This document shows, piece by piece, positions 1 to 64,000 of a stretch of DNA of 64,000 bases (its first letter is position 1; each line of letters starts with the position of its first letter). The stretch is taken from NCBI GenBank assembly GCA_965248755.1, contig OZ252149.1:2400001-2464000 (forward strand). Reading direction: 5' to 3'. A model generated the notes under the pieces. That model was not told the origin of the DNA and did not search any database. It saw only the letters and a list, made by a program, of their open reading frames with translations. The position numbers and the translations under genes were made by a program. This DNA comes from Candidatus Latescibacterota bacterium. Lineage in GTDB: Bacteria; Latescibacterota; CBDEFO01.

Positions 1-92
1 CCCAACTCGTAGTAGATGGTAGACAGGGCGTACATCCGCCCTGGCCCCGTCCACTTTACGCTGTCTAATGGGAGTCTCCCGCGTTAAATTCT

Positions 93-1865
93 ATGAAATA
101 CAGGGAATACCACGTCAGGCTGAAGCTTATCCTCCTTTTGGGAGGGATTTTCTGGCTGGCGTTGGCCAGCAGACTCTTTTACATACAGGTTTGGAAGAGT
201 GATTACTATACACAGCGTGCAAGACAACAGCACGAAAGGAGAATTACGATCAATGGTTTGCGAGGTCATATTCTGGACCGAGAGGGCGTCCAGCTTACGG
301 CAAATCTGAGTTCTTATTCTCTGGCCGCCGATCCGTCAAGGGTTGAAGATAAGGACAAAAGGAAAATAGCTTACAGCATCTGTCGTGTCACAGGGGATGA
401 ACCGTCGAGTTTTTTGAATCGGCTGTCGACGGAGCAGACTTTCGTTTGGCTGAAGAGAAACATTGACAAGATGTCCACAGATGAGATGGGGTTGGAGAAT
501 GTTGCTGGTCTATATAAGTTTAAGGAGATGAAGCGGGTCTATCCACGGGGGACTTTAGCAGGACATCTCATAGGACATACTGATATTGATAGTAATGGAA
601 TAGAGGCCGCAGAGCTAATGTATGAAGATTACCTTGGAGGGACACCGGGATGGATGGCCTTTCAAATAGACGGTCATGGTCAAACGCTACCTTATACGAT
701 GGAGATTACAGAGCGTCCTCAGAACGGGAAAGATGTAGTGTTGACTATCGATGCAATCTATCAGGCAATAGCAGAGGATGAACTGCAAAGGACCGTGGAG
801 AAGTACAACGCTAAGAGCGGAACGGTGGTCATTATGGCTCCCAAGACAGGAGAAATCTTAGCTATGGCTAATGTGCCCTTGTACAACCCGAACAGTCCAA
901 GTTTGGAGTTTGCAAGGAATCGGGCTATTACAGATCTTTATGAACCCGGCTCAACGTTTAAAATAGTCGCCGCCGCGGCGGCTTTGGAAAGAGGAGTAAC
1001 AGGGCCTGAGGAAATGATTTTCTGTGAGAACGGGCAAATGGACATTCCAGGAGGGTTGATGCGCGATTCTCACAAGTATGGGTGGTTAAGCTTCAGGGAG
1101 GTAATAAGCAATTCCAGCAATATAGGGATGATCAAGGTGGCCCAGCAGTTAGGAGACGAATGGCTCTACAAATATGGAGTGATGTTCGGGTTCGGGAATA
1201 GAACAGGGATCGATCTGCCTGGAGAGGCAGGAGGCGTTTTAAGGAGTCCGTCCGAATGGTCTGGAAGGTCGTTGGCGTCTGTGACAATAGGTCAGGAGGT
1301 ATCGGTGACAGTCCTTCAGATGGCTACGGCCTATTCTGCCGTCGCAAACGGGGGATTACTTATGAGGCCATTCGTTCTAAAGTCAGTGGTGGATAGGGAC
1401 AAAAAAGTTATAAAAAAGACTAAGCCTCAAGCTATAAGAAGGATTATGTCCCAAGACAAGGCTCAAACGTTGACAGATCTATTACGAGAATGTGTCTTAA
1501 GAGGAACGGGAATCAAGGCTCAGATTGAAGGAGTAGATATTGCTGGAAAGACCGGGACAGCTCAAAGGCCTTCCGAACACAGACGGGGTTATGCTAAGGA
1601 TGAGTTCATAGCTTCGTTCGTAGGGTTCTTGCCTGCTGATGATCCCGAACTTGTTTGTATCGTGGTAGTTGACAGACCTGAAGGGGCGCACTGGGGTGGA
1701 GAGGTGGGGGCTCCGGCGTTCAAAAGGATTGTGGAACAGATCCTAAATTCGAGTAATCCGCCTGTTGAAATAGTACGGAGGGTGCCTTCCATAAATCCTG
1801 TGGCTGATGGGGAAGTTGAGGAGGATAGTAGACTGTCGGTGTTGACAGTTTACGGCGATAATTAG
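93..1865 (+). CDS. ftsI: Cell division penicillin-binding protein (PBP3 transpeptidase)
   Basis: N-terminal TM; RGHILDR; EPGSTFK (SxxK), SSN and KTGTAQ motifs; first gene of the dcw run. Confidence 0.93.
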   Translation: MKYREYHVRLKLILLLGGIFWLALASRLFYIQVWKSDYYTQRARQQHERRITINGLRGHILDREGVQLTANLSSYSLAADPSRVEDKDKRKIAYSICRVTGDEPSSFLNRLSTEQTFVWLKRNIDKMSTDEMGLENVAGLYKFKEMKRVYPRGTLAGHLIGHTDIDSNGIEAAELMYEDYLGGTPGWMAFQIDGHGQTLPYTMEITERPQNGKDVVLTIDAIYQAIAEDELQRTVEKYNAKSGTVVIMAPKTGEILAMANVPLYNPNSPSLEFARNRAITDLYEPGSTFKIVAAAAALERGVTGPEEMIFCENGQMDIPGGLMRDSHKYGWLSFREVISNSSNIGMIKVAQQLGDEWLYKYGVMFGFGNRTGIDLPGEAGGVLRSPSEWSGRSLASVTIGQEVSVTVLQMATAYSAVANGGLLMRPFVLKSVVDRDKKVIKKTKPQAIRRIMSQDKAQTLTDLLRECVLRGTGIKAQIEGVDIAGKTGTAQRPSEHRRGYAKDEFIASFVGFLPADDPELVCIVVVDRPEGAHWGGEVGAPAFKRIVEQILNSSNPPVEIVRRVPSINPVADGEVEEDSRLSVLTVYGDN

Positions 1866-1870
1866 AGAAG

Positions 1871-3349
1871 ATGAGACTTAAAGATCTCGTTGGACATCTG
1901 CCTCAGGCTCGGATATTGGGCGACGTTGGCCTGGACATATCCGCAATTGAATACGATACGAGGAGAAAGATCTCTCAAGGCACTCTGTTTGTGGCTTTTA
2001 GCGGGGAGAACTTCGACGGTCACGATTTTGTTGAGGATGCGGTAGCGTCCGGGGCTGTGGCTCTAGTGATCCAGAAAGATAGAAAGATCCAAAGGGGCGT
2101 TACGAAAATTGTGGTCGAAGACTCCCGAAGGGCGTTATCTCCTATTTCAAGCAGGTTCTACAACGAACCGTGGAAGAAATTGAGGGTCATAGGCGTCACG
2201 GGCACCAACGGAAAGACCACTGTGTCAATGCTGGTGAAGTCTATAATGGAGGCTGGAGGCTTAAAAACGGGCCTTATAGGGACTGTAAATTACGTCGTTG
2301 GTAATAGGGTAACGGGGGCGTTGACCACCACGCCTGAGTCTTTGGATCTTCAAAGGATGTTGGGACAGATGGTCGAAAGCAGACAGAGGGCTGTTTCGTT
2401 GGAGGTGTCGTCGCACGGGCTGGCTTTAGGCAAAACAGAAGGTGTGGGGTTTGACACAGCGATCTTTACGAATTTCAGCAGGGATCATCTGGATTTTCAC
2501 AAGAGCTTTGAGGACTATTTCGAGGCTAAGGTCTCACTGTTTGAAAGCTTGGGGAGATATAAAGAGGGCAGGGCTGTGATAAATATGGACGATCCGATGG
2601 GAGAAACGATTTTAGATCGTATTGATGTTCCGGCTATTACTTACGGTCTCTCAAAGAAGACACAAGTGTGGGGGCAGAATGTCAGGATGGACTCTCGGGG
2701 CATCGAACTTGGAGTTTGTACTCCTATCGGACCAGTGGATCTCAGGATGAAGTTGAGGAGCAGATTCAACGTGATGAATACGCTTGCGGCTATAGGGGCT
2801 GGAATATCCGAAGAGCTCGATATGGGGCAGATAAAAGCCGGTTTGGAGTCAATAGAGGGTATTCCGGGAAGGTTTGAAGCTGTAGATTGCGGTCAGGATT
2901 TCACGGTCATCGTGGACTATGCACATACGCCTGACGCTCTGGAAAACGTTCTCAAGGCTGCAAGGAAAATCACATCGGGCAGGCTTATATCCCTGTTCGG
3001 GTGTGGGGGAGACAGGGACAAGGGCAAGCGTCCCCAGATGGCTCGTATCTCCACTACGATATGCGACGTGACTTACATTACATCTGACAACCCGAGGACG
3101 GAGGATCCGGAGGTCATAATTGGGGATGTTATTGCGGGGGTGAGGCCGAACGGCGTTTATAAGACCATAACTGATAGGAGAGAAGCCATAGAGGAGATGT
3201 TGAGAAAGGCAGAAAGTGGGGATGTAGTGGTTATCGCGGGGAAAGGGCACGAAAATTATCAGATAATAGGAACAAAAAGGATGCACTTTGACGACAGGAA
3301 GGTTATAAGGGAAATATTGAGTAAGTGGACAGTAGATAGTAGACAATAG
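1871..3349 (+). CDS. murE: UDP-N-acetylmuramoyl-L-alanyl-D-glutamate--meso-DAP ligase
   Basis: GVTGTNGKTT, DYAHTPDAL, FGCGGDRD, DNPR (DAP-type), AGKGHE. Confidence 0.96.
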   Translation: MRLKDLVGHLPQARILGDVGLDISAIEYDTRRKISQGTLFVAFSGENFDGHDFVEDAVASGAVALVIQKDRKIQRGVTKIVVEDSRRALSPISSRFYNEPWKKLRVIGVTGTNGKTTVSMLVKSIMEAGGLKTGLIGTVNYVVGNRVTGALTTTPESLDLQRMLGQMVESRQRAVSLEVSSHGLALGKTEGVGFDTAIFTNFSRDHLDFHKSFEDYFEAKVSLFESLGRYKEGRAVINMDDPMGETILDRIDVPAITYGLSKKTQVWGQNVRMDSRGIELGVCTPIGPVDLRMKLRSRFNVMNTLAAIGAGISEELDMGQIKAGLESIEGIPGRFEAVDCGQDFTVIVDYAHTPDALENVLKAARKITSGRLISLFGCGGDRDKGKRPQMARISTTICDVTYITSDNPRTEDPEVIIGDVIAGVRPNGVYKTITDRREAIEEMLRKAESGDVVVIAGKGHENYQIIGTKRMHFDDRKVIREILSKWTVDSRQ

Positions 3350-3673
3350 GCAGTTGAAAACATCCCCACGAGCTATCTACTACTTACCATAGATTTAAGG
3401 GCGGTACTGTCCCACCCTTACGAACTCAGGAAACTTGATGGGATTACCAAATCTTGCTGCTTTGAGAGCTAAAGCTTGACCTTGCGCTTGAATGAGTGAA
3501 AAGGGGAGTCCTTGAGGGAGGGATTCTAAGAAAGATGATCAGTCAGTGCCAATGGTGCAATGCAGTAGCAAGAGAGGGCAAATGGGAGTCATATCCCCAT
3601 AAGATTGATCCTGATAATCCCTATTACTAGGGCCATAAGATCGACGCGAAAAGCGTGACTCGGTCAATTTGCG

Positions 3674-5113
3674 ATGTTTGCAAGGACATTATTACCACGT
3701 TTAAGATCAACTCTAGAGATGTTAGAGATAAGCTTAGAGGACATCTGTAAGGAAGTAGATGGCGAAACGGCAGAGGGAGTGGATGTATCTTTTTTAAGAA
3801 AGATACCCAAGGGCGTCTCGATAGATTCCCGGACTTCAAAGGAAGGGGAGGTTTTCTTCGCTATCAAGGGGAATAGGTTCGACGGGCACGACTTTATCGC
3901 TGATGCTTTCAAAAAGGACGCCTGTGGAGTCGTGGCTTCTCGGTCCTGGGTGGACGCTAATCGTTCAAAGATAGGCGATAGGTTCATAATCGGGGTTGCA
4001 GATACAATCTCAGCTTTGGGGTTGTTGGGAAGGAGCTATCGAAAGCGATTTTCGATCCCCACGGTAGCCGTGACGGGGACCGCTGGCAAGACAACCACGA
4101 AGGAAATGACGGCCGATGTCCTATCGTCGAAATACAGGGTTTTAAAAACACAGGGGAATTTGAACACAAAAATCGGTTTGCCTCTTACTATCTTCAATCT
4201 TTTGGATGAGCACGAAGTTGCTATTTTGGAGTTAGGTGCAACTGAGCCCGGCGGGATAACTAATCTCTGCCGAATAGCTGATCCGAACATAGGAATGATA
4301 ACAAACGTAGGGCCAGCTCATCTGGAGTTCTTCGGATCGCTGGAGAATGTCGCAGCCACTAAAGGGGAACTTTTAGAATATCTGGACAAATCGTCAACTA
4401 CTATCTTGAACTTCGATGATGATATTTTGGACAAGGAGAGAGATACGATAAAGGGGAGACTCCTTGGTTTCAGCATCGAAAGGGAAAGCCACTTTCGATG
4501 CAGAGAACTCAGATTTGACCGGAACGGGTGCGCGCAATTTTCACTTCTGGGAACACAGATTCAGTTGGCCCTGCCTGGAAAACACAGTGTCTATAACGCC
4601 CTGGGTGCCGCCGCTGTGGGAGACTATTTCGGGCTCGATATGGGGACTATTAAGATGGCTCTGGAGAATTTTCGCCCTTCACCTATGAGGATGAAACTGA
4701 TACATAAGAAGGGCGTGAAAGTCATTGACGATGCCTACAACTCCAATCCTCTCTCGTGCAAGGCGGCACTGGATACACTCTCCCGGATGGAAGTTGGTGT
4801 GGGAGGGCAAAGGATAGCTGTTTTGGGGGACATGTTGGAGATGGGGGAAAGGGGGCCAGACCTTCACAGGGAAGTGGGCAGGTACGCCGGGCTGTCCAAA
4901 GTAGATCGTCTTTTGGCGTTCGGACCTCTTTCTCTGGAGATCTGCATCGGAACTCTGGGGGAAGGGATGAGCAAGGAGAATGTCCAGCATTTTGAGGTTA
5001 AAGAGGCCTTAAGCTTGTATCTAAAGAACATCCTTAAAAAAGGAGATGTCGTTTTGATAAAGGGATCAAGAGGAATGAAGATGGAAGAGATTGTGAAGGA
5101 ACTGGATCTTTAG
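3674..5113 (+). CDS. murF: UDP-N-acetylmuramoyl-tripeptide--D-Ala-D-Ala ligase (true start possibly ATG 3719)
   Basis: VTGTAGKTTTKEM, DDAYNSNP, LGDMLEMG, LIKGSRGMKME. Confidence 0.95.
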   Translation: MFARTLLPRLRSTLEMLEISLEDICKEVDGETAEGVDVSFLRKIPKGVSIDSRTSKEGEVFFAIKGNRFDGHDFIADAFKKDACGVVASRSWVDANRSKIGDRFIIGVADTISALGLLGRSYRKRFSIPTVAVTGTAGKTTTKEMTADVLSSKYRVLKTQGNLNTKIGLPLTIFNLLDEHEVAILELGATEPGGITNLCRIADPNIGMITNVGPAHLEFFGSLENVAATKGELLEYLDKSSTTILNFDDDILDKERDTIKGRLLGFSIERESHFRCRELRFDRNGCAQFSLLGTQIQLALPGKHSVYNALGAAAVGDYFGLDMGTIKMALENFRPSPMRMKLIHKKGVKVIDDAYNSNPLSCKAALDTLSRMEVGVGGQRIAVLGDMLEMGERGPDLHREVGRYAGLSKVDRLLAFGPLSLEICIGTLGEGMSKENVQHFEVKEALSLYLKNILKKGDVVLIKGSRGMKMEEIVKELDL

Positions 5114-5131
5114 TTTTTCGAAGGAGGAAGG

Positions 5132-6253
5132 TTGTTCTATCATCTGTTTTATCCCTTAAGAGATACTTTACCGGGATTCGGGATATTTAGGTTTATTAGC
5201 TTCAGGGCGGCCGGAGCGACGATAACTGCTCTTTTGATCAGTCTTGTTGTAGCTCCTTATGTCATAAGAAAGTTAAAGAGCTTTAAAGTGCAGCCGAAAG
5301 TAAGGGAAGATGGTCCTCCCGGGCACCTTGCTAAAGAGGGGACTCCTACGATGGGCGGGATAATTATCCTTTTGGCGATAACTATATCCACGCTCCTTTG
5401 GGCACGTTTGAATAACACCTATATCCTCATAGTTCTTTTCTCTACCCTGTGGCTCGGTGCAATCGGCTTTATTGACGATTATCTGGGGGCGGTAAAGAAG
5501 GTTCCTAAGGGCTTGATCGGAAGATATAAACTGGCAGGTCAGATGATTTTAGGCTTATCGATAGGGGTATTTCTATATGCGGTGTCCCTTTCCCCCGAAG
5601 AAGCAAGACTGGCGACTACAACTGAGCTCCCCTTCTTCAAAAATCATATCATAAACTTCGACTTTGAACTTTTTGGCCTCTCCTTCGGGTGGATATACAT
5701 TTTGTTTGTAGCTTTGGTGATCACAGGGACCTCCAACGCTGTGAATTTGACAGACGGACTGGATGGCCTTGCTGCAGGGCTTGTGGGGATAGCGTTCAGT
5801 GCCTTTGCGGTTATAGGATACATAGCAGGACGCGTTGATTTTACAGGATATTTGAATATATTATACCTTCCGGGCAGCGGAGAGTTGAGCGTATTCTGTC
5901 TGAGCGCAGTGGGAGGAGCCTTGGGTTTTTTGTGGTATAATTCTCCGCCTGCCAAGATCTGGATGGGGGATACGGGGGCTCTATCTTTGGGAGGTTCCTT
6001 GGGGACAGTGGCTATCTTGATAAAAAAGGAGCTCCTTTTACCTGTGATAGGGGGTATTTTTGTGGCGGAGGTGGTGTCAGTCATGCTTCAGGTGATTTCG
6101 TTCAAAAGGCGAGGCAAGCGCGTCTTTCTTATGGCTCCGATACATCATCACTTCGAATTAAAAGGCTGGACTGAGTCTCAGGTCATCGTCAGATTTTGGA
6201 TAATAGGCATCCTTCTTGCGCTGGTGGGTTTGAGCACCTTGAAGATACGATAA
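5132..6253 (+). CDS. mraY: Phospho-N-acetylmuramoyl-pentapeptide transferase
   Basis: KEGTPTMGG, NAVNLTDGLDGLA, MGDTG, APIHHHFEL. Confidence 0.97.
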   Translation: MFYHLFYPLRDTLPGFGIFRFISFRAAGATITALLISLVVAPYVIRKLKSFKVQPKVREDGPPGHLAKEGTPTMGGIIILLAITISTLLWARLNNTYILIVLFSTLWLGAIGFIDDYLGAVKKVPKGLIGRYKLAGQMILGLSIGVFLYAVSLSPEEARLATTTELPFFKNHIINFDFELFGLSFGWIYILFVALVITGTSNAVNLTDGLDGLAAGLVGIAFSAFAVIGYIAGRVDFTGYLNILYLPGSGELSVFCLSAVGGALGFLWYNSPPAKIWMGDTGALSLGGSLGTVAILIKKELLLPVIGGIFVAEVVSVMLQVISFKRRGKRVFLMAPIHHHFELKGWTESQVIVRFWIIGILLALVGLSTLKIR

Positions 6254-6268
6254 GAACAGTAGACAGTA

Positions 6269-6293
6269 ACCCCCGATAGATTCAATCGGGGGT
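6269..6293. repeat. ~21-25 bp palindromic mini-repeat (other copies at 12342, 37303, 54095, 56851, 56997)
   Basis: Consensus CCCCGATTGATTCTATCGGGG in either orientation. Confidence 0.8.
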
Positions 6294-6389
6294 CGGGGAT
6301 TGCTTGGGCGTTTCGCCCCTCGGAATGAATGAAGGTCGAAGCCGAGTAATGTCAATGGAACAGCACGAAGTAATCTTTCAGTTAGGCGG

Positions 6390-7544
6390 ATGGAAAAGGA
6401 AGACAGGACCGACAAACTTTTGATGTCTCTGACGTTGATTTTGGTGGGATTGGGACAGGTGTTTGTCTATAGTTCGAGCGCGGCTCTGGCAATGGAGAGG
6501 TTTGAAAGCAGCAGCTTTTTTCTGGAAAGGCAGGTAATAAGGACAGTAGTCGGGATAGCTTTTCTGTTGATAGTAAGAAGGATAGATTACAGGTTCTGGC
6601 TGAGGAATTCGAAAGTTGGGCTTTCATTTGGATTATTCGCACTTTTCGCGCTCTGTATCCATAAATTTTTTGTGGGAGGGGAGATAAATGGAGCCAGCCG
6701 GTGGGTAAGGGTGTCTTCGTGGGGCTCTTTTCAGCCTTCAGAGTTTATTAAGATCATACTTGTTATATATACAGCAGATGTTCTAGTCCGACGCCGAAGA
6801 TATATGGGGCACTTTTTCAAGGGACTCTTGCCCTATCTTATAGTTCTGACTTTTGCTTTGGGATTGATTGTAATTCAGCCGAATTTGGGGACGGCTGTGG
6901 CTATTGGTATAGTGGTCTCTATTCTACTGTTCGTAGGAGGCGCAAGGCTTTCACATCTGTTGGGTGTGGGGTTGGTGATCTTACCTGTTCTGTATCTGCT
7001 GATATATCAGGTAGATTACAGGAGAGACAGGATGCAGGCGTTTTTAAACAGTGCTCAAGATACAAAAGGAGTAAGTTATCAGATTGATCAGTCACTTCTG
7101 GGATTGGGAAGTGGTGGGATATTTGGACAGGGGTTCGGAAATAGCAAGCAGAAGTTGTTGTTTCTGCCGGAGCCGCACACTGATTTTGTGTTTTCTGTCG
7201 TGGGCGAGGAGTTAGGGCTTGTGGGGACAATGTTCGTGTTGTGTTTATTCGGAGTTTTTGTTATAAAAGGCATTCGGATCGCTAGAAACGCTCCGGACCT
7301 TGAGGGATTTCTCCTGGCTGTGGGGATGACAGCTGTAGTAGGGGTGTACGCGGCCATCAATATGGGAGTAGTCACAAATCTTCTTCCTACTACGGGACTG
7401 CCTCTGCCATTCGTCAGCTATGGGGGCTCTTCCTTAATCTCGATGATGATAGGCACAGGGATTCTGCTTAATATATACAGACAGAGCCACAGTGTAGAAG
7501 AGATGCGAATGGATCTTCGAAAGTCCGGTCCAAGATGGTGGTGA
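6390..7544 (+). CDS. ftsW: SEDS peptidoglycan polymerase FtsW
   Basis: GASRW, FQPSEFIK, LPEPHTDFVF, GLPLPFVSYGGSS; directly upstream of murG. Confidence 0.94.
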   Translation: MEKEDRTDKLLMSLTLILVGLGQVFVYSSSAALAMERFESSSFFLERQVIRTVVGIAFLLIVRRIDYRFWLRNSKVGLSFGLFALFALCIHKFFVGGEINGASRWVRVSSWGSFQPSEFIKIILVIYTADVLVRRRRYMGHFFKGLLPYLIVLTFALGLIVIQPNLGTAVAIGIVVSILLFVGGARLSHLLGVGLVILPVLYLLIYQVDYRRDRMQAFLNSAQDTKGVSYQIDQSLLGLGSGGIFGQGFGNSKQKLLFLPEPHTDFVFSVVGEELGLVGTMFVLCLFGVFVIKGIRIARNAPDLEGFLLAVGMTAVVGVYAAINMGVVTNLLPTTGLPLPFVSYGGSSLISMMIGTGILLNIYRQSHSVEEMRMDLRKSGPRWW

Positions 7545-8665
7545 GGGTCGCTATCGCAGGGGGTGGTACAGGTGGACATGTGTTTCCCGCTATAGCTATC
7601 GCTGATGAGATAAAAAGGAGAGAGCCCGAGACCGAAATTCTATTTGTGGGCACAAAAAGGGGTGTGGAGATGGGGACGGTTCCGCTGGCGGGCTATCGGA
7701 TAGTGACTATATCGGCTATGGGCTTCAGAAGACAGGCTTCTCTTGATACAATCAAGTTCCCGTTCGTAGTCTTTACAGGACTTTTGGAGGCCATAGCGAT
7801 CCTGAGGCGATTCAGGCCATCCTTAGCTGTGGGCACAGGAGGATATGTGAGCGGTCCGGTGATCTTGGCGGCTTATCTCTTGAGACTGCCCTGTGTAATT
7901 CACGAGCAGAATATCTATCCTGGCCTCACAACAAGGCTCCTTTCGAGGATAGCGCGGCAAGTGCATCTTTCGTATCTGAAGTCCGCGGAATATTTCAAGA
8001 GAACGGACAACCTGATTCTAAGTGGAAATCCGACACGGCAGGAATTGAACTCGATAGATAAGAAAGAGGCGAGGAGGATTCTGGGTCTGGATGAGGAGAA
8101 GAGGACGGTCATAGTCTTCGGGGGGAGCCAGGGAGCGCACAGCATCAATATGGCTTTGATAGAGGCTCTAGACGGGCTCTCGGAAGTGGAGGACCTCCAG
8201 ATAATATGGCAGACGGGGAAGAAAGACTACAGCCACGTGAAGAAAGAAGTGACTTCAAGAAAAGTGCCCGTAGTGGTTAGGTACTTTATACACAACATGG
8301 TAGAGGCCTTAGGGGCTGCAGATCTTGCAGTGACTCGCGCAGGTGGGATGACCATAGCAGATCTTAATCGGTGTGGACTACCGGCCATACTTATACCTCT
8401 TCCGTCCGCCGCGGCAAATCATCAGCAGAAGAACGCTGAGTCCATGGTCAGGTTCGGTGCGGCGAGCCTTATCCTGGACGAGGATCTTAGCGGAGAGAGG
8501 CTCGAAAAGGAGATTTTGTATCTCTTGAGCGATAGAAGTTCTTTGGAGGGCATGGAAAAAAAAAGCAAGATGTTGGCAGAGCCGGAGGCGGCACGTAAGA
8601 TCGTGGATTCGATATACGAGGCGGGGTTGATAAAGCAACATGATCACATTCAAACGCAGGATTAA
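7535..8665 (+). CDS. murG: Lipid II GlcNAc transferase
   Basis: GGGTGGHVFP, GGYVSGP, HEQN, GGSQGA, HQQKNA. Confidence 0.97.
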   Translation: MVVRVAIAGGGTGGHVFPAIAIADEIKRREPETEILFVGTKRGVEMGTVPLAGYRIVTISAMGFRRQASLDTIKFPFVVFTGLLEAIAILRRFRPSLAVGTGGYVSGPVILAAYLLRLPCVIHEQNIYPGLTTRLLSRIARQVHLSYLKSAEYFKRTDNLILSGNPTRQELNSIDKKEARRILGLDEEKRTVIVFGGSQGAHSINMALIEALDGLSEVEDLQIIWQTGKKDYSHVKKEVTSRKVPVVVRYFIHNMVEALGAADLAVTRAGGMTIADLNRCGLPAILIPLPSAAANHQQKNAESMVRFGAASLILDEDLSGERLEKEILYLLSDRSSLEGMEKKSKMLAEPEAARKIVDSIYEAGLIKQHDHIQTQD

Positions 8666-8697
8666 GATCTTGCATCAAAAGCGGGGCTTGTAGAGCA

Positions 8698-10092
8698 ATG
8701 CTCCGGGCAATTAAGAGCGTCCATTTTGTGGGCATAGGCGGAGCGGGAATGAGTGGGATTGCACAGGTGATCTTGGAGATGGGATGCGCTGTTTCGGGGT
8801 CGGATCTGAAAAGAACAGAAATAACGGATAGGTTGGAATCACAGGGGGCTGCAGTCTTTGAGGGACACAGGGCTTCCAACATAGGAGATGCCGATGTTGT
8901 TGTCTTTTCGTCCGCGGTTCCGCTTTGCAATCCTGAAATAGAGGAGGCGCAAAAAAGGGGAATACCGATCCTGCATAGAGCGGAGATGTTGAATTGGCTG
9001 ATGGAGGGCAAAAAAAGTATAGGGATAGCGGGGACACACGGAAAGACTACTGTGTCGGCCATGATAGCTCTTATACTGTTGGAGGGCGGATTTGATCCGA
9101 CTGTGGTAATTGGAGGACAGATCCAGAATCTCGGAACAAACGCGTGGCTTGGAAGTCGAACACCGAAGCCGTCTGGAGAATGGATGGTGGTCGAGGCAGA
9201 TGAGTTCGACAGATCATTCTTAAAGCTTTATCCGACTTTTTGCGTCTTGACTTCGATAGATTTAGAGCACCTGGACTCTTACCGGGACATAGGCCAGATC
9301 AAATCGGCTTTTTTGGAGTACACCAGTAGGATCTCTAAAGATGGTTGGGTAATCCTTTGCGCAGATGATAAGAATCTATTGGATATTGCATCCCAGATCG
9401 GAAGCAGGATCGTGACGTACGGCATATCAGAAGGTAATGACTTTCGGGCAAAGAATGTCCGAGTGCGTGGATTCGAGGCTGATTTCGGTCTGGAGGTGAG
9501 GGGTGCGGATATGGGAGATATTCATATAGGTCATCCGGGGGTTCACAATGTAAGAAACGCTCTGGGAGCTATAGCTGTAGGTTTTGAGGTGAAGATAGAC
9601 TTCGATACGATAAGAGGATCGCTTGAGGGTTTTCAAGGAGTCAGTCGGCGATTCGAACATAAAGGGCAAATAGCAGGGATAACAGTAGTGGATGACTATG
9701 CTCATCATCCCACAGAGATAAAAGCTGCATTAGGGTGCGCTAAAGACACGGGGGCAGCAAGGGTGGTAGCTGTTTTTCAACCTCACCTCTACAGCAGGAC
9801 TTTGAAGCTGTGCCAGGACTTCGGACCGGCTTTCCAGGATGCCCATATAGCGGTTATAACTGACATATACACGGCAAGAGAGGAGCCGATAGAAGGAGTA
9901 AACGGGGAACTGATAGTTGATTATGCAAGGTCTTCCGGTCATCGTTCGATTATGTACATTGACGATAAGGACGAGATACCATATAGGTTGATGGAGATTG
10001 TAAGGCCGGGGGACCTTGTCATAACCCTGGGTGCAGGAGACATCGGTTCAGTAGCGGAGGGACTGTTGGATTTACTGAGCAATAAGGTATAG
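8698..10092 (+). CDS. murC: UDP-N-acetylmuramate--L-alanine ligase
   Basis: HFVGIGGAGMSG, AGTHGKTT, EADEFD, DDYAHHPTEI, FQPHLYSRT. Confidence 0.97.
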   Translation: MLRAIKSVHFVGIGGAGMSGIAQVILEMGCAVSGSDLKRTEITDRLESQGAAVFEGHRASNIGDADVVVFSSAVPLCNPEIEEAQKRGIPILHRAEMLNWLMEGKKSIGIAGTHGKTTVSAMIALILLEGGFDPTVVIGGQIQNLGTNAWLGSRTPKPSGEWMVVEADEFDRSFLKLYPTFCVLTSIDLEHLDSYRDIGQIKSAFLEYTSRISKDGWVILCADDKNLLDIASQIGSRIVTYGISEGNDFRAKNVRVRGFEADFGLEVRGADMGDIHIGHPGVHNVRNALGAIAVGFEVKIDFDTIRGSLEGFQGVSRRFEHKGQIAGITVVDDYAHHPTEIKAALGCAKDTGAARVVAVFQPHLYSRTLKLCQDFGPAFQDAHIAVITDIYTAREEPIEGVNGELIVDYARSSGHRSIMYIDDKDEIPYRLMEIVRPGDLVITLGAGDIGSVAEGLLDLLSNKV

Positions 10093-10115
10093 AAGTCCCG
10101 GAGACTTTTAGGTTT

Positions 10116-10973
10116 ATGAATCTTGGTCAAAGGATATATACAAAGAAACAGACGATGGCGCGTCGGGATAAGAAGGGATACAAGATCCCGAAGCCGGGGA
10201 TAGGCAGGAAGGACTCTGCTATATATAGTGTGCGGCGGCATGCCCGTAGGAAGCTCATTTTGATTCTCTTTGCGGCTTTTATTGGCATAAGCGGGATTTT
10301 GAAGCTGAAATCTTATGTGTTGAAATCGTCCTTTTTCAAGGTGGACACGATCAAAGTCGAGAGAAATCGGCTTTTGACAGATTATGAAGTTATCATGTGT
10401 GCAGGGATAGAGGAGGGGAAAGATATCTTCGATATTGATCTTGAGGAAGCTGCGGCCAAAGTAGAGAGTCATTCGATGGTAAAAAGGGCGGGGGTATCTG
10501 TTAAGCTTCCCAGCACTGTCGTAATATCGTTGGAAGAGCGGGAGACGATAGCGTTTTTGGATTTGGACGGGCTCTATCCGGTGGATGCAGAAGGAGTGCT
10601 ACTTCCAGAGATGGACATTTTAGATCTCCCTGATATCCCAATACTTACAGGGATAAAAGACAAGAACTACATGGTTAGTGAACGGCTTTCCTCTGCAAAG
10701 CTTGTGCAGGGCATAAAGTTTGTTGAGGAGCTCAAAAGGGCAGACCCGCTGATGCTGAGTCAGATTTCAAAGATAAGGGTGGAAAGCCCCCAGAGAGTTG
10801 TGTTTTACCTTGTGGGAGACGAGATTGAGGTGAGGGGAAAATGGGATGATGTGGAAAGTCAAGCGAAGAGTTTAAGGGCTCTGCTTGAATATCTACAGAT
10901 TGACTATTTAGAGAGACCTGTCTATGTAGATTTGACATTTAAAGGACGGATTGTCGCAGGATGGAGATCATAG
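10116..10973 (+). CDS. ftsQ: Cell division protein FtsQ/DivIB
   Basis: Basic N-terminus, single TM, POTRA-like region, C-terminal YVDL; between murC and ftsA. Confidence 0.85.
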   Translation: MNLGQRIYTKKQTMARRDKKGYKIPKPGIGRKDSAIYSVRRHARRKLILILFAAFIGISGILKLKSYVLKSSFFKVDTIKVERNRLLTDYEVIMCAGIEEGKDIFDIDLEEAAAKVESHSMVKRAGVSVKLPSTVVISLEERETIAFLDLDGLYPVDAEGVLLPEMDILDLPDIPILTGIKDKNYMVSERLSSAKLVQGIKFVEELKRADPLMLSQISKIRVESPQRVVFYLVGDEIEVRGKWDDVESQAKSLRALLEYLQIDYLERPVYVDLTFKGRIVAGWRS

Positions 10974-10997
10974 TTCTAAAGGAGAGGGGGAAGAAGA

Positions 10998-12239
10998 ATG
11001 GCGAAGGGTGAGATGATCGTCGGCCTTGACATAGGCACGACGAAGATATGTGGCATAATAGCCGAGGTGGATCAGGGAGGCGATCTGAAAATAATCGGGG
11101 TGGGGAATAGCTCCTCGGATGGCTTGAGGCGCGGCGTAGTAGTAAACGTGGACAAGACGGTTCATTCGATTGAAAAGGCAGTAAGGGAAGCTGAATTGAT
11201 GGCTGGGGTGAAGGTGTCTTCTGCTTATGTGGGGATAGCGGGAGATCACATTCGCAGTTTTAACAGCAGGGGTGTGGTGGCTGTGACTGGGAACGACAAT
11301 GAGATAACACAGACAGACGTGAACCGGGTGATAGATCATGCCAAGGCTATAGCGATACCGATAGACAGGGAGATCATACACGTTGTTCCTCAGGAGTTCA
11401 TAGTAGATGATCAGTCAGGGGTGAAAGATCCTGTGGGGATATCGGGTATAAGGCTCGAGGCGGAAGTGCACATTGTGACAGGTGCTGTGGCTTCAGCGCA
11501 GAATATCGTTAAGAGCGTAAGGAGGGCGGGGATGGAGGTTATGGACGTGGTATTAGAGCCCTTAGCTTCGAGCTGTGCAGTACTGTCCGAAGATGAGAAA
11601 GAGATCGGCGTTGGGGTTTTGGACGTGGGAGGAGGTACTACGGATATAGCCATATTTTTTGAAGGGGGCATAAGGCATACCAGCGTCATTGGCTTGGGTG
11701 GACAGAACGTTACGAACGACATAGCTATAGGCTTGAGAACCGCCTGGGGCCAGGCAGAGGAGATAAAGCTGGAATATGGATGCGCTTCTTTGGACGAGGT
11801 GGAAAACGGTGAGACTATAAACGTACCTGGCATCGGAGGTCGTCCGCCGCACGAGGTACCCGGGGTGGAATTAGTGTCTATAATTGAACCGAGGATGCAG
11901 GAGATATTCACTCTTGCTCTGGAAGACATAAAGAAGAATTGGAATTACACGAATGTTCTGGCTTCAGGGATCGTGCTTACGGGCGGAGGTTCTATGCTCA
12001 AGGGTTCTTTAGAGCTTGCAAGCAAGGTGTTCGATATGCCGACAAGGCAGGGAGTTCCCCAAAGGATAACCGGGTTGGTGGATGAGGTTAAGAGTCCTAT
12101 GTACTCGACCGGGGTCGGACTTGTGTTGTACGGGTTTGAGAACTTAGGGACAGAGGGAGCAATGGTGGGCGTCAGGGGAGATGGACTATTTGATGCGATA
12201 TTTGTTAGGATGAAAGAATGGTTGAAAGAGTTTTTCTAA
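10998..12239 (+). CDS. ftsA: Cell division protein FtsA
   Basis: VGLDIGTTKI, DVGGGTTD, VLTGGGS, C-terminal amphipathic WLKEFF. Confidence 0.97.
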   Translation: MAKGEMIVGLDIGTTKICGIIAEVDQGGDLKIIGVGNSSSDGLRRGVVVNVDKTVHSIEKAVREAELMAGVKVSSAYVGIAGDHIRSFNSRGVVAVTGNDNEITQTDVNRVIDHAKAIAIPIDREIIHVVPQEFIVDDQSGVKDPVGISGIRLEAEVHIVTGAVASAQNIVKSVRRAGMEVMDVVLEPLASSCAVLSEDEKEIGVGVLDVGGGTTDIAIFFEGGIRHTSVIGLGGQNVTNDIAIGLRTAWGQAEEIKLEYGCASLDEVENGETINVPGIGGRPPHEVPGVELVSIIEPRMQEIFTLALEDIKKNWNYTNVLASGIVLTGGGSMLKGSLELASKVFDMPTRQGVPQRITGLVDEVKSPMYSTGVGLVLYGFENLGTEGAMVGVRGDGLFDAIFVRMKEWLKEFF

Positions 12240-12258
12240 GTTTTCAGTAAGGTTAATA

Positions 12259-12455
12259 GTCAAGGGGAATCTAACTTCAGAAAGGGGGAAGGCGCATTCC
12301 TCTCCCGCATAAATGAAGTAGATAGCATCTCGCGATTGAACTCCCAACTGAATCTGTTGGGGGTCGGGCGTAGACAGGACACCTCCTCCACTACCTGTGC
12401 TGTCTACTATACACTGTCTACTTATTTAATGTGGGAGTCGCCTGCGCTAAATTCT
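12259..12455. mobile_element. Miniature IS200/IS605-like (IscB/TnpB-type) remnant carrying a nested hairpin insert; related end at 67-92
   Basis: GTCAA...GCGCATTCCTCTCCCGCATAAATG-[insert]-ATGTGGGAGTCGCCTGCGCTAAATTCT abuts ATGAA; near-identical 3' end before ftsI. Confidence 0.5.
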
Positions 12456-13622
12456 ATGAATTTTGTAATCGCAGATAGCGGCGTGCGGGCTAAGATGAAA
12501 GTGGTGGGGGTGGGGGGAGCGGGCGGAAACGCTGTAAATAGGATGGTAACAGCCGGGCTTAAAGGAGTTGAGTTTATAGCTATCAACACAGATCATCAGG
12601 TCTTGGAGCCGTCCCTGGCAGACAAGAAGGTGCAGATCGGGAACAATGTGACAAGGGGGCTAGGGGTGGGAGCAAAGCCGGACGTGGGGAGACAGGCAAT
12701 AGAGGAAGACAGGGATCAGGTAGCCGATGGGCTTGCCGACGCGGACCTGGTCTTTGTGACAGCTGGGATGGGGGGTGGAACAGGGACAGGGGCGTCTCCT
12801 GTGGTGGCCGAGATAGCCAGGCATTTAGGGGCTTTAACGATTGGGATTGTGACATTGCCGTTTGTGTGCGAGGGAAAGACGAGGATGAAATACGCTCATG
12901 ATGGGATCGCCAATTTAAAGGAAAAGGTGGATACTCTGATAGCTATACCCAATGAGAAGCTCCTGTCTATAACGGCTAAGGATACGCCTCTTCAGGAAGC
13001 CTTCAGGATGGCGGATGACGTGTTGCTTCAGGCTACCAAGGGAATTTCGGATCTAATCGCTTATTCAGGGATCATCAACCTGGATTTTTCGGATGTGAAG
13101 ACGGTTATGTCTGAAGGAGGGGATGCTTTGATGGGGACAGGGTGCGCGGGTGGAGAAACAAGGGCTGAAGAAGCAGCGGAAAGGGCTATAAAGAACCCGC
13201 TTTTGGAAGATGTTTCGATTGAGGGGGCAAAGGCTGTCCTTGTTAATATTTCGGGCAGCAGCAATTTAACTTTGCACGAGACTACCGCCGCTACAATGGT
13301 AATTAACGAGGCTGTCGGGGATGACGCTGAGATCATCCTAGGGGCGGTAATAGATGAGGCCCTTGGGGATGAGGTAAGAGTCACGGTCATCGCCACGGGA
13401 TTCAACAAGACAGAAAACAAGGATAGGTCGGCAGAAGTACAGATAGGTGACCTCCCGCATCAAAGATCTCGTTCTATGGAACTTCCGACTTATATAAGAA
13501 AGAGCCGGCAGGCCTCGGAATTAGAACAGGAAAATGAGAAGGTGGTAGAGGAAGAAGCAGCAAACGACTTGGATTTGGATAAATTAGATTACCCCACATT
13601 TATGAGAAAAAAAATGGTATAG
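12456..13622 (+). CDS. ftsZ: Cell division protein FtsZ (ATG 12456 preferred over the ORF-track start 12336)
   Basis: [27 protein letters not shown]-terminal LDYPTFMRK. Confidence 0.97.
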
Positions 13623-13673
13623 ACATAAAGTCATATAACAGCAGACATCGGCGGCGGCGCCCTGCCTACTTGT

Positions 13674-15791
13674 CTATAGATCCCTGCTCGTGACTCTTGA
13701 CAGTGCAATTTCCATGACCATAAAGAGCAGGGCGGCGATAAGAAACTCTCTCCAAAGTTCCCTGCCGTATCTAAATTGCACAACAGCGTCCACTATGGAC
13801 TCGTCAGGACGTATGATCCTAAACTGTAGTCCCTCGAAGATACGGTTCAACTTTGCGTCGTCTATCCTTCTGGGGTTCGATTCAGATGCGACGACGTTTA
13901 CAGCAAATCTTTCGAGCTCTTTGCCTTCTGAGCGGATGCGCCATATCCCGGGATATTCCACGTTTCCGACCTTCCACGTACTTCCGAGTCGCTCGCCGAT
14001 TCCGTCTTTTTTTTGAGGCCAAATTATTGATCTTTCACCGACAGGGTTTTCGGCAATGACCTGATCTTTGCTATCTATGTGGGGGATCTCTCTTTTCACA
14101 TCCTCTCCGACCAAATGCTGGCTCTTTTCGGCCGATGGAGCCGAAAGGTACTGGATAATTCTGCTGAACAGAGGGAGGAATATACCTCTCAGGGGCAAGT
14201 CCGCCCACTTTAAGTCCAGCGAACTGGTGTAGAGGATGACTTTGGCTCTTTTATCTCCTATGTCGCAGATAGCCGGAAGGCCGTTTTTGTAGCGGGCGAC
14301 GGTTCGGACTTGGGGAGATGAAAGGGTGCTGTATAGTACATAGAATTTAGGAGAAATAATGGAGTTTTCTTCTGTAATATTTCTAAAGAGCGGGTGATCC
14401 ACGTCTATTTCCCCGAGCGAGTAGTAGGATGCCCCACCTCCGGCGATTCCGATGGGGGATTTGAGTCTTATGTCTGATAAGTTTGTAAGGAGTTTCTCGT
14501 TGTAGAATCTGGGGTTTACCTTGTCACCAAGTGAGATCAAAAGTCCCTTTCCGCTTTTGAGGTGTGAACGCAGAAGGCCAAGTTGATAAGAGGGCAGCTG
14601 AGGGACGTTGGAGAGGACTATTACGTCGCTTTCCTGTATAGTTTTATCGGACAGGCGATCATAAGTGATCTGGGACATTCTTATCGAGCCGTTCTTCTGG
14701 ATGGAAGAGAACGCTTTACCGATAAAATAGGTATCCTGCTGATCTCCTCCTACCAGAAGGACATCTATTTTCTTGGGAACGGCGATAACGAAAAAGCGTC
14801 TGTTGTCGCTGGATAGAGCGTCGTCTCCTATCTGCACGTATCCCTCTATCTGGCCGCCGTTTTGAGGCACAAATCTGAGAAAGACAACCCCCGACTTTCC
14901 ACTCTCAAGGTCTATCAAGGCCTGGTCCCTGCGTTTTCCGTCTATATACAGATGAACCGGAAAAGCAGAGATAGGCTTTTCCCCGTAGTTAGTAATCTGG
15001 GCCTTAATAGTAATCGGTTTTCCGACGGATAGTAGCTCATGCTCCGGTTCAATTCTATCTATACTTACGTTATCGCAGTGCAGATCAGGTGTTGGAACGA
15101 TGTAAAAGGAGATGCCTGCAAAGTCAGTGTGTAAGGACTCTGTTGAAAGTGCCACCGTTCCCGATATTATCTCCGACCATGCGTTTTGTGCCAGATCGGT
15201 GAAGATGTAGACTTCTTTGTTGACATCAGTGGATCGTTTAAGGATCTTTTTGGCTTCCTTCAAAGCAGCAGTTATGTCTGTGGAACGATAAGTTATCTGT
15301 GATTCAGTAAGGGCGTCCTTAAGGGCGGCTATATCTTCCGTAAGGTCCAATTGGTTGGGGCCTATTCGGTCGGAGAACGTCAAAAAGGCGATGCGGCTTT
15401 CTGTATCAAGCATATTCAAAAGTTCGAGGGCTTTCGTCTTTGAAAAATCAAATGCGCTCTCTCCTGCTGTCCTTTTTCCCATACTGTAGGAGTTATCGAG
15501 GAAAATGACAGCAGAGACAGAAGATGCTGAGGTGGGATTTGCCTCTTTGAGCGTGGGACGGGAGAAAGCCAGGACAATCAGCGCTATTATGAGGGTCCGG
15601 AGGATAAGTAGAAGGATGCGTCTTATCTTAAACTTTCGTATCCTGTCCTTTTGTAGTTTCCTCAAGAATTGCACGTTGCTGAATCTGACTGTCTGGGGTC
15701 TTCGGCGGTTGAAAAGGTGAATGAGGATAGGGATCGAAGCGGCAAGAAGACCTGCAAGGAATGTGCTATTGAGAAATGAGATATTAAACAT
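13674..15791 (-). CDS. BatA-like N-terminal double-TM / vWA domain protein
   Basis: PILIHLFNRR...LLLILR..LAFSRP; MIDAS DNSYSM; DN+R motif; C-terminal ELW TM. Confidence 0.85.
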   Translation of the reverse strand: MFNISFLNSTFLAGLLAASIPILIHLFNRRRPQTVRFSNVQFLRKLQKDRIRKFKIRRILLLILRTLIIALIVLAFSRPTLKEANPTSASSVSAVIFLDNSYSMGKRTAGESAFDFSKTKALELLNMLDTESRIAFLTFSDRIGPNQLDLTEDIAALKDALTESQITYRSTDITAALKEAKKILKRSTDVNKEVYIFTDLAQNAWSEIISGTVALSTESLHTDFAGISFYIVPTPDLHCDNVSIDRIEPEHELLSVGKPITIKAQITNYGEKPISAFPVHLYIDGKRRDQALIDLESGKSGVVFLRFVPQNGGQIEGYVQIGDDALSSDNRRFFVIAVPKKIDVLLVGGDQQDTYFIGKAFSSIQKNGSIRMSQITYDRLSDKTIQESDVIVLSNVPQLPSYQLGLLRSHLKSGKGLLISLGDKVNPRFYNEKLLTNLSDIRLKSPIGIAGGGASYYSLGEIDVDHPLFRNITEENSIISPKFYVLYSTLSSPQVRTVARYKNGLPAICDIGDKRAKVILYTSSLDLKWADLPLRGIFLPLFSRIIQYLSAPSAEKSQHLVGEDVKREIPHIDSKDQVIAENPVGERSIIWPQKKDGIGERLGSTWKVGNVEYPGIWRIRSEGKELERFAVNVVASESNPRRIDDAKLNRIFEGLQFRIIRPDESIVDAVVQFRYGRELWREFLIAALLFMVMEIALSRVTSRDL

Positions 15792-15820
15792 ACTAAATTA
15801 CCCTTTGGAAGAACCTGTTG

Positions 15821-16744
15821 CTATGCTGGAATTCTAACTTTAAGCGCTTTAGGGATTATCCTTAAGCTCAGTTCCTCAGGGCCGTCTTGGGGCTCTCCAT
15901 CGATATGGAAGGGCCCCGGCTTTTTGCGTATGATCGTAAGTTTCTCTGATTGGTGCGTATGATAATGGGGCATCTTTTTTATTTCTCCTGAAAAGAGTTT
16001 GTGCCAGTGGAGAAGAGCGGCGGCGGGGCTGATCTTACCGAGGATGCATATATCCAAGAGTCCGTCAAAAGGGGAGGCATCGGGAGCTATTATCGCGCCG
16101 CCGCCATATTGGCAGGTATTGGCTGCGGTCACAATGAGGGGGCTGGTGGACATACTCTTTTTGCCCATCTGCAGCGTTATCTCTTCAGGTTCGAAAGAGA
16201 AGGTATTTTTTACGGTCAGATAGATATAAGGGAGCATGCCGCGCCATTTTTTGAACTCACGATTGTACTCCCAGCTTATAAGGGCGTCGAGTCCGACTCC
16301 GGCTGTGGCAAAGAAATATCTGGACGTTGCACACGGCGTGAACGTTCCACCTTCCACCTGTCCTACGTCTATTTTTTCATCTCGGCCTTCTATAATTGTT
16401 TGACAGGCAATCTTCAGATTTAGAGGAATCTTCATGCTCCGGGCAAAGCCGTTGCCAGAACCCATGGGTATCACACCCAAAGGTATATCGGTATTTACAA
16501 GTGCCGATGCGACTTCGTTGACTGTGCCGTCGCCTCCGACTGCCACGACGACGTCGCTTCCGTCAGATAGAGCCTCGGCGGACAACTGGGTTCCTCCTCC
16601 CTTCGTCTTTATCGTTTTTAAATCGCAGTCGATCCCCGAGTCAGTCTGTGAGGACTTTGAGAGGAATTGTTCTATCGAGGACAGCCCGCGATTGCGCCGT
16701 TTTCGGCTCCCGGCTGTTGGATTTATGATGAATGTGACTTTCAA
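15821..16744 (-). CDS. Diacylglycerol kinase family lipid kinase (YegS/DagK-like)
   Basis: IINPTAG, GGDGTVNEV, PMGSGNGFAR, HIDGEP. Confidence 0.92.
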   Translation of the reverse strand: MKVTFIINPTAGSRKRRNRGLSSIEQFLSKSSQTDSGIDCDLKTIKTKGGGTQLSAEALSDGSDVVVAVGGDGTVNEVASALVNTDIPLGVIPMGSGNGFARSMKIPLNLKIACQTIIEGRDEKIDVGQVEGGTFTPCATSRYFFATAGVGLDALISWEYNREFKKWRGMLPYIYLTVKNTFSFEPEEITLQMGKKSMSTSPLIVTAANTCQYGGGAIIAPDASPFDGLLDICILGKISPAAALLHWHKLFSGEIKKMPHYHTHQSEKLTIIRKKPGPFHIDGEPQDGPEELSLRIIPKALKVRIPA

Positions 16745-16798
16745 TCGAGTCTGCTTTCAAAATCCTTTCAAGAGATGAAGAGGCATCATCCAGCGGCA

Positions 16799-17446
16799 TC
16801 ATCCTATGTCCAAAATATCCCATACTTTGGCTTCTGCATATCGTCTTAGCCTCTTATCGGGATTTAATGCTACCGGGTGTCCCACCTTTTCCATGGCAAA
16901 TCGGTCGGAGAAGTGATTGGCATAAAAGAATGAATGCTTAAGGTCAAAATTGTGCTTTTTTTGCAATTGGTCAAGAATTGTCACTTTTTGCAGACCATAA
17001 GGATGCAGACCGCTGATGTTCCCGGTGAGTATTCCGCCTTCCACCTTCAGATCAGTTCCCCGGTAATCATCGAATAAGAGTGTCTCTGCAAAAACCTCCA
17101 GAATGCAGGAAAGAGTTCCAGAAAGAAGAATCATCGTAGTATCATTTTGTCGATGAGATGTGATAATATCACGCATGGCTTGTGGTATGAGTATATTTAT
17201 TCTTTGAGAAAAATAGTGTTGGATAATCTTCTTTAGGTGTGCATCGGTTAAACCAGTGAGATAATATTTATTCATATATACCATTTGTTCCCACGAGCCG
17301 ATATGAAATAGAAGAGATCGTAATGCCCTTCCCAAATTGACGAACCCTATCTCTTTCCTTTTAAGAAGATAGCGGAGTAAAAGCCGTTCGGCACTTGTGT
17401 TCGGTATGAGTGTGCCGTCCAGATCAAACAGCGCGGCTGGTATCAT
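16799..17446 (-). CDS. HAD-IB family phosphatase
   Basis: FDLDGTL, SG motif II, VGHPVALNPD. Confidence 0.88.
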   Translation of the reverse strand: MIPAALFDLDGTLIPNTSAERLLLRYLLKRKEIGFVNLGRALRSLLFHIGSWEQMVYMNKYYLTGLTDAHLKKIIQHYFSQRINILIPQAMRDIITSHRQNDTTMILLSGTLSCILEVFAETLLFDDYRGTDLKVEGGILTGNISGLHPYGLQKVTILDQLQKKHNFDLKHSFFYANHFSDRFAMEKVGHPVALNPDKRLRRYAEAKVWDILDIG

Positions 17447-17455
17447 CGGTGCCGC

Positions 17456-18106
17456 CTAATCGGTTATATCCTTTGGATACATTTTTGAAAAGAGAATTTC
17501 TTTCCCATCCCATAAAACCGGGAGTCCCCTCAAAATACACATGAGCACAGTCAGGTAGGCGATAATCTGACTTATCAGCCCTAAAATAGTGGTCGTGTTG
17601 TCACTAATCGACCAGCTGTACGTGGATATGGCTTTAGCAAAAAATATCAGAAAACCGAGATAGACAAACAGAACCGCCTTCATTACGCCGTAAAGTCCCC
17701 TGCTGAATCGGGATGCGACAAGAAAACGTGTTATCGATGTTTTCATCATGGTCTTTTCACCAAAGGGTGTTTTGCCCTCTTTGAATGCCGCTGTTCTGAC
17801 GTTGTCGGAGAGCAATCCCCGCGTCACAATAACCATCGGTATCCAAAAGGAGATAAGTCCGATAACTGCAAAGTAGATCCACAGAACCGCTTCAACAATT
17901 CTGTCTCCAACAATATCAAAGAGTGCGCCGCAATCGGACGCTACCTTGAATTTTCGTGCCACGTAGCCATCAAAGGCATCCAGATAGAGGACAAGAACCA
18001 CAAGGATGGTTGATATTGCATTCCCATAAACCCACCCGATTTCAAACAAACCAACTGCTAAGAAAACAAGGCATATCCGGAACAATGTAATAATATTAGC
18101 TTCCAT
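17456..18106 (-). CDS. CDP-alcohol phosphatidyltransferase
   Basis: ANIITLFR; DAFDGYVAR...GALFDIVGD signature. Confidence 0.92.
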   Translation of the reverse strand: MEANIITLFRICLVFLAVGLFEIGWVYGNAISTILVVLVLYLDAFDGYVARKFKVASDCGALFDIVGDRIVEAVLWIYFAVIGLISFWIPMVIVTRGLLSDNVRTAAFKEGKTPFGEKTMMKTSITRFLVASRFSRGLYGVMKAVLFVYLGFLIFFAKAISTYSWSISDNTTTILGLISQIIAYLTVLMCILRGLPVLWDGKEILFSKMYPKDITD

Positions 18107-19124
18107 TATGGTATATGGGTAGAGTAATGGTGAATGTCGTCCCCACTCCGACTTGACTTTCCACTTTTATGTCTCCGCCGTGGTTATGGACGATATTGTA
18201 GCTCGTTGACAATCCTAAGCTCATCCCCACCCTGGAGCTCTTCGTAGAGAAGTTGGGATCAAAGATGCTCTCCAACCTTTCAGACGGAATCCCCCTCCCT
18301 GTGTCGGAGATCTTAACGTAGACGTTCGCATCGTCTGATGAAGTCTCTATCTTGATCGTACCTTTGTCTTCTATGGCCTGAGAGGCGTTTATTAACAGAT
18401 TCATAAATACCTGATTCAGCTGGCCGGGATAACAGTAGATCTCAGGAATCTGTCCGCACTCTGTGATCACGGTGACTCTGTCTCTTATTTGGTGATCGAT
18501 CAGTGTAAGCGTACTCTTAAGACCTTCGTGTATGTCGACCTTTTGGAACTCCGCTTCGTCCAAGCGGGAGAAGTTCTTGAGGCTGTTGACGATTTTAACT
18601 ATCCTATCGGTAGCGGTCGCAGCGACCTGGTTATTGTTTTTAAGCGTTTTTATCAACTGGTGAAATTGCTCGTTATTTTTGAGTTCATCCAACGATTCGC
18701 TCTTTTCCACAGCTTCGATTATCCTTTTGATACAGCGGATGGAGACATCGGAGGAACTGTTGGCCGCGCCTACCGGGTTGTTCATCTCGTGTGCAACACC
18801 GGCCGCCAGTTTTCCTAAAGAGGCCATCTTTTCCGCCTGGATCAGTTGCGTTTGCACTGCTCTATACTGCCGCCAGAACTGCTCGGCGAGTGCCATCGTG
18901 AAGCCCACACCAACCAGAACCACCGCTGCGGGAATCAGGTAGGCACGAACCCACGTCTCTTCCCGAAGCAGATAGCTCAGGGACAAGTATACCCCCAGAA
19001 CAGCTGCACCGTAGATCCATGCAATAGCCATTGTCCACTGGAACCGATGCAGGGCCATCCGCGCGCTTAGGTACACGAGGATGATGACAGATAAAAGCTG
19101 GATCAGAAACGGAGGTTTCAGCAC
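18096..19124 (-). CDS. Membrane sensor histidine kinase
   Basis: 3 TM segments; EKMASLGKLAAGVAHEMNNP, NQVFMNLLINA, DTGRGI, GLGL. Confidence 0.88.
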   Translation of the reverse strand: MLKPPFLIQLLSVIILVYLSARMALHRFQWTMAIAWIYGAAVLGVYLSLSYLLREETWVRAYLIPAAVVLVGVGFTMALAEQFWRQYRAVQTQLIQAEKMASLGKLAAGVAHEMNNPVGAANSSSDVSIRCIKRIIEAVEKSESLDELKNNEQFHQLIKTLKNNNQVAATATDRIVKIVNSLKNFSRLDEAEFQKVDIHEGLKSTLTLIDHQIRDRVTVITECGQIPEIYCYPGQLNQVFMNLLINASQAIEDKGTIKIETSSDDANVYVKISDTGRGIPSERLESIFDPNFSTKSSRVGMSLGLSTSYNIVHNHGGDIKVESQVGVGTTFTITLPIYHNGS

Positions 19125-19297
19125 GATATGCGTCTCATCTGTAGTTTACGTCGGCATCAAAGGAGATCGTCAAAGTCCGAGGTGTTCTGTGTAGAAAAAG
19201 GATCCCATGGGGGAAACGAGCGGAGACGATCCACTCGCACCGATGGATCTAATCGATCTTTCTCCAACCTTCTTCATCAACATCTGTGTGATACGTA

Positions 19298-20197
19298 TTA
19301 CCTATCCCGCGATGACTTGAACGGCGCGTAGTCTATCTTGAACGGCTGCTTGAGCCGTGCTTCCAGTGCCAGCAGATCTGGTCGGTTAGTCGGCACATCC
19401 TTCTCGGTGTGTCCGTCAGGGTAAACCGTCACGATTGTCGTGACCCCCAAGAACATCTTCTTTGCCCTGGCTCGCGTCACCTGCAGCCCGTCCTGGGAGA
19501 TTGCCATCCGGGACTCTACTACACGGCCCTCCCCGATCATCCGAAACAGGAACCCCAGGACACCGGACGTGGGTCTGCCTGTAAGCCCTTTGATGTTATC
19601 GTAGACAACCATATCCCCGAAATCGAGCAGCCGGTAGGTGATCATCCGCTTGTTCGTCACCTTCAGGTGCGGTGTTGACAGCGTGTCTTGATAAGAATAT
19701 TTGGTCGGACCGCCCTTCGTCTTCGGCCACCAGATCATTACGTTCACAGCCTGCTCGGGCCAGGGACCCTTTTTCACCTTCCGGATGACGCGGTCGGCCC
19801 GGTAGTCGATTTCCATTCGCTGCCCGTGCCGATAGGCAAGGAGCACGTATGTAGGTGCTTCTTCAACGGTCAGGCCAGTCACCTTCAGGAAAGCGTGAAA
19901 CCAGTCCTCAGGCTCTACAAACAGGGGAAGGCCTTCCGGATCATGCGCCCTTGCCTGCCGGGCCAGGCTTAACAGAACCTCTGCCTGGAACCGCCCCCCA
20001 TTGGTTGTCGCGGTAGGATCGTAACATTTGTGCTGCCTCATCGCCTCCAGGAGGTCCTGCCGGCTCACCTGCCGATTTTCCCAGGAGGACGACGCTTGTG
20101 CAGTACGGACCTGCACGGACAGGAGACATGCGGCAACAAAACCGCAGGCGATCAGAAAGATCACGTCCCAGTGACCGTGTAGGCTGTGCTTGCACAA
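19298..20197 (-). CDS. Hypothetical exported protein
   Basis: 299-aa ORF with signal-peptide-like N-terminus; visibly higher GC than the flanks. Confidence 0.65.
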   Translation of the reverse strand: MCKHSLHGHWDVIFLIACGFVAACLLSVQVRTAQASSSWENRQVSRQDLLEAMRQHKCYDPTATTNGGRFQAEVLLSLARQARAHDPEGLPLFVEPEDWFHAFLKVTGLTVEEAPTYVLLAYRHGQRMEIDYRADRVIRKVKKGPWPEQAVNVMIWWPKTKGGPTKYSYQDTLSTPHLKVTNKRMITYRLLDFGDMVVYDNIKGLTGRPTSGVLGFLFRMIGEGRVVESRMAISQDGLQVTRARAKKMFLGVTTIVTVYPDGHTEKDVPTNRPDLLALEARLKQPFKIDYAPFKSSRDR

Positions 20198-20783
20198 TCT
20201 GTCCCCCTTCCAGCATGGCGACTCGGATCGTCTTTGGTTGGGCGAAAACAGGTAAACCGGACTCCCGCTATGTCGCGGCTAATTTTACTTTACTCCATCC
20301 CCTCCCACTCATGTGCCAACATAGCCATGAACACGGCCATCAACTCGATCCCATCGACCACGATTGAAGTGAACACCACCGCTACTGCTGTCTTCGCCTT
20401 ATCTAACTTGAATAGCTTAATGGACTTGACATCCTTCCAAGAGATTTTAACCGGCACATAAGGTTTTCCACGGAGCCCTCCTTCACTAGGAAAAAAATGA
20501 GTGTCTGTTCGGTCATACGGCGAATACGTCCTGAGACGGTAGAGCCGTCATGTAGCGTCACTATGACCTGATCTCCGGATTTGGACGTGTTGGGCGAATA
20601 GGCGGGAGAGAAGGACGCGTTGTGGGAATTTTAAGACCAGCAGATCTACAACTATCAGGGGCATGACGACAGGGGCCGACTGCTTCAAATACATCAAGTA
20701 GCGTCACAGTCCTTTCAAGCCACGGTTCCTTGACAACTTACAGGCAACACCCCAAGCCCGAATTTCATACAAGTACAGCGAAG

Positions 20784-20892
20784 AATTGTTTTATTGAGGA
20801 TAGCGCACGCTTGCACCGTTTTCGACTCCCGGCTGTTGGATTTATGATGAAGTTGACTTTCAATTGAGCCTGCTTTCAAAATCCTTTCAAGA
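20784..20892 (-). repeat. Diverged copy of 16665-16773 (5' end of the lipid kinase gene plus upstream sequence)
   Basis: Shared CTCCCGGCTGTTGGATTTATGATGAA..TGACTTTCAAT.GAG.CTGCTTTCAAAATCCTTTCAAGA. Confidence 0.85.
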
Positions 20893-21610
20893 ATCGAAGC
20901 GGAGACAGTTCCTTGAAGGAATCGAAAACGTAGTCCAAAGATACAATAATGTTTCCATAATTGTCCACGTTGAACGAGTACTGGTAAAGGGCTTTGTCGG
21001 AGTGGTGGAGCGAGTGCAAGAGCGAATATCCGTAATTGGTCTTACGGATGTTAAGTCCTCCCATATCGTATATTTTCCCAAATTCGTATCGAGTCTCAGT
21101 AAACCCTAATCCCAAGGCCGGAATGCTGTAAGTCGTGCTCTTCCCTTTTGTTGAGATTCTGAAAAGTTCCACATCTAAATTTGGCACAAGGAGAGATTCT
21201 TCTCTGCCATCCCCAGAGGTGGAAGATGCAATTCTAAATATCTTGTAATCCTTTGAGGTAGAACTATACTTCTTCGATGTCTCCTTATAGCTTTTGGGGC
21301 TTATAATCAAGCTCTCAGAATGAAGCACATGATTTTCTATAAGGCATAGATAGCAGGTGTTCGGATGAAACCTGATTTCGCTTAATTTGAGCTTTTCTAC
21401 GGACTTATACAGTTGAACGCCTTTCTCCTTATCTGTATCCGCAATAGGCAGATTTAAGCCGACTAGACTATCCGTTTCGACAGTCTTTGGGATTTCTCCT
21501 GGGTCACTGGCTCTCGAAACAGTATTTATACAAGCTGTGAGGAAGAACAGAAGGAGTATCCCAAACGCCCTTGACAAGATCGCTTTTCTCAGGGTAAGCA
21601 CGTCTATCAC
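20876..21610 (-). CDS. Hypothetical lipoprotein
   Basis: Lipobox-like FLTAC; 244 aa. Confidence 0.65.
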   Translation of the reverse strand: MIDVLTLRKAILSRAFGILLLFFLTACINTVSRASDPGEIPKTVETDSLVGLNLPIADTDKEKGVQLYKSVEKLKLSEIRFHPNTCYLCLIENHVLHSESLIISPKSYKETSKKYSSTSKDYKIFRIASSTSGDGREESLLVPNLDVELFRISTKGKSTTYSIPALGLGFTETRYEFGKIYDMGGLNIRKTNYGYSLLHSLHHSDKALYQYSFNVDNYGNIIVSLDYVFDSFKELSPLRFLKGF

Positions 21611-21757
21611 CTCTTGGGATCATTTATCTGTCTAATAATAAGTAAATACGAGTCGCAAATCAAGCTGTGTTTTACTAAAAATAAAGGGACCTCGAAGATG
21701 CTGCGAGGCCCCCATTAGTTTTTGTTATTGGATTTGTGACTTAAAGCGTGGGCGAGG

Positions 21758-23017
21758 TTAATTCTCCCAGATTTCCGTGTTCTGCCAGAAGGTTATCCAG
21801 GCGAACCACATGGAGTTATAAGCTGGAATCTGTTTGAGTCTTGATCCGGCAAGTTCGCCGTCTATAGCCACGCCTTTTATGTTCCACATAGTTCCGGTCT
21901 CTTGATCTTTCATATTGAAGGGAAGTTTTCCACTGTTACTTTCAAGATCGATCTGGAAAGTCAATGTCCGACCCTCGACGTCCCTTTCGTAGGGGATAGC
22001 TAATCTGGAGTCCTTATCCCACACCACGACGAGATCTTTTCCTTCGGCAGTGTCGTTTATGACGTTCTTATCTCCTAAGCTGGCGAACGGATAAGCTTTA
22101 GGTACACCTCCGTTCCTGATTCCCAGGACTCTTTCCTTGGCAGGGAAGAGATCTCTTAGAGGGTTGCTCCTTAAGCTGGCTGGCTCGAAGAGGAACCACC
22201 CAACCTCTCTATAGGTGCTGTAGGGATACGAGTCGTACCTGCTCGGGTTGTAGACTCTTGTATTGTTCAGGTCCAAGACGGTCGTGGATGGATAGAGCTT
22301 TTTCCACATTCCCCAGGTCGTTTCGACTATGGGCATCAACTCCAGACTCTCTCCGAAGAAGTCTCCGTTTATGCCTGTAAAGATCATCTGGGGATAGAGG
22401 GTTGTATTGTCTCTACGGTCGTACATAATCAGGTTGCTGTTGAACAGGAGGCCAGATACACCGAGTTCGAACTGGCTCCCGTCGTTATCTACTGTTTTAA
22501 AGAGGAGTCCTGTTCCGGTAAGGGGGCAGAGCGTCTGCGATATAGGCACTCCTCCAACTACATCGTTGACAATCTCGTGCCACCAGCCGGCGGCGTGAGG
22601 ATAAGCCTTGGCTTCTCCGTTAATAAAGACGCCGAAGACGAAATCAAAATCCGACATGAAAAACGCGTCGGATGAGGAGACAAAAGGCGGATTGTTCAGC
22701 GCAGGTATTCCGTCTTTGGGGGGACCCCCTGAGAATATCTCCCTTGTCGGGAAGTCCGCTACATCGAGGAAGTCTCCTCCTGTGCTGCCGACGTCCAGGA
22801 AGTCAGAGATGCCAGGAAGGGGACCTAAGTTAGGATCCACACCCAGTACGGGTTCATCGGGGATATCAGGGACATCTCCGCCGCCTGTATCACCAGTCTG
22901 GCCGCTGCCAGGTTGATTGGGACCTCCTGAAAAGGTTGTAGGTGTGTCACTTCCGCCGCACGAGGCTAAAAGAAATGCGACCAGAAGAATCGGAAGAACA
23001 GATTTTACTTTCGTCAT
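21758..23017 (-). CDS. DUF3179 domain lipoprotein
   Basis: Lipobox LASC; GGPPKDGIPAL, AKAYP, WHEIVND, LCPLTGTG, GVSGLLFNSNLIMYDR, WFAW. Confidence 0.88.
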   Translation of the reverse strand: MTKVKSVLPILLVAFLLASCGGSDTPTTFSGGPNQPGSGQTGDTGGGDVPDIPDEPVLGVDPNLGPLPGISDFLDVGSTGGDFLDVADFPTREIFSGGPPKDGIPALNNPPFVSSSDAFFMSDFDFVFGVFINGEAKAYPHAAGWWHEIVNDVVGGVPISQTLCPLTGTGLLFKTVDNDGSQFELGVSGLLFNSNLIMYDRRDNTTLYPQMIFTGINGDFFGESLELMPIVETTWGMWKKLYPSTTVLDLNNTRVYNPSRYDSYPYSTYREVGWFLFEPASLRSNPLRDLFPAKERVLGIRNGGVPKAYPFASLGDKNVINDTAEGKDLVVVWDKDSRLAIPYERDVEGRTLTFQIDLESNSGKLPFNMKDQETGTMWNIKGVAIDGELAGSRLKQIPAYNSMWFAWITFWQNTEIWEN

Positions 23018-23073
23018 GGTTGTAACCTCCTAACTTAGATGACAATGAAGTTGGAATTTTGTTTCATCTTTAT

Positions 23074-24027
23074 TTAGAAAAGATCGTACGAATAAGACAA
23101 TCCTGTGACAAACTGCTCCCCTGCAGGGTAGTTTTTGCCTTTTAGACCGAATCGCACTGCACTTTCGAGAGTCACTCCCATAAAGGGTCCAAGTGTGAGA
23201 GTAGGAGACAGATAGGTTATCCGTTTTACATCGCTTTCGACTTCTTGACCGATGATTGTTGCGGGGTCGCCGTGTATGCCTTCTAATTTTGCGCCTACTG
23301 TGACTTTATTAAGACGACTGTAGCCGAATTCTCCTGAAAAGAGGATCTCGTCTCCTGGGTCTCTGTCGGCGCTGGTCGTTCTCCCGCCAAGTATCTCCAC
23401 TTTCTGAGAGTTTTCGAGGCGTAATTTATATCCTATCTCTGCGTTGACGTAGGCTGGAAAGGGCCAGAACGAACTCCCAAAGCTGGCTGTTATGTCAAAA
23501 TCCCACTGTCCCTCTCCCACAGAGGTTATGCCTTCTTTTGTCTGGTCTATCTTGAATTCTGCTGTAGGAGCTTTGATGCCAAACTGCAATGAGGCTACGA
23601 CGGGTTTAGATAGATAGCGATACTTGCCTATAAACCGAAGATCGCTGAAACCCGATTCGGATCTTTCCTCTGCGAAGGCGTCATCTGTAAAACTCTGATC
23701 AAAAAAGGGAATTTGGATTCCCACATCGAACGCGTCTGTGACGCCGTAGAAGACCTCAAAGAAGACAGCTTTAAGTTCGCTTTCTCCATTGAAGGGGAAG
23801 GGAGTTTTATCTCCAGGGGAGAAGTTCACTATTTTGTCGCCTATCGGCAGGGATCTTAATCTGCCCGGGGCTAAAAATTCTTCGTCAGTAGTTTGAATAA
23901 AAGTTGTAGCCTTGCCCCAGAGCTTGCCCTTGGGGAGCGTCCACGCTCCGGCCATAGCTTGCCTGGGTAAGGCAAAAGCGAGTAAAAAGGTTGTCACTAT
24001 CGTTATCTTTAGATATCTTGAAAACAT
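23074..24027 (-). CDS. Putative outer-membrane beta-barrel (MetA-pathway/transporter-like)
   Basis: Signal peptide AMA-GAW; SGFSD, GEGQWD; alternating beta-strand pattern; C-terminal Phe. Confidence 0.65.
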   Translation of the reverse strand: MFSRYLKITIVTTFLLAFALPRQAMAGAWTLPKGKLWGKATTFIQTTDEEFLAPGRLRSLPIGDKIVNFSPGDKTPFPFNGESELKAVFFEVFYGVTDAFDVGIQIPFFDQSFTDDAFAEERSESGFSDLRFIGKYRYLSKPVVASLQFGIKAPTAEFKIDQTKEGITSVGEGQWDFDITASFGSSFWPFPAYVNAEIGYKLRLENSQKVEILGGRTTSADRDPGDEILFSGEFGYSRLNKVTVGAKLEGIHGDPATIIGQEVESDVKRITYLSPTLTLGPFMGVTLESAVRFGLKGKNYPAGEQFVTGLSYSYDLF

Positions 24028-24042
24028 TTTATCTTCGAGGGG

Positions 24043-24435
24043 TCAGTTTGCCTCAGTACCGAGTTTATCCTTATGACAATTGTCGTCTATTTTATCCAAT
24101 ATCTCGACCAGTTCGGGAAGAGAAAAAGGTTTAGTTATATAGTTTAGAACCTTGGTCTTCTGGATGTTGGGTTTCAGGTACTCATCTCCATAAGCTGACA
24201 TTAATATGACAACCGTATTGGGATTCGACCGATTTATCCTGATAGTAAGTTCTATGCCGTCCATCTCCGGCATTCTTATGTCCGTCAAAATGGCGCGATA
24301 TTCATATTCTTTGATCTTGGAAAGAGCCTCCTTAGCGCAGGAGGCTGTGTTCACTTCATAGCCGCGTCTTTTAAGTCCTATAGATAGCGACCTCAGCAAG
24401 CTTTTATCATCATCTACAATCAGCAGTCTTGTCAT
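24043..24435 (-). CDS. Single-domain response regulator
   Basis: LIVDDD, TDIRMPEMDG, MSAY, KPF. Confidence 0.9.
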   Translation of the reverse strand: MTRLLIVDDDKSLLRSLSIGLKRRGYEVNTASCAKEALSKIKEYEYRAILTDIRMPEMDGIELTIRINRSNPNTVVILMSAYGDEYLKPNIQKTKVLNYITKPFSLPELVEILDKIDDNCHKDKLGTEAN

Positions 24436-24528
24436 TTTCTCTCTGGCACTCCCTTCTTGAACAGGCAAGCGGCAGGCCCAAGCCCTTCCCACTTGCCTGT
24501 GAAATAGAGTATTGATCTTCCGTTTGCA

Positions 24529-25014
24529 TCATTCAGTTGCCCCGGCATCCCTGAGTAATTGGGCTACTGCTGTATGGCCTTCATCTGCTGCAATCATCAG
24601 GGCGGTCTCGTCGTCATCATTTTTGTCATTGATGTTTGCGCCGTTTTTTACAAACGATTTTACTGCAAGAATATCCCCATCCTCTACGCTTTCAATGAAG
24701 GGATCGCTGCCATCTGAATATATTGGGTAATATCCGTACCCTGAATAGATCCTGCCGTAGTGGTACGGGTAACCAGAGTGATACCTGTGACCAAAGTGAT
24801 GGCTGTAAACAGAACGATACCCGTAACCAGAACGATACCTGTGACCAGAGTAAGCTTCTGCGTTCAGAGAGGCGCCAATCATAACGAGTCCGACAAACGC
24901 TGCCAGTAAGGCTTTTCCATAGCAGTTGCTCAAAGAAATGCTCTTTGGCTGTATGGTCTGTACATTACTGCTGATCTTCCCAATTAAGTTTCCTCGAGTC
25001 TTCTGCTCAAACAT
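24529..25014 (-). CDS. Small exported protein with Tyr/Gly/His-rich segment and ankyrin repeats
   Basis: TM/signal, YSGHRYRSGYG-type repeats, GANINDK..ETALMIAA..GH. Confidence 0.75.
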   Translation of the reverse strand: MFEQKTRGNLIGKISSNVQTIQPKSISLSNCYGKALLAAFVGLVMIGASLNAEAYSGHRYRSGYGYRSVYSHHFGHRYHSGYPYHYGRIYSGYGYYPIYSDGSDPFIESVEDGDILAVKSFVKNGANINDKNDDDETALMIAADEGHTAVAQLLRDAGATE

Positions 25015-25125
25015 TGTCTTTCCTCCTTGGTTTTTCCTGCTTCTTCCTATTATTGTTATTCCGAATTCGGTTTGAAGCTGTCTGTTGCTACAAAGACTTG
25101 AGATACACTCTGTGCTGATATTAAA

Positions 25126-25142
25126 TGCAAATAGGGTGCCAA
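25126..25142 (-). promoter_or_regulatory. Sigma-54 (-24/-12) promoter
   Basis: Minus strand TTGGCAC-CCTAT-TTGCA, canonical spacing; downstream of an NtrC-type activator gene. Confidence 0.88.
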
Positions 25143-25420
25143 CAACTTTACGATTAAGAAGTAAAGTTGTGTAATTTATAATAAGTGTTTGTAAATAAAT
25201 GAACTTGGGGAGTATTATCTCAGGATATTAAGATAACGTAGAGTATCAATTTTGCGCAGAAGTTATAAAATGGAAATGGTCAGGCGTTTCAGTTTGAAAT
25301 ACGACAGGTACCGGCAAGTTAGATCTTGAAGGATGGGGAGCAAAATCGGCAGTGGGATATTGTGAGCGGTTATCCAGATAAATTCTAAGTCTCTTTTTGG
25401 TTCTGCCGGCGTTGTTCAGG

Positions 25421-26824
25421 TCAGGACTTTTCACCTTCTGTATTGTCGTAAAGATCCTGTGGAGATTCTTTTAGAGAGATATTGTACTCCTTCAGCTTTC
25501 TCCACAGCGTAGTTGTCGAGATGTCGAGTCTTTCAGAGGATTTTTTGCGGTTCCATGAGCACTCCTCCAATGTGTCAAGTATGTGGAGCCTTTCGACATC
25601 GGATAGCGTCTTACCGCTTCTGTGTCTTCTTTTGGACTCCATCTGGACGCCGCCTCCGAGGGTCTGCGGAAGGTCCTCAGGGGTGATAGTCTCGCCCGAC
25701 GCAAGTATTATCGAGCGTTCGATAACGTTTTCTAATTCTCTGACGTTTCCCGGCCAGTCGTAGCTCATAAAGAGACTCAAGGCCCTTTTAGATATAGATT
25801 CAATGTCTATTTTGAGCCGCCCGGTGTGCTTCTTGAAGAAATGTTTGGCCAAAAGAGGGATATCGTCTTTTCTTTCTCTTAAGGGCGGAAGATGTATGGG
25901 TATTACGTTCAGGCGATAGTAGAGGTCCTCGCGGAACTTGTTATTTTCTATGGCCTGTTCCAGGTTTTTGTTAGTCGCGGCAATGAGTCTGACGTCCGTG
26001 TAAGTGGGCTTATTGTCTCCGACTCTCCTTATTTCTCTATCTTGAGAGAATCTCAAAAGCTTTACCTGAACCTGAGAGGTCGCCTCTCCTATTTCATCTA
26101 AAAAGATTGTGCCTCCATCTGCCTCTTCAAGGAGCCCCTTTTTGTCGTACGATGCCCCGGTGAAAGATCCCTTGACGTGACCGAAGAGTTCGCTTTCCTG
26201 AAGGTCATGGGGAAGTGCGCCGCAGTTTATGGGTACAAACGCCTTGTACTTTCGGGGGCTGTTGTTGTGTATTGCTCTTGCTACGAGTTCCTTTCCGGTT
26301 CCGCTTTCGCCGGTTATGAGAACTGTGCTGTCGGTCTTGGAGACCTTGGAGACCATCTTCAAAACCTCTATCATCTGGTTGGTGCTGGAGATTATGTTTT
26401 CGAACTTGTATTTTTCTCTCAATTGGGATTCGAGCAATTTGACCTTATCAGATAGTTCCTTGCGCTCCAAGGCTCTGTTTACTTTTTGGATTATGTCATC
26501 GTTTTGGAAAGGTTTTGTAATATAATCGTAGGCCCCTAACTTCATAGCTTCCACACCGCTTTCGATAGTCCCGTATCCTGTCATGACCATAACTTCTGTG
26601 GCTTGGGAGAGAGCTTTGGATTTTTTGAGGACATCTATACCATCTACAGGTTCCATCTTCAGGTCGGTGATGACCATGTCATAGGTTTCCGCATTGATCT
26701 TTTCTATAGCCTCTTTTCCGTTAGAGACTTCATCTATCCGGTATCCTTCCTTGCCCAAAAGGATAGACAGGCTCTTTCTTATACTGAGTTCATCGTCAAC
26801 TATCAAAATTCGGGGCATGTGCAA
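25421..26824 (-). CDS. Sigma-54-dependent response regulator (NtrC family)
   Basis: Receiver domain; GESGTGKE, ESELFGH.KGSFTGA, WPGNVRELEN; Fis-type HTH. Confidence 0.95.
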   Translation of the reverse strand: MHMPRILIVDDELSIRKSLSILLGKEGYRIDEVSNGKEAIEKINAETYDMVITDLKMEPVDGIDVLKKSKALSQATEVMVMTGYGTIESGVEAMKLGAYDYITKPFQNDDIIQKVNRALERKELSDKVKLLESQLREKYKFENIISSTNQMIEVLKMVSKVSKTDSTVLITGESGTGKELVARAIHNNSPRKYKAFVPINCGALPHDLQESELFGHVKGSFTGASYDKKGLLEEADGGTIFLDEIGEATSQVQVKLLRFSQDREIRRVGDNKPTYTDVRLIAATNKNLEQAIENNKFREDLYYRLNVIPIHLPPLRERKDDIPLLAKHFFKKHTGRLKIDIESISKRALSLFMSYDWPGNVRELENVIERSIILASGETITPEDLPQTLGGGVQMESKRRHRSGKTLSDVERLHILDTLEECSWNRKKSSERLDISTTTLWRKLKEYNISLKESPQDLYDNTEGEKS

Positions 26825-26829
26825 CCTAC

Positions 26830-28425
26830 CTACGGTATTGGCAGCAAGATTGTAAATTTGCTTCCGACGCCGGGCTTGCTTTCTGCTATTATATCGCCCT
26901 TGTGGTTTTGGATGATTCTGTGGCAGATAGAAAGTCCTAAACCGGTGCCATTTTCTTTGTCGGAGTAGAAGGGCTGGAATATCTTTTCAAGCTTATATTG
27001 TTCTATCCCTTTTCCTGTATCGCTGAAAGATATTGCAGCACACTTTCTCTTGTGTATCTTTTCTTTGATCTCTGACGATATTTCCAATCGCCCACTCCCT
27101 TCCATGCTCTCAAGGGCGTTTAGGACTATGTTTATGAAGACCTGCTTAAGTTGGGATAGATCGGCATCTATAGAGGGCAGGTCTTCGCAGAGTTTCATAC
27201 TAAGCTCCACGCTCTTTTGTATCTTCTCTTTGAGAAGGAGCATGGTCTCCTTGAGAAATTCGTTTACGTCAACTTCCTCGAAGTTGGGCTCTTGAGGCCT
27301 TGCGAACTTGAGAAAGTCTGAAATAACAGAGTTAAGCCTTTCGGATTCCTTGGAGATAATGTCTAGAAGTTCCTTTTCTTCTCCGTCCCAATCGAGGCTG
27401 TCCTTAAGTATGCCGACGGAGGTGCTTATGCCTCCCAGGGGGTTCCTTATCTCGTGAGCGATGGCGGCGGAGAGTTCACCGACTGCGGCGAGCTTATTGG
27501 ATTGAGTCAGCTGTCTTTGCAATTCCTTTCTTTCCGTAACGTCTCTGCAAATCCTCTGGATGACCTTGATGTCTCCATATTCTATGACGGCTGCGCTCAC
27601 ATCTACAAAGACTCTGCTTTTATCCTTCCTTGTGAAGGACATATCGTCGTATACGCCTGAGCCTTGAGAGGAGACAAGTTGGAAGAGCCTTTTGGCGGAT
27701 TCCATCTCCTCCTGCGGGTGTATCTCCCATATCTTTTTCCCCGCAAGTTCGCTGCTTTTGTAGCCTGTAAGTTCCTCTGCCTTCGGGTTGGCTTCTATTA
27801 TCTCTCCGTTGCCGGCATCTATTATAAATATAGCGTCGTTGGCTTTATTTATAAGGGAGCGGTATTTCTCCTCTGACTTTTGAACTTCCTTGAACAGCTG
27901 AGCATTTTGGATAGCCACAGCGATTCTATTGGCTATTTGCTGTAAAGTCTCAAGGTCGCAGTCGGCGTAGTTGCTGGGTTTCCTTCTGCCCAGATTGAAC
28001 ATTCCTATGGATGTCCCTCTGTATATCAGGGGTATGGAGATGTAAGACCTTATTCCCTCTTTCAGAAGGGCTTCATGTATGGAAGTATTCATTTCCAAGC
28101 TGAGGTCCTCGGCAATGTTGGGAACTTTGTGGTCTATAACCTGTTCTACTCCGGTCTCTTTCTTATAAATATAGCCAACACCGAGCTTTGTCTTTTTATC
28201 TGTCACAAGGGCGTAAGTGATGAGCCTCTGGCCCGTTTCGTCCAGAAGGGAGATGCTGGCTCTGTCAAAAGCGACTATCTTTTTCGTCTCCTGGACTGCG
28301 GTTCGGAATATATCGTCGAAGTTAAAAGTGGAGTTGATCAAGTCAGATATTTCATTTATGATCTCAAGTTTTCGTGTCTTGGCCTCAAGATCAGAGATAG
28401 TCTTTATGTATTCATCCTCGCTCAA
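26830..28425 (-). CDS. Cytoplasmic GAF-PAS histidine kinase
   Basis: GAF, PAS, AHEIRNPL, DTGKGI, GTGLGL. Confidence 0.92.
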   Translation of the reverse strand: MSEDEYIKTISDLEAKTRKLEIINEISDLINSTFNFDDIFRTAVQETKKIVAFDRASISLLDETGQRLITYALVTDKKTKLGVGYIYKKETGVEQVIDHKVPNIAEDLSLEMNTSIHEALLKEGIRSYISIPLIYRGTSIGMFNLGRRKPSNYADCDLETLQQIANRIAVAIQNAQLFKEVQKSEEKYRSLINKANDAIFIIDAGNGEIIEANPKAEELTGYKSSELAGKKIWEIHPQEEMESAKRLFQLVSSQGSGVYDDMSFTRKDKSRVFVDVSAAVIEYGDIKVIQRICRDVTERKELQRQLTQSNKLAAVGELSAAIAHEIRNPLGGISTSVGILKDSLDWDGEEKELLDIISKESERLNSVISDFLKFARPQEPNFEEVDVNEFLKETMLLLKEKIQKSVELSMKLCEDLPSIDADLSQLKQVFINIVLNALESMEGSGRLEISSEIKEKIHKRKCAAISFSDTGKGIEQYKLEKIFQPFYSDKENGTGLGLSICHRIIQNHKGDIIAESKPGVGSKFTILLPIP

Positions 28426-28587
28426 TATAGTTCTCCTGGTCTGTATCAGAGAAGATCAAAGGTCTTGACATATTCTATTTTATAGGCTAAAATTATTCTG
28501 GAGTAGTCAGCGACAAACCTAGAGGATAGCAAACTCACGCACTAGTACCTGTATTTTACAACAAAAATATAGTATATAGCGCTGATA

Positions 28588-29280
28588 TTGTCAAGGGCGA
28601 TTGAACCTACAGGGGACAAATTGTCACAAACTTGCTCATGGATCGGCACCGATGAATCGGGAAAGGGGGACTATTTCGGGCCTCTGGTCATAGCCGGTGT
28701 CTGTGTGAACGATTCTGTTCTGGAAAAGCTTTTTCAATTGAACGTTAGAGACAGCAAGCGTATTTCCGATAACGTTATAAAAAAATTGGATGAGAGGATA
28801 AAATCTATATGCGTTTGGACGACAGTGGCAATAGGTCCTGAAAGATACAACGAGCTCTACGGTCGGATGCAGAATCTAAACAGAATGTTAGCGTGGGGGC
28901 ATGCAAGGGCTATAGAAAATCTTCTGGAAAAGGAGGACTGCCCAAGGGCTGTAACGGATCAGTTCGGGGATGAAAGGTTCGTGATAAACGCCCTCTTAAA
29001 AAGGGGTAAACAGATAAAGATCCAGCAGAGGCCAAAGGCGGAAGACGACCTTGCGGTAGCTGCGGCATCTGTGATCGCAAGGGCTGAATTTGTAAGCAGA
29101 TTGGAGGGTTTGTCCGACCAGATAGGAGAGGAGCTTTTGAAGGGCGCATCTGGGGCTGTGGAAGAATTAGCACAAGAATTAGTGGAAAGGTACGGCGAGG
29201 GCATATTGAAAAAGGTGGCTAAAGTGCATTTTAAGACGACTCAAAAGGTAATCGGCAAGTCGAAAAGAGGTTCAGGGTAA
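28588..29280 (+). CDS. rnhC: Ribonuclease HIII (short form)
   Basis: IGTDESGKGDYFGPLV, VRDSK, TDQF, VAAASVIAR, KVHFKT. Confidence 0.88.
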   Translation: MSRAIEPTGDKLSQTCSWIGTDESGKGDYFGPLVIAGVCVNDSVLEKLFQLNVRDSKRISDNVIKKLDERIKSICVWTTVAIGPERYNELYGRMQNLNRMLAWGHARAIENLLEKEDCPRAVTDQFGDERFVINALLKRGKQIKIQQRPKAEDDLAVAAASVIARAEFVSRLEGLSDQIGEELLKGASGAVEELAQELVERYGEGILKKVAKVHFKTTQKVIGKSKRGSG

Positions 29281-29317
29281 CTGAAGTGAGAACACATTAT
29301 ATCACCTAAGGAGAACT

Positions 29318-30474
29318 GATGAGAGTCGTTTTGAATTTTATAGTGTCGGTTGCGCTTATATTGCCTCTTGGGGCTACGCGAAAAGAGAGGACGCCTCCGA
29401 TGTGGTAAGGATCGGGATCGCCAGTCCATTTACGGGCAACGCGGCGGCCTACGGAGAGAGGAACAAAAAGGGTGCCATCCTCAAGATTGACGAGGTGAAC
29501 GCCTCAGGTTGGGTAGACAGAAAGAGGGTAGAAGCTGTCTTCGGAGACGACGCCGGAGATCCTAAGGAGGCATCAAATGTGGCGACCAAGTTTGCCTCCG
29601 ATAAGTCTATTTTGATTGTGATAGGTCACTTCAACAGCTCGTGCTCACTGGCTGGGAAACCGATAGACAAAAGGGGAGGGGTAGTCCAACTTTCTCCGGG
29701 CTCCACCAACGTGAGGGCGTGCGAAGGGAGCCCTTGGACGTTCAGAAATCTGTACCGGGACGATGTTCAGGGACAGTTCCTGGCGAGCTACTGTGCAAGG
29801 AAATGGGGGTTCAAAAGGATCGCTGTCTTCTACGACAACGACCATTACGGGATCGGTTTATAAAGATGCCTTTGTCAAGGAGGCAGAAAAATTGGGGATC
29901 GCAATTGTAGGACGAGAAGCATATACCAGAAGAGTCGATAGATTTCACGCCTCAACTTGCCAAGTTTAAGACCCTAAATCCCGATGCGATCTTCACATCG
30001 GGTCTTTATAACGAGGCGGCGTTGATAGCTTCTCAGGCGAAGAGACAGGGGATCATGACACAGCTTCTGGGTGCGGACGGGGTATTCTCTCCTGAATATA
30101 TCAAGATAGCGGGCGATGCAGCCTAAGGAACGATCCTGACGACGCCCTTTTTGTTCGACGCAGCAGGACCAAAAGCGTTGAAGCTCTTAGAAAGTTTTAA
30201 GAGGAAGTACAAGGACGAACCTGACTGCTGGGCCGCCTTAGCGTACGACGCAGCGGGGATAGCTATTGAGGCTATAAAGGCGGTACGACCCGATAGAAAA
30301 GCTATAAGAGATTATCTTGCTGGAATGACTACTGCAGAAGATAGTTATGCCGGCGTCACGGGGCTGACGTTCTTCGACTAAAACGGCGACTGCCAAAAGC
30401 CAGCTTACGTGAGCATCGTCAAAGACGGTAAGTTAGTCGCCGCCCCTGAACAGATGCTGGACTGGGCAAGTTGA
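29318..30474 (+). pseudogene. Branched-chain amino acid ABC substrate-binding protein (LivK-like), disrupted
   Basis: LivK-like fragments in several frames; frameshifts and premature TAA codons near 30124 and 30379. Confidence 0.85.
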
Positions 30475-30555
30475 GGGTAGACAGGGGCACATCCTCCCAT
30501 CACCCCGTGTTTTCGTAGCTGTCCACTCTTGTTGATTCAATACTTAAATGACTCT

Positions 30556-31400
30556 ATGTTTTCCCAACAGTTGCTAAATGGTCTGACTCTGGGAGGCATA
30601 TAGGCTCTCATCGCCGTGGGCTACCCGATGGTCTATGGGATCATCAAGCTCACCAATGTTGCTCACGGGGAAATATATATGATGGGGGCATTTTTTGCTT
30701 TAACCTTCCTTTCTGCAGGTCATATTCCCTTTTCCGTAGCCTTCCTTCTATCTGTCGCTTGCTCTGGTTTATTAGGGGTCTTAATAGACATGGGGGCGTA
30801 TCGTCCGCTAAGAGGTGCGCCGAGGCTTTCGGCTCAGATCACGGCGATAGGTGTCTCTCTCTTTCTCCAGAATCTGGCAAGAGCGAGATGGGGAGCATGG
30901 ACCAAGCCTTTCCCATCCGGATATGTCCCCGATTTCTTCAAGGGAGCTTCCGCAGTCGGCGGTGTCACTATTACAAATCTGCAAATATTCATATTTGCTA
31001 CAGCTTTCATCTTGAGGCTGGGGCTCCATCTAATAATTAAGAAGACGAAGATAGGGAGGGCCATGAGGGCGTGGGCGCAGGATCAGATAGCAGCTAAGCT
31101 GATGGGAGTCGATGTAAATAGAGTGGTTTCCTTTACCTTTGCTACCGGATCGAGTCTCGCTGGCGTGGCGGGGATATTGGTAGCTATGTACTAAAACTCC
31201 GCTATCCTACTAAGGGCTATCTGGCGGGATTGTCCCCGGCGGCTATGATCGGTGCGATGATCCTGGGCATGGGCGAGATATTCGGAGCGGCTTACATCTC
31301 TTCACAGTATCGAGACGGGATAGCCTACGCCATAATGATACTTTTCATAATCTTCAGGCCGTCGGGAAGTATGGGGGAGGGAGAAGTCGAACGCGTTTGA
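30556..31400 (+). pseudogene. LivH-like ABC permease, disrupted
   Basis: MFSQQLLNGLTLGGI* with in-frame TAG at 30601; NVAHGE, GRAMRA; TAA at 31192. Confidence 0.85.
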
Positions 31401-31524
31401 CGTAGGCAGTAAACAGGACGCTTTACTCTTCCCTTGAAGAACGAGGCACTCTAATCCATATTGCTTTGCTATTGCTTGCAATGAAGACATTTGTTTTGAC
31501 CTTTCGTCCCACAGGAAGTACACG

Positions 31525-32526
31525 ATGGAATTATTGAGCTTTCTCAAGGATGTATCAGATCCCATAAAGCGGCGCAAGAAGTTGCTAATAGTGGTCCCTT
31601 TAGCGTTTGCAGTCTTATTCCCTTTTGTGCCGGGATTTGAGGGATACATAACGCACATAGGGGTGCTGGTTTTGCTCAACATACTTCTGGCTTTGGGGTT
31701 GAACGTCGTTCCGGGCTTTACGGGGTTTTTGGATCTCGGATACGTAGGGTTTTACGGGATAGGGGCCTACACTTGTGGGCTGTTGACACTCAACTATGAT
31801 CTGATCTTTTGGGTAGTCCTTCCCATCGCTGCTGCAAACGGAGCACTGTGGGGTGTCTTCAGAGGAGCGCCGACTTTAAGGCTCAGCGGAGACTATTTTG
31901 CGATTGTGACCTTCGGGTTTTCAGAGCTTGTGGTGCTTACTATTATAAATGAGACTTGGCTTACAAGGGGACCTATGGGACTTCCGGGGATAGCTCCCCC
32001 TTCCCTATTCGGACGGGAGTTTAGTGAGGAGATGAGTTTCTACTACCTTGCACTGACTTTGGTAATCCTGACGGTGATTGTAATGTCACGGCTTCAAAAC
32101 TCCCGCGTGGGGAGGGCCTGGTCTGCTATACGAGAGGACGAGATTGCGGCGCAAAGCTGCGGGGTAAATGTGATGAGATATAAGGTGGCGGCTTTTGCGG
32201 TCAGCGCTGCGTTTGCAGCGGTAGGTGGAGCTTTCTTTGCAAGATGGATTACGTTTATAAGTCCCAATATGTTCAAGTTCTGGGAATCGGTTATGATTCT
32301 ATGTATGGTAGTATTAGGAGGGATGGGTAGTGTCCCGGGTACCGTGATAGGGACTATCATATTAGGATCTTTAAGTGAGATCTTAAGAGGTATCCTACCT
32401 GAATCAGGCATCCTTGAAAGGGCGCGGTTTTTATTTTTCGGACTTATTATGGTATTGTTAATGCGCTTCCGTCCCGAAGGATTATGTCCCGTGCGAGGGC
32501 ATTTTTCGCCGGATCAGAAGTTGTAG
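31525..32526 (+). CDS. LivM-like ABC permease
   Basis: LRLSGDYFAIVTFGF, GRAWSAIREDEIAA, VVLGGMG, RPEGL. Confidence 0.88.
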   Translation: MELLSFLKDVSDPIKRRKKLLIVVPLAFAVLFPFVPGFEGYITHIGVLVLLNILLALGLNVVPGFTGFLDLGYVGFYGIGAYTCGLLTLNYDLIFWVVLPIAAANGALWGVFRGAPTLRLSGDYFAIVTFGFSELVVLTIINETWLTRGPMGLPGIAPPSLFGREFSEEMSFYYLALTLVILTVIVMSRLQNSRVGRAWSAIREDEIAAQSCGVNVMRYKVAAFAVSAAFAAVGGAFFARWITFISPNMFKFWESVMILCMVVLGGMGSVPGTVIGTIILGSLSEILRGILPESGILERARFLFFGLIMVLLMRFRPEGLCPVRGHFSPDQKL

Positions 32527-34331
32527 TAAAGGTGTCTGTTGTCTATAATCTCGGCATTTCCCCTGTGATGGGCGTACCAACTGTTGAACACCTGGATACT
32601 TTTCTCCTGAAGTAGACGCTCCTTGAGTGAATCTTTCTCCTTTTGGAACTCCTCCTCATCAATAGGCTCTTTCATAACCAACTGCATTAAATAGGCACCT
32701 CTGTCGGACGACACTACGGGACTTACTTGTCCCTCCTGAAGTTTAAAAGCCGCGGCTATAAATTCGTTCCTTCCTCCTATATCCGGGATAAAATCTGTGG
32801 GGGCAAACTCATCTGTTTCTTTAACCGGAAGAGATGCAGATTCGGCTGCATCTTCCATTGAGGCGCCTTGGGATATAGCCGAAGCGATGGGCTGGAGCTT
32901 TTCTTCCGCCAAGTCTCTCTTCTTGTCTCTTGTTAGATCCCATCTAATCTTCTCTCTCGCTTGACTTAAAGGACTTATACCTTCCTTTTTTCTGTCTGAG
33001 ACTGAAATGATAAAGAAACCTCTGTCGTCCTCGTAGAGTCTTAGGATCTCTCCTATATCCGCTGCGAACGCCTGGTTTACGAGAGACTGGGAGATTCCGA
33101 TTCCGGGGATAAAGGGTCCCTTTTTGAAGAATCCTGTATCTTTGATTTCCAAACCTTCGGCTTTTGCGGCCGCATCGAAGCCGATTTGCTGATCTTTTTC
33201 GATTAACATGTCAGCTTTGTCGGCGAGTTCTTCTATAGTGCTTCTGCTGGCCTCCACCTTTAGGAGTATATGCCGGGCTCTGACTTTCTCCTGGCCATTT
33301 TCCATCTTTTTCTCTTCGAGCTTGATGATATGCCATCCGCGGAAGCTCTTGACAGGCTCGGAGATCTCACCTTCATCGAGGGCGAAAGCGGCATCCACAA
33401 AAGTTTTGTCCATCCATCCTCTGGCGAAAAAGCCCAGATCCCCTCCCTTTTGTGCCGATCCTGGGTCTTCCGAGTTTTCCTCAGCTAACTCTGCAAAATC
33501 GGCTCCTGATTTTGCGTCGTTAAAAAGATCCCTTATGCGCTTTTCCGTACTAAGCGAATCCGAGTGACTCGGTTTCTTGTCGAACGCGACGTATTGGCAT
33601 TGTGTCTGGGCCTCTTCTTTAAACTCATCCTGATTTTCCTGGTAGTATGTTTTAACCTCTTCCTCAGAAACAGATACCAGGGAATCGGGAAACGAGCCTA
33701 TCGCCGCGAAGACATATTTGACTTTTACCTTTTCGTTGTCGTCTATGTAGGCTTTCCTGACCTCAGGGTCGGTGACTTTGACAGCCCCCCCCACTCTGTT
33801 TCGGAGCTTCTGGATCAAAAGTCTGTCCCTCACCATGGCCTCGACGCCGAGTATAAACTGTCTGTTGGCCTCGTAGTTCGCAGGAATATTCAGCCAATCG
33901 GAGTATTTTGCAGGATCGAACTCTCCCTCCGTCTGGAAGACCTCCAGGTCCTGGACGATCTGAGGCGGTAATATGCGGTTGTAGTAAGCAAGTTCGCTAT
34001 CTGAGACTTTGATGTTCCTCTTTTTAATCTGCTGGGAGATTATAACCTGTCCTACCAGCGCATCCCAGGCCTGGTTGATGAGTCTTTTCCTATCGGGCTC
34101 CGCGTTCTCGGATCGTGCTTTCTCATGGTTGTAGAGCTCTCCGAGGACGGAGTTGAATTTCTCATAAGTTATCTTGTAGTCATTAACTCTTCCGAACTGG
34201 GGTCCGAACTTTTGGCTGAGCCAGTCTTCTATGTTGGCAGCCCAGCCAAAGACCATAAGGGTTACAAAGCCCACTACCGTGATCCAAATTGTGACCTTGA
34301 TAAACCCCTTTTGGCGCATAGTGTTTAACAT
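32514..34331 (-). CDS. PpiD/SurA-family parvulin peptidyl-prolyl isomerase
   Basis: N-terminal TM and SurA-N region; FAELAEENSEDPGSAQKGGDLG, GWHIIK, ARHILL. Confidence 0.9.
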   Translation of the reverse strand: MLNTMRQKGFIKVTIWITVVGFVTLMVFGWAANIEDWLSQKFGPQFGRVNDYKITYEKFNSVLGELYNHEKARSENAEPDRKRLINQAWDALVGQVIISQQIKKRNIKVSDSELAYYNRILPPQIVQDLEVFQTEGEFDPAKYSDWLNIPANYEANRQFILGVEAMVRDRLLIQKLRNRVGGAVKVTDPEVRKAYIDDNEKVKVKYVFAAIGSFPDSLVSVSEEEVKTYYQENQDEFKEEAQTQCQYVAFDKKPSHSDSLSTEKRIRDLFNDAKSGADFAELAEENSEDPGSAQKGGDLGFFARGWMDKTFVDAAFALDEGEISEPVKSFRGWHIIKLEEKKMENGQEKVRARHILLKVEASRSTIEELADKADMLIEKDQQIGFDAAAKAEGLEIKDTGFFKKGPFIPGIGISQSLVNQAFAADIGEILRLYEDDRGFFIISVSDRKKEGISPLSQAREKIRWDLTRDKKRDLAEEKLQPIASAISQGASMEDAAESASLPVKETDEFAPTDFIPDIGGRNEFIAAAFKLQEGQVSPVVSSDRGAYLMQLVMKEPIDEEEFQKEKDSLKERLLQEKSIQVFNSWYAHHRGNAEIIDNRHLYYNF

Positions 34332-34444
34332 CTTTGATTTGTCCTCCTTAAATAAAGGTATTCTTTAGCAAACTGGATCGCAATGTCATAGATATAAATA
34401 ATGTTAAGACATTTAACCAAATAAATCAATACCTTTTTCTATGT

Positions 34445-34657
34445 TCAACGTTTTCTCGACTCTTTAGCAAGCGATATACCGCAGTTACGATCGGCTGCAA
34501 AGCAGCTTCGAAACCTGATCATAGCGGATGCGACCGACTGCCGGGCGCTGTCTCGACGGGTTCCCATTCTCTCGGCTATCTCTTTGTACGTAAGACCCTG
34601 GACTCGTAGTTCCAGTGCCTCTAACTGGCGTTTTGTAATCTTTCTCAACAGCACTAT
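34445..34657 (-). pseudogene. C-terminal HTH (sigma region 4 / LuxR-like) fragment truncated by an IS
   Basis: TKRQLEALELRVQGLTYKEIAERMG; 5' part replaced by the IS end. Confidence 0.6.
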
Positions 34658-34704
34658 TGTACCGCTCCCCTTGACAGAGCGACAAATATTTCGCAAATTG
34701 GGGT

Positions 34705-35034
34705 TTGAGAAGGGAGGTCAAGGTGTCGAGCCCCGAAGTGAAAGATGGTAAGCGCTGGACGGCGACCCGTAAGGGAGAGATTGTGTTGGCTCTTTTGAGA
34801 GGAGCAGATCTATCTGAGGTGTGTCGTAAGAATGGAATTAGCCAGTCGCAGGCGTATGCTTGGCGTGATAGTTTCTTAGAAGGGGGCCAGGAGAGTCTGA
34901 AGTCTCGGCGTGGTCGCAAGGATCCGAAGGAGCGAGAGGTTAGCCGGTTGGAGCGCAAGGTAGGGCAGTTGACGCTCCAGTTGGAGATACTCGAAGAGGT
35001 AGCCCGTCTAAAAAAAACGAAGCGGTTGCCTTGA
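34705..35034 (+). CDS. IS3-family transposase OrfA (HTH)
   Basis: RWTATRKGEIV, EVCRKNGISQSQAYAWR, coiled-coil tail. Confidence 0.88.
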   Translation: MRREVKVSSPEVKDGKRWTATRKGEIVLALLRGADLSEVCRKNGISQSQAYAWRDSFLEGGQESLKSRRGRKDPKEREVSRLERKVGQLTLQLEILEEVARLKKTKRLP

Positions 35035-35894
35035 GTGGGCGGTTTTTGGGTCGAGGCTATTCCCGCAAGGTGGTAGCTTTGGCTTTGGGTTTGCATCGTT
35101 CGACTCTGTATAGGTTTAGGGATAGAGGTGTCAGTTCTTCTGTTAAAGAGCCTGTGATAGATGAGGAGCTTGCTTTTCGTATTCGAGGGATACTGGACCA
35201 AGAAGAGGCATTTGGTCACAGGCGGGTTTGGGCGCATCTTCGTTTCAAGGAAGGGGAATGTGTCAACGTTAAGAAGGTTCATAGGATAATGAAGCTTAAG
35301 GGGTGGCAGTGTAAGCTGTGGAATCGTCCCGGGAGAAAGGGGCCACAGGTTGCCCAGAAGCGTTCTGTGGTGGATAGTCCCGACAGTTTGTGGTCGAGTG
35401 ACTTGACAAAGATTTACTGTGGAAAAGATGGTTGGTGTCCTCTTATTGCGGTGGTGGACAACGGAAGCCGGGAGGTTCCTGGGTATCGTTTTAGTCGAAA
35501 AGGGAGGGCACTGGAGGCCACAGATGCCCTGGATCGGGCCGTGATCTCTCGATACACTTCCAAGGAGGCTGTCCCCCAGGGTCTCACTTTGCGCTCTGAC
35601 AATGGTTCCATCTTTTTGGCTCGGGCCTATTTGGCCAGTACCGAATATTGGGGAATTCGTCAGGAATACATACCAAGTGGTAAACCCGATTGGAACGGTG
35701 TTGTAGAGCGTTTTTTCAGGACCCTCAAGCAAGAGTGTGTTTGGCTTCACAAGTTTGAATCCTTTGAACAGGCTGAGAAGATCATATCTCAGTGGATCGA
35801 TAATTACAACAAGAACAGGCTTCATTCATCCCTGGGATATAAGACCCCAAAAGAGTGGAGAAAACAATTTTATCTACTACCCCAGGTTGCTTAA
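35031..35894 (+). CDS. IS3-family transposase OrfB (DDE core)
   Basis: GHRRVWA, WSSDLT, RSDNGS, NGVVERFFRTLKQE, RLHSSLGYKTP. Confidence 0.92.
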   Translation: MSGRFLGRGYSRKVVALALGLHRSTLYRFRDRGVSSSVKEPVIDEELAFRIRGILDQEEAFGHRRVWAHLRFKEGECVNVKKVHRIMKLKGWQCKLWNRPGRKGPQVAQKRSVVDSPDSLWSSDLTKIYCGKDGWCPLIAVVDNGSREVPGYRFSRKGRALEATDALDRAVISRYTSKEAVPQGLTLRSDNGSIFLARAYLASTEYWGIRQEYIPSGKPDWNGVVERFFRTLKQECVWLHKFESFEQAEKIISQWIDNYNKNRLHSSLGYKTPKEWRKQFYLLPQVA

Positions 35895-36732
35895 TTGGTG
35901 TCGCTTTCCTGGGAAGCAGTACAAAGGTAACATGTTGCCGTATGGGTTTCGCCTTTGACACCATGAATAGTTGAAACTTCTATGTCGATATCAGTTGTTC
36001 CAGAAGAATATTTGTAGATGTTATTGCTCGAATGGGTTTCTTCATCATCCGCTTCCAAATCTGATGAATTTATAAAGATTGTAAGTTCAACATTCACCTG
36101 ATAATTAAAAAACTCCTTAAATTCATTGGTTAGATAATGTTTTATTTCTTCAAAAACTTCTTCTTGCCTGTGTATCTTCAAACACCAATTGGCGAGCCTT
36201 ACCCTAAAATCCTGGTAAAAATCCGAGTTTTTTTCTGATATATATTTATGCAGTTTTTTCTCTGTGAATGCCCTTCCATCGTCAGTTACTCCTGCAATTC
36301 TTAAGCACTTTAAGAAAGCTTCCCCTAACCTCTTCTTGTAAAAATTAACTCCATTAGATGAAATAAAACTATCAGATTGTGGAGCTAAATAACTTTTTAG
36401 ATTACTAAATTCAGTTTTTTTAACTTTTATTTCTTTGGAGTAGCCGTCCCAATAACTTGGTATAGTTCTTTTTGTGTCATGCGGTTTTCCACGCCATCCA
36501 ACTGCTTTAAATACCCTTTTCTCATTCTGATGTAGATTATTTCTGATAATTATTTCACCGAATTTATCTAATACCTGCTGAATAGTATAATCATCATAAA
36601 CAATGATAACAGGAGTAATTTCATTTTGCCTGCCATTTCCCGTTATTGTCTGCCGGAAAACACAAAGTTTTTCAACCTTGCTTGCTATAGCGTTAGAAAA
36701 TCTTGTACTGCCCCCCAGAAAAGCGACATCAA

Positions 36733-37618
36733 TTAAGCAACTTGGGGTAGCAGATAAAATTGTTTTCTCCACTCTTCCGGGGTCTTGTATCCCAGAGATG
36801 AATGAAGCCAGTTCTTGTTGTAATTATCGATCCACTGAGATATGATCTTCTCAGCTTGTTCAAAGGACTTGAAATTGTGAAGCCACACACACTCCTGCTT
36901 GAGGGTCCTGAAAAAACGTTCTATGACCCCGTTCCAATCGGCCTTTCCGCTCGGAATATATTCTTGACGAATGTCCCAATATTCGGTACTTGCCAAATAG
37001 GTCCGAGACAAAAAGATGGAGCCGTTGTCAGAGCGCAAAGTGAGACCCTGGGGGACAGCCTCCTTAGGAAGTGTATCGAGAGATCACGGCCCGATCCAGG
37101 GCATCTGTGGCCTCCAGTGCCCTCCCTTTTCGACTAAAACGATACCCGGGGAACCTCCCGACTCCCGTTGTCCACCACCGCAATAAGAGGACACCAACCA
37201 TCTTCCCCACAATAGATCTTGGTCAAGTCAGCCGACCAGAGACTGTCAGGACGATCCATCACAGAACGCTTCTGGGCAACCTGTGGCCCCTTTCTCCCGG
37301 GGTCCCCGATTGATTCTATCGGGGATTCCACAGCTTACACTGCCACCCCTTAAGCTTCATTATCCTATGAACCTTCTTGATGTTGACATATGCCCCTTCC
37401 TTGAAACGAAGATGCGCCCAAACCCGCCTGTGACCAAATGCCTCTTCTTGGTCGAGTATCCCTCGAATACGAAAAGCAAGCTGTTCATCTATCACAGACT
37501 CTTCGACAGAAGAACTGACACCTCTATACCTAAGCCTACACAGAGTCGAACGATGCAAACCCAAAGCCAAAGCTACCACCTTCCGGGAATAGCCTCGACC
37601 CAAAAACCGCTCACTCAA
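36733..37618 (-). pseudogene. IS3-family OrfB (copy 2), frameshifted
   Basis: Fragments 37316-37618, 37134-37331 and 36733-37038; net 20-bp palindromic insertion at ~37303. Confidence 0.85.
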
Positions 37619-37944
37619 GGCAACCGCTTCGTTTTTTTTAGACGGGCTACCTCCTCGAGTATCTCCAACTGGAGGGTTAAGTGCCCTACCTTACGCTCCA
37701 ACCGGCTGACCTCCCGCTCCTTCGCATCCTTGCGACCACGCCGAGACTTCAGACTCTCCTGGCCTCCTTCCAAGAAACTATCACGCCAAGCATACGCCTG
37801 TGACTGGCTAATTCCATTCTTCCAACACACCTCTGATACATTCGCTCCTTTCAAAACAGCCAACACCACCTCTACCTTACGGGTCGCCGTCCAGCGCTTA
37901 CCATCTTTCACTTCGGGGCTTGACACCTTGACCTCCTTTCTCAA
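37615..37944 (-). CDS. IS3-family OrfA (copy 2)
   Basis: Near-identical to OrfA of copy 1. Confidence 0.85.
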   Translation of the reverse strand: MRKEVKVSSPEVKDGKRWTATRKVEVVLAVLKGANVSEVCWKNGISQSQAYAWRDSFLEGGQESLKSRRGRKDAKEREVSRLERKVGHLTLQLEILEEVARLKKTKRLP

Positions 37945-38902
37945 ACCCCAATTTGCAAAATATTTGTCGCCCTGTCAAGGGGAGCGGTATGATCTTTTAC
38001 TACCTGTAATACACATAGTTCTGTCGTCAATTACTGCCCAACCGCATTCCAAGTTAGGGTCATAGTCAAATATTGATTGATTTAAATCACCTATTTTTTG
38101 AATAACAACATTATCATTGAATATTTTATTCATCAGTTCGGACTGTATTGTACTTGAATCCTGCATTTCATCTATGAAAACATAGGCAAATCTTTTTGCA
38201 AATACGTTTTTCAAATTAGGGTGCTTTTCAATGTGTCTTTCTGCTATATAATATGCATCATCATAGCTTAGTATTCCATCCAAAAGTATCCGTTCTTTTA
38301 GTCTTAGCAATCTATCATAGTGTGCTCTTTGAGTTGTATCATTTGAATCTAATTTAAGTCTTTTACATATACCATTATCATCCAGGGAAAAATCTTCAAA
38401 TCTAAGTGAATAAGGCAAATCTTTATGACCGCTCTGATAGCAAAATGCATTTGTTTTTCTACCTAAATATTTTCTCGTTCTTTCCATCCTATCAAGATAA
38501 ATTTCGTTGTTTATGAATAATGGTCTTCGGTTGAACTGATTGATATACGTCGGTATCGCAAGATATTTATCCACGAAACTTTGAATTGTCCCAAAATGAT
38601 TTGGGTAATTAGAGAGCTTTTTAGAAGCAAAGTAAGCGTGGCTTTTTATTTCATTTATAGCCACATTTGTGTGAGTTAATACGCAAATACCCCTATTATT
38701 TTCAAGAGGCATTTGCCGGGACAAAATCAACAACTTGGCAATCAAAGCCTTTGTTTTACCACTACCCGGGCAGGCAAGAATATCTTTGGTTTCAAAACAT
38801 TTTATTACTACCTTTTGTTCTTTATCGAAGTGCTCACCGGGCGGTAAAAGAATTCTTTCTGCCCAAGAAATATTGTACTGCTTCCCAGGAAAGCGACACC
38901 AA

Positions 38903-39766
38903 TTAAGCAACCTGGGGTAGTAGATAAAATTGTTTTCTCCACTCTTTTGGGGTCTTATATCCCAGGGATGAATGAAGCCTGTTCTTGTTGTAATTATCGA
39001 TCCACTGAGATATGATCTTCTCAGCCTGTTCAAAGGATTCAAACTTGTGAAGCCAAACACACTCTTGCTTGAGGGTCCTGAAAAAACGCTCTACAACACC
39101 GTTCCAATCGGGTTTACCACTTGGTATGTATTCCTGACGAATTCCCCAATATTCGGTACTGGCCAAATAGGCCCGAGCCAAAAAGATGGAACCATTGTCA
39201 GAGCGCAAAGTGAGACCCTGGGGGACAGCCTCCTTGGAAGTGTATCGAGAGATCACGGCCCGATCCAGGGCATCTGTGGCCTCCAGTGCCCTCCCTTTTC
39301 GACTAAAACGATACCCAGGAACCTCCCGGCTTCCGTTGTCCACCACCGCAATAAGAGGACACCAACCATCTTTTCCACAGTAAATCTTTGTCAAGTCACT
39401 CGACCACAAACTGTCGGGACTATCCACCACAGAACGCTTCTGGGCAACCTGTGGCCCCTTTCTCCCGGGACGATTCCACAGCTTACACTGCCACCCCTTA
39501 AGCTTCATTATCCTATGAACCTTCTTAACGTTGACACATTCCCCTTCCTTGAAACGAAGATGCGCCCAAACCCGCCTGTGACCAAATGCCTCTTCTTGGT
39601 CCAGTATCCCTCGAATACGAAAAGCAAGCTCCTCATCTATCACAGGCTCTTTAACAGAAGAACTGACACCTCTATCCCTAAACCTATACAGAGTCGAACG
39701 ATGCAAACCCAAAGCCAAAGCTACCACCTTGCGGGAATAGCCTCGACCCAAAAACCGCCCACTCAA
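38903..39766 (-). CDS. IS3-family OrfB (copy 3)
   Basis: Identical protein to 35031-35894. Confidence 0.92.
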   Translation of the reverse strand: MSGRFLGRGYSRKVVALALGLHRSTLYRFRDRGVSSSVKEPVIDEELAFRIRGILDQEEAFGHRRVWAHLRFKEGECVNVKKVHRIMKLKGWQCKLWNRPGRKGPQVAQKRSVVDSPDSLWSSDLTKIYCGKDGWCPLIAVVDNGSREVPGYRFSRKGRALEATDALDRAVISRYTSKEAVPQGLTLRSDNGSIFLARAYLASTEYWGIRQEYIPSGKPDWNGVVERFFRTLKQECVWLHKFESFEQAEKIISQWIDNYNKNRLHSSLGYKTPKEWRKQFYLLPQVA

Positions 39767-40092
39767 GGCAACCGCTTCGTTTTTTTTAGACGGGCTACCT
39801 CTTCGAGTATCTCCAACTGGAGCGTCAACTGCCCTACCTTGCGCTCCAACCGGCTAACCTCTCGCTCCTTCGGATCCTTGCGACCACGCCGAGACTTCAG
39901 ACTCTCCTGGCCCCCTTCTAAGAAACTATCACGCCAAGCATACGCCTGCGACTGGCTAATTCCATTCTTACGACACACCTCAGATAGATCTGCTCCTCTC
40001 AAAAGAGCCAACACAATCTCTCCCTTACGGGTCGCCGTCCAGCGCTTACCATCTTTCACTTCGGGGCTCGACACCTTGACCTCCCTTCTCAA
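39763..40092 (-). CDS. IS3-family OrfA (copy 3)
   Basis: Identical protein to 34705-35034. Confidence 0.88.
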   Translation of the reverse strand: MRREVKVSSPEVKDGKRWTATRKGEIVLALLRGADLSEVCRKNGISQSQAYAWRDSFLEGGQESLKSRRGRKDPKEREVSRLERKVGQLTLQLEILEEVARLKKTKRLP

Positions 40093-41290
40093 ACCCCAAT
40101 TTGCGAAATATTTGTCGCTCTGTCAAGGGGAGCGGTATGTTAGTTGCTTGTACGATGTCATCCATTATGCCCTTTTTGGCGGAAAGCTCCTTGATCCTCT
40201 CTAACACAATTCCTTCGATTTCACCTGCTGGCACCTTAAACTTACATTCCTTGTTCTTGCAGATGTAGTAATAATACCTCATACCTTTGGATCCAGTGCC
40301 CGAACGTCCCTCCATCTCCGTGGCACACTTCCCACACCAAAGAAGTCCGCTGTTTAGAGTGTAGTTATGTTTGATATGTTTCACTCCATTATGTTTTGAG
40401 ACATTGTTTTTCTTCAAGAGATCCTCAACTCTATAAAACTTTTCCTCATCTACAATCGGACCCCATACTGCGTCTACAATCCGGTACTGATCAATTTCCG
40501 GGAGCTTTTCCTGGTTCTTCGTTTCTTTGCTTTTGTTGATCTCCTTCTTTCCGAGATAGGCATGGTTGGTCAGGATATGGTGGACAGAGGAGTAGCATAG
40601 CTCTCTTGCAGGATGAAGCGTTCCTCTGCGTGCGGTGTATTCCTTTGTTCTGAAGCCATGCCGGTTAATTATCTTTGCCGTTTCGAGGATTGAACCACAT
40701 TGCAGGTAGGTATCAAAGGCAAAGTTGACCATAGCCTTTTCTTTCTTGTTGGGTATAATGTAACCCTTCCTGTCGGGGTCTAAATCGTATCCTATGAGTT
40801 GCCCGCCATTCCAGAGTCCCCTTTCTGCCCTTGCCATCGTTGCATCTTTGTTTCTCTCAGAGTTCTGCTCTCTTTCAAACTCCGCCAAAGCCATCATGAT
40901 AGTTATAAAAAGTTTTCCCTGTGAGGAAGTAGTATCATAGTTTTGCTTGAGACACACAAACTCTACATTGTGTTCGTTAAGGATTTCAAAGAAGTTTAGG
41001 AAGTCCTTGACAGATCGACTGATTCTGTCTAAGGCAGTGCAGATAACTGTATTGATCTTACCCATCCTGATGTCCTCAAAAAGCCTTGCAAATTCCTTGC
41101 TCCTGAAGGAATCCTTGCCGGAAACTCCCTCGAGAATATATCTTTCAACTTCAACCCACTCCTCCCCACAAGCCACATTTTTATATTCCACATGAGCCCG
41201 CAATCTTTGAAGCTGGTTCTTGAGGGAGCCTTCCTTATTTCTTGCCTGCCTATCTGTGCTTACACGGACAACAAAGCCGCACTTCTTCAT
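40046..41290 (-). CDS. Large serine recombinase, C-terminally truncated by the IS at 40139
   Basis: VRVSTDRQ, LDRISRS, ALAEFERE, recombinase domain, Zn ribbon CGKC...YYYIC...C; last ~30 aa come from IS sequence. Confidence 0.92.
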   Translation of the reverse strand: MKKCGFVVRVSTDRQARNKEGSLKNQLQRLRAHVEYKNVACGEEWVEVERYILEGVSGKDSFRSKEFARLFEDIRMGKINTVICTALDRISRSVKDFLNFFEILNEHNVEFVCLKQNYDTTSSQGKLFITIMMALAEFEREQNSERNKDATMARAERGLWNGGQLIGYDLDPDRKGYIIPNKKEKAMVNFAFDTYLQCGSILETAKIINRHGFRTKEYTARRGTLHPARELCYSSVHHILTNHAYLGKKEINKSKETKNQEKLPEIDQYRIVDAVWGPIVDEEKFYRVEDLLKKNNVSKHNGVKHIKHNYTLNSGLLWCGKCATEMEGRSGTGSKGMRYYYYICKNKECKFKVPAGEIEGIVLERIKELSAKKGIMDDIVQATNIPLPLTERQIFRKLGFEKGGQGVEPRSERW

Positions 41291-41454
41291 TTCTTGTCCC
41301 TTCCCTTTTTCATGGAAATCCGCATATCCTTCTCAATGAAGTCTCTTATCAAAGAGGCCATTGAGGCCTTCCCACCCTTTTTCCTTATCTCCAGCACCTT
41401 CTCCTGAAGATAAAAATACTGTTCATCCGTAAGCTTAATCGTTGTCATTCTCAT
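41287..41454 (-). CDS. Small ribbon-helix-helix-like protein (55 aa, below the ORF-track cutoff)
   Basis: MRMTTIKLTDEQY...SMASLIRDFIEK; GGGGAG RBS; ATGA overlap with the recombinase start. Confidence 0.65.
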   Translation of the reverse strand: MRMTTIKLTDEQYFYLQEKVLEIRKKGGKASMASLIRDFIEKDMRISMKKGRDKK

Positions 41455-41548
41455 TGGCTCTCCCCCAACAGTGACAGTTTTATCATGTATCTATAATTAT
41501 ATCTATATATAAATATACAGATATGTTCTGTGGAAGTCAAGGTTTTTT

Positions 41549-41767
41549 TCAAAATTCTTCTCGTTCAATTTCTTCTACATGAGTATCCACCTCTGTGGTC
41601 TTCTCCAGGAGCCTTTTTATACTCTCCGTCCGCTCTGAATCTTCCTTTAAGAGACCGTTCTTTTTGAGATAGGCATAGACCCCCTCCGAGAGGATTTCGG
41701 TAATCCTCTTTAGCCTCTCTTTTTCCTCTGTTGCTTGTGTATATGAGATTTCAATCTTTTTGAACAC
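41549..41767 (-). CDS. Small hypothetical protein (GTG start after AGGAGG)
   Basis: Strong RBS; downstream of the leftward promoter-like motif. Confidence 0.65.
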   Translation of the reverse strand: MFKKIEISYTQATEEKERLKRITEILSEGVYAYLKKNGLLKEDSERTESIKRLLEKTTEVDTHVEEIEREEF

Positions 41768-41787
41768 GGCAGGTTTTCCTCCTACCG

Positions 41788-41820
41788 CGTACATACGGAA
41801 TAATCTGCCAATCTGTCGGA
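41788..41820 (-). promoter_or_regulatory. Putative element-sigma promoter (leftward)
   Basis: TCCGACA-N11-TATTCCGTATGTACG; matches 42608-42640. Confidence 0.65.
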
Positions 41821-42021
41821 GATATGTTGACCTCCGTGATACCTCCGTGAGCCCTCCGTGATTTACAAGAGCCCTCCGGATTTGTAATTTTTAATTGGGC
41901 CGATTTGAGACACCAAAAAAACTGACCGAGGTGTCTCCATCGTCCAGAATTACAGAAGATTTCTGACGTTTAGACAGGGCTCGAGTGAGACGCCTCAAAA
42001 CCTTAACGGTGAGGTGTCTCA

Positions 42022-42603
42022 ATGTGGCAGAATTACGGAGGATTTTTCCAAGATTGGGAGATTGCAGTTGCCAAGAATCTGATCAACGAATTTCGTGAGC
42101 AGTGGACCTGCCTGGAGCGGGAAGGTTTTGATGATCTGTTTCAGGAATGTCTTACTCACTGGTATTTTGCCAAGGATGACTACGACCCCGCACGTAAGGC
42201 GTCTCAAAAAACGTTTATGGGGAAAGTCATCCGAAACAAGCTCAAGGACCTTGTCGATGAAAGAGAAGCAGATAAGAGAAAGATAGCCCATCTCACCGTT
42301 TCTCTTGATGAGCTTTTAGGAGATGATGAGGACTCTACCCCCTTAATTGACAAGATTGATGCGAGCATCATCACCGATGCCTCTCCCAATCCTTTTTTGA
42401 GAATCGAGTTAAAGTTAGACCTCTCAAAAGCCCTCCAGAAGCTCACCCCGCAACAAAAGACACTCTACCATTTATGCGAGAAGGGGTTTAACATCACAGA
42501 GGCAAGCGAATATCTCAAGACACCTCGAAGTACCCTCTATGATGAGATCGAACGCATAAGGACAATCTTTATGAAAGAGGGTCTTGAAGACTACCTGAAA
42601 TAA
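42022..42603 (+). CDS. Sigma-70 family (ECF-like) sigma factor of the element
   Basis: DDLFQE, YDPARKASQKTFM..VIRNKL, SLDE; region 4 LTPQQK...EASEYLKTPRSTLY. Confidence 0.85.
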   Translation: MWQNYGGFFQDWEIAVAKNLINEFREQWTCLEREGFDDLFQECLTHWYFAKDDYDPARKASQKTFMGKVIRNKLKDLVDEREADKRKIAHLTVSLDELLGDDEDSTPLIDKIDASIITDASPNPFLRIELKLDLSKALQKLTPQQKTLYHLCEKGFNITEASEYLKTPRSTLYDEIERIRTIFMKEGLEDYLK

Positions 42604-42607
42604 TCCT

Positions 42608-42640
42608 TCCGACACTTTCCCGAAATATTCCGTATATACG
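42608..42640 (+). promoter_or_regulatory. Putative element-sigma promoter (rightward)
   Basis: TCCGACA-N11-TATTCCGTATATACG. Confidence 0.65.
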
Positions 42641-42678
42641 TGATAGAAGCAGTCTTAACTCGAACAGGAGGACAAGAA

Positions 42679-43008
42679 ATGAAGGTCGTATGCAGGTTCA
42701 AATTTCATGAAGGATTAGAAAGGGAAATGATTGAGACCCAGCTTGCTCTTGCCATCGTTGCGGCTGAGTGTACTTTTGGTCAGCCTAAGGTAAGGATCAG
42801 TGCCGGCTACTGTGTCTCAAAAGAAAAGCCTCAGGTTGCTATTGATGTTTCTACCGAAGTGGGGGAGCACATCGCCCAGGTCTTTACCGGCTTGATGATC
42901 CGACAGCTTGGTGAGGATAATTTCACTGTGGATAGGATAGAAACAGATGCCCCCCTGAGGCCTGTTACTTCCCCCAACAAGCTGGAAGGGATTACCGGAA
43001 ATGAATAG
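42679..43008 (+). CDS. Hypothetical protein
   Basis: AGGAGG RBS; overlaps the primase start. Confidence 0.7.
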   Translation: MKVVCRFKFHEGLEREMIETQLALAIVAAECTFGQPKVRISAGYCVSKEKPQVAIDVSTEVGEHIAQVFTGLMIRQLGEDNFTVDRIETDAPLRPVTSPNKLEGITGNE

Positions 43009-45433
43009 AAGGTCATTCTTTGAGATACTGTATGGCGATGATATTGAGGGAAGAGGTATCGAGCTAAGAGCTATCGGTACAGGTCCTGTGAAGCGGAAAT
43101 TCTGTAAAGGCATAGAGGAGGCCATCAGCTATCGATGCCCAGAAGGTTATGATCTGTACGTTGGAATTGCACTGAGGCGCGGGCAGAAGGGAGATAAGAA
43201 CGATATCTCCTCTGTTCCAGCGTTCTGGTGCGACCTAGATGCAAAAGACTTTAATGGAGATACAAATAAGATTCTGGAAAGAATCAATAACTTTGAGTTC
43301 CAGCCCACAATGCTGGTGAATTCAGGAGGAGGGATCCACGCCTATTGGGTGTTCAAAGAAGCATTTGAGATCGAAAGCCTTGAAGACATATTTTACATCG
43401 AGGGACATCTCAAAGGCATCCAGGAAACCCTCGGGGGAGATGAAGGAACATGGGACCTACCGCGGATATTGCGTGTCCCAGACACATATAACCACAAATA
43501 TAGCCCTCGGCGTGAAGTGAAAGTTGTACATCTCGAACCTTCCCTCCGATATAACCCGGGCGATTTCGATGACTACCACGTGGACCCTCCGGCTGAAAGC
43601 AGCTTCTCAGATCGACCCATCCCTCAGGATTTAGCGCTGACAGCTACGGACAAAGTCCTGATTCAGTCGTTATCCAAAGAGTTGCAGGAGATCTTTAAGA
43701 CTGGAGGCCTGCCTGATGACAATACAGGAGAGATAGATCGTTCAAGGGGCCTGTGGAGGATCGGACGGGAGTTGAAACGCCAGGACGTGAGCTGGGACCA
43801 GTTCTACAGGATAATGCATAACAGCGACAAACTGGGTAAGGCAGAAGGACGAGAAGAGAAATACTACAGGCAGATTTGGGACAAGAATTCAGAGACCTCT
43901 CTTGGCGTAAAGAGCGAAGTCACTTCCATTCTTAGGCGCAAGGGGATGAAGGTCTTTATGAAGAGAAGGCTCATTTCAGAGATTGTCATCAAGGATCTGA
44001 AGACGAGGGGATACTTTGTTTGCACAGACAGGGACCTCTACTACTTCTCTGATCAAGACAAGAAACTGTTGCCTATCGAGGATCAGTACTTTGCCGCTGC
44101 GATTGAAGACTTCTACGGAATCAATATTTCAGAGATGGAGTTCAAATATCTAATGGGTTCTATCCAAACAGAGACACTGCAAAGAGGGACTAAGGCAGAT
44201 ATATATCGCTTCGCCTTCTACGACAAAGAGACTAAGGAACTCTACATCTCCCGGTTCGACGGTCAGGCGTACAGGTTGGATGGCGAAAAAATAGACCTTA
44301 TCTCCAATGGTGAGGACGGCGTCCTATTCTTGGACGAACCTTATTGCCATCCTTTCGAATACATGCCTGATAGATCCAAGGAGAGGCTCTTCACCAAGCT
44401 GTTCGTCAACCCTGTAAATTTTTCCACTGGGGGAGATGTTACCTTGTCCAAAAACGAGCAAAGGCTCTTATGGGGGGTCTGGATATACTCGCTGTTCTTT
44501 GAATCACTATTGCCGACAAAGCCGATTGTCTCGTTCCTTGGGGAAAAGGGGAGTGGGAAGAGCTCGACACTGCGCTGGGTTATTCAGCTCCTTTTTGGAC
44601 CTGAAGCTGATGTATTATCGCTGGCGAAAGAAAAAGAAGATGCTTTTCTGTCCGCCGTGACGAACAACCATATATGCATATTTGATAACTGTGATGGCCG
44701 TATAAATTGGCTGAACGATCACCTTTCCGCGTTGGCGACAGGAGGGCACATAACACTCAGGAAGCTCTATACCACAAATGAGTCAGTTAGCTATAAGCCT
44801 AAAGTGTTTTTGGGGTTGACTGCCCGGACGCCGCAGTTCAAGCGTGACGATGTAGTAGACCGGCTATTGATTTTTAAAGTAGACCGGATAGAGCCCTTCA
44901 TATCTGAGAACACACTACGAGAAGAGAGACTTTCGCAAAGGAACCTGATCTGGTCAGAACTCCTTGAAAATTTGAACGTAATAGTAGCAACGTTAAAGGA
45001 GGATAACGAAGAAAAGTTTACTACGAATCACAGGATGGCAGACTTCGCAGAATTGGGCTATCGAATAGCATCTGGCCAGGGATTTGGTGAAGACTTCAAG
45101 AACGCTCTGAAGAAGACGCAAGAAGAACAGGATATCTTTCTGTTGGAGGATGAGCCCATATATTTAGCCTTGGAAATCTGGATTCAGGATAAAGGGAACC
45201 GAGGGGATGAATTAACCGCTGCTGAGCTTAGGGCAAAACTAGAAACAGTCGCTAGTGATAATAGTATTATATGGCCCTATGAGACCACTACTCCACAATC
45301 CTCAAAAAAACCGATAAGCTTTGCAAAGAAACTTAATAATATATGGAGTAACTTACAGGCGTTTTTTGATTGCAATAAAAAAGAGGTGGGAGGTAGAAAG
45401 AAACTCTACTCGTTTAACCTAAAAAGTAGATGA
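43001..45433 (+). CDS. RepB-type primase fused to a P-loop helicase/ATPase
   Basis: FWCDLD, PTMLVNSGGGIHAYW, RILRVPDTYNHK; Walker A GEKGSGKS; IFDN; RKLYT. Confidence 0.85.
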   Translation: MNRRSFFEILYGDDIEGRGIELRAIGTGPVKRKFCKGIEEAISYRCPEGYDLYVGIALRRGQKGDKNDISSVPAFWCDLDAKDFNGDTNKILERINNFEFQPTMLVNSGGGIHAYWVFKEAFEIESLEDIFYIEGHLKGIQETLGGDEGTWDLPRILRVPDTYNHKYSPRREVKVVHLEPSLRYNPGDFDDYHVDPPAESSFSDRPIPQDLALTATDKVLIQSLSKELQEIFKTGGLPDDNTGEIDRSRGLWRIGRELKRQDVSWDQFYRIMHNSDKLGKAEGREEKYYRQIWDKNSETSLGVKSEVTSILRRKGMKVFMKRRLISEIVIKDLKTRGYFVCTDRDLYYFSDQDKKLLPIEDQYFAAAIEDFYGINISEMEFKYLMGSIQTETLQRGTKADIYRFAFYDKETKELYISRFDGQAYRLDGEKIDLISNGEDGVLFLDEPYCHPFEYMPDRSKERLFTKLFVNPVNFSTGGDVTLSKNEQRLLWGVWIYSLFFESLLPTKPIVSFLGEKGSGKSSTLRWVIQLLFGPEADVLSLAKEKEDAFLSAVTNNHICIFDNCDGRINWLNDHLSALATGGHITLRKLYTTNESVSYKPKVFLGLTARTPQFKRDDVVDRLLIFKVDRIEPFISENTLREERLSQRNLIWSELLENLNVIVATLKEDNEEKFTTNHRMADFAELGYRIASGQGFGEDFKNALKKTQEEQDIFLLEDEPIYLALEIWIQDKGNRGDELTAAELRAKLETVASDNSIIWPYETTTPQSSKKPISFAKKLNNIWSNLQAFFDCNKKEVGGRKKLYSFNLKSR

Positions 45434-45436
45434 TCT

Positions 45437-45705
45437 ATCTTCACCATCTTCACCCATCTTCACTGCTATCTTCACCACATCAAGTTACACTTTTACAATA
45501 TCTTATAGATGTTAGTGAAGATAGTGAAGGTAACTTTCCAAGAGTATTAATAAAAATATATTTATAAAAAAGAGGGGAATATATAAAGAATACGCATCTA
45601 TTATTCACTACCTTCACTTGCTTAACGTAAGTTTATGTTTCGGAACATGTTAGTGAGGTGAAGGTAGCTAAAAACGTATCTTCACCTATCTTCACCATCT
45701 TCACC
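45437..45705. repeat. Iteron-like repeat cluster (putative replication origin)
   Basis: About 11 copies of A(T/C)CTTCAC in both orientations around an AT-rich core. Confidence 0.75.
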
Positions 45706-46045
45706 GCTTTTCTGGGAGGTTGAATCTCACTTTGGGAAGTTCTGCGCTGACTTAATCGAATCTGATTAGGTAGCTACAGATTCTTTATAGCCCTTAAATG
45801 CTATATATAGCAAATAAACTTCAGGAGTATATAGGTATATCGGTTGTGAATCACCTAGGCGATATTCACCAGTGAAAGAACTCTATATGAAAGAGACACA
45901 AGGCTCTACGTGTACGAAAGACTTGCTCCGAAGGTTGATAAACATCTCGCAAAAGCCCTAAACGACAAATCTCGTCACCTTGCTGGAGAAAAGATACAAT
46001 TAGGAAAGAGCGCAGGACAAGTCTGTCTCTGATGCTTTTGCTGAA

Positions 46046-46315
46046 ATGTTTAATAAGGCTATAGACGATCTCAAAGAGCATTATATGAAGGGCATTGATG
46101 ACTATATCGAAAGGTATCACAGGAGCCTTTATGAGGAAACCAACCAGTCGTTGAAGAGGCTCGATGAAGTTTGGGTAGCAGGTCTCAAAGGAGATGCAAC
46201 GTCTGAAGATTTCAGAGAGGTCCTGAAAGAGTGGTATTTACTAAATATCAAAGAGATTGAGATCTACAAAAAGGAGGTTCCCGATGACCATATCGAAGAA
46301 GCAGTTGGAGGCTAA
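46046..46315 (+). CDS. Hypothetical protein
   Basis: Plausible helical ORF in the element operon. Confidence 0.5.
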   Translation: MFNKAIDDLKEHYMKGIDDYIERYHRSLYEETNQSLKRLDEVWVAGLKGDATSEDFREVLKEWYLLNIKEIEIYKKEVPDDHIEEAVGG

Positions 46316-47201
46316 CAGGAAGAACGCACAGAAGGGTGGAGTAAAGACCCCAGAAGGTAAGGAAGTAGTCAAACACAACGCCCTCAAACATGGATTACTC
46401 GCAAAAGAGGTAGTCATTACAGTAGGAGAGGATGCAGAGTGCCTAGAAGAGTTTAACGCTCTGTTAGGAGACTTAAAGACACAGCTTATTCCGGAGGGGA
46501 CTTTAGAGGAGATGTTAGTAGAAAAGATAGCAGTTTCCTACTGGAGGCTCAGGAGGGCGTATAAATATGAGGTAGGGCTTATCAGGCAAAACTTGGATAC
46601 CACTACAAATGACTACTATAACCAGACGGACTGGCAGGACAGGAAGATAAATAAGACGGAGGAAGAGATAGAACAGGAGATAGAACAAAAAATAGGAAGG
46701 ATCAAATATTGGAAAAAGGACAAGAGAGACTTACAGAGAATGCACAAAGAAGGCAAACCTTTAGAGGAGATTTACGACTGGGAGGAGAATTGGAAAGGGT
46801 TCTACGATGAGGTACACGATCTCATCGAAGAGGAAGGTTTAGAATTTGAAGATTTAGAGCCCGAGCAGTTGATAGAATTCCTGACTGATAAGGTTGGTTG
46901 GAATGATGATCTTATTTGGAAGGCCCTTGTAGAGCTTTGCGATGAAAAAGTAGAATACCATAAAAGGCAGATTAAGGATTTAGAGAAGGAGAAAGAAAAG
47001 AACAGGCTTAAAATTGAGGTGTTAAAAAGACTGGGAAACATTCCTTCAAAGGAGGAGTTAGAACGGCTCTTAAGGTATGAGGGCTCGCTAGAGAGGCAGT
47101 TTTATAAGGCATTAAATCAGTTAGAAAGAATACAAAGATTACGCTTGGGGGACAAGATATCTGCCCCTGTGGAGGTGGATTTGAACGTAAATACGGAGTA
47201 A
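46284..47201 (+). CDS. Hypothetical mobile-element protein
   Basis: AAGGAGG RBS; N-terminal SKKQLEANRKNAQKGGVKTPEGK...NALKHGL; C-terminal LLRYE..LERQFYKAL. Confidence 0.75.
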   Translation: MTISKKQLEANRKNAQKGGVKTPEGKEVVKHNALKHGLLAKEVVITVGEDAECLEEFNALLGDLKTQLIPEGTLEEMLVEKIAVSYWRLRRAYKYEVGLIRQNLDTTTNDYYNQTDWQDRKINKTEEEIEQEIEQKIGRIKYWKKDKRDLQRMHKEGKPLEEIYDWEENWKGFYDEVHDLIEEEGLEFEDLEPEQLIEFLTDKVGWNDDLIWKALVELCDEKVEYHKRQIKDLEKEKEKNRLKIEVLKRLGNIPSKEELERLLRYEGSLERQFYKALNQLERIQRLRLGDKISAPVEVDLNVNTE

Positions 47202-47421
47202 ATAGCGGAAAAAATGGGTTTGTTTCGCAAAAATAGGTTTTACAGTGGACCAATACTCGAACCGGAGAGAAAGCATCTTCTCCTTGTTTTTCTCTTTGTT
47301 GTCTACCTATACTATGTATTAAAGTCTGGATTTGCCAAGAGAATCTCTATTGTGATAAAGATGTGCACTGACGACACTGACCTTCTGTGCACTTGTAAGG
47401 GTTGCCAGACTGAAAATCCCA

Positions 47422-47640
47422 ATGTATATTAAGAGCATAATAAACAGATGGAGAATTAGAAAACTCCGAGAAGCTATGGGCCACACACAGAAAAGTTTCG
47501 CCTTTGTCTGTGGCCTGAGCTGGCAAACAATCGGGGACATAGAGCGAGGAGCGAATAGGAACCCCAACACCCTAACGCTGGCGAAGATAGTACAAGCGCT
47601 GGATGTAGAACTGCAAAGCCTTTTCTGGGAGGTGGAATGA
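47422..47640 (+). CDS. XRE-family HTH regulator
   Basis: IRKLRE..GHTQ, IGDIERG..NP..LTLAKIVQALDV. Confidence 0.8.
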   Translation: MYIKSIINRWRIRKLREAMGHTQKSFAFVCGLSWQTIGDIERGANRNPNTLTLAKIVQALDVELQSLFWEVE

Positions 47641-47727
47641 TGATTCTCGAATTGGAAAAAGAAATTATTGACGTGTTACGATATGTGGCTTTAGGTGTAT
47701 TTCTTCTGATATTATCAGCAATGTCCT

Positions 47728-48075
47728 TTGCTCTATCGGATCAAAGGGGAAGATGAAGATGTGGACCTGCCTATCCTCCTGCAGACTACCCCTCAACGCT
47801 TTGGAGGACAAAGGGTGCGGTTTACTTGTCTGTTAATAATAGGGGATCGGCTTTGCAACCGCAGAGTCGGTAAGTGCTATCTCCCGCCTGGAGGCAAATA
47901 CTTCGGATGCAGGGCGTGCTACAACCTTACTTACAGAAGCTGTAAGGAACACGACAAGAGAATAGATGCCCTTATGAAGAATCCAGAGCTTCTGATGGCT
48001 CAAATGAAAGGCGACGATCTGAAAGGATCACGGTTGGACCTCAAAGCCCACGCAAAGATGATGAGATGGATATGA
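47728..48075 (+). CDS. Cys-rich hypothetical protein (probably an N-terminally truncated fragment)
   Basis: FGG.R..FTC...CNRRVGKCY...YFGCRACYNLTYRS. Confidence 0.6.
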   Translation: MLYRIKGEDEDVDLPILLQTTPQRFGGQRVRFTCLLIIGDRLCNRRVGKCYLPPGGKYFGCRACYNLTYRSCKEHDKRIDALMKNPELLMAQMKGDDLKGSRLDLKAHAKMMRWI

Positions 48076-48527
48076 CCGTACTTTCAGTAGGCATCTCGTT
48101 AGATAAAGGAGTCAAGAAGAGTAGAGGCTGAGCCCTTGACTGATCTTATATTGCCTTCCAGAAATTCATTGACATCCACTGTCAGATTTTGTACTTCTCT
48201 CCTGATTGCTCTACCCATTGTATCATTCTTCTGATTGATCAACACTCACGAATACGCAGTCCGAGCTTTTCACGATAGATTCTATCCTTCCACTCTATCT
48301 GCGCCTTGACACGGCTTTGAGGACGATGAAGGAGATCTTTCCCAGTCTCACGATTCTTGCCATCTATAAAAAGGTAGTTCAACTGTACAAAGACGTTGTG
48401 AATGGGGTAAATGGATTTACTATGTTTGTAATTTCACCTAAATCATCACAGGCGCGGATTTGTAATCCTACTTTAAGGTGGGTTCAAGACAAATAGGTAG
48501 GTTGTCCCCAATTCAAATGAGGTAGAT

Positions 48528-48923
48528 ATGTTCAGATTGAGCAAGGGACAGATGGAGGATGAGATAAGCAAGGCTATTATTAAATTTCAAAAAGAACACA
48601 TGGGCAGCGGTCCCAAAGAATCAAAGACATATATTATAGAAGATATGATTTTACTCCGGCTTAAAGGGACTTTGACGCCTGCTGAACAAAAATTGGGTGA
48701 GAGTCCAAAAGGATCGGGATTGATAAAAGAGATCAAGATGCAGCTTATGGAGTCCTCCCGGCCGCTTTTGGAGGATATAATTTGTAACCTTACTGGATGT
48801 AAAGTCACCAGCATTCATACTGACATCAGCACGAGGACAGGCGAGAGGGTCATACTTTTCATTCTGGACAAGCGCCTTGAGGAAATTTTCCCTCAAGGGG
48901 GCACTTCGTCAAAAAAGTCTTGA
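48528..48923 (+). CDS. DUF2294 (MpsC-like) protein
   Basis: SKGQMEDEIS...EHMGSGP...LTPAE...SIHTDISTRTGERV. Confidence 0.88.
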   Translation: MFRLSKGQMEDEISKAIIKFQKEHMGSGPKESKTYIIEDMILLRLKGTLTPAEQKLGESPKGSGLIKEIKMQLMESSRPLLEDIICNLTGCKVTSIHTDISTRTGERVILFILDKRLEEIFPQGGTSSKKS

Positions 48924-48948
48924 CATATTAATTTAAATACGGTATATT
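48920..48948 (+). promoter_or_regulatory. Sigma-70 promoter
   Basis: TTGACA-N17-TATATT. Confidence 0.75.
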
Positions 48949-49298
48949 ATTGGCAGTTTTAATTCGGCGGATTAGTCAAATAGCACTCTTGAAAAAGATG
49001 GCTTGTTGAAAAGTATGCCGACGCAGATTACGGTAGGTGAGTAGTCAGGCGTCGGCATTTTCTTTTGATGCGAGTTTGAAGGTCTATGGAAAAGGTGAAT
49101 GGAAAGTTTGTCAATATCCATATATTATTGGCAGTTTTAATTCGGCAGATTAGTTAAATAGCACTCTTGAAAAAGATGGCTTGTTGAAAAGTATGCCGAC
49201 GCAGATTACGGTAGGTGAGTAGTCAGGCGTCGGCATTTTCTTTTGATGCGAGTTTGAAGGTCTATGGAAAAGGTGAATGGAAAGTTTGTCAATATCCA
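48943..49298 (+). promoter_or_regulatory. Tandemly duplicated 178-bp attenuator/riboswitch-like leader
   Basis: Two near-identical units, each with terminator ATGCCGACGC...GCGTCGGCAT-TTTCTTTT and an upstream TCGGC able to pair with the 5' arm. Confidence 0.65.
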
Positions 49299-49935
49299 TA
49301 TTACTTATCTAGGAAGACCGAACAATATGATAGAACCAGAGATTTGCAACGAGCATTCCGTCCCGGACTCGGAACTCCTATCCAGAGTTATAGACGGAGA
49401 CTTAGCCGCTTTTGATGTGGTCGTAGATCGGTATAAGGGGAGGCTCTTAAACTTTGTCTTTCGGTTCATCGGAGACAAAGAAGTGGCCGAAGACATAGTC
49501 CAGGAGACCTTCTTAAGGGCCTATAGAAAACGGACACATTACGAAGCCATAGCCAATTTCTCCACGTGGCTTTTTACCATCGCGGGTAATTTAGCCAAGA
49601 CCGAATTAAGACGGCGCAAAAGGTGGAGATTACTGTCTTTAGACTGGAACGATGAGACACAGACGGGCTTCGATATAGCTGACGAGTCTTACCGCCCCGA
49701 CAGGGTGACCGAATCCGAGCTCATTCAGCGGAGCATACAGAGGGCAATCGATTCCCTGCCTCTGAAGTACAAACAGGTAGTCATCCTGCACGACATTGAC
49801 GGAATGCCTTATCAGAACATAGCCAAGATCGTAGGCTGCCCTGTAGGAACCGTAAAGTCCAGGGTAAATAGAGGAAGACTTAGACTTCAGAAGAAACTCA
49901 AAGCAGAGGGTAAGGACATAGGGATAGACTTCTAG
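49264..49935 (+). CDS. ECF sigma factor (RpoE/SigW-like; true start possibly ~49327)
   Basis: AEDIVQETFLRAY, FSTWLFTIA, VGCPVGTVKSRVNRGR. Confidence 0.92.
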   Translation: MEKVNGKFVNIHITYLGRPNNMIEPEICNEHSVPDSELLSRVIDGDLAAFDVVVDRYKGRLLNFVFRFIGDKEVAEDIVQETFLRAYRKRTHYEAIANFSTWLFTIAGNLAKTELRRRKRWRLLSLDWNDETQTGFDIADESYRPDRVTESELIQRSIQRAIDSLPLKYKQVVILHDIDGMPYQNIAKIVGCPVGTVKSRVNRGRLRLQKKLKAEGKDIGIDF

Positions 49936-50070
49936 CGCGCAAAAAGGAGGGATATATGGGAAAATGAACTGCAGGATCTTTGAGAAGGAGGCTCTGAAAG
50001 CAGGTCTTAAGTATTATCTGACTCTATGAATTACCCTGCTTAAATAGGTGATGAGATTCCATCTATCTTT

Positions 50071-50096
50071 AAAGAGCCCAGTATATGGGTCTTTTT
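50071..50096 (+). terminator. Intrinsic terminator-like hairpin (second copy at ~52413)
   Basis: AAAGAGCCCA-GTATA-TGGGTCTTTTT. Confidence 0.55.
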
Positions 50097-50155
50097 GCGT
50101 CGGCTTTTTGTTTTTGTGCTATACAAACAAATCTTTTGGAGGAGGTGATAAGATA

Positions 50156-50419
50156 GTGTCTGTTAGAGCTTATGTGCTGATAGATGTGGCGGGCGACAGT
50201 GTGGAAGATGTCGTGGAGGAGCTCTCCGACATAGAAGGGATAAAATTTGTCGGCCCTGCAGAAGGACGGTTACGGGATCTTACTACCCTAATGGAATCTT
50301 TCGATATTATGGCTCATATTCAGGCAGATGACAGCAATGGCTTGGGAGAAGCGATTACATCCCAGGTGAGGAGCATTGCCGGTGTGACAAAGACGATAAC
50401 GTGCATAGCAGTTGAATAA
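50156..50419 (+). CDS. Stand-alone Lrp/AsnC ligand-binding domain protein
   Basis: GGAGG RBS and GTG; VRAYVLI...FDIMA...VRSIAGVTKTITC. Confidence 0.82.
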   Translation: MSVRAYVLIDVAGDSVEDVVEELSDIEGIKFVGPAEGRLRDLTTLMESFDIMAHIQADDSNGLGEAITSQVRSIAGVTKTITCIAVE

Positions 50420-50466
50420 GAAGCAGTCATAGAGTATTCATCTATTGTTAGAGAAAGGGACAAACC

Positions 50467-50829
50467 GTGAACGCTGATCTTAAAGATGCTATTTGTGAGG
50501 AGATCACTAAATTTCAGGAATTACAGATGGGAATAGTCCCCAGGAAAGCAACTGTCCTGATAGAGGAGGATATGATCGTCGTCCATCTCAAAGAGATGCT
50601 CTCTCCTGCTGAAAAACATCTGGCCTTAAGCCAGAAGGGCCAAAATCTCCTAAGGGAGTTTAATGCGCTTCTTTTTGAGGGTCCCCGCCAATATCTGGAA
50701 GATGTGATCGTGGAGACTATGGGGCGCAAGGTTGTTGACGTTCAAACAGCGATTAGTTCCTTAACAGGCAGTATCGTCGCTCTTTTTATGTTAGGAGAGC
50801 CGGCGGAGATAGAAGTTTCCTGTGAGTAG
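50467..50829 (+). CDS. DUF2294 (MpsC-like) protein
   Basis: Paralog of 48528: ITKFQ..MG..P, LSPAE, DVQTAIS..TG. Confidence 0.82.
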   Translation: MNADLKDAICEEITKFQELQMGIVPRKATVLIEEDMIVVHLKEMLSPAEKHLALSQKGQNLLREFNALLFEGPRQYLEDVIVETMGRKVVDVQTAISSLTGSIVALFMLGEPAEIEVSCE

Positions 50830-50963
50830 ATCAGGAAGTTTCCACGGAACGTACCGAAATCTCCTTTGATGATCGGAATAATGCGGCCATTACGGAAGAC
50901 ACTTAAGAGAAACTATTAGAGTGCTAAAACCCAGTATAGCGTAAGTAACCAGGGGGTGACAAT

Positions 50964-51659
50964 ATGCTGCACGAGACTCTATCAGATAGCTATTTAGATG
51001 AAGTCTTCGGGGATATATATCCGAAGGTGGAGACTTTGAAGGACGGTACTGAAGTTACGATAAAGTTATTGGAGAGCTGGGATAAGGAGGAACTTATGGA
51101 ATTCTTCCTCCAGATTCCGGCAAGGGACAGGATGTTACTGATGGACGATGTGACGGATGAGTCTGTCATTGACGGATGGTGCGCTAATGTAGATCTAAGT
51201 AGAGTTATCCCTTTAGTAGTAAAGCTTGAGAGGGAGATTATAGGGAAAGCTTCACTGCATCATCACAGGATGGGCTGGAGGAGGCACACGGGACAGGTTC
51301 GGACTGTAGTGCATCCTGACTACAGACGCCGAGGTGTAGCACGTCTGCTCTTGGGCGAGTTGACGGAAATAGCCATGCACACCGGCTTGGAAAGATTAAC
51401 CGCTGAGTGTATGGCGGAACAACATGGGGCCATTCAGATGTTCCTGGATATAGGCTTTACACAGGTGGCGATACTCCCCGACCAAGTTGTAGACTTGAAG
51501 GAGCATTCTCACGATCTGCTGATATTTGTAAACGATCTTAGGGAGGGACAGGTGGCGATACTCCCCGACCAAGTTGTAGACTTGAAGGAGCATTCTCACG
51601 ATCTGCTGATATTTGTAAACGATCTTAGGGAGGGAAGGGAATATCCCGAATTAGGTTAA
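50964..51659 (+). CDS. GNAT acetyltransferase with an 87-bp internal tandem duplication
   Basis: TLKDG.EV.I, VHPDYRRRGVA; 29-aa repeat at 51461-51634. Confidence 0.88.
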   Translation: MLHETLSDSYLDEVFGDIYPKVETLKDGTEVTIKLLESWDKEELMEFFLQIPARDRMLLMDDVTDESVIDGWCANVDLSRVIPLVVKLEREIIGKASLHHHRMGWRRHTGQVRTVVHPDYRRRGVARLLLGELTEIAMHTGLERLTAECMAEQHGAIQMFLDIGFTQVAILPDQVVDLKEHSHDLLIFVNDLREGQVAILPDQVVDLKEHSHDLLIFVNDLREGREYPELG

Positions 51660-51837
51660 AGTTGCAAATCTGTTCTTTGTATTATAAAGGAATGTCCATG
51701 TCTTGATGATGTGTTTAGTTTTGTAGGAAGTTTAATAAGGGAGTATACTGTTGTGTATCCGCCTTTCTGAAACCCACGCTGCCAATTACGTAAAGTCATC
51801 TTTTGTAGACGCTTGGCATCATCGAAAGGAGAAAGAA

Positions 51838-52371
51838 ATGGTGAGACAGACACTACCTAATGGCTCACAGTCCATCTCTGACTTACTCAAGGACAGAGAG
51901 TTCGTCGACAAATTCTTCCACATAACAAGGGGATACACAAGGACTGATGATGAAGCAAGAGAGGTAACGCAAAAGGTTATCTGCTATGCGCTTCAGAAAA
52001 ACCTGGAAGAAATCCAGAATCTTGAAGCTTACCTTATAACAGCGTGTGTAAACAGAGCAAAGGACCTTAACCGTAACGATGGCAGATTTTGCGAACTGGA
52101 TGATAATATCGCTGACGATGAGGAGAGCCGCCCAGATCGGTTGCTTGAAAAAGATGAGCTGAAGTCGTTAGTTCAAGAGATTCTTCTGTCCCGTCTGAAA
52201 CCGAAAGAGGCAGAAGTCTTAACGCTACGATGTCGTGAACTTTCTTACCGAGAGATAGCTGAGGAGATGAAGGTGCCTGAAGGCACTGTAGCAACGTGGA
52301 TAGCCAGGGCTACGAAGAAATTTGAGAAGGAGGCTCTGAAAGCAGGTCTTAAGTATTATCTGACTCTATGA
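51838..52371 (+). CDS. ECF-type sigma factor
   Basis: AREVTQ, AYLITACVNRAKD, LSYREIAEEMKVPEGTVATWIARA. Confidence 0.85.
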   Translation: MVRQTLPNGSQSISDLLKDREFVDKFFHITRGYTRTDDEAREVTQKVICYALQKNLEEIQNLEAYLITACVNRAKDLNRNDGRFCELDDNIADDEESRPDRLLEKDELKSLVQEILLSRLKPKEAEVLTLRCRELSYREIAEEMKVPEGTVATWIARATKKFEKEALKAGLKYYLTL

Positions 52372-52497
52372 ATTACCCTGCTTAAATAGGTGATGAGATT
52401 CCATCTATCTTTAAAGAGCCCAGTATATGGGTCTTTTTGCGTTGGCTTTTTGTTTTTGTGCTATACAAACAGATCTTTTGGAGGAGGTGATAAGATA

Positions 52498-52761
52498 GTG
52501 TCTGTTAGAGCTTATGTGCTGATAGATGTGGCGGGCGACAGTGTGGAAGATGTCGTGGAGGAGCTCTCCGACATAGAAGGGATAAAATTTGTCGGCCCTA
52601 CAGAAGGACAGTTACGGGATCTTACTACCCTAATGGAATCTTTCGATATTATGGCTCATATTCAGGCAGATGACAGCAATGGCTTGGGAGAAGCGATTAC
52701 ATCCCAGGTGAGGAGCATTGCCGGTGTGACAAAGACGATAACGTGCATAGCAGTTGAATAA
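52498..52761 (+). CDS. Lrp/AsnC ligand-binding domain protein (copy 2)
   Basis: Near-identical to 50156-50419. Confidence 0.82.
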   Translation: MSVRAYVLIDVAGDSVEDVVEELSDIEGIKFVGPTEGQLRDLTTLMESFDIMAHIQADDSNGLGEAITSQVRSIAGVTKTITCIAVE

Positions 52762-52808
52762 GAAGCAGTCATAGAATATTCATCTATTGTTAGAGAAAGG
52801 GACAAACC

Positions 52809-53171
52809 GTGAACGCGGATCTTAAAGATACTATTTGTGAGGAGATCACTAAATTTCAGGAATTACAGATGGGAATAGTCCCCAGGAAAGCAACTGTCAT
52901 GATAGAGGAGGATATGATCGTCGTCCATCTCAAAGAGATGCTCTCTCCTGCTGAAAACCATCTGGCCTTAAGCCAGAAGGGCCAATATCTCCTAATGGAG
53001 TTTAATGTGCTTCTTTTTGAGGGTCCCCGCCAATATCTGGAAGATGTGATCGTAGAGACTATGGGGCGCAAGGTTGTTGATGTTCAAACAGCGATTAGTC
53101 CCTTGACAGGCAGTATCGTCGCTCTTTTTATGTTAGGAGAGCCGGCGGAGATAGAAGTTTCCTGTGAGTAG
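52809..53171 (+). CDS. DUF2294 (MpsC-like) protein (copy of 50467)
   Basis: Near-identical to 50467-50829. Confidence 0.82.
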   Translation: MNADLKDTICEEITKFQELQMGIVPRKATVMIEEDMIVVHLKEMLSPAENHLALSQKGQYLLMEFNVLLFEGPRQYLEDVIVETMGRKVVDVQTAISPLTGSIVALFMLGEPAEIEVSCE

Positions 53172-53234
53172 ATCAGGAAGTTTCCACGGAACGTACCAAA
53201 ATCTCCTTTGATGATCGGGAAAGGAGGAAATACT

Positions 53235-53948
53235 ATGTGCGTAATTACCGTGTCCAGACAGCTTGGCAGTGAGGGCGATCTGATTGCTTGCCAGGTTGCC
53301 AAGTTGCTGGGATATGAATACATGAATAAAGAGTTACTAAGGTTGGTAGCTGTCCAGGCGGATGTGTCAGAATTTGAAGTTTCCCAGTACGATGAGAAGG
53401 GGGAGCACCCATTAGTACACTTCCTAAACAGGACAGTTATCCCCGGGGCATCGCGCCTCCCCAGGACCGCCGCCTACTACTATCTGGATTGGTATCCACA
53501 TGAGATGTCCTATGTATGGATGCTTAGCGACGAGGATCTGGAAGAGTTCCGCTCTCTGGATCGAGACGAATATTTGAGACTCATGCGTTCAGTTATACAT
53601 AGGCTGGCGGACAAGGGAGATGTGGTGATCCTCGGACGAGGTGGACAGGTGATTCTGGCGGATCGGAAAGATGCACTGCATATCAGAACTGTGGCTCCTT
53701 TGGAAAACCGCATAAGGAGAGTTATGGAAAGGATGGAGATAGAGTACGATTCGGCGGCCAAGTTGACTAAAAAGACAGATAGAGACAGATCCCGCTACAT
53801 CAAGAATTACTATTACGCTGACTGGGACGATCCGGAACTCTATCATCTGATTTTGGATACAGGAAAGATGGAGATTGATATGGCTGTCCACCTGGTAGTC
53901 CAGGCTGCGGAGGATTTGTCGGCAAAGATGGTTCTAAAAGCAACCTGA
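53235..53948 (+). CDS. Cytidylate kinase-like family protein
   Basis: VITVSRQLGSEG, VVILGRGG, DRDR..Y...YY..W.DP..YHL.LDT. Confidence 0.88.
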   Translation: MCVITVSRQLGSEGDLIACQVAKLLGYEYMNKELLRLVAVQADVSEFEVSQYDEKGEHPLVHFLNRTVIPGASRLPRTAAYYYLDWYPHEMSYVWMLSDEDLEEFRSLDRDEYLRLMRSVIHRLADKGDVVILGRGGQVILADRKDALHIRTVAPLENRIRRVMERMEIEYDSAAKLTKKTDRDRSRYIKNYYYADWDDPELYHLILDTGKMEIDMAVHLVVQAAEDLSAKMVLKAT

Positions 53949-54094
53949 CTCGAGTTAAACGGGGGACCGTTCGCTCTGCAATCATTTAGATCAAGACTGT
54001 TGTTGTGCTGAGGAGTCAAAACATCAGGTTATAGAAGATTCGAAAGTGCATTCTATTCCTGTTCCTTGCACTCAGCACCGAACCCCAGGATCAG

Positions 54095-54190
54095 TCCCCG
54101 ATTGATCCTTTCGGGGATTAACTCGAAGGGAGTGATTAAGGGTGAAGACAATATTACTGGTGGATGACGACCTGAACCGGAGGCTCCGTA
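54095..54190 (+). pseudogene. Truncated duplicate of the response-regulator 5' end at 56997-57090
   Basis: Shared palindrome plus AACTCGAAGGGAGTGATTAAGGGTGAAGAC..; reads VKTILLVDDDL then stops. Confidence 0.75.
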
Positions 54191-54633
54191 AACGCAGTGA
54201 ACATATATTCGCTGAAGCCAAGCAACAGCACGGTATGGGATGAGCCTGTTACAGAGGACTAGCCTCACTGAATGAACAGTTAAATCTTGTTGCAACGGTA
54301 CAGAATCTCAAGAAGCTTCTATCCTTCATAAGAAGGAGAAAAGCGTCTATATGTGCCCTGTCTGTCAGAGACAGTGCATCCTGTTCTTCAAACAGCTCCT
54401 ATTCCTTGCTGACCAGAACTCTGATGAGACTATTTTGCTTATTGCATAGCAAAACGATACGATATGCTACTGTTTGACCCATAATTGGCCTCTCAGACGC
54501 TGTCTGCAAGATAACTATTTCACACAGCTTTTAGTACTATAAACTATACAGGCAAACGATGGATGCCTTTCAATATCAAATTCTCAAGAAACTACTTCCG
54601 TGAATAACTACACTTTTTGGAGAAGACCCAAAC

Positions 54634-56634
54634 ATGGAAATACAGTTACTTAAAGACATCATAATTATATTTGGAATATCTATTGTTGTCATCTTTACAT
54701 GTGATCGAATTCGAGTGCCGGCAATGGTGGGATTTCTCCTGACTGGCATCTTGGCAGGGCCTCACGGACTGGGATTGATAAGATCGGTTCATGAAGTCGA
54801 CGTTTTAGCCGAACTTGGGGTTGTGTTGTTGCTCTTTACAATCGGCATCCAGTTCTCACTTAAAAGTCTGTTGGAAATTAAGAAATCGGTCCTCTTGGGC
54901 GGCTCGCTTCAGGTGTTGCTGACCCTTTTGGCTGTTTTTGTCATAGCAAGGCAAATCGGTCAGTCCTTCGGCGAATCGGTCTTTATGGGATTCCTTGTCT
55001 CCCTCAGCAGCACCGCCATTGTGCTCAAACTCATCCAGGAAAGGGCTGAAGTCGATAGCCCCTACGGACAAACAGCCCTTGCCATCTTGATCTTTCAGGA
55101 TATCATTATCGCTCCGATGATGTTGTTTACGCCTCTGCTGTCCGGAGCGACAGGTAATTTAGGCGGATCGGTTCTCGTTCTTATCGCCAAAGGAATCGGT
55201 ATCATAGTCTTAGTGATCGTTAGTGCTGAATGGATTGTGCCGAAGGTGTTGTATCAAATCGTCCGGACCAGAAGCCGGGAACTTTTCCTGTTTAGCATCT
55301 TTTTGATATGTTTTGCAGTTGTGTGGCTCACCTATAAGTTAGGACTTTCCCTTGGCTTGGGTGCGTTTTTGGCGGGCTTGATCGTTGCCGAATCTGAATA
55401 CAGTTATCAGGCTCTCAGTAATGTTTTACCCTTCCGAGATATCTTTACGAGCTTCTTTTTCGTCTCCATTGGTATGCTGTTGGATGTAGACTTTCTCTTC
55501 AAACAGCCGGAGTTCATCGCTCTTATTGCTTTAGGCGTTTTGGTATTAAAAACTATCATCGTTGGCTCTGTAGTTGTTTTATTGGGATTTCCGCTCCGCA
55601 CCGCGATTTTGGTTGGCTTTGCACTCGGTCAGTTCGGAGAATTTTCCTTCATCTTGTCCAAGGTCGGTGTTGAATATGGCTTACTTGCTGGGGATATTTA
55701 CCAGCTTTTTCTGGCTGTCTCTGTGATGACTATGGCGGCGACACCATTCATTATAGAGCTTGCGCCTCGAACAGCGGACATTATCTTGCGGCTACCACTG
55801 GCGAGAAGGTTAAAATCGGGCTTGTATTCCGAGGGAGTGATAGCACCGCTTCCCTCTGCTCACCCAAAAGGCCATCTTATCATCATCGGCTTTGGAGTGA
55901 ACGGTAGAAATTTGTCACGAGCCGCCAAGGTAGCAGGAATTCCCTATGTGATCATTGACATGAACCCCGATACGGTTAGGACCGAACGAGCAAAGGGTGA
56001 GCTGATCTATTACGGTGATGCAACTCAGGAGATGGTACTTCTGCACGCAGACATCAAAGACGCAAGGGTTGTGGCTGTGGCGATCTCCGACTCGGCCGCA
56101 ACCCGCAGAATTACCGAAATCTCCCGGAGAATTAACCCTGCGGTTCATATCATTGTGAGGACGCGCTATCTCAAAGAGATGAAGCCTCTATACGATTTGG
56201 GAGCGGACGAAGTCATCCCGGAGGAGTTTGAGACATCAGTGGAAATCTTTGCTCGAGTTTTGGCGAAATACCTTATACCCAGAGATGAAATTGAGAGACT
56301 CGTCGCTGAGGTGCGATTAGATGGTTACAAGATGTTTCGAAGCCTTTCTAGAGGATCGGCCTCTTTTTCCGATTTGAAACTTCGGCTCCCCGATATCGAA
56401 ATCAGTGCGTTCCAGATCGGTGAAAGATCGCCCTTAGTTGAAAAATCTTTGGCTCAGATTAAGCTTAGAAAGAAACATGAAGTTACCGTATTGGCAATAC
56501 GTCGAGACTCACAGATACTGTTCAGCCCGGACGGAGATGCGCAACTCTGTGCTAACGATGTTCTTTTTGTCCTTGGACCCCCAGATAAGATCTCCGGTGT
56601 CACGAGTCTCTTCCGAAATCCAGAAGAAGGATGA
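54634..56634 (+). CDS. CPA2 cation:proton antiporter (KefB/C-like) with TrkA-N and TrkA-C domains
   Basis: SSTAIVLK, ILIFQD, FFVSIG, GEFSF, IIGFGVNG, YGDAT. Confidence 0.93.
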   Translation: MEIQLLKDIIIIFGISIVVIFTCDRIRVPAMVGFLLTGILAGPHGLGLIRSVHEVDVLAELGVVLLLFTIGIQFSLKSLLEIKKSVLLGGSLQVLLTLLAVFVIARQIGQSFGESVFMGFLVSLSSTAIVLKLIQERAEVDSPYGQTALAILIFQDIIIAPMMLFTPLLSGATGNLGGSVLVLIAKGIGIIVLVIVSAEWIVPKVLYQIVRTRSRELFLFSIFLICFAVVWLTYKLGLSLGLGAFLAGLIVAESEYSYQALSNVLPFRDIFTSFFFVSIGMLLDVDFLFKQPEFIALIALGVLVLKTIIVGSVVVLLGFPLRTAILVGFALGQFGEFSFILSKVGVEYGLLAGDIYQLFLAVSVMTMAATPFIIELAPRTADIILRLPLARRLKSGLYSEGVIAPLPSAHPKGHLIIIGFGVNGRNLSRAAKVAGIPYVIIDMNPDTVRTERAKGELIYYGDATQEMVLLHADIKDARVVAVAISDSAATRRITEISRRINPAVHIIVRTRYLKEMKPLYDLGADEVIPEEFETSVEIFARVLAKYLIPRDEIERLVAEVRLDGYKMFRSLSRGSASFSDLKLRLPDIEISAFQIGERSPLVEKSLAQIKLRKKHEVTVLAIRRDSQILFSPDGDAQLCANDVLFVLGPPDKISGVTSLFRNPEEG

Positions 56635-56720
56635 GGCGTACACTGACACCTTTTACAGGATTCTCAAGAAGTGAGCAAGTACTATTCTTAGTTGAAATTG
56701 ATCAGGCTCCTGTCATAAGC

Positions 56721-56990
56721 TTATGCTGACAACGCTTCTTGAGAGTGATTCAATTCTCTCTGAATGGCTTGTCGTAGCAAGGGTAAATAGCGTGCTCCCT
56801 TCATCTTTTGCAATCGAGATTCAATATCCAGCAAAGCACTAGCTAACCAATCCCCGATAGAATCAATCGGGCACAGGCGCTGATGTGAATTCTTCCATAC
56901 TTTAACGTTTCTTGTCAGTTGAGCAACCTGACTGTTTATAGATTCGAGGCAGTTGGTGGTTCGGAAACTGCTGTTGAGATAGGGAAACAG
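56721..56990 (-). pseudogene. IS256-family transposase C-terminal remnant
   Basis: SFRTTNCLESINS...RNVK.W...WLASALLDIE.RL. Confidence 0.75.
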
Positions 56991-57043
56991 ACCTGATCCC
57001 CGATTGATTCTTTCGGGGATCAACTCGAAGGGAGTGATTAAGG

Positions 57044-57400
57044 GTGAAGACCATATTGCTCGTGGATGACGACTTGAAACAGAGACTCCTCTACGAGCAG
57101 GGGCTCAGAGACGATGGCTACAACGTGATTCTGGCATCAGACGGAGAGGAAGCCCTCGATAAGGTTCAGGAAAGTCGGCCTGATCTTGTAGTCCTGGACA
57201 TATCGATGCCCGGAATGGACGGGCTAGAAGTACTGGAGAGGATACTCGAAAGGGACAACAAGATGCCGGTAATACTGAACACGTCCGATGCCAGCTACAA
57301 GGATAATTTTATGAGCTGGTCGGCCGACGCCTACGTCGTCAAATCCTCAGACCTGACCGAACTTAAGGAAGAGATCAAGAAATCGCTTGCAAAGGCGTAG
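57044..57400 (+). CDS. Single-domain response regulator
   Basis: ILLVDDD, PDLVVLDISMPGMDG, ADAYVVKS. Confidence 0.9.
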   Translation: MKTILLVDDDLKQRLLYEQGLRDDGYNVILASDGEEALDKVQESRPDLVVLDISMPGMDGLEVLERILERDNKMPVILNTSDASYKDNFMSWSADAYVVKSSDLTELKEEIKKSLAKA

Positions 57401-57663
57401 GTAGAAGAACATAAAAGAGTATCTATTAGAGCTGGATGCTCTCACGGAGAGAAGTGTGACAACCTTGACTATCCACTTCCCCGCAATTTACTCTGAATTG
57501 TAGGGTCAGCTTGAAAGATACCCTAACATGCTTCTAAACTTTCAAGCTGTGTAAATCTTAAATTTTGCTGGATCGGGAAAATTCGGCCATTACGGAAGAC
57601 ACTTAAGAGAAACTATTAGAGTGCTAAAACCCAGTATAGCGTAAGTAACCAGGGGGTGACAAT

Positions 57664-58359
57664 ATGCTGCACGAGACTCTATCAGATAGCTATTTAGATG
57701 AAGTCTTCGGGGATATATATCCGAAGGTGGAGACTTTGAAGGACGGTACTGAAGTTACGATAAAGTTATTGGAGAGCTGGGATAAGGAGGAACTTATGGA
57801 ATTCTTCCTCCAGATTCCGGCAAGGGACAGGATGTTACTGATGGACGATGTGACGGATGAGTCTGTCATTGACGGATGGTGCGCTAATGTAGATCTAAGT
57901 AGAGTTATCCCTTTAGTAGTAAAGCTTGAGAGGGAGATTATAGGGAAAGCTTCACTGCATCATCACAGGATGGGCTGGAGGAGGCACACGGGACAGGTTC
58001 GGACTGTAGTGCATCCTGACTACAGACGCCGAGGTGTAGCACGTCTGCTCTTGGGCGAGTTGACGGAAATAGCCATGCACACCGGCTTGGAAAGATTAAC
58101 CGCTGAGTGTATGGCGGAACAACATGGGGCCATTCAGATGTTCCTGGATATAGGCTTTACACAGGTGGCGATACTCCCCGACCAAGTTGTAGACTTGAAG
58201 GAGCATTCTCACGATCTGCTGATATTTGTAAACGATCTTAGGGAGGGACAGGTGGCGATACTCCCCGACCAAGTTGTAGACTTGAAGGAGCATTCTCACG
58301 ATCTGCTGATATTTGTAAACGATCTTAGGGAGGGAAGGGAATATCCCGAATTAGGTTAA
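57664..58359 (+). CDS. GNAT acetyltransferase (identical copy of 50964)
   Basis: Identical protein. Confidence 0.88.
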   Translation: MLHETLSDSYLDEVFGDIYPKVETLKDGTEVTIKLLESWDKEELMEFFLQIPARDRMLLMDDVTDESVIDGWCANVDLSRVIPLVVKLEREIIGKASLHHHRMGWRRHTGQVRTVVHPDYRRRGVARLLLGELTEIAMHTGLERLTAECMAEQHGAIQMFLDIGFTQVAILPDQVVDLKEHSHDLLIFVNDLREGQVAILPDQVVDLKEHSHDLLIFVNDLREGREYPELG

Positions 58360-58537
58360 AGTTGCAAATCTGTTCTTTGTATTATAAAGGAATGTCCATG
58401 TCTTGATGATGTGTTTAGTTTTGTAGGAAGTTTAATAAGGGAGTATACTGTTGTGTATCCGCCTTTCTGAAACCCACGCTGCCAATTACGTAAAGTCATC
58501 TTTTGTAGACGCTTGGCATCATCGAAAGGAGAAAGAA

Positions 58538-59065
58538 ATGGTGAGACAGACACTACCTAATGGCTCACAGTCCATCTCTGACTTACTCAAGGACAGAGAG
58601 TTCGTCGACAAATTCTTCCACATAACAAGGGGATACACAAGGACTGATGATGAAGCAAGAGAGGTAACGCAAAAGGTTATCTGCTATGCGCTTCAGAAAA
58701 ACCTGGAAGAAATCCAGAATCTTGAAGCTTACCTTATAACAGCGTGTGTAAACAGAGCAAAGGACCTTAACCGTAACGATGGCAGATTTTGCGAACTGGA
58801 TGATAATATCGCTGACGATGAGGAGAGCCGCCCAGATCGGTTGCTTGAAAAAGATGAGCTGAAGTCGTTAGTTCAAGAGATTCTTCTGTCCCGTCTGAAA
58901 CCGAAAGAGGCAGAAGTCTTAACGCTACGATGTCGTGAACTTTCTTACCGAGAGATAGCTGAGGAGATGAAGGTGCCTGAAGGCACTGTAGCAACGTGGA
59001 TAGCCAGGGCTACGAAGAAATTTGAGAAGGAGGCTCTGAAAGCAGGTCTTAAGTATTATCTGTAA
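58538..59065 (+). CDS. ECF-type sigma factor (copy of 51838, 2 aa shorter)
   Basis: Identical until the duplication ends at 59062. Confidence 0.85.
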   Translation: MVRQTLPNGSQSISDLLKDREFVDKFFHITRGYTRTDDEAREVTQKVICYALQKNLEEIQNLEAYLITACVNRAKDLNRNDGRFCELDDNIADDEESRPDRLLEKDELKSLVQEILLSRLKPKEAEVLTLRCRELSYREIAEEMKVPEGTVATWIARATKKFEKEALKAGLKYYL

Positions 59066-59219
59066 CTCAACTAATATCCAAGACTTAGTACGGGGGTATT
59101 TATTTTCTGAATTTTTCTGAAAGAATTTAACGGTTTAATGTGACTATCTAAGTGAAGGCCCAATATATCAGGTAACAGCGTTGATGGTAATGACGCTTGA
59201 GGAAGTAGAGGTCTTCTCG

Positions 59220-60314
59220 TTGGACATTCCTGGTTCATAATCCGGAGGTAAGTAGTATGTCCAGTCCACCTGTTTACTGATGTGTCGTATTGTGAGTTTC
59301 GAAGACGACGATACGACACCTGATCAACTCAAGGTATTCTTCATCCTACGTTTAGGATTAGATTAGAAATCAGCTTGTAGGACTTGTAGGGTAGGATACC
59401 AGAATCGATGTCACCCAGGGTTATTCAGCAAGCAGTCCTGAACTTGAAGTAGCGCTACACTTGCCGCAGTGCTGAACTTGTTGGATCGCAACATCTGGGA
59501 AGACTGAATAACCCTGGGTAGTATGTCTTACAGATTAGGTGAACTGCTTTCATAATCTGGAGGTAAGCAGTATGTCCAGTCCACGTGTTTACTGATGTGT
59601 CGTATTGTGAGTTTCGAAGACGACGATACGACACCTGATCAACTCAAGGTATTCTTCACCCTACGTTTAGGATTAGATTAGAAATCAGCCTGTAGGGCTT
59701 GTAGTAGGGTAGGATACCAGAATCAATGTCATCCAGCGGTTATTCAACAACCAGTGCTGAACTTGAAGCAGTGCTACACTTGACGCGGTGATGAACTTGA
59801 GGCAGTGCTGAACTTGAAGCAGTGCTGAACTTGAAGCAGTGCTACACTTGCCGCGGTGCTGAACTTGAGGCAGTGCTGAACTTGTTGGATCGCAACATCT
59901 GAGAAGACTGAATAACCCTGGGTAGTATGTCTTACAGATTAGGTGAACTGCTTTCATAATCTGGAGGTAAGCAGTATGTCCAGTCCACGTGTTTACTGAT
60001 GTGTCGTATTGTGAGTTTCGAAGACGACGATACGACACCTGATCAACTCAAGGTATTCTTCACCCTACGTTTAGGATTAGATTAGAAATCAGCCTGTAGG
60101 GCTTGTAGTAGGGTAGGATACCAGAATCAATGTCATCCAGTGGTTATTCAACAACCAGTGCTGAACTTGAAGCAGTGCTACACTTGACGCGGTGATGAAC
60201 TTGAGGCAGTGCTGAACTTGTTGGATCGCAACATCTGAGAAGACTGAATAACCCTGGGTAGTATGTCTTACAGATTAGGTGAACTGGTAAACGGGTGTGA
60301 ACGGGAATGTCCGG
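59220..60314 (+). ncRNA. Candidate large structured ncRNA made of three tandem units
   Basis: Units 59234-59548, 59549-59952 and 59953-60286; many internal stems; 59220-59238 pairs with 60297-60314; no credible ORF; followed by a terminator. Confidence 0.55.
59751..59886. repeat. 17-bp tandem repeat, 8 copies (3 copies at 59432-59482, 4 at 60155-60222)
   Basis: Consensus GCAGTGCTGAACTTGAA. Confidence 0.93.
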
Positions 60315-60320
60315 TATAAT

Positions 60321-60354
60321 GAGCCCCCTGCGAAACGTAGGGGGCTCTTATTTT
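60321..60354 (+). terminator. Intrinsic terminator
   Basis: GAGCCCCCTGCG-AAA-CGTAGGGGGCTC-TTATTTT. Confidence 0.85.
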
Positions 60355-60741
60355 GGATGCGATCAATAACACAAAGAATAACCTTACGAAGAAATACTAC
60401 TACGCTGTGAACAGTGTGAGGGGAAATTAAAAACAGGTCCAGCAGAAGATCAGGTTAAACCTTCTTTAACAAAAGCTCACAGAGTATTGAATACAAAGCC
60501 TGTCAGACATCAATGACGGGCTTTCCTTTTTGGGCATTTACAAGAGTGCTCACTTTAACCAAAGTGAGTAGTTTGCACTGGTTTTGAACCGAGAAAGTTT
60601 TATTGACATCCACTATTTTCTTTGTTATCTTCTTTAGAAAGTTTGTACAGTCTGTAGATAATCCCCACAAACCTTATGATAATTATGACTTAACAGCATA
60701 ATATTTTTGATATTACAGGTTTTCTCTTAATATTTCAGTGG

Positions 60742-61141
60742 GGTGTCTTCGATGCGTTCCAAATCCCGTATTCTGCTCTCGAGCGGGAGCACGAAGTATT
60801 GGATCACTGAAGTGGCAAAAGCGGGGATCGGGACCATTATCCGAGGTGGAGTGGCAATGGGTGAACCGGGTGTAGGCTCAGGCAGTGCCGAGCTTTGGCA
60901 GAAGTTTGACGAAGCGAAGATAGACGAATTACGTGAGGAAGGCGAAAGCCGCACAGCGTTCATGCTGCGTTTTACCCTTACACATCCCCAAATAGACACT
61001 ATCATTGTGGGCACGCAGCAACTCGAACACCTGCAGGGAAACACAAGAACTGTTCTGCGAGGTCCCCTACCTCCAGATGTTTATCTGGAAGCGAAGCGTC
61101 GCCTGGATGGTGTCAATTTGACATCGGCGGAGGTGTCATGA
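60742..61141 (+). pseudogene. Aldo/keto reductase C-terminal fragment, frameshifted
   Basis: GVFDAFQIPYSALEREHE in one frame continues as WITEVAKAGIGTIIRGG...LRFTLTHP.IDTIIVGT in another; no N-terminus. Confidence 0.75.
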
Positions 61142-61338
61142 TTATGCATAGTGTTTCACAAGGCTAGCTGGATAAGATTTTGACGGGGTACCAAATTGAA
61201 ATAGGACAAGGACTGGGATCCCAAAAAGTTTGCCGAAATCAAACAGGTTTGCAGGTAGGAAGAAAATTCTTATGGGAACTAACTTTTTAAGCCACATTTG
61301 GGCCTAATGATCCATTTATACATTTTTATCTTTTTTCT

Positions 61339-61689
61339 CTATGCCTTGGTGTCTATCGTCTGCCCCTTATCAGATTCGGCGGATTGTGGGCTCAAAGCGG
61401 TGTTATTCTGTTCTTCATCTTCTGAGTCTTGGGACTCATCTTTGTGCTGATGTTCTTCCGACAATAGGAGCTTGTCTTTTTCTTGGCGCCTTTTCTTATC
61501 TTTGTCTATCTGGGATTCCTTAGACTTAGAAGTTGCAACCGCTTTTTTGCGATTTGCCTCGGCGTTTTTTTGAAGCAGTTCCGCAAATTGCTTTTGGTTT
61601 GCGTCCGGCTGCTGCCTTTGCACATCGACCATCTTTTCCACGATCTGGGTCTTGGAAAGGATGTTCTGAATATCTATTGAATCGGCCAT
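61339..61689 (-). CDS. Hypothetical charged protein
   Basis: 116-aa ORF with upstream AAGGTGG; C-terminal KGQTID. Confidence 0.65.
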   Translation of the reverse strand: MADSIDIQNILSKTQIVEKMVDVQRQQPDANQKQFAELLQKNAEANRKKAVATSKSKESQIDKDKKRRQEKDKLLLSEEHQHKDESQDSEDEEQNNTALSPQSAESDKGQTIDTKA

Positions 61690-62755
61690 CGGACGACCAC
61701 CACCTTATAAAAGAAATAGGACGAAGAACAGGAGTCAAGCCTATATCTGTACTTACATCTAACATCCGAAGCATCTTTAGTCTCTTTTAAAGGATGGAGA
61801 TAGGGATAGTTCAAGCTGACTTGTTCTACTCTTATTATCGGAAGAACCGTCCTGAATCTTTAATAATCTGTGCCCAGCTAGGTAAAAGGAGAGGGAACCT
61901 TAATGGCTCCCATCTGGTATTTGTAATGACCAAAGAAAAAGCCCGCCATCTCTGACGGGCTGTGAATTCAAGGCTCACTGTTGAGAAGCCTATGCCGACT
62001 TACTCGTCAGATGTTGACGGTTTTCATTCCACTTATACCGGCGAAGTGTCCTTTGAGCCCCAGTAAGAGACTTCCACTGCTTGCGTATATATCCTGGGTG
62101 TATCCAACAGTTATTGGGAGCTTCCACGTTAGCGCCGAAAGTCCTCTGCATACAGTCCTCCTCTAACATTTTCTCTACAGAGCATATCCCGATATCCACT
62201 GTGCGCCTCAAAGTTCTCGCCCTGGCTCTGGTAGCTGACATGCTGATAATGTGGAGAAGCGACACTTCGGATCTATTACAATTGACTTTCCGATTCATTC
62301 TTCATATATTGGCAGTGAGCAGCAGAGCTACTTTTACCTATTTACAAAGACAAAAAGTAGGGTCGGAGAGGATTATAGCTTATGCCTCGACACCAAACTA
62401 TATTTTTGAAGAGTTTTCTCCTGCTTTTTTGCCAATATCGTCTCAATCTTCTGTCCATGATCCTCAGCTTGAAGATTAACAATTGCTCTGAGCAACCGTT
62501 CGGTTACAATAGTTCATGGCTAGGGTACACCGAGGGCAGTCAGGGCTTCTAAGACTCCTAGGAAAGCTCGAGCAGCCATAAGACCAGAGTCGCCCGGGCA
62601 CGGGATATACGAGCTTCGGAGCCAAGTTAGCCCGAGAGGAGTAGTCATTTGGGAAAATCTACGTTACCTGAGTTTCATCGCGTCCCCAAGATGGTAGATG
62701 AATAAAGAGCCTCTCGAAAGTGATTTCTTATCTATATTGAGGAAAGGGATCATAG

Positions 62756-64000
62756 ATGCAACACGAGAGTGACAAAAATCCCCCTGGCTTTGAACTTATG
62801 TGTACACTTCAAGGTGACGAGGAGCAGATCTCCTCTATCGCATGGGTATCAGATGCTCCAATGCTTGCCTCGGGATCATGGGACGAAACCGTTAGGCTAT
62901 GGGATGTGGAAAGTGGAGAACTTCGCCAAGTGCTCGGAGGTCTCTCCAATACCAACTATGTGTCATGGTCGCCTGACAGTCGAACGGTTGCCATATGGTA
63001 TAGCAACACTATTAAACTTTGGGATGTAGAGGCCAGGAAAATCCGCAGCCTGATTCGAGAGAGCTTCTCTGGTGTCAATAGTGTGGCATGGTCTCCAGAT
63101 GGACAGACACTTGCCTTTGGCAGTAGCGATGGCATGATCCGACTATGGGACGTGAAGGGTAGGAACGTCCGCCGCACATTTGAAGGACACTACAACGATA
63201 CAGTCAATAGTGTGGCATGGTATCCAGATGGACAGACACTTGCTTATGGTAGTAATAATGGCATTATCCGAATATTAAATGCCAAGACATGGAAGTTGCG
63301 CCGATCATTCGAAGGACACTACAACGATACAGTCAATAATGTGGCGTGGTCTCCAGATGGACAGACACTCGCCTCGCAAATCTCGCAAGGACATGATGCA
63401 TCCTCCTTGCCACAGTCCATCGAGCTTTGGAACGCCAAAACGGGACAGCGACTGAGTGTTCTCAAAGGATACAAGGGTCAGATCACTTCTACCTCCTTTT
63501 CTTCGGACTCTCGCCTTCTTGCCTCCAGATCCTATTACGGCAATCTCTGTCTCTGGCGCTGTGACACCTGGGAGAAAGTAGTGGTCATTAAAGAACCACA
63601 TATCCCGCCGTTTTCTGACTTTGCTTTCCATCCGAAGATGCCCATACTGGCTGCGGTCGCTGAAGCAGGTATTGTCATCCACATCTGGAACCTAGACATC
63701 GACGCCCTGCTGGATACAGACCACGCTGTTGACGCTAAGAGAGAACCCGGCATTCGGGTATCAAAAAAAGAGGGAAAGGACGTTGACCTGTCCAAAGGGC
63801 AGGAAGAGGACTATAAAAGATTTGAGTATAAGTGCCGTGACAAGGTCTATATCCCTGGCACTATCCCAATGAAGCGAAGCAATCTCATAGACGTTAATGG
63901 AAATGAGATAGGAATCGCAGATTACATTTTTGTCCTGTTTTTATCCCTTGTAGCGGAATTGCGGAAGAAAGAAGGCGGCTGGGTCCATGTACCCACGTTG
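62756..64000 (+). CDS. WD40-repeat protein with an additional C-terminal domain (runs off the window)
   Basis: Manual translation is open for 415 codons: LASGSWDETVRLWD, VNSVAWSPDGQTLA-type repeats x3, FHP...IHIWNLD. Confidence 0.88.
   Translation, partial: MQHESDKNPPGFELMCTLQGDEEQISSIAWVSDAPMLASGSWDETVRLWDVESGELRQVLGGLSNTNYVSWSPDSRTVAIWYSNTIKLWDVEARKIRSLIRESFSGVNSVAWSPDGQTLAFGSSDGMIRLWDVKGRNVRRTFEGHYNDTVNSVAWYPDGQTLAYGSNNGIIRILNAKTWKLRRSFEGHYNDTVNNVAWSPDGQTLASQISQGHDASSLPQSIELWNAKTGQRLSVLKGYKGQITSTSFSSDSRLLASRSYYGNLCLWRCDTWEKVVVIKEPHIPPFSDFAFHPKMPILAAVAEAGIVIHIWNLDIDALLDTDHAVDAKREPGIRVSKKEGKDVDLSKGQEEDYKRFEYKCRDKVYIPGTIPMKRSNLIDVNGNEIGIADYIFVLFLSLVAELRKKEGGWVHVPTL

Follow-up and report, generated by a model that had tools for sequence, protein, structure and literature searches.

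A candidate structured RNA gene with nested tandem amplification downstream of an orphan ECF sigma factor gene in a Latescibacterota-labelled genome

The locus and its surroundings

The DNA analyzed here (the window) is a stretch of 64,000 nt, positions 2400001-2464000 of contig C1 of genome G000, which is assembled as a single contig of 4.54 Mb. On the plus strand of the window a GNAT acetyltransferase gene (57664..58359) is followed by a gene for a divergent ECF sigma factor of 175 aa (58538..59065; PF08281, TIGR02937) and then by an array of three tandem units. A preliminary description, made from the sequence alone, had placed this array directly downstream of an ECF sigma gene, and this was upheld by a TIGR02937 score of 57.1 bits against a cut-off of 42.9. 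The copy in the window is termed locus A, and two further loci, B in the same genome and C in the relative G001, are described below.

The three units were recovered by repeat search with starts at 59234, 59549 and 59953, giving unit 1 (59234..59548, 315 bp), unit 2 (59549..59952, 404 bp) and a third unit of 334 bp which ends at 60286 (59953..60286), all on the plus strand. The first 156 nt of the units are 96% alike, and unit 3 is 98% identical to unit 2 except in repeat number; the copy number of these two near-identical units is given as assembled. Within every unit of locus A we found a tandem array of a 17-nt repeat, a further layer which was absent from the preliminary description. TRF gave 3 copies in unit 1 (59430..59480), where the array sits within the 16-bp stem domain, 8 copies in unit 2 (59749..59884) and 4 copies in unit 3 (60153..60220), again on the plus strand.

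All arms of the nested stems described for the units were found in place. The 16-bp arm pair (59413-59428/59504-59519) is perfect in unit 1 only, and two of the described stems cannot both form fully because bases 59317-59319 are common to both. A 12-bp long-range stem, P3, has its 5' arm at 59267..59278 and its partner at 60286-60297, and this 5' arm is intact in unit 1 only. The pairing of the two flanks (59220-59238 with 60297-60314) was seen by inspection as 18 pairs with one bulge, and it closes the predicted fold of the whole of locus A with a pair probability of 1.0. The 5' arms of the closing stems lie at 59222..59237 (P1, 59222-59230; P2, 59233-59237) and the 3' arms of P3, P2 and P1 at 60286..60312.

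The terminator noted after the locus was confirmed as an intrinsic terminator (60321..60355, plus strand) with a stem of 12 pairs at 60321-60347 and a T-run, and an identical stem is present in 3/3 loci. At its other end the element starts at 59171 or earlier, upstream of the start first given, with a 5' leader (59171..59218, plus strand) of two hairpins (59177-59197 and 59199-59218); in loci B and C the duplications of whole monomers have their left edge at the position corresponding to 59171. The 5-mer ATGTC occurs four times per monomer at helix junctions (2/5000 shuffles, the motif having been picked post hoc) and is a possible protein-binding motif.

The statement that the locus had no credible open reading frame held for long frames, the longest stop-free runs on the plus strand of the three loci being 27-60 codons, but a frame of 7 codons in each unit had been overlooked. 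At the start of unit 1 (59244..59280, plus strand) a Shine-Dalgarno-like GGAGG is followed after 8 nt by an ATG which opens the frame MSSPPVY, and the same minigene, reading MSSPRVY, stands at the starts of units 2 and 3 (59559-59595 and 59963-59999). The locus might on this account be a structured mRNA or another ribosome-engaging RNA in which the minigene is functional, as a micropeptide, in translation-coupled refolding or as a ribosome sponge. GGAGG-N8-ATG is present in 8/8 full units with a stop after 7 codons in 7/8, it stands where a gene start would be expected, some 100 nt downstream of the putative promoter, and the first unit of locus A differs from those of loci B and C by two synonymous changes. 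However, such a site arose in 194/5000 shuffles, and the genome contains 170 such minigenes among 768 GGAGG-N7-9-ATG sites. Non-synonymous changes were observed in codons 3, 5 and 6 and the peptide is poorly conserved, one unit is without the stop and one deletion monomer without the site, and the conserved Pro codons also serve as a stem arm. We consider a functional minigene unlikely.

The array had also been described as lying in mobile cargo. This was borne out only in part: the window copy is found downstream of a serine-recombinase element in a rearranged stretch of lower GC content, but locus B is syntenic between G000 and G001. The block at 40046-47201 resembles an integrated element. 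It contains the gene of a large serine recombinase, CcrB/XisF-like at scores below cut-offs, together with a sigma-like gene at 42022-42603; an 810-aa gene in the block gave no NCBIfam match and looks primase/helicase-like by eye. Genes of locus B (mpsC-like, AsnC-domain, GNAT and sigma) recur in rearranged copies that make the stretch at 48412-59065 a mosaic, and a segment of 1492 bp is duplicated at 99.8% (50871-52362 and 57571-59062). Both window GNAT copies carry an exact 87-bp in-frame tandem duplication (51461-51635 and 58161-58335) which is not in the locus B copy. A third sigma copy in the window (51838-52371) has lost the RNA, and the anti-sigma-like ORF of a second ECF gene (49264-49935) is truncated, with a fusion to ~45 bp from the end of the RNA-linked sigma.

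Other repeats were recorded in the window. A dispersed repeat of about 357 bp (54177-54533), which by eye resembles the 3' end of the IS1182 of G001, has several copies in G000 and >30 in G001. At 34660-40139 three copies of a ~1.26-kb IS interrupt a helicase-like gene, and dozens of identical copies are found in the genome. In the neighbourhood of locus B (L022 11978-15436) the GNAT gene has a radical SAM gene of the KamA family close by, with TIGR00238 over its cut-off and the AblA model below it, an arrangement which may recall the ablAB acetyl-beta-lysine osmolyte pair.

Further loci and amplification at three scales

Locus B is located on the minus strand at about C1:2309860-2311170, behind a sigma paralogue which is 93% identical, and locus C was found in G001, a same-genus relative of G000 which is 96% complete. 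With two loci in G000, both behind sigma, one in G001 and no dispersed copies in unrelated contexts, an IS or MITE was rejected. Locus A consists of one head, three units and one tail, locus B reads head-unit-unit-tail and then two shortened monomers, and locus C reads head-unit-unit-tail and then one whole monomer. This intact monomer of about 395 nt comprises the leader hairpins, the closing stem, one unit, the 3' arms and the terminator, and its presence bears out the ancestral multi-stem RNA of ~400 nt that had been proposed. Amplification of a core, likewise proposed, was matched by related duplications in locus B and G001, and since independent arrangements recur in these loci we regard the amplification as biological.

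Amplification was observed at three nested scales, affecting 17-nt repeats, internal units and whole monomers. In 10/10 units the length of the 17-nt array is exactly divisible by 17, with 1-8 copies per unit (3, 8 and 4 in locus A; 6, 2, 3 and 2 in locus B; 6, 1 and 2 in locus C). The arm bearing the array is the sole internal arm retained in 10/10 units, including two deletion monomers without the other arms, and the deletions in the third and fourth units of locus B take out whole arms. A 5-nt microhomology common to the start and the end of the unit is found at the unit junction. Since tandem repeats abound in G000 (470 TRF rows, 27 of them with a period of 12-49 and at least 4 copies), the amplification may be neutral, with selection unnecessary. 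One of these 27 arrays, an unrelated 17-nt tandem array of ~20 copies, lies just downstream of the tmRNA region (C1:3067147-3067484).

Tandem copies could also arise via rolling-circle reverse transcription, if the element were a reverse-transcriptase template or a retrozyme-like circular RNA. Its ends pair, and the tail-to-head joint (60317 to 59171) was present in an RNA-Seq metatranscriptome (run X10). The same joint, however, was found in run X7, whose library type is unrecorded, and at the DNA level in the G000 and G001 genomes, the unit junction falls at the 5-nt microhomology, and Rfam gave no match to a ribozyme family. The two reverse transcriptase matches in the genome, at C1:3.68 and 3.73 Mb, are >1.2 Mb away from the RNA loci at 2.31 and 2.46 Mb, and a retron or DRT RNA was rejected on this ground. 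The template option raised in the preliminary description thus found no support, and we judge this origin to be extremely improbable. At C1:3731484-3733370 a reverse transcriptase ORF of 266 aa abuts an IS beside a 301-aa gene and looks retron-like by eye.

No homologue was found outside the genus by BLASTN (2/61 related genomes matched, both within the genus), with covariance model R1 (2/151 phylum genomes) or with covariance model R2 (2/151 phylum genomes and 2/39 genomes), and none in plasmids and phages by blastn or tblastn. In viral contigs four patterns gave 0 loci and a fifth gave 6 loci which matched in the SD/ATG motif only, while one pattern in GTDB contigs gave 5 loci, of which one was the G001 locus and four were unsupported beyond the pattern. 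The genomes searched are a sample, many of them incomplete, and exact patterns miss diverged copies. This narrow range of matches limits how far structure and function can be proved.

Folding, transcription and the adjacent sigma factor

The intact G001 monomer was predicted to fold into a multi-arm structure at -140.6 kcal/mol, compared with -113.0 +/- 5.2 for 100 shuffles (z -5.3; 0/100). As the reverse strand of the monomer was likewise below its own shuffles (z -4.9), the z-score alone leaves the strand unfixed; the plus strand is favoured by its base composition (G 309, C 229) and by the terminator. Across the 8 full units 95% of stem cells were paired. Covariation among these closely similar units was not significant, with 77 to 307 of 500 shuffles reaching the observed values; one double-change pair in alignment A2 was not above shuffles and another lay in P1 across rows. 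In P1 one U-A to C-G double change was observed between monomer types, a C-G to U-A change in P6a kept the pairing, the tetraloop occurred in only two GNRA forms (GAGA and GGGA), and one locus B monomer joins mismatched P1 arms.

Transversions were found in 3/125 paired and 18/155 unpaired columns when P3 was scored as unpaired (p 0.005), but in 7/137 paired and 14/143 unpaired columns when P3 was scored as paired (p 0.17 per site), so that the signal faded, and the helices for this test were drawn from the same sequences as were tested. The RNA was no more conserved than its neighbours, either between loci A and B (94-95% against 93-97%) or between locus B and G001 (93.5% against 95.7-97.4%).

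Of 15 sequencing runs listed, four (X7, X10, X13 and X14) were compared by their contigs. All five X10 contigs (5/5) fell within 59171-60317 at a depth of 7-12, with none on sigma or beyond the terminator, and the one loose end of 13 nt was itself element sequence. The contigs of X7 ran into both flanks of the element, X14 covered parts of both sigma and the RNA, and X13 covered sigma only; gaps in the coverage of X10, X13 and X14 should not be read as absence. The confinement of the X10 contigs to the element is a hint rather than proof that the RNA is transcribed, given that contigs reveal neither strand nor ends nor level, that the comparison lacks a silent control stretch and that the X10 strain may lack sigma.

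These observations also bear on whether the locus is a decaying or silent relic, either a dead RNA gene or the remnant of a mobile element, in which inverted repeats promote slippage and amplification is purely neutral. A relic would suit the restriction to one genus within what was searched, the lack of excess conservation, the deletion of whole arms in two units of locus B and a genome full of IS copies and tandem repeats. It is harder to reconcile with RNA-run contigs which keep within the element, with stems paired at 95% across 8 units, with a terminator intact in 3/3 loci and with a distribution over so few loci, which is not MITE-like dispersal. We find a relic doubtful, and consider it highly probable that the locus is a real RNA gene.

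The sigma factor is isolated in sequence, as among 1.84 billion representatives only its own cluster fell below 1e-30 and the next matches were 37-38% identical. Close relatives were found in 1/168 phylum genomes (G000 only), and a viral scan for loci of sigma relatives gave none. A metagenome scan for the context of the nearest outside sigma proteins (P0002-P0004) returned 20 distant ECF loci, 15 of which were also searched with covariance model R1, and none had an RNA match. The sigma paralogues differ at 10 synonymous and 12 non-synonymous codons, which is consistent with mild purifying selection. No anti-sigma gene was found in the region downstream of the 175-aa sigma gene; by eye, anti-sigma-like ORFs follow other G000 ECF genes (e.g., C1:2722241 and C1:4498248) and are also found behind many of the distant ECF loci fetched.

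The AT-rich spacer between sigma and the RNA contains a putative RpoE-like promoter (59123..59151, plus strand) made up of GAATTT, an 18-nt spacer and TCTAA. The -10 element of RpoE promoters has the form TCTRA. The -35 consensus is given as GAACTT with a 16/17-bp spacer (PMC4336711), compared with the spacer of 18 here, and the specificity of this sigma itself may differ. The motif was obtained in 18/5000 shuffles of the spacer, the pattern having been picked after viewing the sequence, and a 13-nt stretch over the putative -10 has exact matches in G000 only at the two RNA loci.

In G001 an IS1182 connects two TTAA sites, one within the mpsC-like gene further upstream and the other within the promoter, a junction which removes the GNAT gene, sigma and the -35, and 0 matches to sigma were found in this 96% complete genome. 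The end of IS1182 together with a 1-nt insertion forms a sigma-70-like site (TTCACA, 16 nt, TATCCT; 9/12) which may keep the RNA expressed; the region contains 5 sigma-70-like matches against 2.8 expected. That G001 has lost sigma and kept the RNA argues that the RNA can persist without this sigma. For G000 we lean towards an RNA which is driven by the sigma.

A closer connection would exist if the RNA were an anti-sigma or promoter decoy. Transcribed by the sigma, it would bind its own ECF sigma or the holoenzyme through tandem -35-like motifs, the GAACTT-bearing 17-nt repeats, and titrate it, a negative feedback which replaces a protein anti-sigma and is tuned by the number of repeats. The hexamer GAACTT, identical to the RpoE -35 consensus of PMC4336711, occurs 11, 10 and 8 times in the three loci, and in the last 17-mer it stands 14 nt ahead of TCTG(A/G); GAACTT with TCTRA 12-19 nt further on arose in 12/5000 monomer shuffles. 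The lack of an anti-sigma gene behind this sigma, unlike other G000 ECF genes, and the absence of a 6S RNA from G000 by Rfam would agree with such a role. A single GAACTT, however, arose in 646/5000 shuffles and its multiplicity stems from slippage, a spacer of 14 nt is involved and three units read TCTGG or TCAGA, and these patterns too were picked after viewing the sequence. The RNA is also kept in G001 without sigma, and we regard an anti-sigma or decoy role as very unlikely.

Candidate function and comparison with known RNAs

The reading which we prefer, at a probability of roughly 0.4, is that of a non-coding RNA from a new family, which is driven by the sigma, binds protein and has its dose set by the repeat arm. 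Its gene, a stand-alone one with a monomer of ~400 nt, would be transcribed on the plus strand, starting at a promoter located after the stop codon of sigma and before 59171 and ending at the terminator. The adjacent orphan ECF sigma would most likely read that promoter, making up a two-part module of a sigma and its own RNA output. The RNA would fold into an end-closed multi-arm structure and, in what is a tentative assignment, would most likely bind protein, acting as a sponge or scaffold with multiple sites, and the dose would be carried by the arm with the 17-nt repeats. Increases in copy number would come from slippage or unequal recombination of the ordinary kind where short microhomologies occur, with an end-closed fold left after every duplication. 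The anatomy, the folding potential, the three loci, the nested change in copy number and the loss of sigma in G001 are observed; the identity of the promoter, the dependence on sigma, the protein-binding mode and a benefit of amplification are all matters which we infer. The element probably represents a structured RNA family that is new, though its kind is broadly known, and the nested amplification is unusual.

A conventional sigma-dependent sRNA which acts by base pairing (GsrN or F6 type), and which might be processed into shorter active forms, was also considered, as sRNAs under the control of a stress sigma are established (PMC5869019, PMC8557902). The size and dense folding of the present RNA argue against this, and no Hfq (PF17209) was found in G000. 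BLASTN, a test of matches longer than short seeds, gave no strong match elsewhere in the genome beyond the two loci (best E 0.008, for unit 1), and the 14-nt repeat core had 2 outside sites at one mismatch. Such an sRNA is in our view quite unlikely.

If the RNA is real, it would be an uncatalogued multi-arm RNA family of ~400 nt in an uncultured Latescibacterota-labelled lineage, and its natural copy-number variants at three nested scales would mark out RNA modules. With sigma, promoter and RNA in <2 kb, a set that can be reconstructed in a laboratory strain, it would also offer a compact test case for the control of orphan ECF sigmas, which was named as open in a review (PMC8103513). If the RNA binds sigma, this would be a regulatory mode for which no description was found in the literature searched.

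The element had been described as matching no known RNA class, and the window indeed gave 0 Rfam 15 matches at the gathering threshold; at E up to 10 there were 5 sub-threshold matches, the best with 26.3 bits against a cut-off of 70. No description of the element was found in the literature covered, which excluded subscription journals and the supplements of large RNA-motif surveys. A tmRNA or RNase P RNA (ARAGORN, RF00010) was rejected, as both genes are located elsewhere in G000 and neither in the window, and no tRNA was found in the window. Resemblances to the hairpin ribozyme, group I and box C/D RNAs, judged by eye against their consensus, had the wrong order or missing parts, in agreement with Rfam. 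Nine nt of the P1 3' arm recur upstream of sigma, a copy which was dropped as locus B differs there. A 6S RNA was likewise rejected, with no RF00013 match in the element or in the G000 genome by Rfam and a predicted fold that is multi-arm and not a rod of ~190 nt with a central bubble.

CsrB and RsmZ are protein sponges of 300-400 nt which work by repeated short hairpin motifs. The present element is similar in being an RNA of 300-400 nt with repeats in a host that encodes CsrA; it differs in its GGA content, and csrA in G000 is directly behind fliW in a flagellar cluster or operon. A CsrB/RsmZ-type sponge was rejected, as GGA is not enriched (8 in 395 nt) and does not occur in the consensus 17-mer. 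Retron msr-msd RNAs and the template RNAs of DRT systems have ends which pair to form a closing stem. A closing stem of paired ends is shared by the present element, but none of the three loci contains a reverse transcriptase.

The small RNAs GsrN of Caulobacter, driven by sigma-T (PMC5869019), and F6/SfdS, driven by SigF (PMC8557902), resemble the element in being RNA genes under an alternative stress sigma, as is proposed here. They differ in that the element is about 400 nt to 1.3 kb, multi-arm and internally amplified, in a host where no Hfq was found, and that no pairing with a target was found for it. The RNAs 6S, Ms1 and CoRP bind core or primary-sigma holoenzyme, and CoRP, of 516 nt, has close homologues in one genus only (PMC11077062). 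With these, as presented in that source, the element shares a structured, end-closed and stand-alone form, and with CoRP also its size and narrow range, whereas it is found behind an ECF gene, contains tandem modules and has no RF00013 match. The large multi-stem bacterial RNAs OLE, ROOL, GOLLD and the raiA motif, whose function is described as unclear (PMC12286853), are on the account given there a loose analogy in size and stems, and from these the element is set apart by its tandem internal amplification and the lack of an Rfam match.
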